This document shows, piece by piece, positions 1 to 64,000 of a stretch of 64,000 nucleotides of DNA. Location of the stretch: assembly GCA_048885925.1 (NCBI GenBank), contig JBHLLG010000002.1, positions 38,923 through 102,922 on the forward strand. The letters run 5' to 3'. The notes below the pieces were generated by a model. The model worked only from the letters and a program-made list of their open reading frames with translations. It ran no database searches and was not told the DNA's origin. This stretch comes from Candidatus Hermodarchaeota archaeon. GTDB taxonomy: Archaea > Asgardarchaeota > Lokiarchaeia > Sigyniarchaeales > SOKP01. Each line of letters begins with the position of its first letter. Within the stretch, counting starts at the first letter, position 1. Made by a program: the position numbers and the translations under genes.

Positions 1-3000
1 ATCAATTAATATTTTTTCCTTTTCGAATAATGGGAGAAATTCTAACATTCCCTTAATTTCTGGTAAATATTTAGAAAGATTTTTTAGTTTAATATCGATC
101 AGGAAAAGAATGAGCATCATATAAAATATTTCTTCAACCGATCTTCTATTAATCCCAAGGGTGTTTAAAAATTCATTAACATTATTTTTAATCAATTTTA
201 ATGGATCGCCTGCTTTTAAAAGAGATAATCCGTGTAAAAGTATCATTAAGGTACCTGCTTCAAGATCTTTTCTTTTAGAGAAATTATATGCTAATTCTAA
301 ATATTTATTTGCCACTTCTTTAAATTTTTGTGATTTCAACAACTCTAATATTTCAGAATAATATCTTTTTCTCATTGCATCTCTTTTTTTCTTAGAATCT
401 TCCTTACCACTTTTAATATCACCTATTTTTGATTGAATTTTACCAAATTTCTGGTCTATTTCTATAATTTCTTCTTCTTTCAAATGTACAACTGCTTTAA
501 TTTCCGTTTCTAGAACTTCTTCTTTTTTATATTCTTCACCTAAAATATCAGATATTAACATCATTTCCTCTTCAAATAATGGGAGGCTTTCAAAAAAAGC
601 TAATGATTCTTTAGAAGGTAGTTCATTATGAAGAGTTTTCATATCTAATATATATTCTATTAAAGTAACCGGAAAAGTATTAGAAAATAATTCTGCTAAA
701 CCAGATAATTTTGTTTTTGTCTCATCCAACAATTTTTTAATCTCGTCAAATTTTCCTTCTCTCATTAAAATTAAACTTGCCACAGCTAAAGAAACTCCTG
801 CTAGGTTATATTTGTTTTGTAAATTTAGATTATTAATATCACTTTTATATATTTCAAGAGCTTGATTATAATGGTGGTTTTTTAAATGGATTAAAGCATC
901 CTTACAATAAACAGTTCTTTCTCTCTTTTGTTTTTCTTTATCTAAGAGTGCTTCCCGTGCTCGATTTTCTAAAATTGATGGCATTTCTTTTATCTCTTCT
1001 CCTTTGCGAGATTCTTTAGCTTTCTTAGATCTAATTTCGCTCTTTTTAGCTTCAATTTTTTCTATTTGTCCATGAATTTCAGCTTTATAGCCCTTATCTT
1101 CAATTTTATCATTATAAACTTGGGCTAAATGCAAATCATCCAGTTTAATATAAATATTAGCGATTTTATAATTGATTTCATCAAAAATATTTTGTTTAAT
1201 TTCTTCCTTTTCTAAATATTTTGATCCTATATTTAGAACTTTTTTTACTAATTCTTCTGCTTTATTAACTCCAGACGGATCTGATTCTTTGTCCAAAATT
1301 CTTAATGCTTCATTTATAATTACTTCGATAAAAATTAAACTAATTTCTTTTGATTGATCATAAAGTATTTCTTTTCGATATATATTAATAGAATTTTCAA
1401 AAACTAGTTCAGACCATTTATAATCATTTAAATCCATGACATCTTTTAATTTTTGGAAATATTTAGGAAAAATTCTGGTTAAATACTTTGATTTCATATC
1501 TATTGATAATTCATTGAAGATTAAAAAAAACGCTTCAAATTCTAGGCCCTCTAATAATATATCTAAAGATTTTGTTAGAATTTGATCTCTAATCTCTTCT
1601 TTTCCAATCTTTTTAAGGTATTCACCATGTTTTCTTAAGTGATTTGCTGCCTTTAAATAATTACCTTGTTTAGAAAGTTCATTAGCTTCATTAATTTTTT
1701 GAGTATTTAACTCAATAATGATCATTCTTTCGTTTTCAACAAAATCCCTTATTACTTCGATTCCCCTGTTCAGATAATCTTCAACCTCTTTCTTCTTTAT
1801 AGTTTTATATCTATCTTCAAATTCATCTCTAATTTTAGCTAATTTTTGCTTTAATTTGCTTGAGTTTAACTTATTTATAAGAATTGTGGCTACTGCAAAA
1901 AGATCTTCTTCTAAAAATTGGTTAATAAGACCTTCTAAAGTTGAATCCAAATTCAATCTTTTTACATTATATGAATCCCACATGTTTTCAATTTCATCAT
2001 AAGTATTTCTAGCATCAGAATTTTTTTTCTGATTTACTTGTTGTTTAAAAAGTGTAATTAAAATTTCATTCAATTTATTAGTCAAATCTTTTAATTCGTC
2101 AAAAAGAGCCCCACGCTGATATTTATCAATAGCTAGATATAATTGGCTTTTGGCTAAACTAAAATCACTTTTTTTAACTAAAAAATCAGCAGAAGCACAA
2201 ATTTTATCTGAAATTTCTTTTAATAATGCAATTACTGCTTGATGAGGTAAACTCTCAAGTATTCTAAAAGCGTCTTCAACTCTACAAGCAGAAATCCATG
2301 AATTTATTGCTGAGCGAAAAGCTTCATGAGTTAATTCTTTATCTAAAAATTCTAAACTTGCCCAATGAGCTGCTATTTCATAATTTCTTGCTGCGCGTTC
2401 AAATTCATTCCTATTGAAATAAAGATTGCCTTCTCTTATAATAGCATCTGCGTATAATCTTTTAAAATTCTTCGATTTTCGATTATCTACATCTTCTAAT
2501 ATTTTACTTGCTTCTAAATATAAATTAATTTTAGAATAAAGATACGCTGCTTGTTCACAAATTATAAAAAATTCTTCTTTATTATAGATATCAGCAATTT
2601 GGGCAGCTTTTCTTACAGCTTGGGCAGCATATAAATAATTTTGGTTATTAAAATAAATATTCGCCATTTGTATAAATATAGGAAATCGCATCCAGGCATT
2701 CTCTATGTTTAATGGAGTATCACTATTAATCATAGCTAAGCATAAAGATTGAAGTGCTTGATGAAAATCATGAGGAGCAAGATTTGCAAATGCTTCTAAA
2801 CTAGGGAAATTAACCCAAATATGTGTTAATAATTCATTTACAGATATTGGGAGAATTCCATTTCGATCATAAAATAATATAATTGTTGGGATATCGCGTT
2901 TTATAGAAAAAATATCTGGAAGAATCATTTCAAATAATTCTGATTCTTCTTGTACAATTGGATTTAAAAAGTAAATGATTCCATCCGCAGTTGATATAAT

Positions 3001-3198
3001 TTCATCTAAATCAGCAGAAATGCTTGTAAGAGCGTCAATTTCTAACTCACAAATATTATCTAAAACCTTGATTTCCTTATACCAAGAAACATAAGTGTCT
3101 TTATCCTCACCAGGTTCTCCAAATGCTCTTGAGATAAAAAAGTGAATTGCATCAAGATCTGAACCGAGAATTAGAGTTCTAAAATGAAATATTGACAT
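1..3198 (-). CDS. Large helical-repeat (TPR-like) protein with N-terminal degenerate small-GTPase-like domain; partial, C-terminus lies beyond the left edge
   Basis: Not in the supplied ORF track, because no stop falls inside the window. The minus-strand frame from ATG at 3198..3196 (MSIFHFRTLILGSDLDAIHFF...) stays open for all 1066 codons down to base 1, spot-checked at 1-60, 361-420, 1141-1200, 1501-1560 and 2041-2100. The first ~165 aa follow a small-GTPase strand/helix pattern, but the P-loop, DxxG and NKxD positions are replaced (ILGSDLDAIHF, LEIDALTS, ILFYDRNG). The rest is helical and TPR-like (NYLYAAQAVRKAAQIADIY, GNLYFNRNEFERAARNYEIAA). Confidence 0.6.
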   Translation of the reverse strand, partial: MSIFHFRTLILGSDLDAIHFFISRAFGEPGEDKDTYVSWYKEIKVLDNICELEIDALTSISADLDEIISTADGIIYFLNPIVQEESELFEMILPDIFSIKRDIPTIILFYDRNGILPISVNELLTHIWVNFPSLEAFANLAPHDFHQALQSLCLAMINSDTPLNIENAWMRFPIFIQMANIYFNNQNYLYAAQAVRKAAQIADIYNKEEFFIICEQAAYLYSKINLYLEASKILEDVDNRKSKNFKRLYADAIIREGNLYFNRNEFERAARNYEIAAHWASLEFLDKELTHEAFRSAINSWISACRVEDAFRILESLPHQAVIALLKEISDKICASADFLVKKSDFSLAKSQLYLAIDKYQRGALFDELKDLTNKLNEILITLFKQQVNQKKNSDARNTYDEIENMWDSYNVKRLNLDSTLEGLINQFLEEDLFAVATILINKLNSSKLKQKLAKIRDEFEDRYKTIKKKEVEDYLNRGIEVIRDFVENERMIIIELNTQKINEANELSKQGNYLKAANHLRKHGEYLKKIGKEEIRDQILTKSLDILLEGLEFEAFFLIFNELSIDMKSKYLTRIFPKYFQKLKDVMDLNDYKWSELVFENSINIYRKEILYDQSKEISLIFIEVIINEALRILDKESDPSGVNKAEELVKKVLNIGSKYLEKEEIKQNIFDEINYKIANIYIKLDDLHLAQVYNDKIEDKGYKAEIHGQIEKIEAKKSEIRSKKAKESRKGEEIKEMPSILENRAREALLDKEKQKRERTVYCKDALIHLKNHHYNQALEIYKSDINNLNLQNKYNLAGVSLAVASLILMREGKFDEIKKLLDETKTKLSGLAELFSNTFPVTLIEYILDMKTLHNELPSKESLAFFESLPLFEEEMMLISDILGEEYKKEEVLETEIKAVVHLKEEEIIEIDQKFGKIQSKIGDIKSGKEDSKKKRDAMRKRYYSEILELLKSQKFKEVANKYLELAYNFSKRKDLEAGTLMILLHGLSLLKAGDPLKLIKNNVNEFLNTLGINRRSVEEIFYMMLILFLIDIKLKNLSKYLPEIKGMLEFLPLFEKEKILID

Positions 3199-3393
3199 GC
3201 GTTATATAGATTAATTATTCTTTTAAATTTCTACTGATTGATTGATTTTATTTCAATTATAAAGATTTTTAAACACATAAAATTAATATTATAATTCTTA
3301 TGAAATTATTTTAAAATAATAGAAATCATTTAATAATAATTAATTGAGTTTGAGAATTTATATTTTTGTTTTGATTTATCTGGAGAATAAACA

Positions 3394-4056
3394 TTGAATT
3401 ACTTAGAAAGAAATTACAATCTTATAAAAGAACGAATGATTCAGCAAATGGAAAATTCATTTATACTAGGAAGAAAGCTTATTGATTCAGAAGTAGATAC
3501 AGGATTATTAAATTTTATTGTTAAACCATTAATTAAAACTTTTTATGACTATTGGTCTAAAAATGAAGCGAAATCTGGAACCTTAAAACAAATTCGAATT
3601 ACATTAGATTGTGGAAAAGAAATATTACTTAATGGAAAAACTGACCAAAGTTTTAATAAAACAATTGATGATAATTTTCTAAAGTATCTAGCCAATGATC
3701 AAACGTATCTTCAGTGTTCAAAATCGCATAAAAATTATGAAAAATTAAAAAATGTTGCTAAAAGTACTTTTAAAAATTATTTAAAAGAAGTAGTAAAGCT
3801 ATTAGAAGTTAAAGATGAAATTGAAAATTATGGAGATTTATGTAGAGTGGCTTTTCCCTCGAAAGATATAGCGAAGCAAAATTTAATGAATCAATTAGAA
3901 TATACAGATAAAGGTATTCAAATCGTTGAAGAAGATCCTTCTATTCTTAAAGTTCCCGTTGGAAGAAAGATTATCGTAAAAGCATTAAGAAAAGGGTTTG
4001 AAGAGACTAAAGCAGAATTCATTAAAGCTCTTGATGAAACATATAATCAAAAATAA
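3394..4056 (+). CDS. Hypothetical helical protein, tandem paralogue 1 (TTG start)
   Basis: 220-aa ORF. Colinear with the next ORF, with about half of positions identical by eye (ERNY..L..RMI.QME.S...G..LIDSE.DTG.LN..VKP..K.FY.YWS...AK.GTLKQIR.TLD ... SILKVP.G.KII.K.LRKGFE.TK). I do not recognise the family. Confidence 0.6.
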   Translation: MNYLERNYNLIKERMIQQMENSFILGRKLIDSEVDTGLLNFIVKPLIKTFYDYWSKNEAKSGTLKQIRITLDCGKEILLNGKTDQSFNKTIDDNFLKYLANDQTYLQCSKSHKNYEKLKNVAKSTFKNYLKEVVKLLEVKDEIENYGDLCRVAFPSKDIAKQNLMNQLEYTDKGIQIVEEDPSILKVPVGRKIIVKALRKGFEETKAEFIKALDETYNQK

Positions 4057-4113
4057 TTAATTTCATGAATAATTTTAACATTTATTTATACATCTAATTT
4101 TAGGGAAATTAAT

Positions 4114-4773
4114 ATGGATTTTATCGAAAGAAACTATGGAATTTTAGAAAAAAGGATGATCGAGCAAATGGAAACATCTCTTAATTACGGTAAAGAATTA
4201 ATTGATTCTGAATTAGATACGGGTGCGTTAAACGTAGTAGTTAAGCCCATTGTCAAATCTTTTTATAATTATTGGTCAGATAAAGATGCCAAAGTGGGAA
4301 CATTGAAACAAATTCGAGTCACTCTAGATTCCGCTAAAGAATTTTTAATGAATGGAGATGGTTTAAAAGAACGTTTGGATAGAATTATTAATAGAAATTT
4401 CCCTATTTACCTAAAACATGACCAGACGGATAAACAATGTAAAAAAAATCACCATAATTACCATAAACTGAAGGAAGTAACAAAAAAATGCTTTATTACT
4501 CAGGTTGAAGAAACTTTATTATTTCTGAAAGTTAATGAGGATATTAAAAATTATAGTGATTTATCAAGAGCCGCATTTAAATCAAAGGAAAAAGCATACC
4601 AAGCATTAAAACGTCAATTGGATTATAATGAGGAAGGTATAGCAATTGTAGAAAAGGATGATAGCATTTTAAAAGTACCGACTGGAAAGAAAATTATTTT
4701 AAAAGTTCTTAGAAAAGGTTTTGAGTTAACGAAACAGAAATTACTTGAAGAACTTGATCAAATTTTTAATTAA
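4114..4773 (+). CDS. Hypothetical helical protein, tandem paralogue 2
   Basis: 219-aa ORF with an ATG start. Paralogous to 3394..4056 over its full length. Confidence 0.6.
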   Translation: MDFIERNYGILEKRMIEQMETSLNYGKELIDSELDTGALNVVVKPIVKSFYNYWSDKDAKVGTLKQIRVTLDSAKEFLMNGDGLKERLDRIINRNFPIYLKHDQTDKQCKKNHHNYHKLKEVTKKCFITQVEETLLFLKVNEDIKNYSDLSRAAFKSKEKAYQALKRQLDYNEEGIAIVEKDDSILKVPTGKKIILKVLRKGFELTKQKLLEELDQIFN

Positions 4774-4821
4774 TATTTAATCTTGTTTAAAATTAAAATA
4801 TAGAGCGCGTTATTATTCACA

Positions 4822-5868
4822 TTGAATGAAATTCCTAAAGATATAGAAAGAAAAAATTATTTGCGATTTATATTTTTAAATTTATTAATCATTGCTTTTA
4901 TTATAATCTCTTACGTATATATTTCTGAACCTTTTGGCTCAATATCTAGTATTTTTGTAAACAATCAAGAGTTTTCAATTCAATTTGGTACAACTCTTCT
5001 AATATTCACCTTTTTCTCTATATTAGCAGGACCAATTCATGGATTAATTACTGGATTTTTAGGAGAACTACTTTTTCAATTAGCATTTTATGAAACTCTA
5101 TATTTTGAATGGTGTTTTATTGTTGCTTTATTAGGATTTTTATTAGGAATCTACAAATACAGTCCATTAAAATATCATGAAGGGATTAAGGTATATTATA
5201 CTTTTATAATTCTAATGATTATTTCTTTAACAATTTCAGGTTTAATTATTGCAATTCAATTTTTCCTTTATGCAGACCAACAATCACTTGAAATAATTGT
5301 TATCAATTATGGGTTTAAATTTTTTCTTATAGCCCTTATTTCAATTATATTTATAATTCCTATATTATTGTTTATATATGATAGAATTTTTGCTAAAGAG
5401 GAACAAAATTTATATTACTTATTTTTAACCCACCATCCTCTTTCTGCAATTGATCACACCTTTTTTCTTCAATTTGGTCGAACTAAAATATATTTCTGTA
5501 CAAGATGCTCGGGAGTCATAATCGGAGGGTTGATAGCGTTATTTTCAACATATTTATTACAGAAAATTTATCAAGTGGAATTTGGTGCTGAAATTGCTTT
5601 ACTTCTTTGTATTATCCTCCCTATCCCAGGAATAATTGACTGGGGAACTCAAAGACTTTTATTAAGAAAAAGTACCACAGAATCTAGAATATTTACAGGA
5701 TTTATTATAGGAACTGCTCTACATTTCATGTCTTACACGTATAAATATTATTTTTATACATTATTAATCCTAATAATTTATTTTTCAATATTTGGACTTT
5801 TTGTGTATTTTGGTCATAGAAAAGAAATGCAACTTTTAAGAGAAGATGTAGATAAGATTCCTATTTAA
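4822..5868 (+). CDS. Polytopic membrane protein, C-terminal half DUF2085-like (CxxC membrane domain)
   Basis: 348 aa with many hydrophobic segments. The motif KIYFCTRCSGVIIGGLIA resembles the CaRCtG signature of the DUF2085 predicted membrane proteins. TTG start. Confidence 0.5.
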   Translation: MNEIPKDIERKNYLRFIFLNLLIIAFIIISYVYISEPFGSISSIFVNNQEFSIQFGTTLLIFTFFSILAGPIHGLITGFLGELLFQLAFYETLYFEWCFIVALLGFLLGIYKYSPLKYHEGIKVYYTFIILMIISLTISGLIIAIQFFLYADQQSLEIIVINYGFKFFLIALISIIFIIPILLFIYDRIFAKEEQNLYYLFLTHHPLSAIDHTFFLQFGRTKIYFCTRCSGVIIGGLIALFSTYLLQKIYQVEFGAEIALLLCIILPIPGIIDWGTQRLLLRKSTTESRIFTGFIIGTALHFMSYTYKYYFYTLLILIIYFSIFGLFVYFGHRKEMQLLREDVDKIPI

Positions 5869-5885
5869 GAATAATTGTATAGATC

Positions 5886-6401
5886 ATGAAAAAAATACAG
5901 AATGTAATTTTTATTCACGGACTTGAAAGTTCAGGAAAAGGATTCAAAGGCAGGCTACTTCAAAAAGAAATAATTGAATGCATTACTCCAGATTTTGAAG
6001 TATATGACCCTAATATATCAATGGAAAGATTATTAAAAATTAGAATGGAACAATTATATACAATTTTAAGAGATAAAGAACCATGGATTATTATAGGGAG
6101 TAGTTTTGGTGGCTTGATGGCAACATTATATACTCTAAAAAATCCTGATAAAGTTTCTAAATTAATTTTATTAGCACCTTATTTGTTAATTCCCGAATTA
6201 ATCAATAAAACTTATTCTCCAATAAATGTTCCTGTAATTATATTTCATGGTAAGTATGATAGAGTTGTCTCGTTACGCCAATCTCGTAAGTATGCTGAAA
6301 AATTATTTACTAATCTCACATACAATATAGTGGATGACGACCACTTTCTTCATAAAATGGTTGTATCTATTGATTGGAAGCTTTTAATTGAAAGATTCTG
6401 A
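5886..6401 (+). CDS. Small alpha/beta-fold hydrolase (esterase-like)
   Basis: IFIHGLESSGKG (oxyanion region), nucleophile elbow GSSFGG (GxSxG), IIFHGKYDRVV and DDDHF (Asp/His). Starts 17 nt after the upstream gene. Confidence 0.7.
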   Translation: MKKIQNVIFIHGLESSGKGFKGRLLQKEIIECITPDFEVYDPNISMERLLKIRMEQLYTILRDKEPWIIIGSSFGGLMATLYTLKNPDKVSKLILLAPYLLIPELINKTYSPINVPVIIFHGKYDRVVSLRQSRKYAEKLFTNLTYNIVDDDHFLHKMVVSIDWKLLIERF

Positions 6402-6436
6402 CTCAAACTGAATTTATATAATATAACATATCAAAA

Positions 6437-6447
6437 ATTGGACTCCA
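6437..6447. promoter_or_regulatory. Palindromic motif copy ATTGGACTCCA (A-run upstream, T-run downstream)
   Basis: aaaaATTGGACTCCAttttttttt lies in the 114-bp gap between the hydrolase and the zinc-ribbon membrane gene, about 70-110 nt upstream of that gene's possible starts. The same 10-mer recurs at 54190, 55821 and 56872. Confidence 0.35.
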
Positions 6448-6515
6448 TTTTTTTTTTAATCAGTTAATCACATCTTTTTATTAAAAAAAATAAGAAAATA
6501 AAAAGTTGATAAATT

Positions 6516-7001
6516 TTGAATTGGGAGAATTTTTTTAATGATATTAATATGTGGTATAATATTTTTATCGACTGGTATTTAGAGCAACCGATTTATGGCC
6601 AAGTGTTTGCTTTGATAGGAATAATTGCTCTTATAGCTTTATTGATTACACTTATCTATTTTATTATAAAAGGAATTGCTTATTTAGTATATTATATTTT
6701 TAAAGGATTATACTATCTTCTTAGATATATAGGTTATGGATTCTATAAACTGTTCGAAGGATTCTACTACTTAGTTTCAGGAAAATCAAAATCTTCAAAT
6801 CAAATAGATCTCCAGGCAAATATTAATGAAAATTTTACTAGTGAATATCATTATAATTTAGAATATTGTAGTGAATGCGGGAGGAAATTTTCTGAAAAAA
6901 TGAAATATAGCTTGGAAAGAAATGGGATGGTTTTTTGTGTGAATTGTGGAAAAAAATTCATCAGAAATAATAATCTAAAATCTATTACCCTTTCTCATTA
7001 A
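6516..7001 (+). CDS. Membrane protein with C-terminal zinc ribbon
   Basis: 161 aa with N-terminal hydrophobic helices. C-terminal CSECGRKF...CVNCGKKF forms a CxxC...CxxC ribbon. TTG start, with an alternative ATG at MWYNIF. Confidence 0.5.
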   Translation: MNWENFFNDINMWYNIFIDWYLEQPIYGQVFALIGIIALIALLITLIYFIIKGIAYLVYYIFKGLYYLLRYIGYGFYKLFEGFYYLVSGKSKSSNQIDLQANINENFTSEYHYNLEYCSECGRKFSEKMKYSLERNGMVFCVNCGKKFIRNNNLKSITLSH

Positions 7002-7080
7002 TGAAAATTTATATCTGTTTAAAGAAAAAAAATTAAAGTAAAGGAACAAAAATATATTTATAAAGGTGTAGTTAAAAAAT

Positions 7081-8670
7081 ATGGCTGTTTATATTTGTAG
7101 AACATGCAATTATGCATTTCCAGATGAACTTTCACATTTAATAGAAAATAATATTCAAGTATATTGTGAAAGGTGTGGTTCACCTTTTAATTTAGAAGGA
7201 GTTAAATTTAGACCTGCTCCAACTCCATATATAAGAGATAAAAAGCCATATCGTACTTTATCTGAAAGTAAATCATCTAATTTAGAAAAAGTTATTCGTA
7301 GTTTGGATAAAATATCCCTTATTCCAATAATTATATTTACTATTATTAGTTTTATTTGGATTTTTGAGATCTTTTTTGATCCAAGCAATTGGTTTGATAT
7401 TCTTTTTAGATATGGACTTCAAGGATTTATTGGATTTTTCATCATAATATATGATAGTTCTTATATTTCATCTAAAATAAAAGAAAAAAATTATAACGTC
7501 ATATTTCTTGATGCCTTCTGTTGGGGAATTTTAGGTTGTGTCCTGTACGGTACTGGCGTAATTCTTCTTATTAAAGGAATATTTATAATTCTCTATGTAA
7601 TAACTGATAAAAAGAATAATTCCTTAAAGATTTATGACTTTGGATTACTAATTAAGAATTCTCTAAATTATTTTTCAGCTAAAGCTGGCTTTTTAATTAT
7701 ATTATTCGGAATTTATGGGATTTATTTAGGAGATAATTATTTATTAGGATATGATACTTTAACAACTTTAAGAATATTCGATTTCTCTTTTGACATATCT
7801 GATTACTTTTTAACTTTAGCTATTTTGTTTATAATATCATTCATAGCTCTTATAATAGATTTTAAATCAAGAGGCAAACTTAAAGAGAAAAATGAATTTA
7901 AAGTAGGAAACGCAGTTCCAATAATTATTAGAGGAATTTTAGGAGTTATATTTTTCGCTGCCGGAATTTTTATATTATTAAAAGGAATTGTTGTTATTTT
8001 CTTATCTTTTGGAAAACCTTCTGAAATAATAAGCACCACTCCTGTAGAGGAAAAACCAGTATATTATATTCCATCTCCTCCAAGCCCTCCAAAACCTCCA
8101 GCGCCACCTATAGTTCCATATAGAGAAGTAGTGCCGTCCCAGGAAATTACTTTGAAAGATGAACAACAAAAAATTAAAGAAGTTGAACAACCAATTAGAA
8201 AAGAGCCAGAAAAGATTGAAACTCTTATAGCTAAAGAACTTGAAGAAATTCCTATTAAAGTAGATAAAGAAGAAAAAGCAAAAAGGGAAGAAGAATTTGA
8301 ATTAAAATTGCATGATTCTCTTTTACCTGTTAAAGATGAAAAAGATAAGAAATTAGTTAAAGAATATTTCTCAAAAATATTTGCTGTACTTTCAAAGGAA
8401 TTAAGGAATCAAATAAATGATTTAAAAATTTCTAAAAAAGAGAAGAAGGAATTATTAGAAGAGCTAGCCTTCTTAACAAAAGAGGAGCAAGTAAAATATA
8501 TTGCTGCTTTAGTTGATTTATACAAAGAAATACCCAAAAAATTAATTAACAGGATTCGTAAGCTTCCTAATGTTAAACCTAAACATTATGATAAGATTGT
8601 AGAACAACTGAAATATATGGATTATGAGGAACAAATAAAGTTCATTCAATTTTTAGAGGAAAACGCCTAA
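7081..8670 (+). CDS. Zinc-ribbon / multi-TM / proline-rich linker / K,E-rich coiled-coil protein
   Basis: N-terminal CRTCNYAF...CERCGSPF ribbon and about 8 hydrophobic segments, including IWIFEIFFDPSNWF. Pro-rich PSPPSPPKPPAPP linker. The C-terminal charged helical region has a repeated EEQ[VI]K[YF]I motif. Confidence 0.55.
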   Translation: MAVYICRTCNYAFPDELSHLIENNIQVYCERCGSPFNLEGVKFRPAPTPYIRDKKPYRTLSESKSSNLEKVIRSLDKISLIPIIIFTIISFIWIFEIFFDPSNWFDILFRYGLQGFIGFFIIIYDSSYISSKIKEKNYNVIFLDAFCWGILGCVLYGTGVILLIKGIFIILYVITDKKNNSLKIYDFGLLIKNSLNYFSAKAGFLIILFGIYGIYLGDNYLLGYDTLTTLRIFDFSFDISDYFLTLAILFIISFIALIIDFKSRGKLKEKNEFKVGNAVPIIIRGILGVIFFAAGIFILLKGIVVIFLSFGKPSEIISTTPVEEKPVYYIPSPPSPPKPPAPPIVPYREVVPSQEITLKDEQQKIKEVEQPIRKEPEKIETLIAKELEEIPIKVDKEEKAKREEEFELKLHDSLLPVKDEKDKKLVKEYFSKIFAVLSKELRNQINDLKISKKEKKELLEELAFLTKEEQVKYIAALVDLYKEIPKKLINRIRKLPNVKPKHYDKIVEQLKYMDYEEQIKFIQFLEENA

Positions 8671-8672
8671 AA

Positions 8673-9566
8673 ATGTCTTTAGAAAAAAAAAGAGAACCTA
8701 GAGGAACTAAAGAGAAAGAAGAGCTCCAAGAGAGTTCATTTAGGCGACTTGATTTTAAACCATTACAAGAAGTAGTCGAACTAGAAGAGAAAAAATTAGA
8801 TAAAGAGGAAATAGTTGAAGAATTAACTGAAATAGAAAAGGATGTATTAGAAATTGCTAAAGATATCTTAAAATTAAAGCGTTATGGTACTGAGTTTGAA
8901 ATTGAATCGGAAAGTCAAATCCAAAAATATCCAATAATTGAGAAGTTATATGCTAAATGTATTGCTAAACTTTCTTATAAGAAAGGATATAGTAAAGAAG
9001 AAATTTTTCTAGGCATAAGAAGTTTAGAGGCGAAAAATTGGATCGTAACAAATGAGAGACGTACTAAATTAGAGATCCTTAGTAATGAAAAATTGGTAAA
9101 AATACTTGATTTCATTAAAAATAACCCGGGAATCCATGCTAGAGATGATAAAATCGAGGAAGAATTAGAAATAACCAGAACTCCTTTTTTAAAACACGTA
9201 ATGACACTTGAAAGATTTAATCTGATAAGATCTAAAAAAATAGGAAAAACTCTTCATTATTTTTTAAGTGATATGCCAGATGATTATGATAAATTTAAAG
9301 TTATTTTTCTAAATCCTTTAATTCCCAAAATTTTAGAAGAATTATTTAAAGATGAAGAAATTTCAGTTTCTCAGATTGGAGAAAATTTAGATATGTATTC
9401 TGGTACAATTTTATACCATATTAAAAAATTAAAAGAACTTAATCTTATAAGAACTACAAGAAATAAATCTAACAACAAAATATTTTTGGTAAATTTTGAG
9501 CTTCTCAAAAAATATAATACCTTTTTTGATGAACCCGATTTTAGTCAGCTGCTAAAAGGATTTTAA
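8673..9566 (+). CDS. Multi winged-helix (ArsR/HTH_20-like) DNA-binding protein with acidic N-terminus
   Basis: Starts 2 nt after the stop of 7081..8670. Two clear wHTH units: ILDFIKNNPGIHARD...ITRTPFLKHVMTLERFNLIRSKKIGKTLHYF, and ISVSQIGENLDMYSGTILYHIKKLKELNLIRTTR..KIFL. Confidence 0.55.
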   Translation: MSLEKKREPRGTKEKEELQESSFRRLDFKPLQEVVELEEKKLDKEEIVEELTEIEKDVLEIAKDILKLKRYGTEFEIESESQIQKYPIIEKLYAKCIAKLSYKKGYSKEEIFLGIRSLEAKNWIVTNERRTKLEILSNEKLVKILDFIKNNPGIHARDDKIEEELEITRTPFLKHVMTLERFNLIRSKKIGKTLHYFLSDMPDDYDKFKVIFLNPLIPKILEELFKDEEISVSQIGENLDMYSGTILYHIKKLKELNLIRTTRNKSNNKIFLVNFELLKKYNTFFDEPDFSQLLKGF

Positions 9567-9581
9567 TTAAAGAATTTTAGA

Positions 9582-10466
9582 TTATAATAATTCGTTTTTA
9601 ATTTTTGGTAAATTATTTATCACAAGTTTAATTGCATTATTAATACCAGTTTCCATATCTGGATGGATTTCATTTGAATTAAGTAAATCGTATTTTGGAT
9701 GACCTGGTAAATCTGAAACTGAAAGAATTGATATTGTTTTTAAATTATAGATTTTACCCAGTAAAAACAATATAGAGGATTCCATATCAATAGATTGAAC
9801 ATTAATTGAACTTAATGCTCTAATAAAATCTAAACTCTCACAGAATAAAGCATCAGTAGTCCATAAGTTGGTTTCTTTAACTCTATTTTTAACAGATATT
9901 GAATCATTTCCTATAAAGAGTCGTTTTAACATTTCATGTGGTCTAGAGATGAAGACAGTCTGATTACCAGTAAAAATGTTTTGAAATCTTGCTATAGGAT
10001 TTAAAATTGACTCTAATTCATTTACTAGAGAAGGATTTTCCCTTATATAATTAGGACTTGTACCATCATCACAATAAGCTAGTTTTGGGACTAAAATGTC
10101 ACCAATATTTATTGGAAAATTCTCACTTTCTATTCCTCCGCACACATCGATTCTAATGATTATTTTTGTTTTACATCGTTTTAATGCTTCTATCGCCATT
10201 GCACAATTCGGAGCACCAATTAAGGAACGGACAATACTCACTCGGGTATTGCTTAATTCCCCATTGTATACTCTTCCAAAATTACGTTTATTTTGTAATT
10301 TCTGCAATAATTTTTTCATAACAATTTTAATGGCAGGGAGGATTACTATTTCATTTACATTTGAGGGACTCGTTTCAAGAAGCATCCGTACAATTTTTTC
10401 ATCAATACTAATAAATTTCAATCCTATATTTAACAACTCACTTTTTATTCTATTCAACATTTTCAA
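9582..10466 (-). CDS. Nucleoside phosphorylase superfamily (PNP/UDP type) protein
   Basis: IGAPNCAMAIEAL...IIRIDVCGGIE...IGDILVP and a C-terminal IDMESSILFLLG...ILSVSDLP, as in the PNP_UDP_1 fold. Confidence 0.7.
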   Translation of the reverse strand: MKMLNRIKSELLNIGLKFISIDEKIVRMLLETSPSNVNEIVILPAIKIVMKKLLQKLQNKRNFGRVYNGELSNTRVSIVRSLIGAPNCAMAIEALKRCKTKIIIRIDVCGGIESENFPINIGDILVPKLAYCDDGTSPNYIRENPSLVNELESILNPIARFQNIFTGNQTVFISRPHEMLKRLFIGNDSISVKNRVKETNLWTTDALFCESLDFIRALSSINVQSIDMESSILFLLGKIYNLKTISILSVSDLPGHPKYDLLNSNEIHPDMETGINNAIKLVINNLPKIKNELL

Positions 10467-10638
10467 TCTTACTCTTGATTTATTCTAATTAACCAAAATT
10501 GAATTTTTAGTTATAATCTAAAAGTTCTACACTAATTATTTATCTACTTATAATTTTTAAGAAAATAATTTAATATCTTATTAAAATACATTTATTTATA
10601 TAAACTAGTGTGAATTTTGCGTTTAAAGTGGTTCTTTA

Positions 10639-11931
10639 ATGAATAATAGATTTATAGTAGATAGCAAAATTACAAACGATTTTGTTGAGGCCTACACAAA
10701 AACAACCTATAGAATAGTTGGAGAAAATAAGCATTCATCCACCAAACCATGTCATTGGCTTGAACAACGATTAATGACTGGAAGAAATAATCGTAATTGT
10801 TATAAAGATATTTTTGGTATCCAAAGTCATAGATGTTTACAAAATACTCCTTCATTACCCTTTTGTAATCATCAGTGTACTTTTTGTTGGAGGGATATAG
10901 AATCAGGATCCCTTGGGAGTGAATTTATTGTTGAACCAGATGATCCGAAGTTACTTGTTGATGAAATGTTAAGACACCATAAAGATATTATTGAAAACCA
11001 TTTGCCATTGAGACGTTATCTTGATAATTATGAAATAATGATTGATATTCTGTATTATATGCTTTTAAATAGTCGTCAAAACTTTAATATAAATTCATTA
11101 GCTAACAAAATTCACGTTTCAAAAAATAAAATTGAACGGGCAATCATACTTCTAAAAAATCAAGAATTTATTAAGTTAATCAATCAATCATCTAATGAAT
11201 TTGGATTGGATGATGATATCAAATGTTGCATTGGTTCTAAGGAGGAATTAGAAGTATTAATCAAAAGATCATTAACTACACCTGATGAGATAATGCAGGC
11301 TCATAGTGAAGCAATGATCCCAAATCATGCAGCAATTTCACTCGATGGCGAACCCCTTTTATACCCAAGAATTTCTGAATTTGTACAAGAATTTAAGAAT
11401 CGTCAAATGACAACATTCATAGTCACTAATGGTACATTACCAGAAAAAATAGAAAGCTTAGATCCTAGCCCTTCGCAGTTGTATATAACTCTAGCTGCTC
11501 CGAATGAAGAAATATATAAAAAAATTTGTCGTCCGATGATTAAAAATGGTTGGGATAAAATCATGAATAGTTTAGATTTAATTAATTCTTTATCTTTTAG
11601 AACAGTTGTACGATTGACTGCTGTAAAGAATCTTACGATAAATGAACATTTTATTAATGATTACGCTAAAATAATAGAAAAAGCAAATCCTAACTTTTTT
11701 GAAATTAAAGGATTTACATTGCAAGCAAAAGCACTGTTAATAAAGGAAAGATTGAAGAGTGAGAAACAGATTCAATATTATTTCCCTGAATATGATTATT
11801 TGGAAGATTTAGTACTGAAATTTGAAGAAAAGAGTGGTTTTCCACTTATCTATAAAAATAAAGCTAGTAGAGATTTTTTATTTGCTGTTAATTGGGATAG
11901 AAGCAAAAATCCTAAAATAAGCCATCCTTAA
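10639..11931 (+). CDS. taw1: Radical-SAM tRNA 4-demethylwyosine synthase (Taw1/TYW1 family) with an internal insertion
   Basis: N-terminal auxiliary-cluster Cys residues (KPCHW, NCYK, SHRC), radical-SAM CNHQCTFCWR, and PNHAAISLDGEPLLYP. At 430 aa it is longer than the ~310-340 aa I recall for archaeal Taw1. Confidence 0.8.
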   Translation: MNNRFIVDSKITNDFVEAYTKTTYRIVGENKHSSTKPCHWLEQRLMTGRNNRNCYKDIFGIQSHRCLQNTPSLPFCNHQCTFCWRDIESGSLGSEFIVEPDDPKLLVDEMLRHHKDIIENHLPLRRYLDNYEIMIDILYYMLLNSRQNFNINSLANKIHVSKNKIERAIILLKNQEFIKLINQSSNEFGLDDDIKCCIGSKEELEVLIKRSLTTPDEIMQAHSEAMIPNHAAISLDGEPLLYPRISEFVQEFKNRQMTTFIVTNGTLPEKIESLDPSPSQLYITLAAPNEEIYKKICRPMIKNGWDKIMNSLDLINSLSFRTVVRLTAVKNLTINEHFINDYAKIIEKANPNFFEIKGFTLQAKALLIKERLKSEKQIQYYFPEYDYLEDLVLKFEEKSGFPLIYKNKASRDFLFAVNWDRSKNPKISHP

Positions 11932-11937
11932 AAATTA

Positions 11938-12573
11938 TTAAATTTTCTCTAAATAATATTTTCGTATAATTCGATTTAACTGTGTTAAATTTATTTTTTT
12001 TAATGCTGAAAATTCTAAATATGGTAAATTCAACTTATCTTGAAACTTAAAATCATTTAAATGAATTAAGTTCAAACCAAATTCTTTTGCTGATTCAACA
12101 AATAAAGAGATTATTTTTTTTTTATCAAAATTGGATACTTTATCGATTTTATTAAATAAAATAAGAAGAGGAATACTAAATTCATTTAGAAATTGAATCA
12201 ATTCAAAACTTAAAGGCATTTTTTTCTTATTTTGAAGGAAATGTTTCTTTAGCTCATCTTCAATTCGAAGAATATTTATAACTACTAGTCCAAAAAAATA
12301 CTCGTCATGGTGCTTTTCAATATGAATAACTATTTGATTCTTAATGTGTTCTTCTCTTCGATGGCTTGTTTTCTTCATAAAACCAAATCCAGGTAAATCT
12401 ACTATTTGATATGATAAATTAGGCTGCGAAATAGGTTTTATCAATAAAGTACTACCCGGAATTTTGCCAGTTTTACCTTTAAATTTTCTAGGATTTGGTA
12501 AAAGTAAACGAGTTATTGAAGATTTCCCCACATTTGAATTTCCTATTATTAGCAAGGAAGGTTTTTTTTTCAT
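11938..12573 (-). CDS. engB: Ribosome-biogenesis GTPase EngB/YihA-like
   Basis: G1 GNSNVGKSS, G2 PGST, G3 DLPGFG, G4 NKIDK; 211 aa. Confidence 0.75.
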   Translation of the reverse strand: MKKKPSLLIIGNSNVGKSSITRLLLPNPRKFKGKTGKIPGSTLLIKPISQPNLSYQIVDLPGFGFMKKTSHRREEHIKNQIVIHIEKHHDEYFFGLVVINILRIEDELKKHFLQNKKKMPLSFELIQFLNEFSIPLLILFNKIDKVSNFDKKKIISLFVESAKEFGLNLIHLNDFKFQDKLNLPYLEFSALKKINLTQLNRIIRKYYLEKI

Positions 12574-12598
12574 TTTTTAGATCTAATATATAAAAAAT

Positions 12599-13489
12599 TT
12601 AGATATCAAGAAAATTTTCATCAAGAAAATCTCTAAACATTTTTTTTTGCTCTTTTTCTTCAATTATTGGTCTTGTGCTAATCGGCTCTCCCGCTTCTTG
12701 AAGGATATCTTTTAAAATATCAATTTTAACATTAATTTTAAACACACCGTCTCTTAGAAATCTTACAATTTGCTTATTATTTACATTTAATCTTAGAAGA
12801 TAACCAAGACCAAAATAAAATTGATGTTCAGGGATAGGATCAATTGGTGATTTACTTGTTACTTCTTTTAAGATATCATATAATAATGCTTTTGATGCTG
12901 TGTGATCTTCAACATTAAAAACCAAATAATATAGTGCATGATACCAGATCTTTTCGCGTTTGTTTTTAACATAATCTAAAAACAATTCTGGAGTAACTAT
13001 TTCCTCTTCTTCTTCCTCTTTTCTTTTTAGGAGTTCTTCTTTAATTCGTTGCTCAAGTTCACTTGAAACTTCCGGAATTGATAGAATTTTACCTTCTTGT
13101 TCACCTGATATTTCAAAATCCTCATGTTTTACTGTTTCGATAGCTTCTTTCATATCTCTTAATTCATCAAAGTCAATTTCGTCAAGATCTGAAAAATCTG
13201 AAATCAGTTCCTCTTTAATTTCTTTTTGTTTTTCGAGTTCGTTAAAAGCTTTTTTTTGTGGCAAAATTTCATTCTTCAATAGTTTATCTTCAGGTAATAC
13301 TACACCTTCCTTGACCTTTTCAATGGCTTCTTGAATTTCTTGAAGTTCCTCGAAATCTAAATCTTCTAAATCAGAAAAATCAGTTTCAAGTGCTTTCATT
13401 TCGCTAAGATAGACTTGCAAATCATCTCCTTCTACTTCTTCCTCAAAATCATCCCTTTTATCATCATTTTCTTCTTCGTTTTCATTCAT
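12599..13489 (-). CDS. Acidic protein with duplicated DFSDL-x-DF-EL motif and globular C-terminal domain
   Basis: 296 aa. DFSDLEDLDFEELQEIQEAIEKVKEG and DFSDLDEIDFDELRDMKEAIETVKHED are internal repeats. Lies 25 nt upstream of engB on the same strand. Confidence 0.5.
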   Translation of the reverse strand: MNENEEENDDKRDDFEEEVEGDDLQVYLSEMKALETDFSDLEDLDFEELQEIQEAIEKVKEGVVLPEDKLLKNEILPQKKAFNELEKQKEIKEELISDFSDLDEIDFDELRDMKEAIETVKHEDFEISGEQEGKILSIPEVSSELEQRIKEELLKRKEEEEEEIVTPELFLDYVKNKREKIWYHALYYLVFNVEDHTASKALLYDILKEVTSKSPIDPIPEHQFYFGLGYLLRLNVNNKQIVRFLRDGVFKINVKIDILKDILQEAGEPISTRPIIEEKEQKKMFRDFLDENFLDI

Positions 13490-13613
13490 AATATCTTCTA
13501 TTTTATTAACAAGCGTTTTATTCGATTCTGTTTATATTATAATTAGTTCTCTACTTCTTTAAATATTGATATTCGTATAATTAAAATTATTCTAAATATT
13601 ATTAGACTTTAAT

Positions 13614-14327
13614 ATGGAAAAAATTAACTTAACTAATATTAAAGGGATAATTTTTGATTTAGACGGTGTTATTTATGATATTACTGAATCAATTAAGAAA
13701 GCTGTTGATGATGGAATTGAAAAATATCAGCTACACAATATTAATCGCGATGATGTTATGGAAGAAATCGCCCATTTAATTGAAGAAATTCAGAATTATC
13801 CTGTACCTAAAATTCTTTTAAATTCTTATGAATTACTAAAAGTAAATTTCTTAGAAGGAATTAGCTTTTTCAAGAAATTACGTATAGCAATTTTCCTATT
13901 TAATCAATTCAATAAATACAAAGAAGCAGAATCGACAATTTTTAAGGACGTTGATAAATTAATCTCAAAATTGGTTAAACATGTAAAATTGGCAATATTA
14001 ACGAACAATAAAAGTCAATATGCAGAAGAAGTCCTAGATAAATTTAATCTTACAGAATATTTTGAAACAATTATCGGTTTTAACGATGTAACAGAAGTAA
14101 AACCAAATCCTGAAGGTATTCTAAAAATCCTTGATAAGTGGAAATTGAAACCTTCAGAGGCAATTTTTATTGGAGATATGACTACGGATATCGAAGCAGG
14201 TAAAGCTGCAAATGTTAAAATGATCTGTGTAGCAAGTGGACTTGCTCGAAAAGAGATCTTACTTAAACATCAACCAGATATTTTGGTAGATAGTACTGAC
14301 CAATTGATTAAGCTTTTCAATTTTTAA
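13614..14327 (+). CDS. HAD-superfamily phosphatase (subfamily IA-like)
   Basis: Motif I IIFDLDGVIYD, motif II LAILTNN, motif III/IV K...GDMTTDIEAG. Confidence 0.75.
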   Translation: MEKINLTNIKGIIFDLDGVIYDITESIKKAVDDGIEKYQLHNINRDDVMEEIAHLIEEIQNYPVPKILLNSYELLKVNFLEGISFFKKLRIAIFLFNQFNKYKEAESTIFKDVDKLISKLVKHVKLAILTNNKSQYAEEVLDKFNLTEYFETIIGFNDVTEVKPNPEGILKILDKWKLKPSEAIFIGDMTTDIEAGKAANVKMICVASGLARKEILLKHQPDILVDSTDQLIKLFNF

Positions 14328-14506
14328 TTTACAAATATAAAAAAAATGATGATTTCTAAAAAGATTTTAATCATTAAGTCTAAAAAATAAGTTTTTATAA
14401 AGACTGAAATTCCTTTTAGAAAATAATATTATTGATTTAGCAAGGCTTAAAAAATCTTATTTATATTATTAGGAAAATAATAAAAACTATATTTTTTATT
14501 TAAACG

Positions 14507-15061
14507 ATGAGTGATAAAGCGTTTGGATTTAAAATAGTTGTTGTAGGAGATGCTGCTGTTGGTAAAACTTCATTAATTAAAAGATATACCACAAATACAT
14601 TTCAAAAAAATTACATATCTACATTAGGTATGCAATTTTCGAGATATGAAGAATTTGTAAATGAAGAAATGGTTGAATTATTTTTATGGGATTTGGCAGG
14701 TCAAGAATCGTTCAACACTCTACGAGATAGATTTTATAAAGGAAGTAGTGGTGCAATTATAGTTTTTTCTCTTGCTCCTGATGAAATTGAAACATATCAT
14801 CATATCGATAAATGGAGAACCCATATAAAAGATGGCTGTGGGAGTATACCTATAGTATTACTTGGTAACAAAGCAGATTTAGTTGATCAAGATGCAATAG
14901 CTACAAGCCCAAATTATGAAACTTCAGATGTTTATGTGAATAAACTTGCCCAAGATCATAATATTATGAAATATTTTAGAACAAGTGCTTTAACAGGTCA
15001 AGGTGTCAAAGAAGCGTTTCAAACATTAGTATTTAAACTATATCAAAGAGCTACCATTTGA
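14507..15061 (+). CDS. Ras-superfamily small GTPase (Rab/Ras-like), paralogue 1
   Basis: G1 GDAAVGKTS, switch-I TLG, G3 WDLAGQE, G4 GNKADL, G5 TSALTG. No C-terminal Cys prenylation motif. Confidence 0.85.
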   Translation: MSDKAFGFKIVVVGDAAVGKTSLIKRYTTNTFQKNYISTLGMQFSRYEEFVNEEMVELFLWDLAGQESFNTLRDRFYKGSSGAIIVFSLAPDEIETYHHIDKWRTHIKDGCGSIPIVLLGNKADLVDQDAIATSPNYETSDVYVNKLAQDHNIMKYFRTSALTGQGVKEAFQTLVFKLYQRATI

Positions 15062-15244
15062 ATTTCTTTTATATCCTGCTTTAAATAACTTTTTTGAAAT
15101 ATAGAGATATTATATTTCTTTTAATTTTAGATATTCGATTGGATTTATTAAAAGTTAATGATATATTGTTTTGTAAAAATTTAAAATAATTAACTTTTAC
15201 TATTTAAGAAAGGGACATTAAACTTAAATTAGTAATTCATTAAT

Positions 15245-15817
15245 ATGTGTGCCGAAGAGAAGGGCTACGGGTTCAAAATTACAGTCATTGGAGATGGAGC
15301 GGTAGGAAAAACATCCCTAATTAAAAAATATACGCAGGGATCCTTTCGAGAAGAATATATCGCAACATTAGGCACGCAATTTTCCAAATATGAAGAAAAA
15401 ATTGATGGAGAAAAAGTTGAGTTGTTTTTATGGGATATTGCAGGACAAGATCAATTTCAAGCATTACGACAAAGGTTCTATATAGGGAGCAGTGGAGCTA
15501 TCATCGTTTTTTCTCATGATCCAGCACAACTAAGATCTTATGAACATGTTCCTAAATGGCTTGATGATCTTAAAAAGCATTGTGGAAATATACCAATAAT
15601 TTTATTTGGAAATAAAATTGATTTGGTAGATGATGGAAAATTAGAATCAAATCCAAATATACCCACTTCAGATATAAATGTTGAAACTTTTGCAAAAGAA
15701 AATAGATTTATTGGATATTATAAAACAAGTGCATTAACTGGTCAAGGAGTGACTGATGCCTTTGAAGTACTTGTTAAAAAACTATATATGATCGCTAAAA
15801 TTTCAAGTTTTACTTAA
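15245..15817 (+). CDS. Ras-superfamily small GTPase (Rab/Ras-like), paralogue 2
   Basis: G1 GDGAVGKTS, G3 WDIAGQD, G4 GNKIDL, G5 TSALTG. Colinear with 14507..15061, with well over half of positions identical by eye. Confidence 0.85.
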   Translation: MCAEEKGYGFKITVIGDGAVGKTSLIKKYTQGSFREEYIATLGTQFSKYEEKIDGEKVELFLWDIAGQDQFQALRQRFYIGSSGAIIVFSHDPAQLRSYEHVPKWLDDLKKHCGNIPIILFGNKIDLVDDGKLESNPNIPTSDINVETFAKENRFIGYYKTSALTGQGVTDAFEVLVKKLYMIAKISSFT

Positions 15818-15864
15818 ACTACATCCAAAATTTCAATTATATTAAAAAAAGAAATTTAAAAAAA

Positions 15865-18147
15865 TTACGTACGTTTATAGATAAATCTTTCCCAACTCTT
15901 CTTACTTGGCGCTTCTAATGGCATATTTTTACGCTTGCGAATATCCATAATGATACTTTCTTCTAATTGAGGAGGAACTTTCTCAAATCCTAAAAATTCA
16001 TATCCAAAAAATGCCCGTCCCGCTGTTGAGCCCCTAATATCGTCAGCAAGTCCTATAGTTTCTGCAGCAGGAATTTGACCTTGAATTCTTACATATTCTC
16101 CCTCAGGAATAACGTTAGTAATTCGACCTCTTCTTCTAGTTATAATACTAGAAACTGATCCTTCTGTACCCTGTGGTGATTTCACATCTATCTTCTGTAT
16201 TGGCTCAAAAAGGTGTGGATTTGCATCCAACATAGCCAAGGATACAGCAGAGAAGAACATACCAGCAATCTGCCCATATTGCGTATGTCTGGGGTCTTCA
16301 TGGATTGTCATATCAGTAAAAACGACTTTGATTCCAGCAGCAGGTTCTTTTGCTAGGATACAATTGCCAAGCCAATCCCTAAATGCAGCACTTAAATATG
16401 ATCTTACACGATCAAATCTCTGTAATCCTGAGGTACCATTTACAAGAACACTTCCATGATAGAGATCAACAATTCTTCTTGCTTCTTTAGCGTCCCATCC
16501 AGCTTCTTCTCTAAGAATTTGAGCTCGATCTTTCTCATTTTGCAGATCATTCACTTTACCGGTTTCTATCAAACGTTCAGTTTTTTCATCTAAGGGTTCT
16601 ATATATAATAAAACACGATTATGCGTGTTTGCTGATTTAGTATAATAATCAGGACTTTTTTGAGTAATTTTTTCCCTATATACGATTATTGGTTCTCCAA
16701 TATTAATTTGCACTTGATTATTTATACGTTTTACTAAAATTTCTATCTGTAATGGGTCGATTCCAGATAAAATAAATTCTCCTGATTCTTGATCTCTTCT
16801 ATATTCTGCTGTTGGATCTGCTTTTAACCATTTACTTACAACCTCATCCAGTTTATCTATATCATGTGGATCTTTTGGTTTAATGCTTCTCGAGACAACA
16901 GCTTCACATGCATAATGGATTTTTTCAAAGGCGGGTATTCTTTTCCTTTCTTCCTTATCTTTAGGGACATCATTTGCGTTAATAAAGGTTTCTCCTGATG
17001 GAGAAATGAATCCATACAATGCAAATAAATTGCCAGCAGGAACTTTAGGAATATCTAAAATATCTGTAATTTCCATCACTCCAAGTCTTTTCACTCGAGT
17101 TTGTGAATCACTATTAACAAGATAAAGTGTATCACTTTGATCAAAGGTACCCGAAAAAACACGACCGATAAGTGTGGCCTGATAATTTCTTTTAGGATCA
17201 AGGAAAATCTTAGTAATCATACCATAAAGAGGTCCTTTAGGGTCGCTTTTAACAAGAGCTTGACCAAGTTCCGATTTTAAGTCACCTCCCCAAATGTGGG
17301 GAATTCTATACTTTGAAGCAGTAACTGGATCTGGTAAATGATCTACAATCATTCTTAGCATAGGTTCATCTAGAGGTAGATTGTCCCTTAACCACTGAAT
17401 ATCACCTTCATTATATTTAGCAAAAACATCTTGGGGTTTCAAACCTTTTTCCAATAAAATCTCGTAAGTAAAACCCCAACCATGTTTTGCTGAACCAACT
17501 GCCACAGAATTTTTCGCAAAATCAATACTCCAATCTGAGCCTTCTGGTCTAACCTTCTTGATCAGATCATTTACTTCTCTAGTGATTTTATCAATCTTAG
17601 CAAAGGTTTGTTGTGGGGTTAATTTAAGCTCACTAATAAGGCGGTCAACTTTATTAATGAAAAGAACGGGTTTGCAGTATTCCTCACCGACAGACAATCT
17701 AATATTAGTTTCTGTTTGTGTCATAACGCCCTCAAGAGCATCCACCAATATAATAGCACCATCACTGCCTCGAAGAGCTCTTGAGACCTCTCCGGTAAAA
17801 CTGATATGACCGGGGGTATCATTGAGCTGAATAATATAAGATTCATCATCTTCTGGCTTTCTAGGGTCATTAAATGCAAGAAGAACTACACTTGTGAATA
17901 TAGTAATGCCCCGTTCCTGCTCCTCGTCTTTCAGTAGATCAAGTAAATCTTAATCTAAATCTGAATCTGTCATTTGGAGCTGTCCGGCATCCTCGGGTCG
18001 CATGAGACCAGCTCTGCGTAGTAAGTAATCAGTAGCTGTAGTTTTGCCATGATCAATATGAGCTGTGATTGAAAACAACCTTTTCTTTTTATATGAACCT
18101 TCTGTAACCAATTTTGCTATAGTCTCAGGGTTCTTTACTTTAACCAT
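15865..18147 (-). pseudogene. Translation elongation factor aEF-2, interrupted by a single in-frame TAA at 17950..17952 (pseudogene, base-call error or readthrough)
   Basis: Track ORFs 17950..18147 (AHIDHGKTT G1) and 15865..17748 are in the same frame. The 201 nt between them is open and encodes DLLDLLKDEEQERGITI...LNDTPGHISF...GAIILVDALEGV. G4 is NKVDR, and domains II-V are intact to the natural stop at 15865. Confidence 0.85.
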
Positions 18148-18368
18148 TATAAGTTCACATCGTATAAATTATAGTTAGTTATTATGTTATAATTGAAGAA
18201 AAGAATACTGGAAATCATAAAAGTTTTATGATTCAAATATAAAGCCTCAGAAGTTATTATTAAACTCATTAATAAAAGAAAAGAAAGGAATTCATATTCA
18301 TTTAAAATATCGTACTCTATTATAATTTTAATTAGTTAAAAAAAATAGCTAAGTTGAGGATTTAGATT

Positions 18369-19697
18369 TTGAGTGATTATTTTACTATTAGACTTTCAAT
18401 CACAGTAATGTTTATTTTTGCTGCTCTTGTTTTTACAGTGGTATGTTCTAAAAGACGTGATTTGATTTCTTGGCTTTTTGCTTATATAGCAGGTTCAATA
18501 TCAGAAATTTTTAGACTAATATCTCAAGAAGATTATGATGTTCCTTATCTAATAGGTCTTGTTTTTTCTACTCTCACCTTATTGTTGATAATTTTTGCAG
18601 TATCTCGGGAATATTATCAGACGTTTTACCAATCTCTAAAAACGCAAGCACCTTCTACTGTTTTATTATTAATTATGCAACAATTTGTGTCAATCAGCTT
18701 ACAAGTAATAATCGGGATCCTACTCTTTATAGCATTGTTTTTAATCTTAAGAATTTATTTGAAGAAGAAAACACCAACACATGCATTTTTATTTTTTATT
18801 TTAATTTGTGGCATTCTGAATTTAGTAGCTATTGCTTTAAGAGATGTGGGTATTAGTGGGGCAGAAGAATTTTACTTATTTTCTTCGATAGTAATGGGTA
18901 CAATTATGCTTTTGACTGGAATAGTTGCGCTAATTGAAGAAAGGTTAGTAAAATCTGAAAAGAAGCATCGGCTAGCATATAATAGAGCTGAATTTTATAA
19001 AGATTTGTTTGTTCATGATATTAATAATATTCTTCAAAATTTGCAATTTTCATTAGAAATTATTTCCCAAAACATTAAAATTTATGAGAATAAAGAAAAT
19101 CTTGATGAGTTAATTAATATTGCAAAAGGTCAAGTAATTAGAGGCGCAGAATTGGGTTTAAATGTGAAAAAACTTTCTGATTTAGAGATAGGAGCAATTA
19201 AAAATGAAGCAATAGAGCTTTTTAATATATTAGAATGCGTTATAAGTGAGACTAAGAAAAAGTTTCCTGAAGAAGAAATAGAGATTGAGATTGAAAGTAT
19301 AACAAATAAGATTTTTGTTTTTGCTAATATACTTTTAAAAGATATTTTTAGAATCATATTGAATAATGCTATAAAATATAATGAAAGTCCTGTTAAAGAA
19401 ATCCTCATAAGAATTTCTAAGGAGACGCGAGATTTCGGCTCTAATATAAAATTGGAATTTATTGACAATGGTGTTGGAATACCGGATGCTATGAAAAATG
19501 ATATACTTCAGCCCGTCTATAAGAATATAAAAGATTTTAAGAGAATTGGATTAGGTTTACTTCTTGTGAATGAAGTAATTAATAGTTTTTCTGGTAAAAT
19601 TTGGGTAGAAGATAAAGTTATAGGTGATTATACAAAAGGTAGTAATATTGTTCTCTTAATCCCTGAAGCTTATGGAATATTAGATGTAGAAAGGTAA
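18369..19697 (+). CDS. Membrane sensor histidine kinase
   Basis: About 6 N-terminal TM helices. H-box FVHDINNILQ, N-box LNNAIKYN, G1 DNGVGIP, G2 GLGLLLV. No adjacent response regulator. TTG start. Confidence 0.8.
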   Translation: MSDYFTIRLSITVMFIFAALVFTVVCSKRRDLISWLFAYIAGSISEIFRLISQEDYDVPYLIGLVFSTLTLLLIIFAVSREYYQTFYQSLKTQAPSTVLLLIMQQFVSISLQVIIGILLFIALFLILRIYLKKKTPTHAFLFFILICGILNLVAIALRDVGISGAEEFYLFSSIVMGTIMLLTGIVALIEERLVKSEKKHRLAYNRAEFYKDLFVHDINNILQNLQFSLEIISQNIKIYENKENLDELINIAKGQVIRGAELGLNVKKLSDLEIGAIKNEAIELFNILECVISETKKKFPEEEIEIEIESITNKIFVFANILLKDIFRIILNNAIKYNESPVKEILIRISKETRDFGSNIKLEFIDNGVGIPDAMKNDILQPVYKNIKDFKRIGLGLLLVNEVINSFSGKIWVEDKVIGDYTKGSNIVLLIPEAYGILDVER

Positions 19698-21164
19698 TAT
19701 CATATTTTTTAGAACATATACTGCCTTTCTCCCGGATGATGTATGAGTTTTAAATGATATTGAAATATTTATAAATTGCAAATTATCAGCGATTCTATCT
19801 TTTATAAAATGCTTAATAAAATTCAAAAAATCAGTAAATTCTCTAGTGGTTTCTACCCAAAGGTAACCTTGTTTTTCAAAAAAATTTGGATTTTTCCTTT
19901 TAAAATTATCAACATGTTTTCTTTCTGTTAGAGGTGGTCCTTTACGAATATATGTTTGTGAGATTTGAGGGTGTTCACAATAAATTACTAAAGAATATAC
20001 ATTCTTTTCATTTTCAAAATAGACTTCGAATATAATTTTACCAAAGCGTTCTATATGAGAAAATTCTTTTTCTCCATTGGTTTTAATGCTTTCTCCTAAT
20101 GAATACAATTTATCTCTATTAATTGTGTAATGTATTTCCTTACTGGTAGTTTGCAATTCGACAATAAAGATATGTGAAAGGAGGGGGTCTTCCTTATAAG
20201 ATAAAATTACTTCTGGAATAGGGAGAATTTTAAAAAATTCTATAGCAGGTTTTTTTAAAAATTCGCTAATTTGATAATTACAAAATTTATAAGCTCTTTC
20301 AGAAATTGCCGAAGCAACATTACGATTTTTATCAATTGGATCAATGATAATGAGATAATCATCTTGAAAATGTAGAATTTTCTTTAATTCTGATTCATTT
20401 CTCTGGTAAAAATCCAGAGGCTTTTTCTCTAAATTATGAAAATTTGTAAAAAGCTTTTGAATATTACCAAAATAGTAGATCAATAGTTCAGCACTATAGC
20501 CAATAAAGCCTACTTTTCCAACTGCACTTGTATCACCATAACTGTGACAAGATTTAAAAAACTGTTTTAAAAGTCTTACATCATCTTTTTGTTTATAGGT
20601 TAATTCATCTCTTATGAATCGTCCATGCCAAGGAGACCTATCGACTGCTGTTATTGGTCCGTTCTTTTCTATGAATTTTTTATCTAAATCAAAATATAAG
20701 ACAATATCGATTTTAATTTTAATTCTATCGACAATATAATCAACTGTTACATAAGGATGTTCAGCATATAAAAGGCGAGGATTAGAAAATTCTTTTAAAG
20801 TCAATGATTTAAGAATCCAATTTTTACATAAATCCAAAAAGTCTTTTTTCGATTCTTTCTTTAACTTACTTTTACTTAAACCTTCATATTTTGACTTATA
20901 TAAGTTATAATCTAAACCGATAAATAAATCGATATCAAAATCATTTTTTAACTGAGTTTTTTTAATTCCAGTTGATCCCTGTGGTTCAATTTTAGTATAG
21001 CTTATTTTTTTTTCTTTAGCCTTTTTATCTAGTAATAATTCCAATCGTGTTGTAATGTCATTGATTAGATTAATTTCTTGTGTTGTTGGTTTAATTTCCT
21101 TCAATACTTCAGTTAAAATATGGTCTATATTGGTCATAAATAAATAATAAAAACTTTTTTTCAA
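19680..21164 (-). CDS. cca: Archaeal class I CCA-adding tRNA nucleotidyltransferase
   Basis: GSTGIKKTQLKNDFDIDLFIGL matches the GSxxxGTxLxxxxDIDLF catalytic motif. The track start at 21164 is TTG, and the ATG at 21137 (MTNIDHIL) is more likely. The 3' end overlaps the convergent kinase by 18 nt. Confidence 0.8.
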   Translation of the reverse strand: MKKSFYYLFMTNIDHILTEVLKEIKPTTQEINLINDITTRLELLLDKKAKEKKISYTKIEPQGSTGIKKTQLKNDFDIDLFIGLDYNLYKSKYEGLSKSKLKKESKKDFLDLCKNWILKSLTLKEFSNPRLLYAEHPYVTVDYIVDRIKIKIDIVLYFDLDKKFIEKNGPITAVDRSPWHGRFIRDELTYKQKDDVRLLKQFFKSCHSYGDTSAVGKVGFIGYSAELLIYYFGNIQKLFTNFHNLEKKPLDFYQRNESELKKILHFQDDYLIIIDPIDKNRNVASAISERAYKFCNYQISEFLKKPAIEFFKILPIPEVILSYKEDPLLSHIFIVELQTTSKEIHYTINRDKLYSLGESIKTNGEKEFSHIERFGKIIFEVYFENEKNVYSLVIYCEHPQISQTYIRKGPPLTERKHVDNFKRKNPNFFEKQGYLWVETTREFTDFLNFIKHFIKDRIADNLQFINISISFKTHTSSGRKAVYVLKNMILPFYI

Positions 21165-21214
21165 AATCTCATAAAATTTTTAATGTTTCAATGTAATAAA
21201 ATAACACTTTTTGA

Positions 21215-23020
21215 TCAAAATCCCCACCAAGGATGAATTGCTTTTCGCATTAAAGTCACATACTCTCTTAAAGCTTGTTTTTGATCAGTGGTTAATTCAT
21301 TAACAAACTTTCCCATTAGCTGCCTCACGTGAGATTCGGGAATACTTACATAGAAAGTTTCATCTTTTCCTATATCCCGTCCGATTTCAATTCCTCGAAT
21401 TGAAATTGCGACTTCTGAATCTTTGGATGCTTTTTCTAATGTTTGACCTTTATCTTGAATTTGATGAACTCTTCTTACTCTTTTTCCTTTATCATTTATT
21501 AAGGGTACCTTTGGAAATAAAGTCCCAGCCTCAATATGAACTCCAAATACTGCAGGATCTGAATTTCTAAATATAAAATCTGGAAGCATTTTTACTTTTG
21601 CAGGTAAGATTAGTTCACTTAACCCTTTGGCTGTATCTTCTGCCTTTCTAGTTTCAGCGTATTCAATATAATCTTCTAATAATCGATAAATAACATCATT
21701 AGTAAATATTCTAATATTATCAATAGTCGCTTGTTCTTTAGCTTCAGGTAATATTTCAACATTGAATCCTAAAACAGCAGCGGAATAAGGATCTAACTGT
21801 CTAACAATATATGCATTAATGATATCTTCTTTCTTTATTGGTCCTACATCAGCAACACTGATTTTTACACCACTTTTCGTAAAGTGATTTTCTAATGCTT
21901 CAAGTGAACCCAAAGTATCTGCTTTTAAAACTACTCCTGCTTTATCAGTTTTTATCCTAATACTTTCAACTTCCGATTCAATTTGATTATATACAATTTC
22001 TTCTTCAGAATGGTCTTTTATGCTTCTAAATGGAGACCCTGCAACAACATCATCAATATTTGGAGCAAGGATTTTAATACCTACTGCAGCACTTACCATC
22101 TCAACTGAGTCAAATCTTTGTCTAGGATCCCTGATTTCATCTAATGGTTTAGGAAGTAGTAAGGCTCTCACTTTTGACTTAATAGGTTTTTCTAATCCTC
22201 CAACTATGAATTCATCACCTTTGTTAATAATCCCATCGTAAATAAGAACATCCATAGTTTTCCCCTGGCCCTTTTCTTTTTTGACTTCTAAAACAACACC
22301 TTTAGCTGCTCCTTCAGAAAATTTTAGATTCTTGGTTAAGTATTGTTGAACTAAGCCCATTAAAATCAATAGGAGGGTTGATATTCCTTCGCCTGTTTTA
22401 CCACTTGTGGGTACAATAGCAATCTTTTTGGTAAAATCTTTAATCTTATCATACCGATCAATACCTTTAAATCCTTCTTCTAAAAAATTACCCATTATCT
22501 GTAAAACTTTTTCATCTAAGAAATCTTTAACATGAGGTTTTTGAGAATTATAAGAATCTAGAAAATCAGCATCTTTTTTTGATTTCCATCCAGAAAGTCT
22601 ATCTATTTTATTAGCAGCAATGATAAAAGGTGTTTTTCTTTCTCTTAAAATTCTAACAGATTCCCATGTAATAGGCATCGTTCCAGCAGTGACATCAATG
22701 ACCAAAATAGCAATGTCGGCAACTGCTCCACCTCTTTTTCGAAGATTAAGAAAAGCAGCATGACCTGGAGTATCAATAACTAAAATACCTGGAAGTTTAA
22801 GTTCTTTTTCAGCAAATTCTTGTTTAGATTTTCTTAAAAATTCCCTTATATCATTGGTTGGAAAATAAGATGCACCTATATGTTGCGTGATTCCAGCAGC
22901 TTCTCTTTGTTGAACGACTGTACCTCTGATATAATCTAATATAGTTGTCTTTCCATGGTCTATATGGCCAAGAATGCAAACAATTGGAGCTCTGATTATC
23001 TTATTTTCACTTTCAGTCAT
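21215..23020 (-). CDS. infB: Translation initiation factor aIF5B (IF2-type GTPase)
   Basis: IRAPIVCILGHIDHGKTTILD, DTPGH, ANKIDR; 601 aa, a typical length. Confidence 0.9.
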   Translation of the reverse strand: MTESENKIIRAPIVCILGHIDHGKTTILDYIRGTVVQQREAAGITQHIGASYFPTNDIREFLRKSKQEFAEKELKLPGILVIDTPGHAAFLNLRKRGGAVADIAILVIDVTAGTMPITWESVRILRERKTPFIIAANKIDRLSGWKSKKDADFLDSYNSQKPHVKDFLDEKVLQIMGNFLEEGFKGIDRYDKIKDFTKKIAIVPTSGKTGEGISTLLLILMGLVQQYLTKNLKFSEGAAKGVVLEVKKEKGQGKTMDVLIYDGIINKGDEFIVGGLEKPIKSKVRALLLPKPLDEIRDPRQRFDSVEMVSAAVGIKILAPNIDDVVAGSPFRSIKDHSEEEIVYNQIESEVESIRIKTDKAGVVLKADTLGSLEALENHFTKSGVKISVADVGPIKKEDIINAYIVRQLDPYSAAVLGFNVEILPEAKEQATIDNIRIFTNDVIYRLLEDYIEYAETRKAEDTAKGLSELILPAKVKMLPDFIFRNSDPAVFGVHIEAGTLFPKVPLINDKGKRVRRVHQIQDKGQTLEKASKDSEVAISIRGIEIGRDIGKDETFYVSIPESHVRQLMGKFVNELTTDQKQALREYVTLMRKAIHPWWGF

Positions 23021-23144
23021 ATTTTATCACGAATCTCATTAATAATTTCAAAATATTTTTACTAATACTTATAATATAAAAATATTTAATATACGTTTAG
23101 AAGTTTATTCTGTAATTTTGGAAATAATGAGTGAAAAGTGATAA

Positions 23145-26018
23145 TTATTTAGTATTAAGATATTTGCCTAAATACTGCCCAGTAAAAGAATTATGTTCTT
23201 TAATAATTTCTTCAGGAGTTCCAATTGTTACGATATTACCGCCTTTTTCTCCTCCTTCAGGTCCAAGATCGATAATATAATCAACAGATTTTATAATATC
23301 CATATTATGTTCAATAATAATTACAGTATTACCTTTATCAACTAACTTTTGAAGAACCTTTAGTAAAAAATTAATATCATAGGATGATAATCCTGTTGTA
23401 GGCTCATCTAAGATATAAAGTGTGTTTCCCGTACTTGTTTTTCTCAATTCTCTTGCAATTTTTAATCGTTGTGATTCTCCTCCACTTAAAGTAGTCGAGG
23501 ATTGACCTAATTCTAAATAACCCAACCCTACATCTACTACAGTTTTAATAGTTCTTTTTAATTTTGGAAAACTATCAAAAAATTCTAAGGCTTGATGAAA
23601 AGTCATTTTTAGAACATCGTAGATTGATTTTTCACGATATTTAATCTCCAGTGTTTCAGAATTATATCTTTTTCCTTTACATAAATCGCATTTTATATAA
23701 ACATCTGGTAAGAAATACATTTCTTTAAGAATATAACCAGTTCCTTTACATTTCTTACAGTGACCTGATGTTGTATTAAAGCTAAACCTTCCCTTTTTAT
23801 ATCCTCTCTCTCTTGATTCAGGTAATCCTGCAAAAATTTCTCTAATATAGTCTAAAGCTTTCGTATAAGTAGCAGGGACCGATCTGGGAGTTCTTCCAAT
23901 TGGAGATTGATCAATATTTATAATTTTATCTATCTTCTCAAAACCATTAATCGAACCAAACTTCCCTTCTTTAACTTGTGAACTTCGAATATTTACTAAA
24001 TTATGAAGACCTTTATATAAACAATCAATAATCAAACTAGTTTTGCCAGCACCAGATACTCCTGTTATACAAGTAAAAACTCCTAATGGAATTTTTACAT
24101 CGATATTTTTTAAATTATTCTCTTCTGCTCCTTTAATTTCGATAAAATCTCCATTGATTTTTCTTCTACTTTTTGGGATTTTAATTTTTTTTTTTCCTGA
24201 TAAATATTCTCCTGTTAATGTATTCGAATTGAGAATAATTTCTATTGGACCTTCAGCTACTATTTCTCCTCCTCGTTCTCCTGCTAATGGTCCTAAATCA
24301 ATAATATGATCTGCATTACGCATTATTGCTTCATCATGTTCTACCACTATAACAGTATTTCCCAAATCTCTTAATTTTTTTAACATATTTACAAGGCGAT
24401 TGATATCTCTTTGATGTAGACCTATACTGGGTTCATCCAAAACATATAAAACGCCTACTAAACTAGAACCTAATTGTGTAGCTAATCTAATCCTTTCTGC
24501 TTCTCCGACTGATAATGTATCTGAACGACGATTTAATGAAATATAATCTAATCCAACATTTTCAAGGAAAGATAACCGATTTAATATCTCTTTTAAGACT
24601 TCTTTTACTATTGTCTTTTCTAACTCACTTAATTGTAATTCTTGAAAATATTTTAAGGAATCTTTAACAGATAAAGATGAGAGTTCAGCAATATTAAGAT
24701 TGTTTATTGTTACCGCTAAACTTTCTGGTTTTAATCGCTTTCCATTACATTGAGGACAATCTATTCGATTCATAAAACTTTCATAAATTTCACGAGCCCA
24801 TTCTGAACGAGTTTCCATATACCTTCTATGCAATAATGGAATTATTCCCTCAAAAGGTCGTACTACTTGCCAAGATGATCTAAATTCACCATTATAATTA
24901 TTAATTTCATTACTATCACTTTTAAAATGGAATTCAATTGATTCATTTTCAGTTCCATAAAGAATTTTATGGAGATATTTTGGATCAATATCTTTAATTG
25001 GAGTTTTATTTGTATTGAATCCATAATGCTTTGCTACTTGAATTATAGTTTGCCAAGAATATCCATTTTCCGATCCAAATCCAGGAATATCTCTAATAGG
25101 AGTTTCTTCTAATGGAACTTCCAAATCATTTCCTAGAAGTAAACCATAATCAAATTCCATTACAGTACCTAATCCACTACAATATTTACAGCTACCGTGA
25201 GGGATGTTAAAAGAGAACATTTTATGATCTAATGGAGGAAATGATATTTCACAATCAATACAAGCAAGATGTTCTGAATAGATTTGTTCTTCTTTTCCAA
25301 GAACTTCTACAATAACTAAGCCATCTGTTAAATTTAGAGCATTTTCAATGGAATCAGCTAATCTAGTCTTTATATCTTTCCGCATCACTAATCTATCAAC
25401 AACAACATTAATAGTGTGTTTTACATTCTTTTCCATGGAGATATCTTCATCTAAGGTATATTGAATTCCGTCAATTTCAACCCTGACATATCCTTGTTTT
25501 TTTAAATCTTGTAAGAGTTCCTTATATTCACCTTTTCTATCTCTAATAACTGGAGCTTTAATTATAAATTTTTGATTTTCATTAATGTAATTTAAAATTT
25601 GCTGAATAATTTGCTGGGGAGTTTGTGGATTTATTTCCTTTCCACAATTGGGACAATGTGGGATCCCTATATTTGCAAAAAGTAATCTATAATAATCATA
25701 TATTTCAGTTACAGTACCTACTGTACTTCTCGGATTTTTTGAGAGAGGTTTTTGCTCAATTGCAATTGCTGGAGATAATCCTTCTATTGAATCTACATCA
25801 GGTTTATCCATTTCTCCTAAGAATTGTCTTGCATAACTAGATAACGATTCTAAAAATCTTCGTTGGCCTTCTGCATACAGAGTATCCATTGCTAAGCTAC
25901 TTTTCCCACTCCCACTTATTCCTGTAATAACTACTATCTTATTACGTGGGATAATAACGTTGATATTTTTAAGGTTGTTCTGCCTTGCTCCTTTAATAAT
26001 AATTGAATTTTCATACAT
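23145..26018 (-). CDS. uvrA: Excinuclease ABC subunit A
   Basis: Two ABC modules (GISGSGKSS and GVSGAGKTS Walker A; LSGGE signatures), zinc-finger Cys pairs, 957 aa. Confidence 0.95.
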   Translation of the reverse strand: MYENSIIIKGARQNNLKNINVIIPRNKIVVITGISGSGKSSLAMDTLYAEGQRRFLESLSSYARQFLGEMDKPDVDSIEGLSPAIAIEQKPLSKNPRSTVGTVTEIYDYYRLLFANIGIPHCPNCGKEINPQTPQQIIQQILNYINENQKFIIKAPVIRDRKGEYKELLQDLKKQGYVRVEIDGIQYTLDEDISMEKNVKHTINVVVDRLVMRKDIKTRLADSIENALNLTDGLVIVEVLGKEEQIYSEHLACIDCEISFPPLDHKMFSFNIPHGSCKYCSGLGTVMEFDYGLLLGNDLEVPLEETPIRDIPGFGSENGYSWQTIIQVAKHYGFNTNKTPIKDIDPKYLHKILYGTENESIEFHFKSDSNEINNYNGEFRSSWQVVRPFEGIIPLLHRRYMETRSEWAREIYESFMNRIDCPQCNGKRLKPESLAVTINNLNIAELSSLSVKDSLKYFQELQLSELEKTIVKEVLKEILNRLSFLENVGLDYISLNRRSDTLSVGEAERIRLATQLGSSLVGVLYVLDEPSIGLHQRDINRLVNMLKKLRDLGNTVIVVEHDEAIMRNADHIIDLGPLAGERGGEIVAEGPIEIILNSNTLTGEYLSGKKKIKIPKSRRKINGDFIEIKGAEENNLKNIDVKIPLGVFTCITGVSGAGKTSLIIDCLYKGLHNLVNIRSSQVKEGKFGSINGFEKIDKIINIDQSPIGRTPRSVPATYTKALDYIREIFAGLPESRERGYKKGRFSFNTTSGHCKKCKGTGYILKEMYFLPDVYIKCDLCKGKRYNSETLEIKYREKSIYDVLKMTFHQALEFFDSFPKLKRTIKTVVDVGLGYLELGQSSTTLSGGESQRLKIARELRKTSTGNTLYILDEPTTGLSSYDINFLLKVLQKLVDKGNTVIIIEHNMDIIKSVDYIIDLGPEGGEKGGNIVTIGTPEEIIKEHNSFTGQYLGKYLNTK

Positions 26019-26056
26019 TTTTTCTCTGAAATAAGTTTTATACTAAGATAGAGATT

Positions 26057-28063
26057 TTAGATCTCTATCTGATATTCCTTCTTTATATCCATAATTTTAT
26101 CTCGCAAATAAGCTGCATCTTCAAATCTTAATTCCTTCGCTGCCATAAACATTTTATTTTCAAGGTATTGAATTAAAATATCAATATCTCCTTCTTTTTC
26201 TAACTCTTTTATTTTAATTTGAAGATTCTTTTTCAATCTTTTAACTTCTTTTTCTCTTAACTCTTGCTCTTCGGATAGTGATTCTAAGATATTCTTTTTT
26301 ATTGTTTGAGGTGTTACGTTGTGTTTTTTATTATAGGCAATCTGTTTTTCTCTTCTTCTATTTGTTTCTTCTATTGCAGCTTTCATCGCAGGTGATATTT
26401 TTTCAGCATATAAAATAGCCTTTCCCTCCACATTTCTTGAAGCTCTTCCAATAGTTTGAATTAAGGATCTAGTGTCCCTTAAAAAGCCTAATTTATCCGC
26501 ATCTAAAATTGCAACTAATTTCACTTCAGGTAAATCTAATCCTTCTCTTAATAAATTAATTCCAACAATGGCGTCGAACGTACCATTTCTTAGTTGCCTT
26601 AAAATATCAAAACGCTCAACGGTATCTACTTCTGAATGCAGATAAGCAATTTTTATACCTAATTCTGAATAATACTCTGCAATATCTTCTGACATTCGTT
26701 TAGTTAAAGTTGTTATAAGTGCTCTTCCTTCATTTTTGATGATATTTCGAAGCTCACCTAATAAATCATCAATTTGATTTTTAGCAGGTCGCACTTCAAC
26801 TTGTGGATCTACTAATCCTGTCGGTCGAATAATCTGTTCCGCTGAAATACCTCCAGCTTTTCTCAATTCCCAATCACCAGGAGTCGCGCTCATAAAGATT
26901 ATGTTTTTAATTTTAGATTCCCATTCTTCAAATGTTAAAGGTCTATTATCAAAAGCGCTTGGGAGTCGCCAACCATATTCAACGAGATTTTCTTTACGAG
27001 ATCTATCTCCCCCAATCATACCATGAATTTGAGGAATCGTTATATGACTCTCATCTACAACTATTAAAAAATCATCAGGGAAATAATCAATTAAGCACAT
27101 AGGAGGAGTTCCCGGTAGACGCCCATCTAAATGCCTAGAATAATTTTCTATTCCCTTACACCATCCTAATTCTCTCATCATTTCGAGGTCAAACTTAACT
27201 CTTTTTTCTATCCATTGAGCTTCAGGATATCTCTTTTCATCCATAAATTTCTTTATTTGTTGTTCTAACTCAAGCTCAATCGATTCTAATGCTTTCATCT
27301 TATTCTCTTCAGGGATAATAAAATGTGTAGCGGGAAATATTCTACAGTTAGTTAAATCTTGTATAATATCATTTGATATAGGATGAATCTCTTGTATTGA
27401 TTCAATTTCATCTCCAAAAAGCGAGACACGAAGGGCAGTATTTAGATAAGCAGGAAAAATGTCAATTATATCACCTCTTACTCTCACTATTCCTGGTCTA
27501 AATTCTATATCCTTTCGTTCGTAATTCATTCTAATAAGCCCCTTAATGATTTCCCCTCGTTTAACTGTCTCTCCAACATTTAAATTGATTGAAACTTTTT
27601 CCCATTCTTCAGGTGAACCTATACCATAAATACATGATACAGTTGCAACTATGATAACATCATGTCTTGTTCTAATTGCATGAGTCGCAGCGAGTCTTAA
27701 TCGTTCAATTTCTTCATTAACACTAAAATCTTTCTCGATATATTGAGCTGTAATCGGTAGATATGCCTCGGGTTGATAGTAGTCATAGTAACTCACGAAA
27801 TAATGGACAGCATTTTCTGGAAATAACTCTTTTAATTCATTATATAACTGTGCTGCTAATGTTTTGTTTGGTGCCATCACTAAAGTAGGTTTTTGAATTT
27901 CTTGAATTATATTTGCAATAGTAAATGTTTTACCTGTACCAGTAGCTCCTAATAATGTTTGGAATCGTTTTCCTTTAGAAATATTATCAGCTAGAGCACT
28001 TATAGCTTCGGGTTGATCCCCTGCTGGAACAAATTGAGATTCTAACTTAAATCTAGCTATCAT
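26057..28063 (-). CDS. uvrB: Excinuclease ABC subunit B
   Basis: GATGTGKTF helicase motif I, DESH box, and a C-terminal UVR domain (ELRFEDAAYLRD). Confidence 0.95.
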   Translation of the reverse strand: MIARFKLESQFVPAGDQPEAISALADNISKGKRFQTLLGATGTGKTFTIANIIQEIQKPTLVMAPNKTLAAQLYNELKELFPENAVHYFVSYYDYYQPEAYLPITAQYIEKDFSVNEEIERLRLAATHAIRTRHDVIIVATVSCIYGIGSPEEWEKVSINLNVGETVKRGEIIKGLIRMNYERKDIEFRPGIVRVRGDIIDIFPAYLNTALRVSLFGDEIESIQEIHPISNDIIQDLTNCRIFPATHFIIPEENKMKALESIELELEQQIKKFMDEKRYPEAQWIEKRVKFDLEMMRELGWCKGIENYSRHLDGRLPGTPPMCLIDYFPDDFLIVVDESHITIPQIHGMIGGDRSRKENLVEYGWRLPSAFDNRPLTFEEWESKIKNIIFMSATPGDWELRKAGGISAEQIIRPTGLVDPQVEVRPAKNQIDDLLGELRNIIKNEGRALITTLTKRMSEDIAEYYSELGIKIAYLHSEVDTVERFDILRQLRNGTFDAIVGINLLREGLDLPEVKLVAILDADKLGFLRDTRSLIQTIGRASRNVEGKAILYAEKISPAMKAAIEETNRRREKQIAYNKKHNVTPQTIKKNILESLSEEQELREKEVKRLKKNLQIKIKELEKEGDIDILIQYLENKMFMAAKELRFEDAAYLRDKIMDIKKEYQIEI

Positions 28064-28195
28064 AAATATAGAATAATTAATTAAAATACTAATTTAACAT
28101 AAAAATAAAGTTAATATATTAAAGATAAGACTTATGATATTCTAATGTATCATAACTTAAGATTTTTATTAATTCATAAATAAAAATTTAAAGAA

Positions 28196-31100
28196 TTAAG
28201 CTACTACTACTTCTTCTTGAGTATCCTCAGCACCTTCTAAAGTTCGAGCAAGAATTATGAATTTAACTCCTGGAGTTATCGGACCAATGAAGGATTCAAG
28301 ATTATTAAGATAAATTGTAATAAAACCTCCAAGATTATCAATTTCAAAAGAATTACCGACTTGAAATGTAAAGCTAGAAAGAGGAATATACGTTTCGTTT
28401 ATATAGATTGAATGTAATGTTACATTCAATACTCCATTATTTACAATTTTTATAGTAATCCTATTATCACTGTCGTCAATAACGGAGGATGGATCAACTG
28501 TAATACTATAAAATTCCGAATCAACAATCGCATTAAATATAGTTTCATACTCTGCTGTTGTATTAGTAGTTATTTTTACAATAACTTCATCTGACTTATT
28601 AATTTGAAAACCTGGAATATCAAAAGAAATTAATGCAACTTCTTGGTTATCTAAGGAAGAATCTCCATATAAAAATTTAATTTCATTACTATTGGAGCAA
28701 TCAAGTATTAGAGTGGTATTAATTATGACATTTTCCAAAGTGATAGGGCCATTTCCTGTGTTTTTAATTAAGATTATACCTGTTTCATTTGCATTGATAT
28801 ATGAAACTGTTGTTCCATCAATTTCTTCAATTATTTGAATATCATCCTCATCTTTAATTGTATGGATATAACCAATGTCTGAAGCGACCGTTGTGTCAAA
28901 ACTGGCTGTAACACATACAAGTATTTCTTCATTTATATCTCCATTTACATAATCAGTGGCATCAATTACAACTACAGTTTCTTCACCTACATCCAATAAT
29001 AAATCAACGGGTTTATGATAATCTTCATAATCTACTTCATTTTCAGGATCAACTCCATTAAGATAAATTGATTCAATACCAAATTGGTTATCTCCTGTAT
29101 TTTTTATATTTAGAGTTAATTGAGTAGATCCATTTTCATATGTATAAGCATGAGTTTTACTGAAATCAACGGGAACATGCTTTCTATAATGGTTATCCAT
29201 TGCGACAGCTGCTTCAGGTGAAACTATTCGTTCAGAGCTCAAAATCGTAATTGAATAGTCCTCAAGAGAAGATGTGAATAAGACTTCATCAGATACGTTA
29301 TTTACAGTAGCTACTCCAATTTTATTATATTTTATTGTAGGATAAATGGAAAAATCGGTTCCAACATCCTTTAAATGAATATTTGCTCTTTCTCCAGGTT
29401 CTATGATTGGGGAACTATTTAAATAAACTATATCATCTGAAGGAAATCTATTCTCTTCAATATCATCATTTTCATAAAATCTATCAAGAAGTACTGTTGA
29501 TTCCCCTAAATTTTCCACTTCAAGATATATATCAGCAGTAGAGGGATCTGTTTGAATTACTTTACTGTTCTCTCTATTAATTTTTATTTCTTCAGTTAAT
29601 GCCTTTTTAACAAAGAAGTTGCTGGTTTTGTTGGTAAATATGTATGGTCTTTCATAGAGAGCCTCTGATTGAGCCGTAACGGTTACATTAACAACATCAT
29701 ATTCATCAAACGTAGTTCCCTTTGATTTAATATCAACCCAAACTCGATCTTCGCTTCCTTTTTCGATTGTATTATTAGCATTACCCATAACAAAATCATA
29801 ACTTAGACCATTTATGTCAACACTTGTAATTTGTAGATTTTTTTCACCATGATTATCTATTTTAAATGTTGCGTATCCATTATCAAAAACTTCTGCATTC
29901 TTTATCATAAATTTTGAATCTAAGGCGGTATAGTCAATCTTAAATAATTTAACCATCCCCATTTTCGAGAAATATTCTGGAATAAAAGCTACAGTAGGAT
30001 ATAATCCAGCTTCAGGTATATGGGACTTCCATGTATCTCCATCATTATCTATTCTCCTACTTATTTCTCTTGCATAACTCTGACTGAATTGATGATGAGA
30101 TTGATCAGTTTCATCTGTTGGGATCCCATAAAACATCAACTTAACCAATTGACTATCAAACCATGCATCATCAACATATCCATGAGTCATATTTCGATAT
30201 TCACTTTCATCAAAAACGGCATTATCCTTCCAATTATCCTCTTCCCAGCCCATTTGTTTAAACCTTGCATACTCATCATTACAAATTTGAATCATCCATG
30301 TCCATTTTCCTTCATCACCACCTAATCCTGTGATGAGAAACCCGAAAAATACCAAAATATAATCTGCTCTCAGCCTTTGTAATACTTTTAAACTATAAAT
30401 TTCGTTAGTTTGCATTAGAGCCATTCCTACTGCGCCCATTCTAGTACGATTCCAAGTAGCATTGTCATTTACTGTCGTTACATTTCCTATTGGAGTAAGC
30501 CAATAGCCATAATCCCACCATGAAACAACTACATCTGTTCCTTCTAGATTTTCTCTCATCCAAGTTAAACTTTCTTCCCATTCATGTACAATTCCGGCAG
30601 GAGCTATTTGTGCGAATGACATCTGATTGACAGCAATATCAACGGTATGAACAACTTGGGCTATACATAAAAATCCTACAACAAGATAAATTGCAACTGC
30701 TTCTGAAGTCCCTAATGTTCCCTTTACTTGTCTTCTTCTCATTCTACTTACACCAGCTTTTCTTTCTCCCAAAAAACTACCGAATATTCTTAAAATACTG
30801 ACTAGACCATAAGCTCCTACTAAAGCTGACGCTGGTGCAAAAATTAAAATTATCCGAATCATACTTCCTGTAAAATAAAACATTAATATGATAAATGTAA
30901 TCAAAAAGATATCTGCAGTATTTAATCTCTTAAAGCAAAAATAAATGCCTAATGGTACTAATACTAAGGGAATTAAAGTTTGATAATAAAAAACGCTCCA
31001 AGCACTAGGCATTTGTTCTGCTACTGAAGCAACATGAGCAACTTGTTCACGAGCAAGAGGATTAATAATTGTCCAAAATCGGGAACTAAAGTTAAAAGGT

Positions 31101-32095
31101 AAAAGTTGAGGAGCTACCCAAATTATAACAGCAATAATTAATATTCCGGGAATAATAATCCATTTTATTACATTTATTAAATAATAATAAAAACTTGAAT
31201 ATTCACTCCTTTTCGTATAAATAATATGAAAAATTACTAAAATAATTGTAAAAAGAAAAATTCCACCTATTTCTAGACTTGAAAATAATTCACCATGGTT
31301 AAATGTAATATATAATGAATATATCAATAAACCAGTTCCTTGGACTCCAGCATAGGCAATCAATAAATTTTCATTGTATTTATTCGTTAAAATTAATATT
31401 ATACTAATTAGAGGTAATAGTAAAAAAATAAATTGATATCCACCCCAACTTAGTGATAAATATCCCAAAAAGACACCACCAAGCACGGAATATGAAAACC
31501 TTCCCGTTCTCGCTGCTTTTAAGAAGAATAGGAAAGCCATTAAGGAAGCAAAAACTCCGATTGTTTCATTATCAAAGAAACCGGCAGTAGTACGTTGTAG
31601 ATACCCCGGATTGAAAGCTAAGAAAAATGCTGCGATTATACCTGTACCACGATTTAAAATTTCTTTTCCTAGATAATAAATAACTAATACAGTTATCCCT
31701 CCCATAAAAGCAGGAAAGTAAAAGCAAACATTATATAATGAGATGGGTAATCCAAAGAACTTAAAAATATTATATATAGCTAAAACTGTAAATGTCAATC
31801 CTGGTCGTAGACCGCCCCGAAAAGTGCCCTCAGGATACCAACTCTTGGTATCCCACCAATTAAAATATTCATAAAAAGTGTGCTCACTTAAATATTCTGC
31901 ATTATACCATTGAATCCAAGGGTCAAATGCTTTAATTAAAGTTACTCCTCTTATCAATGGACTAAGCCTTATTAGTATTGCAAGAATTACGATAAAAAAT
32001 ACAGATATAAAAAGTAAAATATTAGTTGTTTTCACAGATATCGATGTTCTGATACGATCACGAAAATTTCTTAACGAACCGAGGATCTTAACCAT
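28196..32095 (-). CDS. aglB: Oligosaccharyltransferase AglB/STT3 (eukaryote-like core) with ~585-aa C-terminal beta-repeat extension
   Basis: Multi-TM N-terminus with FDPW...NWWD..SWYPEG, FFDNETIG, WWDYGYW, and NDNATWNRT (like the eukaryotic DNNTWNN). The core ends around MVKLFKIDY, and five N-x-G beta-repeat units follow. Confidence 0.9.
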   Translation of the reverse strand: MVKILGSLRNFRDRIRTSISVKTTNILLFISVFFIVILAILIRLSPLIRGVTLIKAFDPWIQWYNAEYLSEHTFYEYFNWWDTKSWYPEGTFRGGLRPGLTFTVLAIYNIFKFFGLPISLYNVCFYFPAFMGGITVLVIYYLGKEILNRGTGIIAAFFLAFNPGYLQRTTAGFFDNETIGVFASLMAFLFFLKAARTGRFSYSVLGGVFLGYLSLSWGGYQFIFLLLPLISIILILTNKYNENLLIAYAGVQGTGLLIYSLYITFNHGELFSSLEIGGIFLFTIILVIFHIIYTKRSEYSSFYYYLINVIKWIIIPGILIIAVIIWVAPQLLPFNFSSRFWTIINPLAREQVAHVASVAEQMPSAWSVFYYQTLIPLVLVPLGIYFCFKRLNTADIFLITFIILMFYFTGSMIRIILIFAPASALVGAYGLVSILRIFGSFLGERKAGVSRMRRRQVKGTLGTSEAVAIYLVVGFLCIAQVVHTVDIAVNQMSFAQIAPAGIVHEWEESLTWMRENLEGTDVVVSWWDYGYWLTPIGNVTTVNDNATWNRTRMGAVGMALMQTNEIYSLKVLQRLRADYILVFFGFLITGLGGDEGKWTWMIQICNDEYARFKQMGWEEDNWKDNAVFDESEYRNMTHGYVDDAWFDSQLVKLMFYGIPTDETDQSHHQFSQSYAREISRRIDNDGDTWKSHIPEAGLYPTVAFIPEYFSKMGMVKLFKIDYTALDSKFMIKNAEVFDNGYATFKIDNHGEKNLQITSVDINGLSYDFVMGNANNTIEKGSEDRVWVDIKSKGTTFDEYDVVNVTVTAQSEALYERPYIFTNKTSNFFVKKALTEEIKINRENSKVIQTDPSTADIYLEVENLGESTVLLDRFYENDDIEENRFPSDDIVYLNSSPIIEPGERANIHLKDVGTDFSIYPTIKYNKIGVATVNNVSDEVLFTSSLEDYSITILSSERIVSPEAAVAMDNHYRKHVPVDFSKTHAYTYENGSTQLTLNIKNTGDNQFGIESIYLNGVDPENEVDYEDYHKPVDLLLDVGEETVVVIDATDYVNGDINEEILVCVTASFDTTVASDIGYIHTIKDEDDIQIIEEIDGTTVSYINANETGIILIKNTGNGPITLENVIINTTLILDCSNSNEIKFLYGDSSLDNQEVALISFDIPGFQINKSDEVIVKITTNTTAEYETIFNAIVDSEFYSITVDPSSVIDDSDNRITIKIVNNGVLNVTLHSIYINETYIPLSSFTFQVGNSFEIDNLGGFITIYLNNLESFIGPITPGVKFIILARTLEGAEDTQEEVVVA

Positions 32096-32281
32096 GATAA
32101 TTTATATGAAATTTTATTAAGTTTTCAATTAAAATCCATAATTAAATTTTTAATATAAAAAATATCCTTAAGATTAAAATCTTTTTCTTTAATCTAACAT
32201 TTTGTAAAATTTACTATAATTTAAAAAGAATTTACGAGATTTGGATATTCTATAAATTAAAAATCATTAGAAATATTAGAT

Positions 32282-33139
32282 GTGAAGACTTTTATGGATA
32301 AATCGAAATTTCTCTTCAAAATTTATTATATTGGAAAGAAAAAGTATTTTGGATCTCAAAGGCAACTTGAATTTATAACAATTGAACATTGTTTTTTAAA
32401 TGCGTTAATAGAAAGAAATTACATCAATGAATCCAAAAATTCTCAGTTTGAATTTGCTAGTAGAACTGATCGATTTGTAAGTGCAAGAGGATCGTGTTTC
32501 GCTTGTATTATAGATAAAGAACCGATATTAATGGAAATTAACAGTGTATTACCGAAAGAAATGGGTATTTGGGCATATAGTAAAGTACCACTAGATTTTT
32601 CTTCTAGATACAATGCTAAATTACGTCATTATGTATATATTGTGCCTACTCCCTTACATTATTTGGAGAAAAAAGATATGATTAATCTTGCAATATTGGA
32701 AAAAGCTTGTAAAAAGTTACAAGGCAGACATGATTTTGTTAATTTCTCAAAGAAGGAAAAGAAAGAAATTATTACTATAAGAGATTTGGATGTTGTAAAT
32801 TTATCAGTAGTGAATGATTACTTAGTTTTTATTTTTAAGAGCAGAGCATTTTTACGACAACAAATTCGTCGAATTGTTAAAAAATTATTAGAATTAGGAA
32901 CAGGTGAGATTTCTTATAATGAGTTTATAGATTTATTTGATAATTCTAAAATAGTGTCTTATCAACCGGCTGATCCCAAAGGATTAATTTTATGGGATAT
33001 AATTTTTGATGATAAAATAAGATTTATAGAAGATCCCAAATCTAAAGAACGAATGTACAAATTTTTTCAAAAAGAAGAATTAAAATTTGGACATAGAAAT
33101 AAGTTATTCAGAACTCTGCAACAAGACGATTTTGGCTAA
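32282..33139 (+). CDS. truA: tRNA pseudouridine synthase TruA/Pus1 family
   Basis: FKIYYIGKKKYFGSQRQ and the catalytic SRTDRFVSA (RTDxGVHA-like). GTG start. The 3' end overlaps convergent rfcS by 36 nt. Confidence 0.8.
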   Translation: MKTFMDKSKFLFKIYYIGKKKYFGSQRQLEFITIEHCFLNALIERNYINESKNSQFEFASRTDRFVSARGSCFACIIDKEPILMEINSVLPKEMGIWAYSKVPLDFSSRYNAKLRHYVYIVPTPLHYLEKKDMINLAILEKACKKLQGRHDFVNFSKKEKKEIITIRDLDVVNLSVVNDYLVFIFKSRAFLRQQIRRIVKKLLELGTGEISYNEFIDLFDNSKIVSYQPADPKGLILWDIIFDDKIRFIEDPKSKERMYKFFQKEELKFGHRNKLFRTLQQDDFG

Positions 33140-34075
33140 TAATGCTTGAAGCTGAATTTCTTCAGTGCCTCCTTGACTTAGTCTATATTCAAACTCAGCT
33201 AATAGTTTAGTTAATTGAATTTTTAAATCTTCTTGTATGTCTAACTCATAAATCTCCTTATGCAAACTCTTTATAATATTTTGTCCTGAAAGCCCATATT
33301 CCTTTATCAAATCATTTAATAATTTTATAGATAACTGTAATTGGCCATCTAAAGAAGCTTTTAAGATTTCTTTTATTTTTTCAGGAGGAACTTCGCCAGC
33401 TATCCGAAAAACAATTTCTTGATCAATCTTTTTAGCGATTGTTCCACAGGATTGAAGATAATTTATTGCTCTTCTACAATCTCCTCTAGAAACATTAACA
33501 ATTGCATTTAAACCACCAGGAGTTAAGGTAATATCTTCTTGTTTTGCCACATATTTTACTCTACTCTTAATGTCATCGATATTTAGTGAAGCAAATCTGA
33601 ATACAACACATCTAGATTGAATAGGAGGAATTATTTTATTAGAATAATTACATATCAAAATCATTCTACAATTTTTTGTATATTTTTCCATAGTCCTCCT
33701 TAAAGCTTGTTGTGCAGGAGCAGTCATGTTATCTGCTTCATCAAGAATTAATACTTTAAAGGAAATATCAGCTGGAGGTCGTGCTTTTGCAAAATCTTTG
33801 ATATAAGTTCTAATAACATCAATACCACGCGCATCGCTAGCGTTTAATTCTAAATAAGTTCTATTAATTGCCATTTCTCTTCCGTATAATTCCCTTATCA
33901 TTGCTAATGCAGAAGTAGTTTTTCCTGTTCCAGCAGGACCAGCGAAAATGAGATGAGGCATAGATGTATCTTTTACGAACTGCTTCAAACGTTTTATTAT
34001 TCCTTTTTGATTTACCACATCATCTAGTACTCTCGGTCGATATTTCTCAACCCAAGGTCTATTTTCAAGAGACAT
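33104..34075 (-). CDS. rfcS: Replication factor C small subunit
   Basis: PWVEKYRP, GPAGTGKTT, ILDEADNMT, SRC motif. Confidence 0.95.
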   Translation of the reverse strand: MSLENRPWVEKYRPRVLDDVVNQKGIIKRLKQFVKDTSMPHLIFAGPAGTGKTTSALAMIRELYGREMAINRTYLELNASDARGIDVIRTYIKDFAKARPPADISFKVLILDEADNMTAPAQQALRRTMEKYTKNCRMILICNYSNKIIPPIQSRCVVFRFASLNIDDIKSRVKYVAKQEDITLTPGGLNAIVNVSRGDCRRAINYLQSCGTIAKKIDQEIVFRIAGEVPPEKIKEILKASLDGQLQLSIKLLNDLIKEYGLSGQNIIKSLHKEIYELDIQEDLKIQLTKLLAEFEYRLSQGGTEEIQLQALLAKIVLLQSSE

Positions 34076-34168
34076 CTTTTTAATGTATGAGTTTAACTTT
34101 TTTAATATTATATTAAGAATTAAATTTTCTTAATTCTTTATTAATATTCATATCCATAAAAAAATTAA

Positions 34169-35482
34169 ATGAATGTTATGACTGATTTTAAAATTACAAA
34201 AATTAAATCTCGATGGATTTTAGATTCACGTGGAAATCCAACTATTGAATCTGATGTTTTTGTTGGAAAAAGTTTTTCAAGAGCAGCTGTCCCTTCAGGA
34301 GCATCAACTGGTGTCTCAGAAGCACTTGAATTGAGAGATGGAGGGAAGGCTTTCATGGGAAAGCATGTGTTGAAAGCAATTAATAATGTTAATGATATAA
34401 TAGGTAAAGAATTAATTGGATTTGATGTAAGAGAGCAAACGAAAATAGATGGAAGAATGATTTCTTTAGATGGAACAGAAAATAAAAGTAATTTAGGTGC
34501 AAATGCAATTTTATCTGTATCTTTAGCAGTAGCTAAATTAGCTTCTCAGCTTACTGAAGTACCTCTATTTGTTCACCTTCATCATTTAGCATATAATAAA
34601 TCTAGTGAGAATTATTTATTGCCTCTTCCATGTTGCAATATTATAAATGGAGGTGAACATGCTGGTAATAATTTATCAATACAAGAATTTATGGTTTTAC
34701 CTGTTGGTGCTAAATCGTTTTCTCAAGCAATACAAAATGCCGCAGAAGTATATCAAACATTAAAAAAATTATTATTAAAGAAATACGGACCTTCTTCGAT
34801 TAATGTTGGTGATGAAGGAGGATTTGCCCCAAATATAAATTTAACTTCAGAAGCCGTGGAAATAATTATAGAAGCGATTGAAAAAGCAGGATTTCTCTGT
34901 GGTACGGATTTTGTACTTGGAATGGATGCTGCTGCGAGTGAATTTTATGAAGATGGTTCTTATAATATTGATGGGAAAAAGCTCTCCGAGGAAGAATTAT
35001 TAGAATATTATATAGATTTAATCCATGATTATCCCTTCAAATCTATTGAAGACCCTTTTCAAGAAAAAGATTTTAGAAATTTTTCAAATTTAACTGCTAA
35101 AGTTGATAAATCAATTCAGATTGTTGATGATGATTTAACAGTTACAAATATAAAGATTCTCGAAAATGCAATCAAATCAAAAGCAGGAAATGCTTTATTA
35201 CTCAAAGTAAATCAAATAGGATCTTTAACGGAAGCTATAAAAGCAGCAAAAATGTCTTTTGATAATGGATTTAATGTAATGGTTTCGCATCGCTCTGGAG
35301 AAACAGAAGATACCTTTATAGCTGATTTAGCGGTTGGTTTATGTACTGGACAAATTAAGACCGGAGCTCCTTGTAGATCTGATCGAAATTGCAAATACAA
35401 TCAGTTGCTAAGAATTGAAGAAGTACTAGGCAATAATGCCAGATATCCAAAAAAACTAGATTCGTGGAAAGAATTTCAATAA
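34169..35482 (+). CDS. eno: Enolase
   Basis: [45 protein letters not shown]. Confidence 0.95.
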
Positions 35483-35495
35483 TTTAAATATTCTA

Positions 35496-36152
35496 CTAAC
35501 TCATATTATTATTTTTAATGAATCTATACACGTTAACATTAATCTTTTTAGCTCTTCGATTGTGAAAAGGAAAAGATTTTTCTAGAACCATAGTAAAAGG
35601 AAATACATTATCTATTTTCCAATCAAATTTCTTAATGTAGCTTAAAATAAATTTATGGACTTTCTCATTTGCTAAATGAATAGAATAGATAGTATCTGAA
35701 AAAGAGAATGCTTTAACTAAAAACCTTCTATCAGCATATTTCGTTTGAACTCCAAATGGAGGATTCATAATAGTTGTTACTTTCATTTTCTCAGGAATAT
35801 TTTTTTTTGAAATCTCAAAGTATTCAATATCTGCGCAAATTGGAAAAATGATGTTATCTAATTTTAACTTAAGAATGTTTTTTCTTAAAATATTTAATGC
35901 ACCTAAATCAATATCAATACTTAGAACATAACTGGCTTTTAAAAGTGCGCTTGCGATAGATAATCTTCCTGTTCCAGCACCTAAATCTATAATAATATTT
36001 TCATTAATATCATTAAATTCAAAACCCGCATAGTATATAATATCTACTGCACAGCTTGCATCAATACAATATTGTTCTAGTTCAACTTTAGGATTTGTAA
36101 ATGTTTCTGTTTTTTGAACAATAAAAATTAATTGTTTTTTATTAATATTCAT
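35496..36152 (-). CDS. SAM-dependent methyltransferase, METTL5/COG2263-like (N6-adenine type NPPF motif)
   Basis: DLGAGTGRLSIA (motif I) and IMNPPFG (motif IV). Divergent from csl4, an association I recall from the archaeal exosome neighbourhood literature. Confidence 0.7.
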   Translation of the reverse strand: MNINKKQLIFIVQKTETFTNPKVELEQYCIDASCAVDIIYYAGFEFNDINENIIIDLGAGTGRLSIASALLKASYVLSIDIDLGALNILRKNILKLKLDNIIFPICADIEYFEISKKNIPEKMKVTTIMNPPFGVQTKYADRRFLVKAFSFSDTIYSIHLANEKVHKFILSYIKKFDWKIDNVFPFTMVLEKSFPFHNRRAKKINVNVYRFIKNNNMS

Positions 36153-36246
36153 CTGAATACTCTTTTAAATTGAATACATCAAATTTATTTATCTTATTAA
36201 ATACTATTTACATAGATTAGAAAAGAGTCTGAGAAATTAAAAACTA

Positions 36247-36858
36247 TTGTTGATATTGTTGAGTAAGAAGAATATAGATGATGATGAAATTGTTTTAACT
36301 GGTCAATATATTGGAGTAGTAGAAGAATTCCTTCCTGATAAACAATCTACATTTATCAAGGACGGTAAAATTTTTGCTAGTAAAACAGGACTAGTAAATA
36401 TTAATAATAAAGAAAGGAAACTTGAAATACAAACACATCAAGAACAAGATCGAAAAACTGTTAAAATTGGGGATATAGTTATTGGAACAATTGTTTTTTT
36501 GCGAAAATTTTCTGTCGGAATTAATTTTTTTACAATAAATAAAAAAATCCATTTCAACTCTGGATATTTTGGAAATGTTCACGTTTCACAGATTTCAGAT
36601 AAATATGTTGAAAAAATCAACGATGCTTTTCAAATTACAGATATTTTGCGTGCCCGCGTGATTGAGCAAGAATATAATGAATATAAGTTAAGTACTGTTG
36701 GTAAAAATCTAGGAATAATCTATGCTGATTGTGTAATTTGTGGAAATTCTCTTACAAAAATTGGATATAATAAATTGAAATGCATGAGATGTGGAAATAT
36801 TGAAACCCGAAAATTAGCTAGTGATTATGGAAATGTAAATGATAACTTAAGATTTTAA
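36247..36858 (+). CDS. csl4: Exosome cap subunit Csl4
   Basis: N-terminal domain TGQYIGVVEEFLP, S1 domain IGDIVIGTI...GNVHVSQI, C-terminal zinc ribbon CVICGNSL...CMRCGNIE. TTG start. Confidence 0.8.
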   Translation: MLILLSKKNIDDDEIVLTGQYIGVVEEFLPDKQSTFIKDGKIFASKTGLVNINNKERKLEIQTHQEQDRKTVKIGDIVIGTIVFLRKFSVGINFFTINKKIHFNSGYFGNVHVSQISDKYVEKINDAFQITDILRARVIEQEYNEYKLSTVGKNLGIIYADCVICGNSLTKIGYNKLKCMRCGNIETRKLASDYGNVNDNLRF

Positions 36859-36903
36859 ATTACCTTTTTAAATAGAGATTTAAAAAAAAATGCGTGCTCA
36901 TTA

Positions 36904-37122
36904 TTGAAGAAAACAGGAAAAAAAGTTATTCATTTCTATAATAATAGTGGTTCCTTGGATAATACTATTCAATTTCTTGAAAATATTAAAAAAAAAATAA
37001 ATTATTTAAATCTGAATGTATCTGTGGATGGCAAAATAATAAAAGTTACTCTTTTTGGATCACGAGATCTTCAACATTTAGCAACAGAAAGACTAAAAGA
37101 ATTAGCTAATCGATACTTATAA
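36904..37122 (+). CDS. Small hypothetical protein between csl4 and rpoL
   Basis: 72-aa ORF with a TTG start, same strand as its neighbours. No motif recognised. Confidence 0.3.
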   Translation: MKKTGKKVIHFYNNSGSLDNTIQFLENIKKKINYLNLNVSVDGKIIKVTLFGSRDLQHLATERLKELANRYL

Positions 37123-37219
37123 GAATTCAGTATCTTATTCCTAAAACCATAAAAAATTTATTTGATTTTACATATTTTTTATTAAGCTCACTTAATCTTA
37201 AACACAAAAAAAGATAATA

Positions 37220-37729
37220 ATGGCTAAAAAAAAGGCAGTCAAATCAAAAGATCTAGAAGAGGATGAACTTGATGAATTTATTGATGAATTTTTAGAAGAT
37301 GATAAAGTTGAAACCATCTTTCCAAAAACAGATCAAAAAGAAAAAAGTAAACCACCTATACCGGATGAAGATGAATTTGATATCAGTGAAATACCGGAAG
37401 AAGAATTAGAATTTGAACTCGAGGAACCAGAAAGATTTCCTGAATATAAATATCTTAATCTGAGATTAAATAAAGGAGAAAGCGATAATGATTTTGAACT
37501 GATTGTTGAGGGTCAATCGCACGGATTCTGTAATATTCTTGTTAAACATTTGTTATCAATAGAGGGTGTTAATATTGCTGCGTATAAAGCAACTAATATA
37601 AATCCCGCACAAGTTTATATCCGTCTTGAAAATTCTAAATATAATATTAAAGATATTCTAAATAAAGGAATTGAATCATTAAGAGAAGAAGTTATAAAAA
37701 CTCAGAAATTATTTAAAAAACTAACTTAA
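37220..37729 (+). CDS. rpoL: RNA polymerase subunit Rpo11 (RpoL) with ~85-aa acidic N-terminal extension
   Basis: The C-terminal ~85 aa (FELIVEGQSHGFCNILVKHLLSIEGVNIAAYKATNINPAQVYIRLE) match the GEDHTLGNLL...Y..HP pattern of Rpo11. The N-terminus is D/E-rich and of low complexity. Confidence 0.75.
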   Translation: MAKKKAVKSKDLEEDELDEFIDEFLEDDKVETIFPKTDQKEKSKPPIPDEDEFDISEIPEEELEFELEEPERFPEYKYLNLRLNKGESDNDFELIVEGQSHGFCNILVKHLLSIEGVNIAAYKATNINPAQVYIRLENSKYNIKDILNKGIESLREEVIKTQKLFKKLT

Positions 37730-37786
37730 AGCTCTATTTTCTTTTTTATGAAAAATTTATAAGATCTCTATATTCAACCTATCATA

Positions 37787-38254
37787 ATGGATTATGATTT
37801 TTTAATTAAAGATTTACACCTCAATAAATCTCAAAAGAGTATTGGAACAGATAAAGGTTTAGCTAAAATTGGAGATGGAATTGTAAATTTAACATATTCC
37901 GTAGCAAAGTCTATCTTTTTAACAAAAAATAATCCAAATAAAAAGATTGTTAGAACAGGAAAAAAAGTTGGTAAAAATATCTTAGATACCGCATTAAAAA
38001 ATGCCAATATGAAGAGTTATGCTAAAACGAGAGCCAATGCTCATGACCTTGCAGACACTGTTGAGTCCTTAATTGCATACATATGGCTTAATAATAAAAT
38101 GACAATAAAAGAGATAATCAATTTCCTAGTTGAAAATCTTTCTGGTGATCTTAATAATAGAAATGAAGAAATTAAAAACGCAACCACCGCATTTACAAAT
38201 CTGTTAAACTTTATTAAAAAGTTTTTACCTGAGAAAAAAAAAGATGAAAGATAA
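37787..38254 (+). CDS. RNase III-fold-like domain protein
   Basis: LAKIGDGIVNLTYS resembles the LEFLGDAVL signature, and LADTVESLIAYIWL resembles LADxFEALIGAIYL. Weak call made by eye only. Confidence 0.4.
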   Translation: MDYDFLIKDLHLNKSQKSIGTDKGLAKIGDGIVNLTYSVAKSIFLTKNNPNKKIVRTGKKVGKNILDTALKNANMKSYAKTRANAHDLADTVESLIAYIWLNNKMTIKEIINFLVENLSGDLNNRNEEIKNATTAFTNLLNFIKKFLPEKKKDER

Positions 38255-38804
38255 TCCCATAACAATTGGATTTGATGATGCACCATTTGATTTCTATTCA
38301 GATAAAAAATATACTCATTTAGTTGGAGTTGTTTGTCAAGGAACAAGATTGGTTAGTGTTATACAAGACAGAATTACAATAGATGGAGAGGATGCTACTG
38401 AAAAAGTAATACAACTAGTTAAGCAAAATGAAAAACATATACAATATATTTTAACACATACGATTACTTTTGGTGGATTTAATCTTATCAATCTAAAAGA
38501 AATCTATTCTAATATTGAAAAACCTATCATTGCAATAACAGAGAGAGAAGTTGATCTTGACTCTGTTAAAAATGCTCTAATACACAAGTTTCCAGATAGG
38601 TATAAAAATAAATTAAAGCATATTATCGATGCTGGAAATTTGTATGAAACAGAAATAAAAACCGCTGGAGGCTTATCCAAATTATTTTTTCATTGTAAAG
38701 GTATTTCAATCGAAGATGTAGAATCTCTCCTTGAAAAAGTCTGTATTGATTCCAAACTACCAGAATCAGTAAGAATTGCTCATTTAATTGGGAAAATTTT
38801 CTAA
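38244..38804 (+). CDS. UPF0215/DUF99 family protein
   Basis: ITIGFDDAPF...LVGVVCQGTRLVSV...ITIDGEDAT matches the GxDDxxF...vG.v.rg...vDG.DaT pattern I recall for DUF99. Overlaps the upstream gene by 11 nt. Confidence 0.6.
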   Translation: MKDNPITIGFDDAPFDFYSDKKYTHLVGVVCQGTRLVSVIQDRITIDGEDATEKVIQLVKQNEKHIQYILTHTITFGGFNLINLKEIYSNIEKPIIAITEREVDLDSVKNALIHKFPDRYKNKLKHIIDAGNLYETEIKTAGGLSKLFFHCKGISIEDVESLLEKVCIDSKLPESVRIAHLIGKIF

Positions 38805-38819
38805 TATACAATTGTTCTA

Positions 38820-39257
38820 TTAATCTGTTTCGACTTCATATTCTAGGATTTCACGAATTCTATCACGTAAGTCAAATCTTATAGCAGACATTCCATATGT
38901 GGTAATCCCTAATTTTTTTTGAACTGTTTTTGCTTTTAAAGCACCAGGAAGATCTTGTTTATTAGCTATAGCAATAATCTTGGTATTCATATATCGCGAA
39001 AACTTCTTATAAATCTCCTTAGTCTTTTCTATGTTATCTTCAGTCGAATCGCATACCAAAACTGTTAATCCTGCTCCTCTTAAAAAATCCTGCCACATGA
39101 AATGATAACGTTCTTGTCCCCCAAAATCCCAAATATTAACCTTTTTTCCATTAAGTTTAGAATTCTCAATCTCTAATCCTACTGTTGGTGTTGTTTCATT
39201 TGGTATTTCTCGTCCTTGAAGTAAAGATACTAATGATGATTTCCCAACACTGCTCAA
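38820..39257 (-). CDS. Arf/Arl-like small GTPase; annotated TTG start truncates the P-loop
   Basis: SSVGKSS, TVG, WDFGGQE (Arf-type WDxGGQ), ANKQDL. The frame stays open for 14 more codons upstream (FEVLSTKTKICFLG) to TGA at 39300..39302, without an ATG, GTG or TTG. Confidence 0.8.
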   Translation of the reverse strand: MSSVGKSSLVSLLQGREIPNETTPTVGLEIENSKLNGKKVNIWDFGGQERYHFMWQDFLRGAGLTVLVCDSTEDNIEKTKEIYKKFSRYMNTKIIAIANKQDLPGALKAKTVQKKLGITTYGMSAIRFDLRDRIREILEYEVETD

Positions 39258-39548
39258 CCCTAAAAAACAAATTTTGGTTTTAGTCGAAAGAACCTCAAAT
39301 CAACCTTTTCTAAATAAACCTTTTTATGTAGAAAAGGCAAATAAAGCTTCAAAAAAGAAAATAATATTCGTATATCATGGGAATATTCCAATAGAATTTA
39401 ATAATAGTTGAATTTTAAATTTAAAATTTAAAAAAAAAATTCTAATTTGAACATAAAAATCCTAATTAGATTAACTTTATAAACTATTTTAAAAAAATAA
39501 TCAAATTAAAATAAGAATATAAGAAAAAATTTCTAAAATAGAGTTTTT

Positions 39549-40844
39549 TTATGATCCAGTCTCAATTTCTTTGACTATACCTACTGCTACGGTTCTGCCC
39601 ATATCTCGTACAGCAAATCGACCCATTTCTGGAAATGCTTCATACTTTTCGAGACACATTTTCTTGATAGGTATTAACTCCACAAGAGCAGATTCATTTT
39701 TCTTGAGAAACTTTGGTGAATCCTCAATCACGGCACCAGTCTTTTGATCCATCTTTTTAAGCAAGCTGGAAAATTTAGCAGCAACTTGTGCTGTATGAGC
39801 ATGAATTACAGGAGTATAACCTTGTGCAATCGCAGTAGGATGCCAAATTACTATAATCTGCCCAGTCCATTTACCATTTGGGTTGATTACAGTTGGTGGG
39901 TCGCTTGGATGGCCAAGACAATCGCCACGGCTAGCATCTGCCATTGTAATACCTCTAATACTGAATCCTACGTTGTCTCCGGGAATAGCTTGTGGAATTT
40001 CTTCATGATGCATTTCTATAGATCGTACTTCTCCTTGGAAACCAGTGGGCATTATAATAATCTTATCTCCTTTCTTTAAAATTCCAGTTTCTACTCTACC
40101 AACAGGAACGACTCCAGTTCCTTTGATTCTATAAGAGTCCTGGATAGGGAGTCTTAACGGTTTGCCAGTAGGTTTCTCAGGAAGAACAAATTGATCAATT
40201 GCATCAATCAACGTTGGACCATCATACCATGGCATTTTGTCGCTTTTCTTTGAGAGATTTTGCATCTGCATACCTGAACAGGGAACAAAAGGCACATCCT
40301 TGAGCTTGAAACCAATATTTTTTAGAAGATCTCCGACAGCTTCTTTAACTTCATTATATCTTGCCTCAGAATAATCATACACATCAGCTTTATTAACTGC
40401 TACAACAATTTGTTTTACGCCTAAAGTTTGAGCCAGATATGCATGTTCCCGAGTCTGCCCATTAGCGGCGATTCCAACCTCCATCTCACCTTTCTTACCG
40501 GAAACAACTAAGATTGCTGCGTCAGCCTGGCTTGCGCCGGTTATCATGTTCTTAACAAAATCCGCGTGGCCTGGTGCATCGATTATTGTGAAGTATTTTG
40601 ATTTAGTTTCAAATTTTCGAAATGCAAGATCGATAGTGATACCTCGTTGTCTTTCTTCTTTTAATCTATCAAAAACAAAGGCATATGACCATGATTCTCG
40701 ATCGTATTCTTTCGCAAGTTTTTCTAACTCACGAGCTTCTCTGTCTGTTACAGCGCCAGTTTCGATTAGTAAAGCACCCATCATGGTACTTTTACCGTGG
40801 TCAATGTGCCCTATTATCACAAGATTTAAATGCTCTTTCATCAA
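39549..40844 (-). CDS. tuf: Translation elongation factor EF-1alpha
   Basis: GHIDHGKST, DAPGH, NKAD; 431 aa. Confidence 0.95.
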   Translation of the reverse strand: MMKEHLNLVIIGHIDHGKSTMMGALLIETGAVTDREARELEKLAKEYDRESWSYAFVFDRLKEERQRGITIDLAFRKFETKSKYFTIIDAPGHADFVKNMITGASQADAAILVVSGKKGEMEVGIAANGQTREHAYLAQTLGVKQIVVAVNKADVYDYSEARYNEVKEAVGDLLKNIGFKLKDVPFVPCSGMQMQNLSKKSDKMPWYDGPTLIDAIDQFVLPEKPTGKPLRLPIQDSYRIKGTGVVPVGRVETGILKKGDKIIIMPTGFQGEVRSIEMHHEEIPQAIPGDNVGFSIRGITMADASRGDCLGHPSDPPTVINPNGKWTGQIIVIWHPTAIAQGYTPVIHAHTAQVAAKFSSLLKKMDQKTGAVIEDSPKFLKKNESALVELIPIKKMCLEKYEAFPEMGRFAVRDMGRTVAVGIVKEIETGS

Positions 40845-41219
40845 TTTTCATCAATTTCCTTTATTTTTAATTTGTAATGTTTATAAATATTTAATATCAA
40901 TAATAATTATTTTTATTAGATGTTAATTTTAAATGTTGTTGAATTTATATTTTTTACTATATTTAAGCGTAATTATCTTGTATAAATAAGTATCGTTATA
41001 AATTTGTGGAAGATTATCTGAGATGCCTTATCTAACTTCAAGTGAAGTTCAACATTTTAAACTATATATTGGTCAAAATCATAAATTGTAATATTCTAGA
41101 TAAAAAAGTAGTAAAAACGCAATATTTAGAATAAAGAATTTAGAATCAAATAAGAAATATAAATGAGATGAAATTTAGCATTATAACAATCAGAATTATT
41201 TAAAGATTAAGGTTTTTAT

Positions 41220-43085
41220 ATGGTAAATGGCTATACTGGCAATATTCTTAGGGTAAATTTGACAGAAGAAAAAATCTCAATTGAAAATCCTGATGAAATT
41301 TTTTACCGACGTTATATTGGTGGTGAAGGTTTTGTTGCTTATTATCTTCTTAAAGAGTTAGAGCCTAAAATAGACCCCCTTAGTCCTAAGAATAAGTTAA
41401 TTTTTGCTAATGGTCCCTTGACTGGATTTGCGATCCCTGGTACAGGTCGAAATAGTGTAGGTGCTAAATCGCCTTTAACAGGTGGATTTGGTGAAGCAGA
41501 AGTTGGAGGACATTGGGGCGCAGAGTTGAAACACGCTGGATTTGATGCGATAATATTTGAGGGTAAAGCAGAGAATCCAGTTTATCTTTGGGTTCACGAT
41601 GGAGAAGCTGAGATAAAGGATGCAACTTATCTTTGGGGTAAAATTACTGGCGAAGCAGAAGAACTTATTAAGAAAGAACTGGATGATAAATTTATTCGTG
41701 TAGCTCAAATTGGTCCAGGAGGAGAACGTTTAGTTCGTTATGCGTGTGTTATTAATGATTTAAGAAATGCTGCGGGGCGTGGGGGAATGGGTGCTGTAAT
41801 GGGATCTAAAAATCTAAAAGCTGTGGTAGTTAGAGGACATAAAAGACTTGAAGTAAAAGATAAAAAAAAAATGAGGAGACTAATAAAGGAGTATTATGAT
41901 GTAGCGTATAAGCCATATGCAAGTTATTTTGAGCATGGTACAGGAGGAGGAATGATGGAGAGGTTTGCAGAATCAGGAAATCTTCCGATAAGAAATTTTA
42001 GAGATGGTAATTTTTTGGGGGCCAAATCGTTAGATCCAAGTATTACGAAAGAAGAAATAAACCTTAAGATGAATGCTTGTTATGCATGTTCGCTTCGATG
42101 TAAGAAAGTTGTAGAAATTAGAGAACCATGGAATGTTGATCCTATGTATGGTGGTCCTGAATATGAATCTATAGCTGCTTTTGGATCAAATTGCGGAATA
42201 GATGATATGAAAGCTGTTTGTAAAGCAAATGAGCTATGTAATAAATATTCATTAGATACTATATCTACTGGAGTTTCCATTGGGTTTGGGATGGAATGTT
42301 ATGAGAATGGAATTTTGTCTGATAAAGATACTAATGGAATAAAATTAAATTTCGGAAATGCTGAAGCTATGATCCAAATGGTTGAAATGATTGCTAAGCG
42401 TGAAGGTTTAGGTGATATTTTAGCTGAGGGTGTAAGAAGGGCAGCTGAAAAGATTAAAAATGGATCCGAAGAATTTGCAATGCATGTTAAAGGACAGGAG
42501 ATTCCTATGCATGAACCTCGCTTAAAAAAAGGATTGGGGGTTGGTTATACAATTTCACCTACGGGTGCGGAACATATGGCAAACATGCATGATACATCTT
42601 TTGCAAGTGAAAGAGCAATAGGCACTCATAGTGCTATAGGTATTTTGGAACCTCTTGAGCCAGATGATCTAAGTGCAAAAAAAATTCGCATTTTAACTTA
42701 TTTTACTAATTGGCAAAATTTATCCAATGCATTATTGATATGTTACTTTTTACCTTGGGATTATGTTGATATTCCAGAAATGGTTAGAGCTGTAACAGGA
42801 TGGTATACTTCAGCGTGGGAATTAATGAAAGTAGGTGAGAGAATTACAACTATGGCAAGAGTTTTTAATATAAGAGAGGGATTTACAGATAAAGATGATT
42901 GGTTGCCTAAAAGATTTTTCAAGCCGACTACTTCAGGAGCTCTTGTAGACACTCAAATTAATTCAGAAGAATTAAAATATGCAATCAATATATATTATAA
43001 AATGATGGGCTGGAGTGATAAGGGTGTACCCACAAAAGTTAAGTTAGAAGAATTAGATATAAATTGGCTTTCTAAATACCTCTGA
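41220..43085 (+). CDS. aor: Tungsten-type aldehyde:ferredoxin oxidoreductase family protein
   Basis: N-terminal GYTGNILRVNLTEEKI...YIGGEGF, the 4Fe-4S Cys region CYACSLRCKK, 621 aa. Confidence 0.9.
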   Translation: MVNGYTGNILRVNLTEEKISIENPDEIFYRRYIGGEGFVAYYLLKELEPKIDPLSPKNKLIFANGPLTGFAIPGTGRNSVGAKSPLTGGFGEAEVGGHWGAELKHAGFDAIIFEGKAENPVYLWVHDGEAEIKDATYLWGKITGEAEELIKKELDDKFIRVAQIGPGGERLVRYACVINDLRNAAGRGGMGAVMGSKNLKAVVVRGHKRLEVKDKKKMRRLIKEYYDVAYKPYASYFEHGTGGGMMERFAESGNLPIRNFRDGNFLGAKSLDPSITKEEINLKMNACYACSLRCKKVVEIREPWNVDPMYGGPEYESIAAFGSNCGIDDMKAVCKANELCNKYSLDTISTGVSIGFGMECYENGILSDKDTNGIKLNFGNAEAMIQMVEMIAKREGLGDILAEGVRRAAEKIKNGSEEFAMHVKGQEIPMHEPRLKKGLGVGYTISPTGAEHMANMHDTSFASERAIGTHSAIGILEPLEPDDLSAKKIRILTYFTNWQNLSNALLICYFLPWDYVDIPEMVRAVTGWYTSAWELMKVGERITTMARVFNIREGFTDKDDWLPKRFFKPTTSGALVDTQINSEELKYAINIYYKMMGWSDKGVPTKVKLEELDINWLSKYL

Positions 43086-43137
43086 ATTACGAATTTTCTT
43101 AAATAAAGCACAATATTTTTCTTATTTATTATTTTTT

Positions 43138-43368
43138 TTATGTTTCCAAATTAGAGAAATATTCCCCTTTTAAATCATAAAATAATTCTTCCCTATTTTC
43201 TCTTATCAATTGAAAGATTTCATCCATTTCTGTCTTAAAATTGTAAATATTTCCTAAAGAATCAGAGATCTCTTCTATAGCTTTATCACTTTTAAATTTT
43301 TGAAATACTAATTCAAGATCATAAATATTGACGGAAGTCTCTTTAAAAAAGTCTAAAAGATGGTGCAA
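43138..43368 (-). CDS. Hypothetical protein; real gene probably extends to 43596/43607 (start region damaged)
   Basis: The track ORF starts at TTG 43368, but the frame is open upstream to 43596 (LKIPNWLIHIKWAKKAGINEDVANIVNIALDYGFNW...). An ATG at 43607 (MKSD) sits one frame away. Confidence 0.4.
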   Translation of the reverse strand: MHHLLDFFKETSVNIYDLELVFQKFKSDKAIEEISDSLGNIYNFKTEMDEIFQLIRENREELFYDLKGEYFSNLET

Positions 43369-43710
43369 ATAAAGCGCTTTAATATAACTTTTCTTAAGTT
43401 TATTTTTTTCATTAAAATATTTTAATTGTTGAACAAAGATGCTATCATTATTTTTTTCAAAATCTATGATATTATCTCTATAAAATGTCCAATTAAAACC
43501 ATAATCTAAAGCAATATTTACAATATTTGCTACATCTTCATTAATACCCGCTTTTTTCGCCCATTTGATATGAATTAACCAATTGGGAATTTTTAATCAC
43601 TTTTCATTTATGTATTTTATTTTAAGATAAAAAAAAATAAAAAATCATAGAATATTAAATTAAATTAAGAAATAAAAAAAAAAATAATTAATACCCGAGT
43701 TATCAATACC

Positions 43711-44529
43711 ATGGTAAAGAGCAAAACAAAATTCCCAAGAGAAGGAGAGTTTGTTATTGCTAAAGTAACAGAGATACAAGATCAGTATGTGTACGTAGAT
43801 TTAATTGATTATGAAGGTTTGGAGTCAGAACAATGCGCAAAAGGTATGATACATGTATCAGAAATAAGTTCACGCTGGATTAAAAATATTCGCAATTATG
43901 TTCGAGTTGCTCAAAGAATTGTTCTAAGAGTATTGAGAGTAGATCCAATTAAAGGTCACATTGACCTATCATTAAGGCGAGTCAACTCTGCTCAAAGAGA
44001 GATTCGCCTTAAGGAATGGAAATATGCTTTAAAATTAGAAAATTTACTACAATTCCTTCTAGACACAGAAGTTATTGATATGACTCTTGATGAAGCATAC
44101 AATTTAATAGGCTTTCCTGTCTTAGAAGAATTTGATTCTTATCAAGAAGCAATTGAAAGTCTGAAAGAGAATGGAGAAGAAATACTCGCTGATTTAGAAA
44201 TATCAGATGATATCATAAGTGTTTTTTTGAAAATAATAGATGAAAATGTAAAAATTTCAACGGTAAGTATTAGCGGTAAAATTAAATTAACATTCAATTC
44301 AGCAAATGGGATAGATCAAATAAAAGAATCATTAATAGAAGCGTCCAAAGTAATCAAACCGAAAAAAACAAGAAATATTGCTATTCATTATATTGCAGCA
44401 CCCTTTTATAGGTTAGAGGTAGTTTCAAAAGATTATTTAGATGCCGAAAACATTTTAGCAGATGCATTAGAAATAATTGAACATAAAGCTCAAAAATATG
44501 GTGGAACTTATGAATTTATTCGAGATTAA
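43711..44529 (+). CDS. eif2a: Translation initiation factor aIF2 alpha subunit
   Basis: N-terminal S1 domain (PREGEFVIAKV...GMIHVSEISSRWIKNIRNYV...IDLSLRRV), 272 aa. Followed by nop10, as is common in archaea. Confidence 0.9.
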   Translation: MVKSKTKFPREGEFVIAKVTEIQDQYVYVDLIDYEGLESEQCAKGMIHVSEISSRWIKNIRNYVRVAQRIVLRVLRVDPIKGHIDLSLRRVNSAQREIRLKEWKYALKLENLLQFLLDTEVIDMTLDEAYNLIGFPVLEEFDSYQEAIESLKENGEEILADLEISDDIISVFLKIIDENVKISTVSISGKIKLTFNSANGIDQIKESLIEASKVIKPKKTRNIAIHYIAAPFYRLEVVSKDYLDAENILADALEIIEHKAQKYGGTYEFIRD

Positions 44530-44553
44530 TATATTAAATAAAAAGTTATAAAA

Positions 44554-44745
44554 ATGACTAAATACCTTCAAAAATGTAAAGAATGTAATAGATATAGTTT
44601 ATATAAACCCGATTTGAAATGTCGCTATTGCGGTGGACAATTAATAAACCCAAAACCTCCTAAATTTTCTTTAACAGATAAATACGCGAAATATCGATTA
44701 CAATATTTTAAAGAAGAATTTGATAAGAAGGTTAAAAAAGACTAG
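44554..44745 (+). CDS. nop10: H/ACA RNP protein Nop10
   Basis: CKECNRYSL...CRYCGG zinc ribbon followed by PPKFSLTDKYAKYR; 63 aa. Confidence 0.85.
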   Translation: MTKYLQKCKECNRYSLYKPDLKCRYCGGQLINPKPPKFSLTDKYAKYRLQYFKEEFDKKVKKD

Positions 44746-45407
44746 GAGATATCAATTTTTTCAGCAAATTTTTCCATAATAAGGATATTTGCGTTTTGTT
44801 GAGGTAAATTCGCAATATCTTCTTTTTCGAAAGGTCCATAATTTATAAGATCAATACCTACTAAAGGAGGGGTATTTTTCAAAAATCTAATTGGTATATA
44901 ACTAATCTTTTCTTTCTTAATTTTAACCTCAGGCTTAGAAATCACAGATAATTGTTCCTTACTTGAACTTGGAATATCATCAGCAGAGGATTTTATATCA
45001 ACTGTACTTTTAATTATTTCTTCAAATAGTTCTTGATCCTCTTCATACAATGAAACAGCCTTTACTTTCTGATATCCTTTGATAGAACTTACAATATTTT
45101 GATATAGCAATTTTTCAGTTTCGAGAAGATTATCTAAATTGATTTCCTCAAGAGCTAATGCGGAATTTATTATTTTAATTTCCCGAATCTTCAAAAAATC
45201 ATTAAATAAAAAATTCAAGTTATCCTTATATACTCGGATTATACTTTCCTTTAATTCATTCTTATCATTTTCCTGATAATCATTAATAAAATTACAAGAA
45301 GTCTTATATTCCTTAAAGAGTTTTTGAGTTAACTCAGTTAATTCTGGATTTTGGAATTCTTTAAGCCAATGTTCATAAAGTTTCTCATATTCTTTTGGTA
45401 AATCCAT
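44742..45407 (-). CDS. GINS subunit (Gins51/Gins15-like)
   Basis: Helical A-domain (LYEHWLKE...FLKIREIKII...LLETEKLLYQNI) plus a small C-terminal B-domain (IPIRFLKNTPPLVGIDLINYGPFEKEDIANLPQQNANILI). Lies immediately downstream of priS. Confidence 0.6.
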   Translation of the reverse strand: MDLPKEYEKLYEHWLKEFQNPELTELTQKLFKEYKTSCNFINDYQENDKNELKESIIRVYKDNLNFLFNDFLKIREIKIINSALALEEINLDNLLETEKLLYQNIVSSIKGYQKVKAVSLYEEDQELFEEIIKSTVDIKSSADDIPSSSKEQLSVISKPEVKIKKEKISYIPIRFLKNTPPLVGIDLINYGPFEKEDIANLPQQNANILIMEKFAEKIDIS

Positions 45408-45467
45408 AAATATCGAATTTGTAATTTAATATATTAAAAAAGTGTTCTTAAGTTTAAATTTTTTAAC

Positions 45468-46766
45468 TTATATGGTTTTAGCAACTTCTTTACACAATAA
45501 AAACACCGCAAAATGGTGAGGGACTTCTATTTTTTGTCCCTTTTTGTAAGGTCCATAAGTTTCACCCTTAATTTTTGTTATAGGAACTAAATTTTCAATG
45601 ATTTCTAACTTTTGAGAGACTTCTTTTTCACTTTGAAATACAATGGGATCTAAAAGTGCATTCCCCTCATCTAAGGGATGAAAATTATCAAGATCATCGG
45701 GAAAAAGTTCTTGAACTTTAAAACCCGTTTTCCCATGTAACGAACCTGGATATCTAATAAGTCTGTGAATATCAATTGTAACTGGCTCATCAATTTTGGC
45801 ACCAATTTCACTAATAATTCCATTTAAGAATAAAGACCAGTTTTTAATTCCAAAACCTTCTACGTTCCATACATTATAGTTATTTTGTGAGATAGATTGT
45901 AAAAAGTCATCCTTAGAATTTAAAAAACTCTTAATTGTATCTGTTTTCAATCCAAACTTAGTTAATATTGATCGGATTTTATCATCTGGATATTTTTGTA
46001 AAAGTTCAATAATTTGATTCATAATTTTTTGAGACCATCCAATATTGTTTTCCAATAAACCGTAAATCACATTATTGAATTGTCTTAATCCTAAAATTTC
46101 AAGAGAAATATTACTTCCCGATACATAGCTAGCAATTTCTCTCCTTTCTTCACCCGTTAGAGTTCTCACGTCTTCATTTTCTATTTTTAAATGGTACCCA
46201 CGATGTCCTGAAAATGCAATTTTCATCTGTTCTAAAGAAATTCCAAAATCCGGAATTAAAAACTTGTAAATTAATTTCATTAATTGATTTTTTGCAATTC
46301 CTAAACAATCCTCGCAAATCCAAGTTAATGATTTAAGTTTTAAACTTTTGCAACTTGGACACTTTTTTACCATTCCTGTACCTGATTCACCACAGTCTAC
46401 ACAATTCCAAAGATCATGTTCATTTTTACAAGGAGTATAAAAGTGGTCTACATCAATATCAAATATGAGATCACAACCTTGATATTCTTTATTGCTCATA
46501 TCTGGATTATCTGGTTGTAGATAAATAGATCCACTTGAATAAATATGCTTAGGTCCTTCATTAATCAAATATTTTTTCAGATTATCAGGATCTTTAAAAC
46601 TGATATGTCTTTTCATAATTGTTTGCTTATCCCAAGGAATAAAACCGAATTCTCGTTTATTGAATAAATTTACTGAAGTAATTTCTGTTCTTTTTTCTTT
46701 ATAATATGCTTGAAATAACTTTTTTAAATAAGATATATTACTCATTTTCATTTTCTGATTTTTCAT
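45468..46766 (-). CDS. priS: DNA primase small (catalytic) subunit PriS
   Basis: Catalytic DLIFDIDVDH, a zinc-knuckle Cys cluster (CVDCGESG..CPSCKS..CEDC), and RYPGSLHGKTGF. Confidence 0.9.
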   Translation of the reverse strand: MKNQKMKMSNISYLKKLFQAYYKEKRTEITSVNLFNKREFGFIPWDKQTIMKRHISFKDPDNLKKYLINEGPKHIYSSGSIYLQPDNPDMSNKEYQGCDLIFDIDVDHFYTPCKNEHDLWNCVDCGESGTGMVKKCPSCKSLKLKSLTWICEDCLGIAKNQLMKLIYKFLIPDFGISLEQMKIAFSGHRGYHLKIENEDVRTLTGEERREIASYVSGSNISLEILGLRQFNNVIYGLLENNIGWSQKIMNQIIELLQKYPDDKIRSILTKFGLKTDTIKSFLNSKDDFLQSISQNNYNVWNVEGFGIKNWSLFLNGIISEIGAKIDEPVTIDIHRLIRYPGSLHGKTGFKVQELFPDDLDNFHPLDEGNALLDPIVFQSEKEVSQKLEIIENLVPITKIKGETYGPYKKGQKIEVPHHFAVFLLCKEVAKTI

Positions 46767-47997
46767 TTGTGTAATTCTTCCATTTTGAAGCTCTATATTG
46801 TTTTATTCTAGTATACGCTAAAGGATGAGCTAATTTTTTTCTTTCACTAGGTTCCTTTGCACCATAGCCTATTAAGCACAATTCATCTTTATAATTCCCT
46901 GCCAGACATAAATTTAATGTTTTTAGCGATAAACATTTGTAGGGAGTGTACTTTTTCTTTTTAGCGAAATTGACTTGGTAGGAAGTTTTTTCTCTATCAA
47001 AATCTGGGAGTGTTGAAAACACATTTACAACCTTTTCTTCAGGATAATCAAGAGCAAGTAAAAACCAGACTATAAAGAGTCTTTCATTATGAATTAAATT
47101 CTGACCTTCTTGCGCTTTTCTTAGAATTCCTTTAACACACGGTGGAAAAAGTGCAAAAAGATCATCCTCCTTCTCAAAATCAAGATTAAATACATATTCA
47201 AATTCTTCTTTACGTTCAGCCCATGCATTTGAAATTATATCAAATACTTCTTTAAAATCTTTTATTTTTAAGATATTTTGTAAAAGTGCATTTAATGAAG
47301 CCTTATCATCTACTTCTTTGAGAAGGAATCTATTTCTTACATATTCTTGGATAAGTCTAATTAGTCTTTTATTTTGAATGAATACATATCCCTCTGAAAG
47401 AGAATTATGAACTAACTTCCTATAATCATCTCTTAAGTTTGCCGCAAGTTTCAAATAATCAACAAAATGAATTGTAAAATTTGTTTTAAGATTTTGATGC
47501 TGATCCTTTAAGATTATTTTACCATAATTAATAGGTATATTATAATATCTTATTTTTAATCCTAAATCTTGACATATATTATAAAGGGTTGAATCGTTTT
47601 TCTCATCAATCAATTCATCATAAGTTATTTTTGAATAAAGATTTGCTATTCTATTAGTAATCATTTGATTATCTAAAACATAAAGAAAGATATTTAAAAG
47701 TAAATAAACGTAAATATTTAGATTATCAGTTTTGTAATCAGTTATTCCCTCTAAATTATCAAATGCAGCTTTAAATAGATTTAAAATTCGTTCTTTGAGT
47801 TCACTACCAAAATCTTCAGAAAACGTTTCAAATGCAAACTCAACTGGGTCCTTTAAAGCAATTTCAGAATAATAGTCTTTTAAAGATGGGAGCCATGGAT
47901 ATTTTTTTAATAAATCAAAAGTACTACTCATTACCTGTAAACTTTCTCTTTTTAAAGCTATTTTAACTAATTTGAATATAATGATGGAACAATTCAT
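46738..47997 (-). CDS. priL: DNA primase large subunit PriL
   Basis: PPCVKGIL plus C-terminal Fe-S Cys residues (YKCLSL..LCLAG..LC). An alternative ATG at 47931 (MSSTFDLLKKYPWLP) is possible. Overlaps the priS start by 29 nt. Confidence 0.85.
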   Translation of the reverse strand: MNCSIIIFKLVKIALKRESLQVMSSTFDLLKKYPWLPSLKDYYSEIALKDPVEFAFETFSEDFGSELKERILNLFKAAFDNLEGITDYKTDNLNIYVYLLLNIFLYVLDNQMITNRIANLYSKITYDELIDEKNDSTLYNICQDLGLKIRYYNIPINYGKIILKDQHQNLKTNFTIHFVDYLKLAANLRDDYRKLVHNSLSEGYVFIQNKRLIRLIQEYVRNRFLLKEVDDKASLNALLQNILKIKDFKEVFDIISNAWAERKEEFEYVFNLDFEKEDDLFALFPPCVKGILRKAQEGQNLIHNERLFIVWFLLALDYPEEKVVNVFSTLPDFDREKTSYQVNFAKKKKYTPYKCLSLKTLNLCLAGNYKDELCLIGYGAKEPSERKKLAHPLAYTRIKQYRASKWKNYTNEKSENENE

Positions 47998-48086
47998 TAA
48001 TAAATTAAGAGTAAATCAATTTACTAATAATTTTAATAAATCTATTAACAAACTAATAAATAATAAATAGTTAGAGAAGGATAGAA

Positions 48087-48890
48087 CTAAAATTCATCCA
48101 TATCATCTTCATCTTCAAATTCGGCTTCTTCTACTCTTGGAGCTAAGAAGTAGCTTAATTCTCCACCCTCAAGAAGATTAAAAATCATCTTTAAAGGATG
48201 ATCTGTTTTTAATGATATTTCTAATTTTTCAGTAATAGATGCTATCTTCAAAATCGCCTTTAAAAAAGTTAATGAATATGCTCCACTACTAGATTCACTA
48301 ATATCATGCTCAATTAAATCATCATCACTCAAGCTATATTCCATTTCACCTATTTGACCTGTGGAATTAAATAAAAGACCTTGTCCTGCTGTTGCATTTA
48401 TATTAAGGATTTCAGAATATATTTCAGCGTCTTTTATTGCTTCAACTAAAAATTCTGGTTCAAGTACCCATTTCGCTGGATATTCAATTCTTAATAAATT
48501 GTCCATCGGGATTTCTTCAATATCAATATCTAATAATGCTAAGCTAAATGTGCGCGAACGCGACATACCTTCTCGTTGCATCTTAATTTTTATTTTTTGA
48601 TCAGATTCATTGAAATCGATTTCAACTGAATCATTGGCAGCACTTCTTTTTAAAATTTTATCTAGATCATCTAAATTTAATCCAACTTTGGATTCTTTAT
48701 CGCATTGGTAATCGTCAAAATTTTCCTTCTTAATTGATAGTTTAAGTAAACAAATTCTTGAGGGATCCATAGCACTTATAGTAAATTCTTTAGGAGTAAC
48801 TCGGAATTCTGTTTCATCAATGATACTCGCAAGGGTTTCGACAATTCCTTTTAAAATCCGACTATTTTCTAATTTTAATGTAAAACTCAT
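48087..48890 (-). CDS. pcn: PCNA sliding clamp with acidic C-terminal tail
   Basis: The pattern MSFTLKLENSRILKGIVETLASIIDETEFRVTPKEFTISAMDPSRICLL is typical of archaeal PCNA. Tail is EEAEFEDEDDMDEF. Confidence 0.9.
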   Translation of the reverse strand: MSFTLKLENSRILKGIVETLASIIDETEFRVTPKEFTISAMDPSRICLLKLSIKKENFDDYQCDKESKVGLNLDDLDKILKRSAANDSVEIDFNESDQKIKIKMQREGMSRSRTFSLALLDIDIEEIPMDNLLRIEYPAKWVLEPEFLVEAIKDAEIYSEILNINATAGQGLLFNSTGQIGEMEYSLSDDDLIEHDISESSSGAYSLTFLKAILKIASITEKLEISLKTDHPLKMIFNLLEGGELSYFLAPRVEEAEFEDEDDMDEF

Positions 48891-49073
48891 AATCTTTCAG
48901 TATATTTATTCCATTATAATTAAGATAATATAGTTTGATTCGCATTATTAATAATGTTTGATATTAGTATTTTAATAATGCCAATTTTAGATATTAAATT
49001 AATTATTTATACTTATCTTAAATTTTCAAACTTGTATTTATTAAGTAATTATATGATTTTTATTTAAAAAAAA

Positions 49074-49394
49074 ATGTCTCTTCAGTATGCCAAAAAAAGA
49101 ATAATTAAGGATATTGCTCTTGACGATGAGCGAATTCAAGTTACTGGATATATAAAAAATAAAATTGATGATAATCATATTATTTTAAATGATAAAACTG
49201 GAGAAATAAACGTGAATATTAAGAGTGTAGAGAATTTTAACTTTAAAGTAAATGATCTGATTAATGTAATAGGAGATCTTGAATTCCAATCTTCCGGAGA
49301 AAAATTAATTAATGCTGATATTGTTCAAGATATGAATAAATTGAATTTCGAATATTATCAAAAAATATATCAGCTTAAAAAAGAATTAGAGTGA
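49074..49394 (+). CDS. Small OB-fold-like protein (possible ssDNA-binding/RPA small-subunit-like)
   Basis: IQVTGYIKNKIDDNHIILNDKTGEINVNI...LINVIGDL looks like a tRNA_anti/OB barrel. Divergent from pcn. Weak call. Confidence 0.35.
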   Translation: MSLQYAKKRIIKDIALDDERIQVTGYIKNKIDDNHIILNDKTGEINVNIKSVENFNFKVNDLINVIGDLEFQSSGEKLINADIVQDMNKLNFEYYQKIYQLKKELE

Positions 49395-49424
49395 ATTTAA
49401 TAACTTATATTCCTTCAGAGGATT

Positions 49425-49793
49425 TTACTCATCTAAAAATCTTTGTATTTCAATTGTATATCCATTAGGATCTTTACAGAAGAAGTGATAAATATTAAAT
49501 TTTTGATTGATTTTTGGCTTTTCTGGAATATCTAACCCCAAATTAATCAATTTGCCATAAACCTTGTCAACATCTTCCGTAACGAAGGTAATAATTGGAC
49601 TTTTATCATTATGAATAACTGATATATGTTTGCAGAATCCTATTTTACTTTGTTCATTAATGTTAAAAATTAAACAGACTCCTTGATCTTTATATACTGT
49701 TAAACCTAAATAATTTTGATAAAAATTTGATGTCATATTTAGATCTTTCGTCCCTAAAAAAGTAATAAATTCCTTATATCGCATAAAACTCAT
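49425..49793 (-). CDS. Glyoxalase/VOC-fold protein
   Basis: FYQNYLGL...ITFVTEDVDKVYGKLINLG...FFCKDPNGYTIEI. Confidence 0.6.
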   Translation of the reverse strand: MSFMRYKEFITFLGTKDLNMTSNFYQNYLGLTVYKDQGVCLIFNINEQSKIGFCKHISVIHNDKSPIITFVTEDVDKVYGKLINLGLDIPEKPKINQKFNIYHFFCKDPNGYTIEIQRFLDE

Positions 49794-49915
49794 TCTTAGT
49801 AATTATTTATATTCATTAAATCATAATTTTATTTTCATTTATAGATAAGATAAAACTTATTAAATATTAATATTTTTTAAGATTATCTTTACTGATGTAG
49901 AACAATGCAATCAAT

Positions 49916-50251
49916 ATGGTCGAATTTTGCCCCGAATGTTCTAACCTTTTACGCAAGAGAATCGAAAACAATCATTCATTTTTAGTATGTAAGTGTGGTT
50001 ATCAAAAAGAACTCAATCCTAATAATAATGAGATTGAAATTAATATTAAAAAGAAAAAAAAGGCTTTAGAAAAGAATTTATTAGTTATTTCTGAAGATGA
50101 CAAAATTCTAGTACATCCAATAACTAAGAAAGATTGTCCTAAATGTGGCAATCTTGAAGCAGAAACCTGGCAAGTTCAAATAAGGAGTTCTGATGAACCA
50201 GCTACTCATTTTTTTAGATGTACTGAGTGTAAAAACACTTGGCGCGAGTAA
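49916..50251 (+). CDS. tfs: Transcription factor S (TFS / RpoM-like)
   Basis: N-terminal ribbon FCPECSNLL...CKCGY. C-terminal ribbon CPKCGN...QIRSSDEPATHFFRCTECKNTW, with an acidic DE loop. Confidence 0.85.
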   Translation: MVEFCPECSNLLRKRIENNHSFLVCKCGYQKELNPNNNEIEINIKKKKKALEKNLLVISEDDKILVHPITKKDCPKCGNLEAETWQVQIRSSDEPATHFFRCTECKNTWRE

Positions 50252-50301
50252 TTAAGTAATTTAGAAAGTAAGATCATATTACTCAGGTATAATTGAATTA
50301 G

Positions 50302-50321
50302 CGTGAAAGAACAGTTTCACG
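50302..50321. terminator. GC-containing hairpin between convergent tfs and rps27e
   Basis: CGTGAAA-gaacag-TTTCACG, a 7-bp stem, in the 112-bp convergent gap. The flanking aattgaat/attcaata could extend it. Confidence 0.25.
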
Positions 50322-50363
50322 AAGAATTTTATTCAATATTTTTTGATTTCAGAAAGAATATCC

Positions 50364-50570
50364 TTAAGAAAGAACTTCTAAAATTTTAGTAAGAATTCTA
50401 GCTTTACCCCCTGTGGATTGAAGCAATAATTTTCCACAAACTAAACATTCTACATCAGTGGCGGAACAACCAAAAATAATCTGTTGATTACCACAATTTA
50501 AACACTTTACACGCAAAAATCTACTTTTTGGCTGTGGAATAAGTTCTTTTTCTTTTCGCTTATGTACCAT
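50364..50570 (-). CDS. rps27e: Ribosomal protein S27e (eS27)
   Basis: [27 protein letters not shown] zinc ribbon; 68 aa. Confidence 0.9.
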
Positions 50571-50585
50571 AGATACTCACTTTTT

Positions 50586-50867
50586 TTATACTTCAGTAAT
50601 TTCAAGTCTTTTTACACGATAGGATTTTGCATACTGTTTTTTATTGCATTCAGAACATTCTAACACTGGGGTTGATTTCTTATTAATCTTGGCATTAGCA
50701 TGAAAAATTTCTTTCGGAAAAGAGCCGTAACCCCTTTTATGTCTCTCTAACCGACGTCTTCCATGGTTTAGAGCTCTTTCTTTCCCTTTTTTATATAAAG
50801 AGACATTATGAATTGTATGAGCGCGGCAATAAGGGCAGTATCTTCGTATTGTGCGGGGATATTTCAT
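50586..50867 (-). CDS. rpl44e: Ribosomal protein L44e (eL42)
   Basis: YCPYCRAHTIH...KKGK...RHKRGYGSFPK...LECSECNKK; 93 aa. L44e-S27e is a conserved gene pair. Confidence 0.9.
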   Translation of the reverse strand: MKYPRTIRRYCPYCRAHTIHNVSLYKKGKERALNHGRRRLERHKRGYGSFPKEIFHANAKINKKSTPVLECSECNKKQYAKSYRVKRLEITEV

Positions 50868-51026
50868 TTTAATTTACCAATCTTATCTAATTACTAAAGG
50901 TAATTATTTATAAATTTTAAATTTTATTAGTTCTGTTATTTCTTTTTGAATAGGGATTATTTAATAAAAAATAATTTAAATCTTATTTGCATAATGTTAA
51001 TAACAACAAATTGATTGAGAATTGAA

Positions 51027-51944
51027 ATGTTCAAAGAGAAAATTAGGGAAGGTATAATAAGTGCAAAGCAATTTGATAGAGAAGATATTGAATATATTTT
51101 GAAGAAGGGTAAAGAAATGATAGAAATAAAGAATTCAAATCTTCTTCAAGGAAAAATCTTAGCTACATTATTTTTTGAACCATCTACTCGAACCCGTCTT
51201 AGCTTTGAATCTGCTATGTATAGATTAGGAGGAAACGTGATTGGATTTCACTCTGGAGATGTATCTTCCATAAAAAAAGGTGAAAGTATTGCAGATACGA
51301 TAAGAACTGTAGAAAATTATAGCGATTGTATCGTCATGAGACATTCACTTGAAGGAGCGGCAAAAATGGCATCAAAATTTGCTAAAATTCCTATTATTAA
51401 TGCTGGGTCTGGAAGTGGAGAGCATCCAACTCAGGGATTATTGGATTTATTAACCATTACAGAAGAAATTGGATCTTTAGACGGTTTGAATATAGGAATA
51501 ATGGGTGATCTAAAATATGGCAGAACTGTCCATTCACTTTCAATTTTATTGTCTCTATTTGATGTAAATCTATATTTTATAAGTCCCGAAAGTCTAAAAA
51601 TGAGAAACCGAGATATGGATTTTTTACAACAACGGCAAGTTAAATATAAAGAGATTAAAAGTTATAGAAAAATATTGGACATTTTAGATGTTCTTTATAT
51701 GACACGAATCCAAAAAGAAAGATTTGTTGATCTTGAAGAATATGAGAAGGTAAAAGATTTTTATGTGTTTCGAGAAGATGATCTCGAAAATACAAAAGAT
51801 AATTTCAGATTATTGCATCCTCTTCCTCGAGTTACAGAAATTTCTCCAAATGTTGATGGTTCAGAAAAAGCAATTTACTTTAAACAGACACATTATGGTA
51901 TTCCTATGAGGAAAGCACTCTTAGCAGAATTAATGTTAGACTAA
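51027..51944 (+). CDS. pyrB: Aspartate carbamoyltransferase catalytic subunit
   Basis: FFEPSTRTRLSFE, HPTQGLLD, HPLPR. The track start is TTG 51015, and I prefer ATG 51027 (MFKEK). No pyrI is adjacent. Confidence 0.9.
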   Translation: MFKEKIREGIISAKQFDREDIEYILKKGKEMIEIKNSNLLQGKILATLFFEPSTRTRLSFESAMYRLGGNVIGFHSGDVSSIKKGESIADTIRTVENYSDCIVMRHSLEGAAKMASKFAKIPIINAGSGSGEHPTQGLLDLLTITEEIGSLDGLNIGIMGDLKYGRTVHSLSILLSLFDVNLYFISPESLKMRNRDMDFLQQRQVKYKEIKSYRKILDILDVLYMTRIQKERFVDLEEYEKVKDFYVFREDDLENTKDNFRLLHPLPRVTEISPNVDGSEKAIYFKQTHYGIPMRKALLAELMLD

Positions 51945-51978
51945 TTTGTTATATGTTTATTTTATTTTTGTTTTATTA

Positions 51979-53964
51979 TTAAAACAAACAATCTTTTAGA
52001 GAAATCGCACTGATTTTAGAATCAAATAAGTTATTCAATAATTCCGGTAATGAATTTTCATTAGTATTCATTTTTCCAGTGAAAATAACTCCTTTATTAA
52101 TGACTTCTTGAAATTTTTTAAATAACAAGATCCTTTTATCAAGAGAAAGACTTGATTCATTTCTTATTAGTTCAGAGGAAAATCCATTTAATTTTTGGTT
52201 GTAGGGTATAGTTTCATTATAACATGTATCATTTAAATAAGAGTCGTTATGGGGTTGGTTCAGAATAAAATAGTTATTATCAACTTCATTTCGCTCTTCA
52301 ATAAGGTCTCTCATTAATGACAGGATTCTTAGAGCAAAAGTTTCGCTGGATTTTGTTCTATCAAGTTCAATTCCGCAATGGTTTAATATTGCTTCATTTA
52401 AGCCAAAAAAGCTAATAGATTTTAAGGCATTTTTAAATAAATTTTTTTGAGGTATATTGAAAATTCGTGTGGTTATAGTGTTCCATGAATCAAGAGCTTT
52501 TAATTTCTTCTGTACTAATCTTTCTTTATGTTTAAACAAATCGAATACAGAATTTATTTTATCTTGAATTAGTTCCAAAAATAACCCGTCATTTTGTTTT
52601 GCGTTTACAGAAATCGTATATAAATTTATCAAGATCTTATCTAGAACAATTGTATCTTCGTTGCGATTATCTATTTGAGTAATAATGGAATTGAATAGAT
52701 TCGAATAGTCTTTTTCATATATAATTAAATTATTACCCTTTAACCCCGAGATAAATTTACTGATAGATTCACTACTTAATTCTGAAGAAAAATATTTAGA
52801 ATATTCAAAAAGAAGTAGCGGTCTTATAAGATCTGGGTTGAAATTATTCATTGAATTAAGAAATTGTTTATCAATTTCATTTTGAATTGATAAATTTTCA
52901 ATTAATTTTCCATTATAAGTAAAATCTAATGATAAATGAGTTTTACCATCGTTAATTCGATTATTAAACCGGAGAATTTGAGTAGTTAATAAATCCAAAC
53001 TAAATGAACTAATTTTAGGTAATTGTAAATAGAAGAGAAATTGACAATTAAAATCACCTAAAAGTAAATCTTCAGTATAAAATTGCTTTAATTGATATAA
53101 AATATTACTAAAATTAGTAATTAAATTGATTCCATCTTTACGTCTTTCTATTATTTTAGGTTTCATTGACATCTTTTTAAAGAAATAATCAATTAGTGTT
53201 TTAGCATTTACATATAAACCAGTTGGTCTTAAGCTCCAATAATTAAGATTAAGTAAAGCAATTTCACCCGATAGATATAAGTCAGCAAGATTTTTTGGTA
53301 GAAGATTTAAAAGTAAAAATTGTTCAGAAACATCCGAACCTAATTTTTTAATAAAATCTTCAGGAGCCAGTTCATTATTCTTAGAATTAAAAAGTTGAAA
53401 TGCCTCGAATGGAGGTGTTCCTAAACGGGTTAATTTATGTCTAACTTCCTCTAGACCATTTTCTAACAAAATTGCGTTTATGTATTCGCGCATTAATGGT
53501 GCTGTCATGTAATCTATATTTGTCTTAGAAAGACGTTCTTCTACTTCATGTGCGATTTGTTTAGCTAAATAACGCTCTAATTCACCCTCTCTTATTAAAT
53601 ATTCTTCAATTTTGCTTGAATCAAATACTTCTTTTGAATATTTTGATGTTCGGATTATTTTAATTTTATTTTGCTTATTTAAAATCTGCTCAATTGATAA
53701 AATTTTATCAATAATTTGCTCTCCTAATAAAGATATTGAATATCCTTCTTCAGAGGATTGAATTAATTTACTTCTTTTTAAGATTTTTAAATGGAATGAT
53801 AAATTAACAGAAGTTAGGTTATTATCTAATATATCTTTCTGAAGTTTTGAAAAAGGTATTGGTACTTGAGCGTTTTTTAATTTTCTTAAAATCTCAATCC
53901 TAACCTTTTGACCTATTGTTTTTAATTGTTTTTCTAGAATTGTTTGTTTTTTGTCGGTATCCAA
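51979..53964 (-). CDS. wHTH + ATP-cone + degenerate anaerobic-RNR(NrdD)-like domain protein (putative nucleotide-sensing regulator)
   Basis: N-terminal ArsR-like wHTH (IGQKVRIEILRKL...SFHLKILKRSKLIQ). ATP-cone (IKIIRTSKYSKEVFDSSKIEEYLI...AKQIAHEVEERL...MREYINAILLENG). Then LADLYLSGEIALLNLNYW, which parallels the NrdD aHesGiiHvHDiDy region with the His/Asp residues lost. No C-terminal glycyl-radical motif. TTG start. Confidence 0.5.
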   Translation of the reverse strand: MDTDKKQTILEKQLKTIGQKVRIEILRKLKNAQVPIPFSKLQKDILDNNLTSVNLSFHLKILKRSKLIQSSEEGYSISLLGEQIIDKILSIEQILNKQNKIKIIRTSKYSKEVFDSSKIEEYLIREGELERYLAKQIAHEVEERLSKTNIDYMTAPLMREYINAILLENGLEEVRHKLTRLGTPPFEAFQLFNSKNNELAPEDFIKKLGSDVSEQFLLLNLLPKNLADLYLSGEIALLNLNYWSLRPTGLYVNAKTLIDYFFKKMSMKPKIIERRKDGINLITNFSNILYQLKQFYTEDLLLGDFNCQFLFYLQLPKISSFSLDLLTTQILRFNNRINDGKTHLSLDFTYNGKLIENLSIQNEIDKQFLNSMNNFNPDLIRPLLLFEYSKYFSSELSSESISKFISGLKGNNLIIYEKDYSNLFNSIITQIDNRNEDTIVLDKILINLYTISVNAKQNDGLFLELIQDKINSVFDLFKHKERLVQKKLKALDSWNTITTRIFNIPQKNLFKNALKSISFFGLNEAILNHCGIELDRTKSSETFALRILSLMRDLIEERNEVDNNYFILNQPHNDSYLNDTCYNETIPYNQKLNGFSSELIRNESSLSLDKRILLFKKFQEVINKGVIFTGKMNTNENSLPELLNNLFDSKISAISLKDCLF

Positions 53965-53985
53965 TTTTCTTATTGCCTTAATAAT

Positions 53986-54200
53986 CTTTCATTAAATCTG
54001 CTTAACTAAATAATAAGTTTAACAGTTATATAAAAATTTAGCAATTTTCTAAATTTTAAATGGATTTAGATAATATGTAGGTGATATGAAACTTTTCTTT
54101 AAGAAAGATAATCTTGTAAGTAAATCAATTTTATTCATAAAAAACTTAACTTCTTCAGTTAATAATGTCGCATTATTTAAAATATAAAGATTGGACTCCA
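53986..54200. repeat. Conserved ~215-bp upstream segment, copy A (ends in the palindromic motif)
   Basis: Aligns without gaps, at roughly nine of ten positions by eye, to 56668..56881 (shared ...aaatctgcttaactaaataata...aatggatttag.taatatgtaggtgatatgaaactttt...attggactcc). Confidence 0.7.
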
Positions 54201-54202
54201 AT
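54190..54202. promoter_or_regulatory. Palindrome ATTGGACTCCAAT
   Basis: Perfect 13-bp palindrome (ATTGGA-C-TCCAAT), 79 nt upstream of ATG 54281, in the divergent gap with the wHTH/ATP-cone gene. Confidence 0.4.
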
Positions 54203-54280
54203 TTTGTTATATTTCATTTAAATGGGTTAAAAGTTGTAATTAAAAATTCGAAAAATCTAACAAAAAAGGTGAAAACTATT

Positions 54281-55774
54281 ATGGTAAAGAGAAAACAATT
54301 TACTGAATTAGTTTTAGTAGAAACAGATAAAGAGATTTTAGAGGAAAGGGGCAAAAATCTTTTCCAAATAGATTTCTTAAAGGCAGCAATGATATTTTTA
54401 GTTATATTTGATCATATGGTAGCATGGGGGGTAAAAGATCAGATGGGTGTTACCTTATGGGAAAGGATCTCAATTCCGGTCTTTTTAGTGATAATGGGAT
54501 TTAATATGGGACTTTCTTTTCAAAGAAGAGGAGTTTCCAAGTTAAAGGAATTATACTCCTGGAGTTATTTTAAAAGTAAAATTTTACGATATATCGTACC
54601 ATTTCTTGTATTATATGGATTTTCTACGATAATTGGACTAAGTTTTTATCAATTTAATATTACAGCGATGTACCATGGACAATATTATCCAGAACATGGA
54701 TTTATTCAATTATTTACCGGAATTTTACCATTTTGGGGTGCTGGAAATTGGTTTATTCCTGTAATTCTCGGTTCAATAGTAATATTCCCATTACTATATT
54801 GGGCATTTACTAAGAAACCAATCCTAACATTAATTCTTTGTTTTGCTGTTGAGATCATAATGCAATTAATTGTATTTTTCGTAATAGGACAAATTACAAC
54901 TTGGGAAGAAGCGCATATTGTTAATTTATTTATGACAAGTTTTCCATTCTATCTATCTGCTATAGGATTAGGTCTGTGGTTTTCATTTAATCGTAAGCCT
55001 TTTTCAAGACGTAACTTGTTTATCTGGATTTTATTTCCAATTAGTTTAACATATATGATATTCTACCAATTCTTCGATTTTCGATTCCGAATCGGGGATG
55101 TTCCACTATTCAGAGGAGATTACCTTTTCTTAATATTTCCATACTCAACAGTATTATTTCTATTAGTAATGATGATATTACCTCAGAAGTCAGACAACAA
55201 ATTTTCACGAGCAATTTCATTAATAGGAAAGTCAACATATCATATATTACTTACTCAAATGTTGGGTTACGGAATAATTTTTATGTGGAGAAATACAACT
55301 TTTCTTATAGATGTTGGATTCACATTTTTGGAGGCATTGCTCTTAATATTTGCTTGGATGATATTTATCCCTTTCGGTATTCTATGGTATAAAATTGATC
55401 AAGAAACAAATTTAATTAAGCGTTTGTTATACTATGTAAATTTCTTCTTAGTTTATGGCGGTTTAGTACATTTCATCTTTATTTACATTTATTATATATT
55501 GCATCCAACCTTTAATGCGTGGATACCAATCACTTTGATTGTTATGCTTATTTATGGGGCTGCAGGACTAATCATTAAATTTTTTGTGAAAAAACCAATT
55601 AAAACGACTACTCTGGCTATTTGGACATCATTTTTAGTATATAATTTCTTTATTTCAGTACTATACATTGAAATTCTCCCTCCTACTGAGTATTTGGTAC
55701 AAAATATTTCCACAGGTACATTCCTCATCTTCGCAATAATAGGTACAGTTTTAGATTATACTCTTAGGAAATAA
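54281..55774 (+). CDS. Acyltransferase-3 family membrane protein, paralogue A, with C-terminal two-TM hairpin module
   Basis: FQIDFLKAAMIFLVIFDHMVAW is a typical Acyl_transf_3 N-terminus, with more than 10 TM segments. Start set at ATG 54281 (MVKRKQFTELVLVETDKEILEE) by alignment to the paralogue's MKDRKTDTKVVLVETEKDFLEE. The track TTG at 54191 lies inside the palindrome. Confidence 0.75.
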   Translation: MVKRKQFTELVLVETDKEILEERGKNLFQIDFLKAAMIFLVIFDHMVAWGVKDQMGVTLWERISIPVFLVIMGFNMGLSFQRRGVSKLKELYSWSYFKSKILRYIVPFLVLYGFSTIIGLSFYQFNITAMYHGQYYPEHGFIQLFTGILPFWGAGNWFIPVILGSIVIFPLLYWAFTKKPILTLILCFAVEIIMQLIVFFVIGQITTWEEAHIVNLFMTSFPFYLSAIGLGLWFSFNRKPFSRRNLFIWILFPISLTYMIFYQFFDFRFRIGDVPLFRGDYLFLIFPYSTVLFLLVMMILPQKSDNKFSRAISLIGKSTYHILLTQMLGYGIIFMWRNTTFLIDVGFTFLEALLLIFAWMIFIPFGILWYKIDQETNLIKRLLYYVNFFLVYGGLVHFIFIYIYYILHPTFNAWIPITLIVMLIYGAAGLIIKFFVKKPIKTTTLAIWTSFLVYNFFISVLYIEILPPTEYLVQNISTGTFLIFAIIGTVLDYTLRK

Positions 55775-55820
55775 ATCTTTTTTTTTTTTATTATTTAGTT
55801 TTAATTAAACGAAATGAAAA

Positions 55821-55833
55821 ATTGGACTCCAAT
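55821..55833. promoter_or_regulatory. Palindrome ATTGGACTCCAAT (extended AAATTGGACTCCAATTT)
   Basis: Perfect palindrome 47 nt after the stop of paralogue A and 77 nt upstream of ATG 55910. A TATA-like aatatataaa follows within ~10 nt. Confidence 0.4.
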
Positions 55834-55909
55834 TTAGTTTAATATATAAATAATAATATTATTTTTTAACATTAGATTTATTTTTAAATATAAAATAAGA
55901 GGTTGTTTT

Positions 55910-56581
55910 ATGCCTTTAAATGAAATTAGAAAGAAGCTCAGTATAGGGACTACTGGATTATGGATTATTTTTGGGATTGTTACCATTGTAATGATAGCTC
56001 TTTTGGTAGGCGAAGTTTTTGGACCTTATGATTATTGGATTTCAATAATTGCTATTGGAGTTGTACTAATATTAGCAATTGCTGCTACTATTGTTGATTT
56101 AAGTTCTAAAAGGAAAGGAAAAGTAGGCATTATAGGAATATGGACTATTTTTGGAATGACTTTTATTGTTTTTGCTGCTCTAATCATAGGAGAAGTTTTT
56201 GGACCCGATGATTTTTGGATTCCTATAATCCCTGTTGGTACTTTACTGATTCTAGCGATTATCGCCACAATTTATGAATATATATCTGGAGATGTAAGAT
56301 TTTGTCCTATATGCGGAAAAAGATTTGAGAAAAAATGGGATTTTTGTCAAGAATGTGGTTCAAGAGTTCTTATGAATTGCCCATCATGTGGTACAAAAAT
56401 AAAAGGGAATCCGAAATTTTGCGTCAAATGTGGAATAAATTTAAGTGAAATTGAAGTAATTCAAACTTCTTCTCCTAGTTTTAAATTTAAAAGAGAAGGA
56501 TATACAAAATTATGTAGGCAATGTGGAGCACCAGCTAAACCTGATGCTAAATACTGCGTATATTGTGGTGCTTCTCAATAA
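55910..56581 (+). CDS. Membrane protein: duplicated two-TM hairpin module + triple zinc-ribbon C-terminus
   Basis: Two internal repeats (LWIIFG...GEVFGPYDYWI...LILAIAATIVD and IWTIFG...GEVFGPDDFWI...LILAIIATIYEY). Then CPICGKRF..CQECGS, CPSCGT..CVKCG and CRQCGA..CVYCG. Confidence 0.6.
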   Translation: MPLNEIRKKLSIGTTGLWIIFGIVTIVMIALLVGEVFGPYDYWISIIAIGVVLILAIAATIVDLSSKRKGKVGIIGIWTIFGMTFIVFAALIIGEVFGPDDFWIPIIPVGTLLILAIIATIYEYISGDVRFCPICGKRFEKKWDFCQECGSRVLMNCPSCGTKIKGNPKFCVKCGINLSEIEVIQTSSPSFKFKREGYTKLCRQCGAPAKPDAKYCVYCGASQ

Positions 56582-56667
56582 TTTTTTTTACTTTTACGAA
56601 TTAAAGTTATAGCATTTTAAACTGAACTTTATTGTCAATAAAAATTGGACTACTTTATAATTTACTT

Positions 56668-56881
56668 CTTTCTTTAAATCTGCTTAACTAAATAATATGG
56701 TTCACAATTATATAAAAATTTAGGAATATTCCAAGTAATCAATGGATTTAGGTAATATGTAGGTGATATGAAACTTTTTTTTAAGAAAGATAATCTTATA
56801 AGTAAATCAATTTTATTCATATAAAATTTAACTTCTTTAGTTAATGATGTCCCATTATTTAAGATATAAAAATTGGACTCC
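56668..56881. repeat. Conserved ~215-bp upstream segment, copy B (ends in half-palindrome ATTGGACTCC)
   Basis: See 53986..54200. Preceded at 56644..56653 by a degenerate motif copy, ATTGGACTAC. Confidence 0.7.
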
Positions 56882-56962
56882 TTATTTATTATAATTCTTT
56901 TTTTTTGCAATAATATTATCTTAATGTTTCTTAAAGAATTTAAATAAAAAAGTGAAACTTAA

Positions 56963-58429
56963 ATGAAAGATAGAAAAACAGATACAAAAGTAGTTTTAGT
57001 AGAAACTGAAAAAGATTTCCTAGAAGAAAGTAGAGAGAGATTCTTCCAAGTAGATGTTCTAAAAGCAATTATGATCTTTTTAGTCATATTCGATCATATG
57101 GTATCCTGGGAAGTAAAAAGAGAGATAGGTGTGTCCTTATGGGAAAGGATCTCAATTCCGGTCTTTTTAGTAATAATGGGCTTTAATATGGGGATTTCAT
57201 TTCAAAAAAAAGGAGTCCAATCATTAAAAGAATTATATTCTTGGAGCTACTTTAAAAGTAAGATTTTACGGTATATTTTACCATTTCTAGTTTTGTATGC
57301 AGCTTCAACGTTTATAGGCTTATTTATGTACGGATTTGATCTCTCAGCAATGTATCATGGACAAAATTACCCAGATCGTGGCTTTATACTCTTATTTATA
57401 GGATTTTTGCCATTTTGGGGCCCTGGAAATTGGTTTCTTCCAGTAATTTTTGGATCTATCTTAATATTTCCTTTATTATATTGGGCATTTACAAAGAAAC
57501 CAATCCTAACATTAATTCTTTGTTTCGCTGTTGAGATCATAATGCAATTGATTGTATTTTTCGTTATAGGACAAATTACAACTTGGGAAGAAGCGCATTA
57601 TTACAATTTATTCGCGACCAGCGTTTTATTCTATCTATCTGCTATAGGATTAGGTCTGTGGTTTTCATTTAATCGTAAGCCTTTTTCAAGACGTAACTTG
57701 TTTATCTGGATTTTATTTCCAATTAGTTTAACATATATGATATTCTACCAATTCTTCGATTTTCGATTCCGAATCGGGGATGTTCCACTATTCAGAGGAG
57801 ATTACCTTTTCTTAATATTTCCATATTCTGCGTTTTTATTTCTACTGGCAATGAGATTTTTACCTCAAAAGTCTGAAGGGGGAATTTCTCGAGCGATATC
57901 TTTAATTGGAAAATCAACATACCATATTTTACTTACACAAATATTAGGTTACGGTATGATCTATGCTTTTTGGGGCACTCATTATGGTATTACTGCTGGT
58001 TTTGGACCTGAAAAAATAATAGACATGATTGTACTCTGGATCTTTTTCATCTCATTTGGAATTTTATGGTATAAAATAGATCAAAATAAAGACTTACGAC
58101 GACGCGCCTTATATTATATCAACTTTTTTATAGTATTTGCATCACTCTTGCTTTTAACTTTCTGGGTTCAAGAATTTTGGGTACCAATACCTCTTTTGAT
58201 AATTATTATTTATGCTATTGTAGCTTTAATCACCAAGTTTATCATTAAAAAACCGCTTCAAACAGGGAGTCTTAGTTTATGGACTATATTTTTAATGATG
58301 GCCTTTATAATGATGATTCTTCAAGTAGAAATATTTCAACCGAAAAGAGTTTGGATTACCTTCATTCCAATTGCGATTACTCTCTCTCTTGCGATTGTTG
58401 GGACTTATTTAGATTATAAACTAAGTTAA
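56963..58429 (+). CDS. Acyltransferase-3 family membrane protein, paralogue B, with C-terminal two-TM hairpin module
   Basis: FQVDVLKAIMIFLVIFDHMVSW. Colinear with paralogue A and contains the 199-nt identical tract. Confidence 0.75.
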   Translation: MKDRKTDTKVVLVETEKDFLEESRERFFQVDVLKAIMIFLVIFDHMVSWEVKREIGVSLWERISIPVFLVIMGFNMGISFQKKGVQSLKELYSWSYFKSKILRYILPFLVLYAASTFIGLFMYGFDLSAMYHGQNYPDRGFILLFIGFLPFWGPGNWFLPVIFGSILIFPLLYWAFTKKPILTLILCFAVEIIMQLIVFFVIGQITTWEEAHYYNLFATSVLFYLSAIGLGLWFSFNRKPFSRRNLFIWILFPISLTYMIFYQFFDFRFRIGDVPLFRGDYLFLIFPYSAFLFLLAMRFLPQKSEGGISRAISLIGKSTYHILLTQILGYGMIYAFWGTHYGITAGFGPEKIIDMIVLWIFFISFGILWYKIDQNKDLRRRALYYINFFIVFASLLLLTFWVQEFWVPIPLLIIIIYAIVALITKFIIKKPLQTGSLSLWTIFLMMAFIMMILQVEIFQPKRVWITFIPIAITLSLAIVGTYLDYKLS

Positions 58430-58540
58430 ATAATAATATTATTTTTTTCTCCTTCTTATATTTAGACTATAATTTTACCAAAAGTTTTTTTAAATTACTT
58501 TTAAAAGTCCCAATAGTTTATTTTTTTAATATTTGTGTAA

Positions 58541-58693
58541 TTAATTGATTAAATAATAAGATTTCTTCTTTGACTCGTTAATTTTAATTTCTTTAACAAT
58601 TTCTTTGAATGCCTTTTTATAATAATCTTTTGGACTCATTTCCTGCATTTTTTCATTTTTCGTTAACCATTTTCGCCTTTTTAGAGGTTCCAT
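58541..58693 (-). CDS. Possible 50-aa basic small protein (below track size cutoff)
   Basis: ATG at 58693: MEPLKRRKWLTKNEKMQEMSPKDYYKKAFKEIVKEIKINESKKKSYYLIN, with TAA at 58541..58543. Lies in the 525-bp gap downstream of rps7. No homology recognised. Confidence 0.2.
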   Translation of the reverse strand: MEPLKRRKWLTKNEKMQEMSPKDYYKKAFKEIVKEIKINESKKKSYYLIN

Positions 58694-58953
58694 ACTTAGC
58701 TATCTCCATAAGTAAATTATTAAAAATCAAAAAGAATCTTAAGAAATTATATAGTTATATCCCAATATTCCATTATTCTTGAGTAATACTTAAAAGAAAA
58801 TGGTATATTTTTGAACTATTCACTCTTTCAAATAGGATTTATATAAAATATAGAAATATAATCCTACTATTTTTTTGAAAATTTTTTTTAAAATCAATGA
58901 TTTAAGTAATTGATTTTATATAAAAAGTGGTTCATTGAACATTTTCGAAATAT

Positions 58954-59577
58954 TTATCTTGCAGAGACTGCTATTCTTTCAATTTCATCTTTACGTTTTA
59001 CTGCTCTCGAATCTTGACTGTTCTTCGAGGCTAATATTAATTCCTGAGCCAGATTGTCTTCGAATTCTTTCTCATTAGAATGAGACCTAGCGCCAATTGC
59101 TTGAACAAGATACTTTATACCTAAGTCAACTCTGCGTTGTGGAGCGATATCTACAGCTGAAGCATAACTAATGCCTCCCATCGCGATTTTTGTTGTCTCT
59201 TCACGAGGTGCTGAATTAATTATCGCATCGATTAGAACTTGAATGGGATTTTGATTAGTAATGAGCTCGATTAATGTAAATGCATTTTCTAAACTCTTAG
59301 TTAACTTACCTTTTTTCCCAGAATTAGAAGAACTTTTATGACCTTTAATTTTACTGCCAATAAATCCAGGAGATAATAATCTATTTGTAAATCTTTCTAT
59401 TATTGATACTTTTGAAGATTTCCAAAATCTTTTATGTTCATGTCTTCCAGAAGAATAAGGAACTATAATAGGCTTTAAATTAATATAATTCTCAAGGGTT
59501 ATATCATCTATATTAACATCTGAAAAAGACCACTTATTAAAGAGTTTGATGTCTTTCTTGGTTTTACTCATATTCAT
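58954..59577 (-). CDS. rps7: Ribosomal protein S7 (uS7)
   Basis: 207 aa with the typical archaeal uS7 C-terminal half (AIINSAPREETT...GGISYASAVDIAPQRRVD...). Follows rps12. Confidence 0.95.
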   Translation of the reverse strand: MNMSKTKKDIKLFNKWSFSDVNIDDITLENYINLKPIIVPYSSGRHEHKRFWKSSKVSIIERFTNRLLSPGFIGSKIKGHKSSSNSGKKGKLTKSLENAFTLIELITNQNPIQVLIDAIINSAPREETTKIAMGGISYASAVDIAPQRRVDLGIKYLVQAIGARSHSNEKEFEDNLAQELILASKNSQDSRAVKRKDEIERIAVSAR

Positions 59578-59589
59578 TTCCTTCTATTA

Positions 59590-60018
59590 TTATCGTAATG
59601 GTTTCTCTTTTTTTCCACTAAGTAATGCATCAAGACTTACTCCATTAACTTTTACTACTTTATAACGAACTCCGGGAAGGTCACCAACAGATCGTCCTTT
59701 TGCTCCTCCAATCCCTTCAACGATAACTCTATCATGCTCTTCTATAAAATTAAGAGCTCCATCTCCAGGCAAGAATGCCGTGACTCCTTTTCCATTTTTC
59801 TTTAATTGAACACGAACACACTTCCGAATAGCAGAGTTAGGTTGCTTACTCTCTCTACCAACTTTTTGAAGTACAATTCCAAGAGCTTGAGGACTTCCTT
59901 CAAGAGGATCAACCTTCTTTTTCAATTGAAGTTTCCTTCTTTTATATTTGGTTTTTGACCATCGAAATTTCTTTCGGGTGGTTTGAAGTTTTCGAGCCGC
60001 ATATAGTCCTTTTGGCAC
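59590..60018 (-). CDS. rps12: Ribosomal protein S12 (uS12)
   Basis: [28 protein letters not shown]...[13 protein letters not shown]. Confidence 0.95.
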
Positions 60019-60115
60019 TTTTATACACCAAAATTAAATTATTTATAATGTGAAAAAATACATCTTTAAACTTAAAATTTATGGAAAGAATTTAATTCTA
60101 TTATATTGTAGTAAT

Positions 60116-61372
60116 TTATTCTACTCGTAGATCAAGACTCTTTATAGCATTATAACAAATATCTATAACTCCATTTAGGTTTTCAGCGCTACACAATTCA
60201 GGAGTATCCTTTTTCGAATGGATATATTTTGAATCTTTATTTGATAAAAAACAACTTACCTGAAAATCTTTCTTTTCAGCTTTTTTTGTGAAGGCACGAA
60301 AAGATAAATGATCACTTCCAGATCCGAATGCCATCTTTGGACTATCAGAATTGATTTTTTGTTGCATATCTGAGGCTTTTAAAACATCATTTAAATTTTT
60401 GTTTAATTTCTTTTTCTTAAGTAATCCAGTCTCATCAATTAAACCTATATATGTACCCACCATATCAACGTTAATATTGTATGATTTGTTTAAGTCATAA
60501 TCGTAATCTATTTCTTCTAAATGTTTAGAACAAAAGTGCTTTGAGCCCCATATCCCCATTTCTTCTGCCCCACACCATAAAAAGATTACATCTGTTCTTT
60601 CAAGAGGATTTTTCTTTACTAATTTAGCTAATTCTAATAAAATTGCTGTCCCTGAAGCATTATCTATCGACCCAATAGATTCATTTGTTTTTCTATTAAA
60701 AAAAGTAATAAAGAGTTCACTCATAATGATAATTCCAACAATAAAGGATATTGTTCTTATTAATAAGTATACAAACTCGATGGAAATTGCTGTAAATAAA
60801 ATAACAATTGACCAAATGGAGAGAATAATGTTTATTAGAAAATAAGAAAGAAGAAGGAAAAGAATTGAAAGAAGTAAAGGTTTCATCATTTTTGTTGGAA
60901 AAAGACTTGAAACAGAATCATAATGAGCTGAAAAAATGATAACTGGCCTCTTAGGATATAAATCTTTTGCTTGTATGGTGGTGTAAAGATTTTTTGATTC
61001 TCTTTTCTTACCAATATATAAAATCTTGGATTGATCAAACAGAAACTTTCCTCCGGATAACAGAATTACAATGAATAACCCATCAAGAGGAAGGATTATC
61101 CATGTAAAGAGAGGATTTAATAATAAAATTTGACAAATGAGAATGAAGGTAAAAAACCATAAAAATAGTAATTTCCTTAATTTTGTTGTTGTTGTAGTCC
61201 ATTTAAAAGATTCTATGATGGGTTGAATATTCTGTTTATCTAATTCTTTGATGATATAATTAATTGCTTTAGTTTCGCCTTCAGTTGCAGCATACCTTTT
61301 AAATGCTAACGTTTTCACGTGGTTAATAGCAGCATTTTCATCATACAATTTCAAATCAGAAATATATCTCAC
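60116..61372 (-). CDS. M28-family metallopeptidase with embedded TM segments
   Basis: IIFSAHYDSV, DNASGTAILLELAKL, WCGAEEMGIWGS, DMVG and SDHLSF are M28 zinc-ligand motifs. Several hydrophobic helices lie between the N-terminal and catalytic parts. Confidence 0.7.
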   Translation of the reverse strand: MRYISDLKLYDENAAINHVKTLAFKRYAATEGETKAINYIIKELDKQNIQPIIESFKWTTTTTKLRKLLFLWFFTFILICQILLLNPLFTWIILPLDGLFIVILLSGGKFLFDQSKILYIGKKRESKNLYTTIQAKDLYPKRPVIIFSAHYDSVSSLFPTKMMKPLLLSILFLLLSYFLINIILSIWSIVILFTAISIEFVYLLIRTISFIVGIIIMSELFITFFNRKTNESIGSIDNASGTAILLELAKLVKKNPLERTDVIFLWCGAEEMGIWGSKHFCSKHLEEIDYDYDLNKSYNINVDMVGTYIGLIDETGLLKKKKLNKNLNDVLKASDMQQKINSDSPKMAFGSGSDHLSFRAFTKKAEKKDFQVSCFLSNKDSKYIHSKKDTPELCSAENLNGVIDICYNAIKSLDLRVE

Positions 61373-61430
61373 TTTAATAGTAAATTTTTTTTATAAAATT
61401 GATAATTGTTAATAAGGATATCAATGAAAA

Positions 61431-61907
61431 TTAGATATTTTTAGTGTTGATTATAACGTTGTCTACTTCAAAATATCTTAAAACCAATTCTTTAATCTTT
61501 CTTATCATTGAACCATCTTTACCGATAGCTTTTCCTCGATCTTGAGGACGCACAGTAATAATAACGGTCTTTCTTTGATTTTTACTTTCTTTAATCTCTA
61601 TATTTTGAACTTTTATTAAATTTTTAGTTGTTTGTAAGATATTTTGGATAAATTTATTTAAATCTTCAGAAAAAGCTATTACATCGATTTTTTTCTGAAG
61701 TTTTGACTTTAAATCTTTAACATGTTCACCAGCTTTTCCAATCGCTTTTCCAACATCTTCTTCTTTTACTAGAAATATAATGATTTCTGACCCATTCTCA
61801 GGAGATTTAAAGATTAAACAGTCTTTTATGATAGCACCAGAAATGTTGTTAAATAGAGAAATAAGTTCCATTGCTTCCCGATCAATTTTAATATTCTTTT
61901 TTAACAT
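61431..61907 (-). CDS. nusA: Archaeal NusA-like protein (two KH domains)
   Basis: GKAIGKAGEHVKDL and GKAIGKDGSMIRKI are GxxG KH motifs. Sits at the canonical position between L30e and S12. Confidence 0.85.
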   Translation of the reverse strand: MLKKNIKIDREAMELISLFNNISGAIIKDCLIFKSPENGSEIIIFLVKEEDVGKAIGKAGEHVKDLKSKLQKKIDVIAFSEDLNKFIQNILQTTKNLIKVQNIEIKESKNQRKTVIITVRPQDRGKAIGKDGSMIRKIKELVLRYFEVDNVIINTKNI

Positions 61908-61934
61908 TTAAAAAACTAGCTAATTGTAATTGGG

Positions 61935-62309
61935 TTATTTAGTTTTTAATTTTATTAAATCAGAATCTCCAAAATCAAAAACTCCTATAACAGAAATCAT
62001 ATAAGGTTTAGCACACGCTAATCCTAAATCCCAGCTTGATCCTTTGTATTTATAGATAAAGACTTTATCTTTCAAAAGAGAATTATAGTGATTTAATTGA
62101 TTTATCAATTCTAATGGACAATTTTTGCTTACAATGAGCATTTTAAAGGGATTTTTTCCTCTTAAATTTTTTAATACTTGGTTTTTGCCATAAATTATTT
62201 TACCCGTCTTATAAGCAACTTTGATATTTGTGTCAACATCAAATTCTTTGACTTTTTTTCTGCTCAGATCAACTTTTTCAATGGTATCTTTACTTGTTCT
62301 TTTCCCCAT
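61935..62309 (-). CDS. rpl30e: Ribosomal protein L30e (eL30)
   Basis: YKTGKIIYGKNQVLKNLRGKN.KMLIVSKNCP...YKGSSWDLGLACAKPYMISVIGV.DFGDSD. Canonical position after rpoA2. Confidence 0.85.
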   Translation of the reverse strand: MGKRTSKDTIEKVDLSRKKVKEFDVDTNIKVAYKTGKIIYGKNQVLKNLRGKNPFKMLIVSKNCPLELINQLNHYNSLLKDKVFIYKYKGSSWDLGLACAKPYMISVIGVFDFGDSDLIKLKTK

Positions 62310-62410
62310 AATAAAATCATACGTAATCTATATAATAAGTAATAAGAATGATACTTTTTTAATATTATTTAGCTAATGTGTGTTTTTTCTTTATAATTAA
62401 AAGTTTTCGT

Positions 62411-64000
<1,590 letters not shown>

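What the first reader, a model, noticed from the sequence alone, without database searches (positions are those of the whole stretch)
17944..17961. Essential-looking aEF-2 gene carries exactly one in-frame TAA inside a GATTTA hexamer repeat
Track ORFs 17950..18147 and 15865..17748 share one frame (18147-17748 = 399, divisible by 3). The 201 nt between them is open and encodes the missing switch/G3 region (DLLDLLKDEEQERGITI...LNDTPGHISF...DALEGV). A 761-codon aEF-2 reading frame is therefore broken only by TAA at 17950..17952. On the coding strand the stop is the middle unit of GATTTA-GATTAA-GATTTA, one T-to-A change away from Leu TTA. The acidic segment DLD*DLLDLL looks like a ~10-codon insertion relative to the AG.....D...DEQERGITI spacing I remember for EF-2. 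Everything else looks functional (G1 AHIDHGKTT, G3 DTPGH, G4 NKVDR, full domains II-V). TAA is a normal terminator for neighbouring genes (4054..4056, 8668..8670), so genome-wide reassignment is unlikely. The remaining explanations are a base-call or assembly error, a recent nonsense mutation in a redundant EF-2 paralogue, or site-specific readthrough. No other EF-2 gene is in this window, not even at the usual position after rps7. Two other genes here (38820..39257 and 43138..43368) also have lesions, which raises the prior for sequence error.
Basis: partly seen in the sequence, partly recalled or inferred. Interest (0 to 1): 0.7.

Follow-up and report, generated by a model that had tools for sequence, protein, structure and literature searches.

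The report
Mini-intron inside an archaeal EF-2 gene
The stop codon that seems to break this Asgard archaeon's essential elongation factor 2 gene lies in a 30-base insert with the fold that the archaeal tRNA-splicing enzyme cuts, so it is most likely an intron removed from the mRNA, a kind so far reported for only one other archaeal protein-coding gene.

Summary
The 761-codon minus-strand frame 18147..15865 has one internal TAA, at 17950..17952.

The TAA lies in an exact 30-nt insert (17929..17958) between codons D63 and D64. Almost all 750-aa orthologues lack the insert. The same insert, with TAA unchanged, occurs at the same site in 22 other genomic or metagenomic assemblies. Related 30/31-nt inserts occupy four further sites in codons 30-63. 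In all, 30 of 144 genes carry at least one. One insert is 31 nt and so breaks the frame.

Every insert fits the archaeal bulge-helix-bulge (BHB) register: a 4-bp exon-intron helix, two 3-nt bulges cut after their second base, and an inner hairpin. The predicted cuts coincide with the insert borders. The helices show compensatory changes, including exon-against-intron changes. Exon synonymous sites are frozen where the insert is present. The insert evolves more slowly than synonymous sites. Interrupted genes have dN/dS of 0.04-0.09.

The gene is the canonical Lokiarchaeial aEF-2, with an HxDxxHTQ loop. Best reading: a BHB intron removed by EndA and RtcB. Splicing itself was not observed. No report of it was found in the searchable papers.

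The parts
17959..18147 (-). aEF-2 exon 1 (codons 1-63, with the P-loop AHIDHGKT); ends ...GAT TCA GAT
   Evidence: Identical in extent to residues 1-63 of the 750-aa orthologues.
17929..17958 (-). 30-nt insert, proposed BHB-type intron: TTAGATTAAGATTTACTTGATCTACTGAAA
   Evidence: Absent from 64 of 77 orthologues at this site and present at the same site in 22 other assemblies. Removing it restores MTDSD|DEEQERG and a 750-codon ORF. The covariance model scores it 63 bits, E 4e-13, and the next hit in the window scores 13.5 bits.
17950..17952 (-). In-frame TAA, third codon of the insert. It forms part of the inner hairpin: UAAG pairs with CUUG here. AAG/CUU is invariant; the U pairs in 14 of 21 sequences.
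   Evidence: Invariant in all carriers. Pairs at columns 43-53, 44-52 and 45-51 are kept in 21/21 sequences.
17961..17964 (-). H1: exon half (TCAG) of the 4-bp central helix
   Evidence: Pairs with CTGA at 17931..17934. 100% paired in 21 sequences. The TCA and GAT codons are fixed in carriers but variable in non-carriers.
17958..17960 (-). Bulge 1 (A U | U). The 5' splice site falls after its 2nd base, between 17959 and 17958.
   Evidence: Folding gives a 3-nt bulge. The cut position equals the insert border deduced from orthologues. The rule is quoted in PMC2738675.
17935..17957 (-). Inner hairpin h': stem 17949..17957 paired with 17935..17943, loop 17944..17948
   Evidence: MFE fold. Compensatory changes GC<->AU and UA<->AU occur in the stem.
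17931..17934 (-). H2: intron half (CTGA) of the central helix
   Evidence: At other insertion sites this tetramer changes to stay complementary to the local exon (GCGC/GCGT, GCAC/GTGT).
17928..17930 (-). Bulge 2 (A A | G). The 3' splice site falls after its 2nd base, between 17929 and 17928.
   Evidence: Same register at every site.
17976..17980 (-). Distal exon-exon helix, 5' half (GCUCC); partner GGAGC at 17919..17923
   Evidence: Predicted by single-sequence and alignment folds. 94% of cells are paired in 21 sequences, but the helix is absent in L092 and weakened in L106, so it is probably helpful rather than required. The synonymous sites involved are fixed in the 13 carriers compared.
17919..17923 (-). 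Distal exon-exon helix, 3' half (GGAGC)
15865..17928 (-). aEF-2 exon 2 (codons 64-750 plus terminal TAA at 15865..15867)
   Evidence: Carries the loop HEDPRHTQ and SANTHN.

Best explanation
Window 17929..17958 (minus strand) is a 30-nt archaeal bulge-helix-bulge (BHB) intron. It interrupts the canonical elongation factor 2 gene of a Lokiarchaeia-type (Promethearchaeota) Asgard archaeon between codons 63 and 64.

Proposed mechanism. In the pre-mRNA the last exon bases UCAG pair with the intron bases CUGA, forming the 4-bp central helix. On either side lies a 3-nt bulge, AU|U and AA|G. The intron interior forms a 9-bp hairpin. The tRNA-splicing endonuclease EndA cuts after the second base of each bulge. 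In Asgard archaea this enzyme is reported to be the broad-specificity (alpha-beta)2 type. A 3'-phosphate RNA ligase (RtcB) then joins the exons, giving GAU|GAC and the normal 750-aa protein. Unspliced mRNA would stop at the intron's TAA after 65 codons.

Shown here: the anatomy, the recurrence at this and four other sites, covariation, selection on the intron and on the exon pairing partners, and purifying selection on the host gene.

Inferred: that EndA and RtcB carry out the excision, and that splicing occurs at all. No cDNA was seen.
For: (1) Exact, recurrent insert. 23 carriers share this site (the window, 12 species genomes and 10 metagenome contigs). Four further sites lie after codon 30, after codon 32, in codons 34/35 and after codon 61. 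Every insert over 9 nt lies in the first 63 codons and is 30 nt long, with one of 31 nt. 30 of 144 genes are carriers and 3 carry two inserts.

(2) Removing the inserts restores intact 750-codon ORFs in the 16 carrier genes checked, including the gene with a 31-nt plus a 30-nt insert.

(3) One fixed BHB register fits all sites, and the cuts after the 2nd bulge base coincide with the insert borders. H pairs are 4/4 at three sites and 3/4 at two. Shuffled inserts do as well in only 1e-5 to 4e-3 of trials. MFE folds give helix, 3-nt bulge and hairpin, with z-scores of -3.3 to -4.2 for the window's own site.

(4) Covariation. At site B, 95.5% of cells are paired against 25-48% when the partner columns are slid, and two stem pairs show double changes. 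At site A there is an exon-intron double change, GCGC/GCGT to GCAC/GTGT. Across sites, 93.7% of cells are paired against 79% in shuffles, and 3 of the 4 H pairs change on both sides.

(5) Exon synonymous sites that pair are frozen in all 13 carriers compared but free in 64 non-carriers. The full combination was found in 0 of the 64 non-carriers.

(6) Intron identity is 83% against 56% at synonymous-like third positions, in 78 of 78 pairs. The window and L021 have dS 0.66 but identical introns.

(7) Interrupted genes have dN/dS 0.037-0.088 and uninterrupted genes 0.038-0.056.

(8) Literature. The cut rule and relaxed BHB motifs in cbf5 pre-mRNA are described in PMC2738675. The Asgard (alpha-beta)2 EndA with the L1 loop is described in PMC5829648.
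Against: There is no transcript, cDNA or peptide evidence. Seven spliced protein sequences are absent from the 15-billion-protein collection, so no spliced copy was seen.

The outer helix h directly next to bulge 2 is missing, which makes this the relaxed HBh' form. The distal GCUCC/GGAGC helix is lost in one carrier (L092) and weakened in another (L106).

At two sites (after codons 32 and 61) the central helix has only 3 pairs plus an A.G or A.A mismatch. For L119 an alternative fold is energetically better.

EndA and RtcB genes were not found in this window, and their presence in this genome was not checked.

Covariation within site B rests on only two variable stem pairs.
Confidence: 0.85

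Rival explanations
1. Programmed translational bypassing: the ribosome hops over the 30-nt insert, as in phage T4 gene 60 or the mitochondrial 'byp' elements, so the mRNA is never spliced.
For: The insert is short, contains a stop, sits in an essential gene and carries a conserved hairpin. The flanking codons at this site are both Asp (GAT ... GAC).
Against: At site A the flanking codons are CAT and ATT, which are not a matched take-off/landing pair. The stop is the third codon of the insert, not the one after the take-off codon. Hopping from GAT to GAC would lose one Asp, yet all orthologues have two acidic residues there. The feature shared by all five sites is the BHB register with an exon-intron helix that co-varies. 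Bypassing does not predict that.
Confidence: 0.04
2. Decaying or disabled gene: a small insertion with a nonsense codon has inactivated this copy, and another EF-2 does the work.
For: Lokiarchaeota carry a second EF-2 family gene, aEF-2p (PMC6143161). This window has two other frameshifted genes.
Against: dN/dS is 0.037-0.088 between interrupted genes, and there are no other stops or frameshifts in 2250 nt in the 16 carriers checked. The insert itself is more conserved than synonymous sites. According to Narrowe et al., aEF-2p lacks the domain IV residues needed for translocation, and this gene carries the canonical-copy signature HxDxxHTQ. For seven carriers no uninterrupted copy encoding the same protein exists in the collection.
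Confidence: 0.04
3. Sequencing or assembly artefact at 17950..17952, or in the whole insert.
For: Two homopolymer frameshifts elsewhere in the window suggest an imperfect consensus.
Against: The same insert occurs in an independent assembly that is 99.5% identical and in 21 more assemblies from different studies and species. Their sequences differ, and the differences are compensatory.
Confidence: 0.01
4. Stop-codon readthrough: the insert is translated, giving an EF-2 with 10 extra residues just upstream of the G2 (RGITI) motif.
For: The insert length is a multiple of three at this site.
Against: Site-A inserts have three in-frame stops (L**AFLTIA*). One insert is 31 nt. The substitution pattern preserves base pairs rather than amino acids (LD*DLLDLLK, LN*DILSLLK, LE*GLLFLLK). 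TAA is the main terminator here.
Confidence: 0.02
5. The insert is excised from RNA by some machinery other than EndA/RtcB, for example an unknown nuclease that recognises the conserved UAAG...CUU hairpin.
For: The hairpin top (AAG/CUU) and several loop bases are conserved at sites A and B beyond what a bare BHB motif needs. The motif is the relaxed form.
Against: The bulge and helix geometry and the cut positions match the EndA rule at every site. No other archaeal RNA-splicing pathway of this kind came up in the papers read.
Confidence: 0.04

Closest known systems
BHB intron in the cbf5 (pseudouridine synthase) pre-mRNA of Crenarchaeota (Watanabe et al. 2002; Yoshinari et al. 2006; Yokobori et al. 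2009, PMC2738675)
   Same: A very short intron (16-44 nt there, 30-31 nt here) inside a protein-coding sequence. The BHB motif is mostly of the relaxed kind. Cuts fall between the 2nd and 3rd bulge bases and match the exon borders. Distribution among related species is patchy. The host lineage has a hetero-oligomeric EndA.
   Different: The gene differs (essential translocase aEF-2) and so does the lineage (Asgard, Lokiarchaeia type). There are at least five insertion sites in one gene and up to two introns per gene. Introns at two of the sites are clearly homologous (65% mean and 81% maximum identity, against 32% for the shuffled control). Splicing has been shown experimentally for cbf5 but not here.
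BHB introns of archaeal tRNA and rRNA genes
   Same: The same structural motif and, presumably, the same enzymes (EndA, RtcB). Non-canonical positions and relaxed HBh' motifs are typical of lineages with (alpha-beta)2 EndA (PMC5829648).
   Different: The substrate is an mRNA coding region. The exon half of the helix must also encode conserved amino acids, and this shows up as frozen synonymous sites.
BHB intron in the 5' UTR of Haloferax volcanii HVO_1309 mRNA (Schwarz et al. 2020, PMC7714728)
   Same: An mRNA processed by the tRNA-splicing endonuclease.
   Different: That intron lies in the untranslated leader and does not interrupt a reading frame.
Unconventional splicing of HAC1/XBP1 mRNA (IRE1 endonuclease; RtcB ligase in animals) - comparison from my own general knowledge
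   Same: A small non-spliceosomal intron (26 nt in XBP1) inside a coding region. It is removed by an endonuclease that leaves ends for a tRNA-type ligase, and removal decides whether functional protein is made.
   Different: IRE1 recognises twin stem-loops rather than a BHB motif. That process is stress-regulated and changes the frame. There is no evidence of regulation here.
Translational bypass elements (phage T4 gene 60; mitochondrial byps) - comparison from my own general knowledge
   Same: A short, stop-containing, structured insert in an otherwise intact essential gene.
   Different: These are not removed from the RNA and need matched take-off and landing codons, which are absent at site A here. 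They have no BHB geometry.

Membership tests
Archaeal BHB (EndA/RtcB-spliced) intron | Two 3-nt bulges on opposite strands separated by a 4-bp helix | tested here: met
   In the window: UCAG/CUGA with bulges AUU and AAG. H is 100% paired in 21 site-B and 6 site-A sequences. At the sites after codons 32 and 61 only 3 of 4 pairs form.
Archaeal BHB (EndA/RtcB-spliced) intron | Splice sites between the 2nd and 3rd base of each bulge, matching the exon-intron borders | tested here: met
   The borders deduced independently from insert-less orthologues (GAT|...AAA|GAC) coincide with the predicted cuts, and sliding is not possible at this site. The same register holds at all five sites. The rule is stated in PMC2738675.
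Archaeal BHB (EndA/RtcB-spliced) intron | Flanking helices h (outer) and h' (inner): the strict hBHBh' form | tested here: inconclusive
   h' is present and co-varies. The adjacent outer helix h is essentially absent. A distal exon-exon helix GCUCC/GGAGC is usually present but not always. This makes it the relaxed HBh' form, which the strict alpha4 and alpha'2 enzymes do not accept but (alpha-beta)2 enzymes do (PMC5829648).
Archaeal BHB (EndA/RtcB-spliced) intron | Host encodes a splicing endonuclease able to cut relaxed motifs, and an RtcB-type ligase | not tested
   Neither gene is in this window, and the rest of the genome was not available. The literature says Asgard archaea have an (alpha-beta)2 EndA with the L1 loop.
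Archaeal BHB (EndA/RtcB-spliced) intron | Spliced RNA (cDNA junction, excised or circular intron) observed | not testable with these tools
   No transcriptome could be searched. Exact look-up of seven spliced proteins found nothing.
Canonical archaeal EF-2 (translocase), as opposed to the paralogue aEF-2p | Full five-domain EF-2 with G1-G4 motifs and a retained diphthamide-site His in the domain IV loop. In Lokiarchaeota the loop reads HxDxxH-T-(S/Q). | tested here: met
   The loop is HEDPRHTQ and the second loop is SANTHN. This matches the description of Lokiarchaeota aEF-2 in PMC6143161. The protein is colinear with PDB 5h7j aEF-2, E 2.6e-158. The NCBIfam aEF-2 model TIGR00490 is the best hit but scores below its cut-off (613.6 against 738.45 bits), as expected for this divergent clade.
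Translational bypass element | Matched take-off and landing codons flanking the gap, with a stop right after the take-off codon | tested here: not met
   At site A the flanking codons are CAT and ATT. At site B the stop is the 3rd codon of the insert.

The most novel reading that the evidence does not exclude
The 30-nt elements are a mobile family of BHB mini-introns that spread between sites of the essential aEF-2 gene without any homing endonuclease. Supporting observations: introns at sites A and B are homologous; only the 4-nt guide tetramer is retuned to the local exon; one copy sits 6 nt upstream at a look-alike ACAGAT site. A possible route is reversal of the EndA/RtcB reaction followed by reverse transcription. 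Their retention would make EF-2 synthesis depend on the tRNA-splicing machinery, giving an archaeal counterpart of RtcB-dependent XBP1/HAC1-type mRNA splicing in the closest prokaryotic relatives of eukaryotes.
Probability: 0.2. Interest if true: 0.9.

Novelty: new member of a known kind. Interest (0 to 1): 0.78.

Why it matters
Reviews and research papers up to 2025 cite cbf5 of Crenarchaeota as the only archaeal protein-coding sequence interrupted by a BHB intron (PMC7714728; reference list of PMC12397907). If this reading is right, four things follow.

1. The tRNA-splicing machinery would be needed to produce an essential translation factor in a fifth of Lokiarchaeia-type Asgard genomes. 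This makes mRNA splicing in the archaeal relatives of eukaryotes directly testable by RT-PCR or in vitro cleavage.

2. It offers a natural system for studying how BHB introns are gained, moved and lost: five sites, homologous copies and a patchy distribution across the gene tree.

3. It explains a systematic annotation error. About a fifth of the closest database entries are N-terminally truncated calls (702, 673, 689, 626 aa and so on). EF-2 is, to my knowledge, widely used as a phylogenetic and completeness marker.

4. It shows exon codon choice being constrained by the need to pair with an intron.

Tried and rejected
(a) Generic BHB-plus-ORF-joining scans. In the window the scan recovered the EF-2 intron. 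The other hits were adjacent genes fused across intergenic spacers, for example 8617..8654 between ORFs 7081..8670 and 8673..9566. In the 161 loci the looser version gave hundreds of boundary artefacts and was uninformative.

(b) Search for the same intron family in other genes. A regular expression with a BHB check and a covariance model found only aEF-2 copies in about 1.15 Mb. That DNA is all EF-2 neighbourhood, so this says little about the rest of the genomes.

(c) Search for a spliced or intron-less twin. Exact look-up of seven spliced proteins found none.

(d) Rfam: no family matches 17700..18250.

(e) ARAGORN: no tRNA genes in the window.

They are not. Both are repaired by one base in an A6 or a T6 run.

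(g) Paralogue aEF-2p as the gene's identity. Rejected on the domain IV loop.

(h) Literature searches for BHB introns in Asgard or EF-2 mRNAs found nothing relevant.

(i) Selection for the in-frame stop as such. I did not claim this, because my own rough estimate is that a random AT-rich 30-mer has about a 0.6 chance of containing an in-frame stop. The invariance of the TAA is explained by its role in the hairpin.
Full report
**1. Observation**

On the minus strand, 18147..15865 is one frame of 761 codons with a single internal stop, TAA at 17950..17952. The context is GAT TCA GAT TTA GAT TAA GAT TTA CTT GAT CTA CTG AAA GAC GAG.

Pfam finds the GTP_EFTU, EFG_III, EFG_IV and EFG_C domains. The best NCBIfam model is aEF-2 (TIGR00490), at 613.6 bits against a cut-off of 738.45.

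TAA ends 32 of the 37 long open frames in the window, so it is the ordinary terminator. The window is about 28% G+C.

**2. What the orthologues show**

A search of the protein collection returned thousands of relatives. The closest are 75-95% identical. They come from MAGs labelled Promethearchaeota, Lokiarchaeota and similar names, and are almost all exactly 750 aa.

They read ...QLQMTDSD|DEEQERGITI.... The window therefore carries 10 extra codons, LD*DLLDLLK, which is 30 nt at 17929..17958.

About a fifth of the 120 best hits are N-terminally truncated gene calls at a few recurring lengths: 702 aa starting MRPEDAGQ, 673 aa starting (M/V)LLAFNDPR, and also 689, 720 and 626 aa. This suggested that many genomes carry something that stops gene callers in the first 80 codons.

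**3. DNA of related loci**

One scan of species-representative genomes gave loci L001-L080. One scan of metagenome contigs gave L082-L161.

An alignment of all 161 genes shows that every insertion longer than 9 nt lies within the first 63 codons and is 30 nt long, with one of 31 nt. The sites are:

| Site | Position | Carriers | Length |
|---|---|---|---|
| A | after codon 30 | 6 sequences | 30 nt |
| A2 | after codon 32 | L119, L120 | 30 nt |
| A2 | after codon 32 | L066 | 31 nt |
| A3 | codons 34/35 | L068 | 30 nt |
| B' | after codon 61 | L119 | 30 nt |
| B | after codon 63 | the window plus 22 others | 30 nt |

- 30 of 144 genes that cover the region carry at least one insert, and three carry two.
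- Removing the inserts restored an uninterrupted 750-codon frame in each of the 16 carrier genes from the window and the genome scan that were checked, including L066, whose 31-nt insert breaks the frame.
- An independent assembly, GCA_975964565.1, is 99.5% identical to window 12866..18630. It has the same insert and was likewise called as 65-aa plus 626-aa ORFs.

Sequencing error is therefore excluded.

**4. Anatomy**

All inserts fit one register. Reading 5' to 3':

- 4 exon bases (H1);
- a 3-nt bulge made of the last two exon bases and the first intron base;
- a hairpin (h');
- 4 intron bases (H2) complementary to H1;
- a second 3-nt bulge made of the last two intron bases and the first base of exon 2.

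In the window this reads UCAG-AU|U-[UAGAUUAAG AUUUA CUUGAUCUA]-CUGA-AA|G.

This is the archaeal bulge-helix-bulge motif. [quoted passage not shown] Those positions are exactly the insert borders deduced independently from insert-less orthologues. At this site the borders cannot be slid.

Folding the window sequence gives this structure:

- z = -4.2 for 95 nt;
- z = -3.3 for the 50-nt core.

The same shape appears for sites A and A3.

With the register fixed, shuffled inserts match the observed pairing in only:

- 7e-5 of trials (site B);
- 1e-5 (site A);
- 3e-3 (A3);
- 2e-3 and 4e-3 (A2);
- 2e-4 (B').

The outer helix right next to bulge 2 is missing. The motif is therefore the relaxed HBh' form. 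A distal exon-exon helix GCUCC/GGAGC usually closes the structure.

**5. Evolutionary evidence that the structure matters**

- *Site B, 21 sequences.* 95.5% of cells are paired, against 25-48% when partners are slid. H is 100% paired. Two stem pairs switch GC<->AU and UA<->AU.
- *Site A, 6 sequences.* H is 100% paired. L160 has changed both the exon (GCGC to GCAC) and the intron (GCGT to GTGT).
- *Sites A, B and B' aligned together, 22 sequences, no gaps.* 93.7% of cells are paired against 79% in shuffles. Three of the four H pairs differ on both sides between sites. The intron tetramer is thus tuned to whichever exon it sits in.
- *Exon synonymous positions.* Positions that take part in pairing are invariant in 13 of 13 carriers. 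They are free in 64 non-carriers: for example, the Leu57 third base is C in 13/13 carriers against 15/64 non-carriers. The full carrier combination occurs in 0 of the 64 non-carriers.
- *Intron conservation.* Intron identity averages 83% against 56% at synonymous-like third positions, and is higher in 78 of 78 pairs.
- *Window versus L021.* They differ by dS 0.66 yet share an identical intron.
- *Host gene constraint.* Interrupted genes have dN/dS 0.037-0.088. Uninterrupted ones have 0.038-0.056. These are not pseudogenes.

**6. Identity of the host gene**

Narrowe et al. [quoted passage not shown] In Lokiarchaeota G703 is replaced by Ser or Gln, and the diphthamide-site His is kept. The paralogue aEF-2p has lost the loop.

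The window protein reads HEDPRHTQ. It is therefore the canonical translocase, which also explains the sub-threshold NCBIfam score.

The spliced protein aligns gap-free with Pyrococcus horikoshii aEF-2 (5h7j) across the junction.

No other EF-2 gene was found among the window's ORFs of 130 aa or more, and none follows rps12-rps7 at 58954..60018.

**7. Distribution and relationships of the introns**

On a neighbour-joining tree of the spliced genes, the site-B intron is scattered across the whole tree, including deep branches. This implies either an old intron with many precise losses or lateral spread.

Site-A and site-B introns are homologous. Mean identity is 65% and the maximum is 81% over the 26 positions outside H2, against 32 +/- 9% for shuffled controls.

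In L119 the B-type intron sits 6 nt upstream, after ACAGAT instead of TCAGAT.

A covariance model of the family scores the window copy at 63 bits. It finds no copy outside aEF-2 in the window or in 1.09 Mb of fetched loci. That DNA is all EF-2 neighbourhood, so the rest of these genomes remains untested.

**8. Mechanism proposed**

The proposal is transcription, folding of the BHB motif, cleavage by EndA, and ligation by RtcB.

Kaneta et al. report that Asgard archaea carry the (alpha-beta)2 EndA with the L1 loop, the type associated with relaxed motifs (PMC5829648). Yokobori et al. link cbf5 pre-mRNA introns to the same type of enzyme.

These steps are inferred. No transcript data were available. 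Seven spliced proteins are absent from the protein collection. EndA and RtcB are not in this window.

**9. Rivals**

- *Translational bypassing* fails at site A, which has no matched codons, and does not predict exon-intron covariation.
- *Readthrough* fails on the 31-nt insert and on inserts with three stops.
- *Pseudogenisation* fails on dN/dS and on intron conservation.
- *Sequencing error* fails on recurrence in independent assemblies.
- *A non-EndA excision pathway* cannot be excluded but has no support.

**10. Comparison with what is known**

Schwarz et al. 2020 state that only the cbf5 mRNA intron of Crenarchaeota had been reported besides their own 5'-UTR case (PMC7714728). A 2025 paper on archaeal splicing endonucleases still cites only the cbf5 work for mRNA (PMC12397907).

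Six full-text searches found no report of BHB introns in Asgard mRNAs or in EF-2. The library does not cover all journals, so prior description cannot be ruled out.

I class this as a new member of a known kind: the second protein-coding host gene, the first in Asgard archaea, with the unusual features of several sites and homologous copies.

**11. Verdict**

Confidence that this is an RNA-spliced BHB intron is about 0.85. Interest is 0.78.

Noticed in passing
window 43138..43600 (minus strand); A-run within 43547..43564: The ORF 43138..43368 is the tail of a longer frame that lacks a start codon. Deleting one A from the run in ATGGGCGAAAAAAGCGGG yields a 141-aa ORF starting MGEKAGINEDV.... 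This is a single-base homopolymer frameshift (sequencing error or a real frameshift), not an intron.
   Followed up: partly
window 38820..39300 (minus strand); T-run within 39258..39280: The small GTPase ORF starts inside its P-loop (MSSVGKSS). Adding one T to GTTTTTTAGGG gives (TTG start)RFFRLKPKFVFLGLSSVGKSSL..., a complete N-terminus. This is again a homopolymer frameshift, not a BHB insert.
   Followed up: partly
L066:4097-4127 (31 nt); L119 and L120 (30 nt) after codon 32: The inserts after codon 32 have a central helix of only 3 pairs plus an A.G mismatch. In L119 an alternative fold (UUGAU/AUCAA) is more stable, but its predicted cuts would add an Arg to the P-loop. How the cut sites are set there is unclear.
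   Followed up: partly
L119 gene positions ~180-215 (contig Ga0114925_10039920): A site-B-type intron sits 6 nt upstream of the usual place, after ACAGAT rather than TCAGAT, in a gene that also carries a codon-32 intron. It looks like intron sliding or re-insertion at a look-alike site.
   Followed up: partly
L027, L058, L076: first codon of the aEF-2 gene: Three orthologues have ATA where the others have the ATG start (ATA GTC AAA GTA = IVKV). This could be a non-canonical start codon, an upstream start, or an error.
   Followed up: no
L110:902-3180: This metagenome copy carries the site-B intron (with CTGG instead of CTGA, a G.U pair) and also a 1-nt deletion about 30 nt into exon 2 that breaks the frame. 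It is either a contig error or a truly decaying copy.
   Followed up: no
window 58954..63664 (minus strand): The gene order is rpoA''-like (Rpb1 domain 5), NusA-like KH protein, M28 peptidase, rps12, rps7. The cluster ends there with no EF-2 downstream, so aEF-2 has moved about 41 kb away, next to two Ras/Arf-like small GTPase genes (14507..15061 and 15245..15817).
   Followed up: partly
window 8617..8654 (plus strand): A 38-nt stretch with BHB-like pairing would fuse ORFs 7081..8670 and 8673..9566 if removed. Each ORF has its own stop and start, so I judge this a chance match.
   Followed up: partly
sites A and B, intron positions 8-10 and 16-18: The hairpin top AAG...CUU (and UCCUU/UACUU) is nearly invariant at both sites, which is more than a BHB motif needs. 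It may be a stability element or a recognition site for another factor.
   Followed up: no

What the first reader, a model, noticed from the sequence alone, without database searches (positions are those of the whole stretch)
53965..56962. Recurrent perfect palindrome ATTGGACTCCAAT upstream of a set of membrane / zinc-ribbon genes
The exact 10-mer ATTGGACTCC occurs at 6437, 54190, 55821 and 56872, each embedded in an A-run ... T-run context (aaaaATTGGACTCCAAtttt). Degenerate copies lie at 56644 (ATTGGACTAC) and 58630 (TTGGACTCA). The copies at 54190 and 55821 are perfect 13-17-bp palindromes (TTGGA-C-TCCAA core). With a 1-nt centre it cannot form an RNA hairpin, so a dimeric DNA-binding protein site is the natural reading. 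All four exact copies are intergenic, lie roughly 70-110 nt upstream of the start of a membrane-protein gene (6516, 54281, 55910, 56963), and sit ~10 nt upstream of TATA-like AT tracts. Assuming ~30% G+C, a rough estimate is far fewer than one chance occurrence of this 10-mer in 64 kb on both strands. Only the 54190/56872 pair is explained by the local duplication. Candidate cognate regulators are the divergently transcribed wHTH/ATP-cone protein (51979..53964) and the multi-wHTH protein next to the 6.4-kb copy (8673..9566).
Basis: seen in the sequence. Interest (0 to 1): 0.7.

Follow-up and report, generated by a model that had tools for sequence, protein, structure and literature searches.

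The report
Conserved upstream promoter element in Asgard archaea
A 14-base DNA word (AAAAATTGGACTCC) sits exactly 7 bases in front of the TATA box of a small set of genes, mostly for membrane proteins with zinc-ribbon domains, and is conserved across many Lokiarchaeota-type (Asgard) genomes, so it is most likely the docking site of a dedicated transcription factor that has not been described.

Summary
ATTGGACTCC occurs 5 times in the window, against 0.1 expected.

The conserved unit is the directional 14-mer AAAAATTGGACTCC, not the palindrome. It always points towards the downstream gene. It is followed after exactly 7 nt by a TATA-like TTWWA in 25 of 28 sites that were not selected for this. 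A conserved TTAA, in the position of an initiator, lies about 26 nt further on, and the start codon about 83 nt from the motif start. This places the motif at about -51 to -38, just upstream of the BRE position, which is T-rich here and A-rich in other promoters.

The motif is kept in orthologous promoters of at least 9 related genomes while its flanks diverge. In Asgard genome and sediment metagenome contigs it precedes more than 10 gene families. These are mostly small membrane zinc-ribbon proteins, plus Acyl_transf_3 acyltransferases, a 2TM protein and an Rce1-like protease.

One target operon ends in a very conserved protein of three winged-helix-like domains (8673-9566). It is the best candidate for the factor, but this is untested.

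My reading is an activator site of the known archaeal kind (like TFB-RF1 or EarA) with a new motif and regulon. No published description was found.

The parts
6433..6446 (+). Motif copy 1, AAAAATTGGACTCC (exact 14-mer). It heads the operon 6516-7001 / 7081-8670 / 8673-9566.
   Evidence: The same position is occupied in orthologous operons in L023, L133, L186, L236, L253 and others.
6454..6461 (+). TATA-like box TTTTAATC, 7 nt after copy 1. The inferred transcription start is near 6483.
   Evidence: for the spacing. One search shows the conserved TTAA about 26 nt downstream of the TATA centre. The start site is inferred, not mapped.
6516..7001 (+). Target gene, family A: a 161-aa membrane protein with a C-terminal zinc ribbon (CSEC...CVNC).
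   Evidence: It is the largest family downstream of the motif in the scans, with 32 sites.
7081..8670 (+). Second operon gene, family E: a 529-aa protein with an N-terminal zinc ribbon and, from reading the sequence of a homologue, several hydrophobic stretches; no transmembrane prediction was run. It has no Pfam match.
   Evidence: In some contigs the motif lies directly upstream of this family.
8673..9566 (+). Third operon gene: a 297-aa protein with three winged-helix-like domains (ArsR/MarR-like HTH). It is the candidate cognate factor (inferred).
   Evidence: Pfam and NCBIfam HTH matches. Identity is 76-85% across the more than 110 clusters below 90% identity among the 120 listed. The operon with the motif is conserved in 9 motif-selected contigs and 2 TF-anchored contigs. 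The AF2 model shows three wH-like domains, pLDDT 69.5.
54186..54199 (+). Motif copy 2, AAAGATTGGACTCC (1 mismatch), in front of acyltransferase AT1. The TATA-like TTATATTT lies at 54207-54214.
   Evidence: It is conserved upstream of AT1 orthologues in L002-L005, L007, L008, L249 and L250.
54281..55774 (+). Target gene AT1, an Acyl_transf_3 membrane acyltransferase (497 aa).
55817..55830 (+). Motif copy 3 (exact 14-mer; here part of a 17-bp palindrome), in front of the 223-aa protein with several hydrophobic stretches and three double zinc ribbons. The TATA-like TTTAATAT lies at 55838-55845.
   Evidence: It is conserved, palindrome included, in L002, L003, L004 and L250.
55910..56581 (+). Target gene: 223-aa protein with six CxxC pairs (DZR / Zn_Ribbon_1); its N-terminal half reads as hydrophobic, membrane-spanning stretches (no transmembrane prediction was run).
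56640..56653 (+). Degenerate copy AAAAATTGGACTAC without the TTWWA spacing (TTTAC). It is probably the relic of the original AT2 promoter, left just 5' of the converted block.
   Evidence: It is conserved in L003 at 12364. The block 56667-56901 duplicates 53985-54219. The relic reading is an inference.
56868..56881 (+). Motif copy 4 (exact 14-mer), in front of acyltransferase AT2. The TATA-like TTATAATT lies at 56889-56896.
   Evidence: It lies within the duplicated upstream block. AT2 orthologues in L004, L008 and L249 carry their own copy.
56963..58429 (+). Target gene AT2, an Acyl_transf_3 paralogue (488 aa).
57212..57221 (-). Fifth exact 10-mer, inside the AT2 coding sequence. It is not part of the system.
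   Evidence: It has no A-run and no TATA spacing. It is absent in L002 (ATTGAACTCC) and in L004.

Best explanation
AAAAATTGGACTCC is a directional upstream promoter element of a regulon in Lokiarchaeota-type (Promethearchaeota) Asgard archaea.

Geometry. It lies at about -51 to -38 from the inferred transcription start. A fixed 7-bp, T-rich stretch at the BRE position separates it from the TATA box.

Mechanism. Most likely it is bound by a sequence-specific transcription factor that acts as an activator, helping TFB/TBP to assemble on promoters whose BRE is poor. This is how archaeal TFB-RF1, EarA, Ptr2 and the ara-box factor work.

Regulon. In the window it comprises four promoters:
- the operon 6516 / 7081 / 8673;
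- AT1 (54281);
- the 223-aa zinc-ribbon gene (55910);
- AT2 (56963).
Elsewhere it includes at least eight further families, mostly small membrane proteins with zinc ribbons.

Candidate factor. The best candidate is the 297-aa protein with three winged-helix-like domains encoded at 8673-9566. It would then control its own operon.

Shown: the motif, its orientation, its spacing to the TATA box, its conservation and its target set.
Inferred: the transcription start, activation rather than repression, and the identity of the factor.
For: Enrichment: 5 copies against 0.10 expected.

Conservation. The motif is kept upstream of AT1, of the zinc-ribbon gene and of AT2 in the related genomes L002-L005, L007, L008, L249 and L250, while the flanks and the 7-nt spacer sequence diverge.

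Fixed geometry.
- 25 of 28 intergenic sites not selected for it have TTWWA exactly 7 nt after the 14-mer. My own composition estimate of the chance rate is about 0.02 per position.
- All sites share the orientation of the downstream gene.

Profile of 89 non-redundant sites.
- Nothing is conserved upstream of the motif, apart from a preference for T at the base just before it (0.65).
- An unconstrained TTAA peak lies at +49 to +52, about 26 nt after the TATA centre.
- An A-rich leader follows, with the start codon near +83.

Gene specificity. There are no further copies in front of the ribosomal, RNA polymerase or replication genes flanking the orthologous loci.

Wider occurrence.
- Metagenome scan: about 100 of 120 hits are AT-rich sediment contigs in promoter context.
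- Viral control: 3 hits, with no promoter-like flanks, read as coding matches.

Targets. Zinc-ribbon families are enriched, 6/13 against 26/374, p = 2e-4. Pfam finds DZR/Zn_Ribbon_1, 2TM, Rce1-like and Acyl_transf_3.

BRE position. A is 0.11-0.21 at -3/-4 from the TATA in motif promoters, against 0.55-0.57 in 84 other promoters.

Factor. The operon family A - family E - wHTH with the motif is conserved in 9 motif-selected contigs. It is also found in 2 of 2 genomes retrieved through the factor itself: L253 exact, L251 AAAAACTGGACTCC. The factor is 76-85% identical across the more than 110 clusters below 90% identity among the 120 listed.

Literature. [quoted passage not shown] TFB-RF1 is encoded downstream in the operon it activates (PMC5937170, PMC5512572).
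Against: No transcription start, binding or expression data exist for any site, so the promoter geometry is inferred from sequence alone.

Sampling limits:
- The metagenome pattern itself required TTWWA.
- Many sites are orthologues, so they are not independent.

Weak points in the mechanism:
- The BRE consensus of these organisms is unknown. The comparison rests on noisy TATA assignment in DNA of about 28% G+C.
- The core GGACTCC with its A/T-tract flanks is loosely two-fold symmetric. A dimeric repressor is therefore not excluded.

Weak points for the factor:
- The link rests on gene position at one locus per genome.
- Its HTH matches are below the NCBIfam cut-offs.
- The structural model is mediocre, pLDDT 69.5 and pTM 0.40.
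Confidence: 0.6

Rival explanations
1. It is the operator of a dimeric winged-helix repressor. The palindrome TTGGA-C-TCCAA binds a homodimer that blocks TFB/TBP access to the adjacent BRE/TATA.
For: The core GGACTCC is a perfect 7-bp palindrome. The profile of 89 sites shows mirror-image A-tract and T-tract flanks, with A at +15 in 75% and T at +18 to +21 in 71-82%. The copy in front of the 223-aa gene is a conserved 17-bp palindrome in L003, L004 and L250, and a 15-bp one in L002. ArsR/MarR-type proteins are usually dimeric repressors (established knowledge).
Against: The right arm is not conserved at AT1 or AT2 orthologues, while the left arm is invariant. Strict orientation and an invariant 7-nt distance to the TATA box are not needed for steric repression. 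The site does not overlap the TATA box or the inferred start. The T-run on the right may simply belong to the BRE/TATA region.
Confidence: 0.2
2. It is a core-promoter class element read by a paralogue of a general factor (an alternative TFB or TBP) rather than by a gene-specific regulator. That would make it a distal or extended BRE defining a separate promoter class.
For: The distance to the TATA box is invariant and the orientation strict. GGACTCC matches the eukaryotic BREu consensus SSRCGCC at 6 of 7 positions; both the consensus and the comparison come from my own knowledge. A TFB paralogue whose target promoters show a different BRE-TATA spacing was reported in Sulfolobus (bioRxiv 10.64898/2026.09.06.749720).
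Against: A BRE is the 6-7 bp directly abutting the TATA box, with key contacts at -3 and -6 (PMC5512572). This motif ends 7 bp away, outside that range. No TFB or TBP paralogue was found or sought near the sites. The similarity to BREu is only a resemblance.
Confidence: 0.1
3. It is an RNA-level element. The motif would be transcribed and pair with the ribosome-binding region, acting as an anti-Shine-Dalgarno sequence.
For: In some family A and D promoters, ACTCCAAAT is complementary to ATTTGGAGT at the ribosome-binding site about 60 nt downstream.
Against: Almost nothing is conserved upstream of the motif, and there is no TATA box at the distance that would be needed to transcribe it. The fixed spacing to a downstream TATA box has no RNA rationale. 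The complementarity is absent at AT1, AT2, the 223-aa gene, family C, and the family A members with CCATTTT, so there is no covariation. Rfam gives no match.
Confidence: 0.03
4. It is the remnant of local duplication, or the terminus of a dispersed MITE-like repeat, with no regulatory role.
For: The 54190/56872 pair lies in a duplicated 235-nt block. Family A and D promoters share about 55 nt of similarity beyond the motif.
Against: Copies at 6433 and 55817 share nothing with the block beyond the motif and the TATA. There are no terminal inverted repeats and no target-site duplications. Every intergenic copy sits at the same distance and orientation from a start codon. The motif is conserved over long divergence while its flanks are not.
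Confidence: 0.02

Closest known systems
TFB-RF1 (PF1088) binding site in Pyrococcus furiosus (Ochs et al. 2012; PMC5937170)
   Same: The site lies just upstream of a weak BRE and a TATA box. The factor gene is the downstream gene of an operon that carries the site, giving auto-activation. The regulon is small and membrane- or transport-related. In Thermococcales the three elements (site, weak BRE, TATA) are conserved in orthologous promoters.
   Different: The TFB-RF1 motif is a palindrome, TCTG-N5-CAGA. Here the motif is a different, asymmetrically conserved 14-mer. The lineage (Asgard) and the target set (zinc-ribbon membrane proteins, acyltransferases) differ. The candidate factor has three winged-helix-like domains in tandem. 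Nothing has been tested biochemically.
EarA sites of the fla promoter (Methanococcus maripaludis), Ptr2 sites (Methanocaldococcus jannaschii) and the ara-box (Sulfolobus solfataricus)
   Same: These are activator sites immediately upstream of the BRE/TATA that compensate for sub-optimal core elements (PMC5512572).
   Different: EarA uses four 6-bp repeats and Ptr2 uses paired palindromic sites. Here there is a single 14-bp site per promoter at one invariant distance. The sequences are unrelated.
BRE (archaeal) and BREu (eukaryotic TFIIB recognition element, SSRCGCC)
   Same: It is a directional element upstream of the TATA box. GGACTCC resembles SSRCGCC at 6 of 7 positions (comparison from my own knowledge).
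   Different: A BRE abuts the TATA box. This motif is separated from it by 7 bp, and it occurs only at a small subset of promoters.

Membership tests
Archaeal upstream activator site (TFB-RF1 / EarA / Ptr2 type) | [quoted passage not shown] | tested here: met
   The 14-mer ends 7 nt before a TTWWA TATA-like box in 25 of 28 unselected sites. A 6-7 nt BRE fits in the gap (PMC5512572). The TATA and TSS are inferred from sequence.
Archaeal upstream activator site (TFB-RF1 / EarA / Ptr2 type) | The promoter has a BRE or TATA that deviates from the organism's consensus | tested here: inconclusive
   The BRE position is T-rich (A 0.11-0.21 at -3/-4), against A 0.55-0.57 in 84 other promoters. The consensus for these organisms is not established, and TATA assignment in AT-rich DNA is noisy.
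Archaeal upstream activator site (TFB-RF1 / EarA / Ptr2 type) | A specific protein binds the site and raises recruitment of TFB/TBP and transcription | not testable with these tools
   This needs EMSA, footprinting, in vitro transcription or ChIP.
Archaeal upstream activator site (TFB-RF1 / EarA / Ptr2 type) | The site is conserved in orthologous promoters, and the regulator gene is linked to a site (autoregulation) | tested here: met
   Orthologous promoters. An operon ending in the wHTH gene carries the motif in 9 + 2 contigs. That this gene encodes the binder is an inference.
BRE / BREu (TFB/TFIIB recognition element) | Directly abuts the TATA box (within 6-7 bp, contacts at -3 and -6) | tested here: not met
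   The motif ends 7 bp upstream of the TATA-like box, and the intervening 7 bp are not conserved in sequence.
BRE / BREu (TFB/TFIIB recognition element) | Present at most promoters of the organism | tested here: not met
   Only 4-5 of about 50 gene starts in the window carry it. None is found in front of the flanking ribosomal, RNA polymerase or replication genes of the related loci.
Palindromic operator of a dimeric wHTH repressor | Two-fold symmetry is conserved across sites and orthologues | tested here: not met
   Symmetry is conserved only at the promoter of the 223-aa gene. At AT1 and AT2 the right arm varies freely while the left arm is fixed. The 7-bp core GGACTCC is symmetric.
Palindromic operator of a dimeric wHTH repressor | Overlaps the TATA/BRE or the transcription start | tested here: not met
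   The site ends 7 bp upstream of the TATA-like box and about 37 bp upstream of the inferred start.
MITE-like dispersed repeat | Terminal inverted repeats, target-site duplication, and insertion without regard to gene position or strand | tested here: not met
   There is one copy per promoter, always in the same orientation and at the same distance from the start codon. Similarity outside the motif and TATA is limited to related promoters.
ArsR/SmtB-MarR winged-helix regulators (for the candidate factor 8673-9566) | Significant match to the family HTH models above the curated cut-off | tested here: inconclusive
   Pfam HTH_24 scores 44.4 bits against a cut-off of 21.9, and MarR 26.1 against 24.6. 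NCBIfam HTH_metalloreg scores 46.9 against a cut-off of 55. The PDB sequence search gives only weak hits, best E = 0.004. The fold search gives weak matches to proteins that I recognise as tandem-wH proteins and to ArsR-type regulators, with TM about 0.2 over the whole chain.

The most novel reading that the evidence does not exclude
The element and the three-domain winged-helix protein may form a dedicated envelope-signalling circuit of Lokiarchaeota. In this reading a single-site, fixed-geometry promoter class drives a family of membrane-anchored zinc-ribbon proteins. One of them, the 529-aa family E protein co-transcribed with the factor, acts as a membrane-tethered partner or anti-factor. 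That would be the functional analogue of bacterial ECF sigma / zinc-binding anti-sigma pairs, built on the archaeal/eukaryotic-type transcription machinery.
Probability: 0.12. Interest if true: 0.75.

Novelty: new member of a known kind. Interest (0 to 1): 0.5.

Why it matters
I am not aware of any gene-specific transcription regulon defined in Asgard archaea, the closest known relatives of eukaryotes, and the paper searches found none.

This element gives a sharply defined cis-motif with fixed promoter geometry. It also gives a target list centred on the abundant but uncharacterised small membrane zinc-ribbon proteins, and a concrete candidate factor.

All of this can be tested directly in the cultured strains by TSS mapping and transcriptomics, and in vitro by EMSA or DAP-seq.

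The motif could also serve as a marker to annotate co-regulated genes in Lokiarchaeota MAGs, and as a candidate regulated promoter for future genetic tools.

Tried and rejected
- Rfam, at gathering threshold for the whole window and at E <= 1 for 53900-57000: no RNA family. No tRNA genes.
- RNA pairing of the motif with the ribosome-binding site: present only in a subset of promoters and without covariation, so rejected.
It was useful only for the 8 Asgard hits.
- The viral-contig scan gave 3 hits that read as coding matches (the 14-mer can encode K-N-W-T-P). I used it as a negative control.
- The human-gut metagenome hits are one repeated sequence in contigs of 43-49% G+C with no promoter-like flanks; I set them aside as unrelated to the Asgard element.
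- Exact look-up of the window's 223-aa protein returned only a 2-kb contig.
- The structure prediction of the candidate factor was mediocre. The fold search gave only generic winged-helix matches, including proteins I recognise as tandem-wH ones (the top TFIIIC tauB-DNA entry, chains of the yeast and human RNA polymerase III complexes, human ESCRT-II, ScpB) and ArsR-type regulators. It does not inform on function.
- Literature searches for the motif string and for Asgard promoter elements found no description.
- The small ORF in the duplicated upstream block (from the ATG near 54087) is truncated in the second copy. I read this from the sequence and judged it non-coding.
- The E-[VI]-F-x-P module is not shared by the target genes.


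Full report
**1. The observation**

The 10-mer ATTGGACTCC is present at 6437, 54190, 55821 and 56872 on the + strand, as reported. A fifth copy on the - strand at 57212 was missed. That makes 5 matches against 0.10 expected, and none of 100 dinucleotide-preserving shuffles reached 5.

Reading the flanks shows that the shared word is longer: AAAAATTGGACTCC.
- It is exact at 6433, 55817 and 56868.
- It has one mismatch at 54186 (AAAG) and one at 56640 (ACTAC).
- Matches with 2-3 mismatches are at chance level, 20 against 16 expected.

The copy at 57212 (-) is inside the coding sequence 56963-58429. It lacks the A-run and the downstream TATA-like tract. The 58630 'degenerate copy' has no supporting context.

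The 54190/56872 pair lies in a duplicated 235-nt upstream block of 88% identity. The copies at 6433 and 55817 are independent of that block.

**2. The organism and the genes**

The window has about 28% G+C. It encodes archaeal information-processing genes, including S7, S12 and RNA polymerase A''.

Homologues of its proteins carry submitter labels Promethearchaeota, Lokiarchaeia, Hermod-, Thor- and Hodarchaeota. NCBI's Promethearchaeota is a phylum of the kingdom Promethearchaeati. That this is the Asgard group, and the phylum the former Lokiarchaeota, is my own knowledge.

The four intergenic copies precede:
- a 161-aa membrane protein with a zinc ribbon (6516-7001);
- two paralogous Acyl_transf_3 acyltransferases, AT1 (54281-55774) and AT2 (56963-58429);
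- a 223-aa protein with hydrophobic, membrane-type stretches and three double zinc ribbons (55910-56581).

**3. Conservation in related genomes**

Using AT1 homologues, I fetched the syntenic region (NrdD-like gene, AT1, zinc-ribbon gene, AT2, S7) from nine other assemblies. Their AT1 identity ranges from 95% to 56%.

A copy of the motif stands in front of AT1, of the zinc-ribbon gene and of AT2 where these are present. The surrounding sequence diverges.

In the more distant genomes the word drifts only at its edges: ATTGGACTGT, ATTGGACTAC, AAAAATGGACTCC, AAAATCTGGACTTC. TGGACT is the invariant core.

At AT1 and AT2 it reads CCaatttt, CCtttttc, CCtttttt, CCatcatt, GTatattt, ACtttatc or CCtcattt. 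The unit under selection is therefore asymmetric and directional, although its 7-bp core GGACTCC is itself a palindrome.

**4. Promoter geometry**

I took 28 intergenic sites that were found by orthology or by the plain 14-mer, so not selected for what follows the motif. In 25 of them TTWWA sits exactly 7 nt after the 14-mer, as TTATATTT, TTTAATTC, TTATAGAT or TTAAATTT. The other three have ATATATAA, TTATTATC and ATAAATTC at that place. My own composition estimate for TTWWA at a fixed position in such DNA is about 0.02.

A profile of 89 non-redundant sites shows the following.
- Almost nothing is conserved upstream of the motif (only T at 0.65 just before it), and there is no upstream TATA.
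- A is preferred at +15, followed by a T-run to +21.
- The TATA box occupies +22 to +29. This part was constrained in most of these sites by the search pattern.
- An unconstrained peak TTAA lies at +49 to +52. That is about 26 nt after the TATA centre, where an archaeal initiator is expected (PMC8553660 abstract: TATA about 28 nt upstream of the start).
- An A-rich leader follows, and the start codon is tightly clustered near +83.

This places the motif at roughly -51 to -38, outside the transcript, immediately upstream of the 6-7-bp BRE position.

That position is T-rich in motif promoters, with A at 0.11-0.21 at -3/-4 from the TATA. In 84 other promoters of the same contigs with a strict TATA match it is A-rich, 0.55-0.57. 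This comparison is noisy but consistent with a non-consensus BRE.

**5. Distribution and targets**

The scan of one genome per species for the 14-mer stopped at 120 rows, and most hits were random bacterial matches. Eight hits were in Asgard MAGs. Seven of these were in promoter context, six with the 7-nt spacing. From my own knowledge of how small a share of species Asgard genomes make up, I read this as a large excess; the share was not computed.

About 100 of its 120 hits were sediment contigs of 27-35% G+C in promoter context. The viral collection gave only three hits, which read as coding matches.

Clustering the downstream ORFs gave these families:
- family A, the 161-aa membrane zinc-ribbon protein (32 sites);
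- the acyltransferases together with the 223-aa double-zinc-ribbon protein (18);
- 57-67-aa zinc-ribbon proteins (12);
- 122-aa zinc-ribbon membrane proteins (12);
- about 540-aa proteins with an N-terminal zinc ribbon and many hydrophobic, membrane-type stretches (7);
- 2TM-domain proteins (5);
- 169-aa proteins with a C-terminal zinc ribbon (4);
- a 298-aa protein with an N-terminal zinc ribbon;
- an Rce1-like protease with a zinc ribbon;
- a 481-aa protein with many hydrophobic stretches and a cluster of C-terminal CxxC pairs;
- a PNPOx-like protein, and others.

At family level, 6 of 13 target families carry a CxxC...CxxC pattern, against 26 of 374 background families from the same contigs (odds ratio 11, p = 2e-4). 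This count is conservative because several target families fell out of the automatic classification.

In the window and in the flanks of the related loci, no ribosomal, RNA polymerase or replication gene has the motif. It therefore marks a specific gene set, not promoters in general.

**6. Candidate factor**

The copy at 6433 heads an operon: family A (6516), family E (7081), and a 297-aa protein (8673-9566) whose start codon follows family E's stop after two bases.

This arrangement, with the motif in front, recurs in nine motif-selected contigs. It also appears in two of two genomes that I retrieved through the 297-aa protein itself. L253 has the exact 14-mer and L251 has AAAAACTGGACTCC.

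What is known about the protein:
- It has ArsR/MarR-type winged-helix matches.
- An AF2 model of moderate quality shows three winged-helix-like domains.
- It is 76-85% identical across the more than 110 clusters below 90% identity among the 120 listed. It is much better conserved than its operon partners.

A protein with three such domains in tandem could read an asymmetric 14-bp site as a monomer, but this is inference.

It is conserved next to AT1, but it has no link to any other site.

**7. Mechanism**

Taken together, four features fit the known archaeal activator design: a single site, strict orientation, one invariant distance to the TATA box, and a poor BRE in between. In that design a factor bound just upstream of the BRE helps TFB/TBP assemble.

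Known examples are TFB-RF1 in Pyrococcus, EarA in Methanococcus, Ptr2, and the Sulfolobus ara-box (PMC5937170, PMC5512572). TFB-RF1 is itself the downstream gene of the operon it activates, as proposed here.

I put this reading at about 0.6. The rivals are:
- a dimeric repressor operator, 0.2;
- an element read by a paralogue of a general factor, 0.1. This is prompted by the fixed geometry, by the 6/7 resemblance of GGACTCC to BREu, and by a report that the target promoters of a TFB paralogue show a different BRE-TATA spacing;
- RNA-level or repeat explanations, each below 0.05.

**8. Novelty and limits**

Searches of the paper library found no description of the motif or of promoter elements specific to Asgard archaea. 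The kind of element is known. The motif, its geometry, its regulon and its lineage are new.

The limits are as follows.
- There are no experimental data.
- Many sites are orthologues.
- The metagenome contigs carry no taxonomy. I judged them Asgard-like from their composition and from shared genes.
- The transcription start, the direction of regulation and the identity of the factor are all inferred.

Noticed in passing
window 15865-18147 (- strand), stop codon at 17950-17952: The EF-2 gene has an in-frame TAA after ...QMTDSDLD. The sequence then continues in frame as DLLDLLKDEEQERGITIF... and the rest of EF-2. This could be an assembly error, a pseudogene or read-through.
   Followed up: partly
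window 53985-54219 vs 56667-56901, and 54273-54841 vs 56955-57523: The non-coding block upstream of AT1 and AT2 is more alike (88%) than the 5' coding regions (77-80%). Further into the genes there are 24-28-nt stretches of 100% identity. This suggests gene conversion between the paralogues that carried the AT1 promoter, and part of the divergent NrdD-like promoter region, in front of AT2.
   Followed up: partly
window 56640-56653: A one-mismatch copy, AAAAATTGGACTAC, sits just 5' of the converted block and has lost the TATA spacing. It is probably the stranded original AT2 promoter element, and it is also present in L003 at 12364.
   Followed up: partly
window 51979-53964 (- strand): A 661-aa protein combines an N-terminal ArsR-like wHTH (DUF7347), a weak ATP-cone match and only the C-terminal part of an anaerobic ribonucleotide reductase (NrdD profile 272-477 of 562). 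It is conserved next to AT1 in all related loci. It is unclear whether it is an enzyme or a regulator.
   Followed up: no
L023, L078, L097, L160, L163, L182, L208 and others (family A and D promoters): Beyond the motif and the TATA, these promoters share about 55 nt...TTTAATTCAATTAAAATCTCCTTTTAATTAAG... They also share a ribosome-binding region, ATTTGGAGTGATA, whose first 9 nt are complementary to the 3' part of the motif. I read this as common descent of the promoters, but the ATCTCC element at about -14 to -9 is unexplained.
   Followed up: partly
window 7081-8670 and homologues (e.g. L140 11513-13111): The family E protein has no Pfam match, yet its last ~120 residues are 62-78% identical in L187 and L236, against 39-54% for the N-terminal part of the same two proteins. 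This may be a domain that interacts with the co-transcribed winged-helix protein.
   Followed up: no
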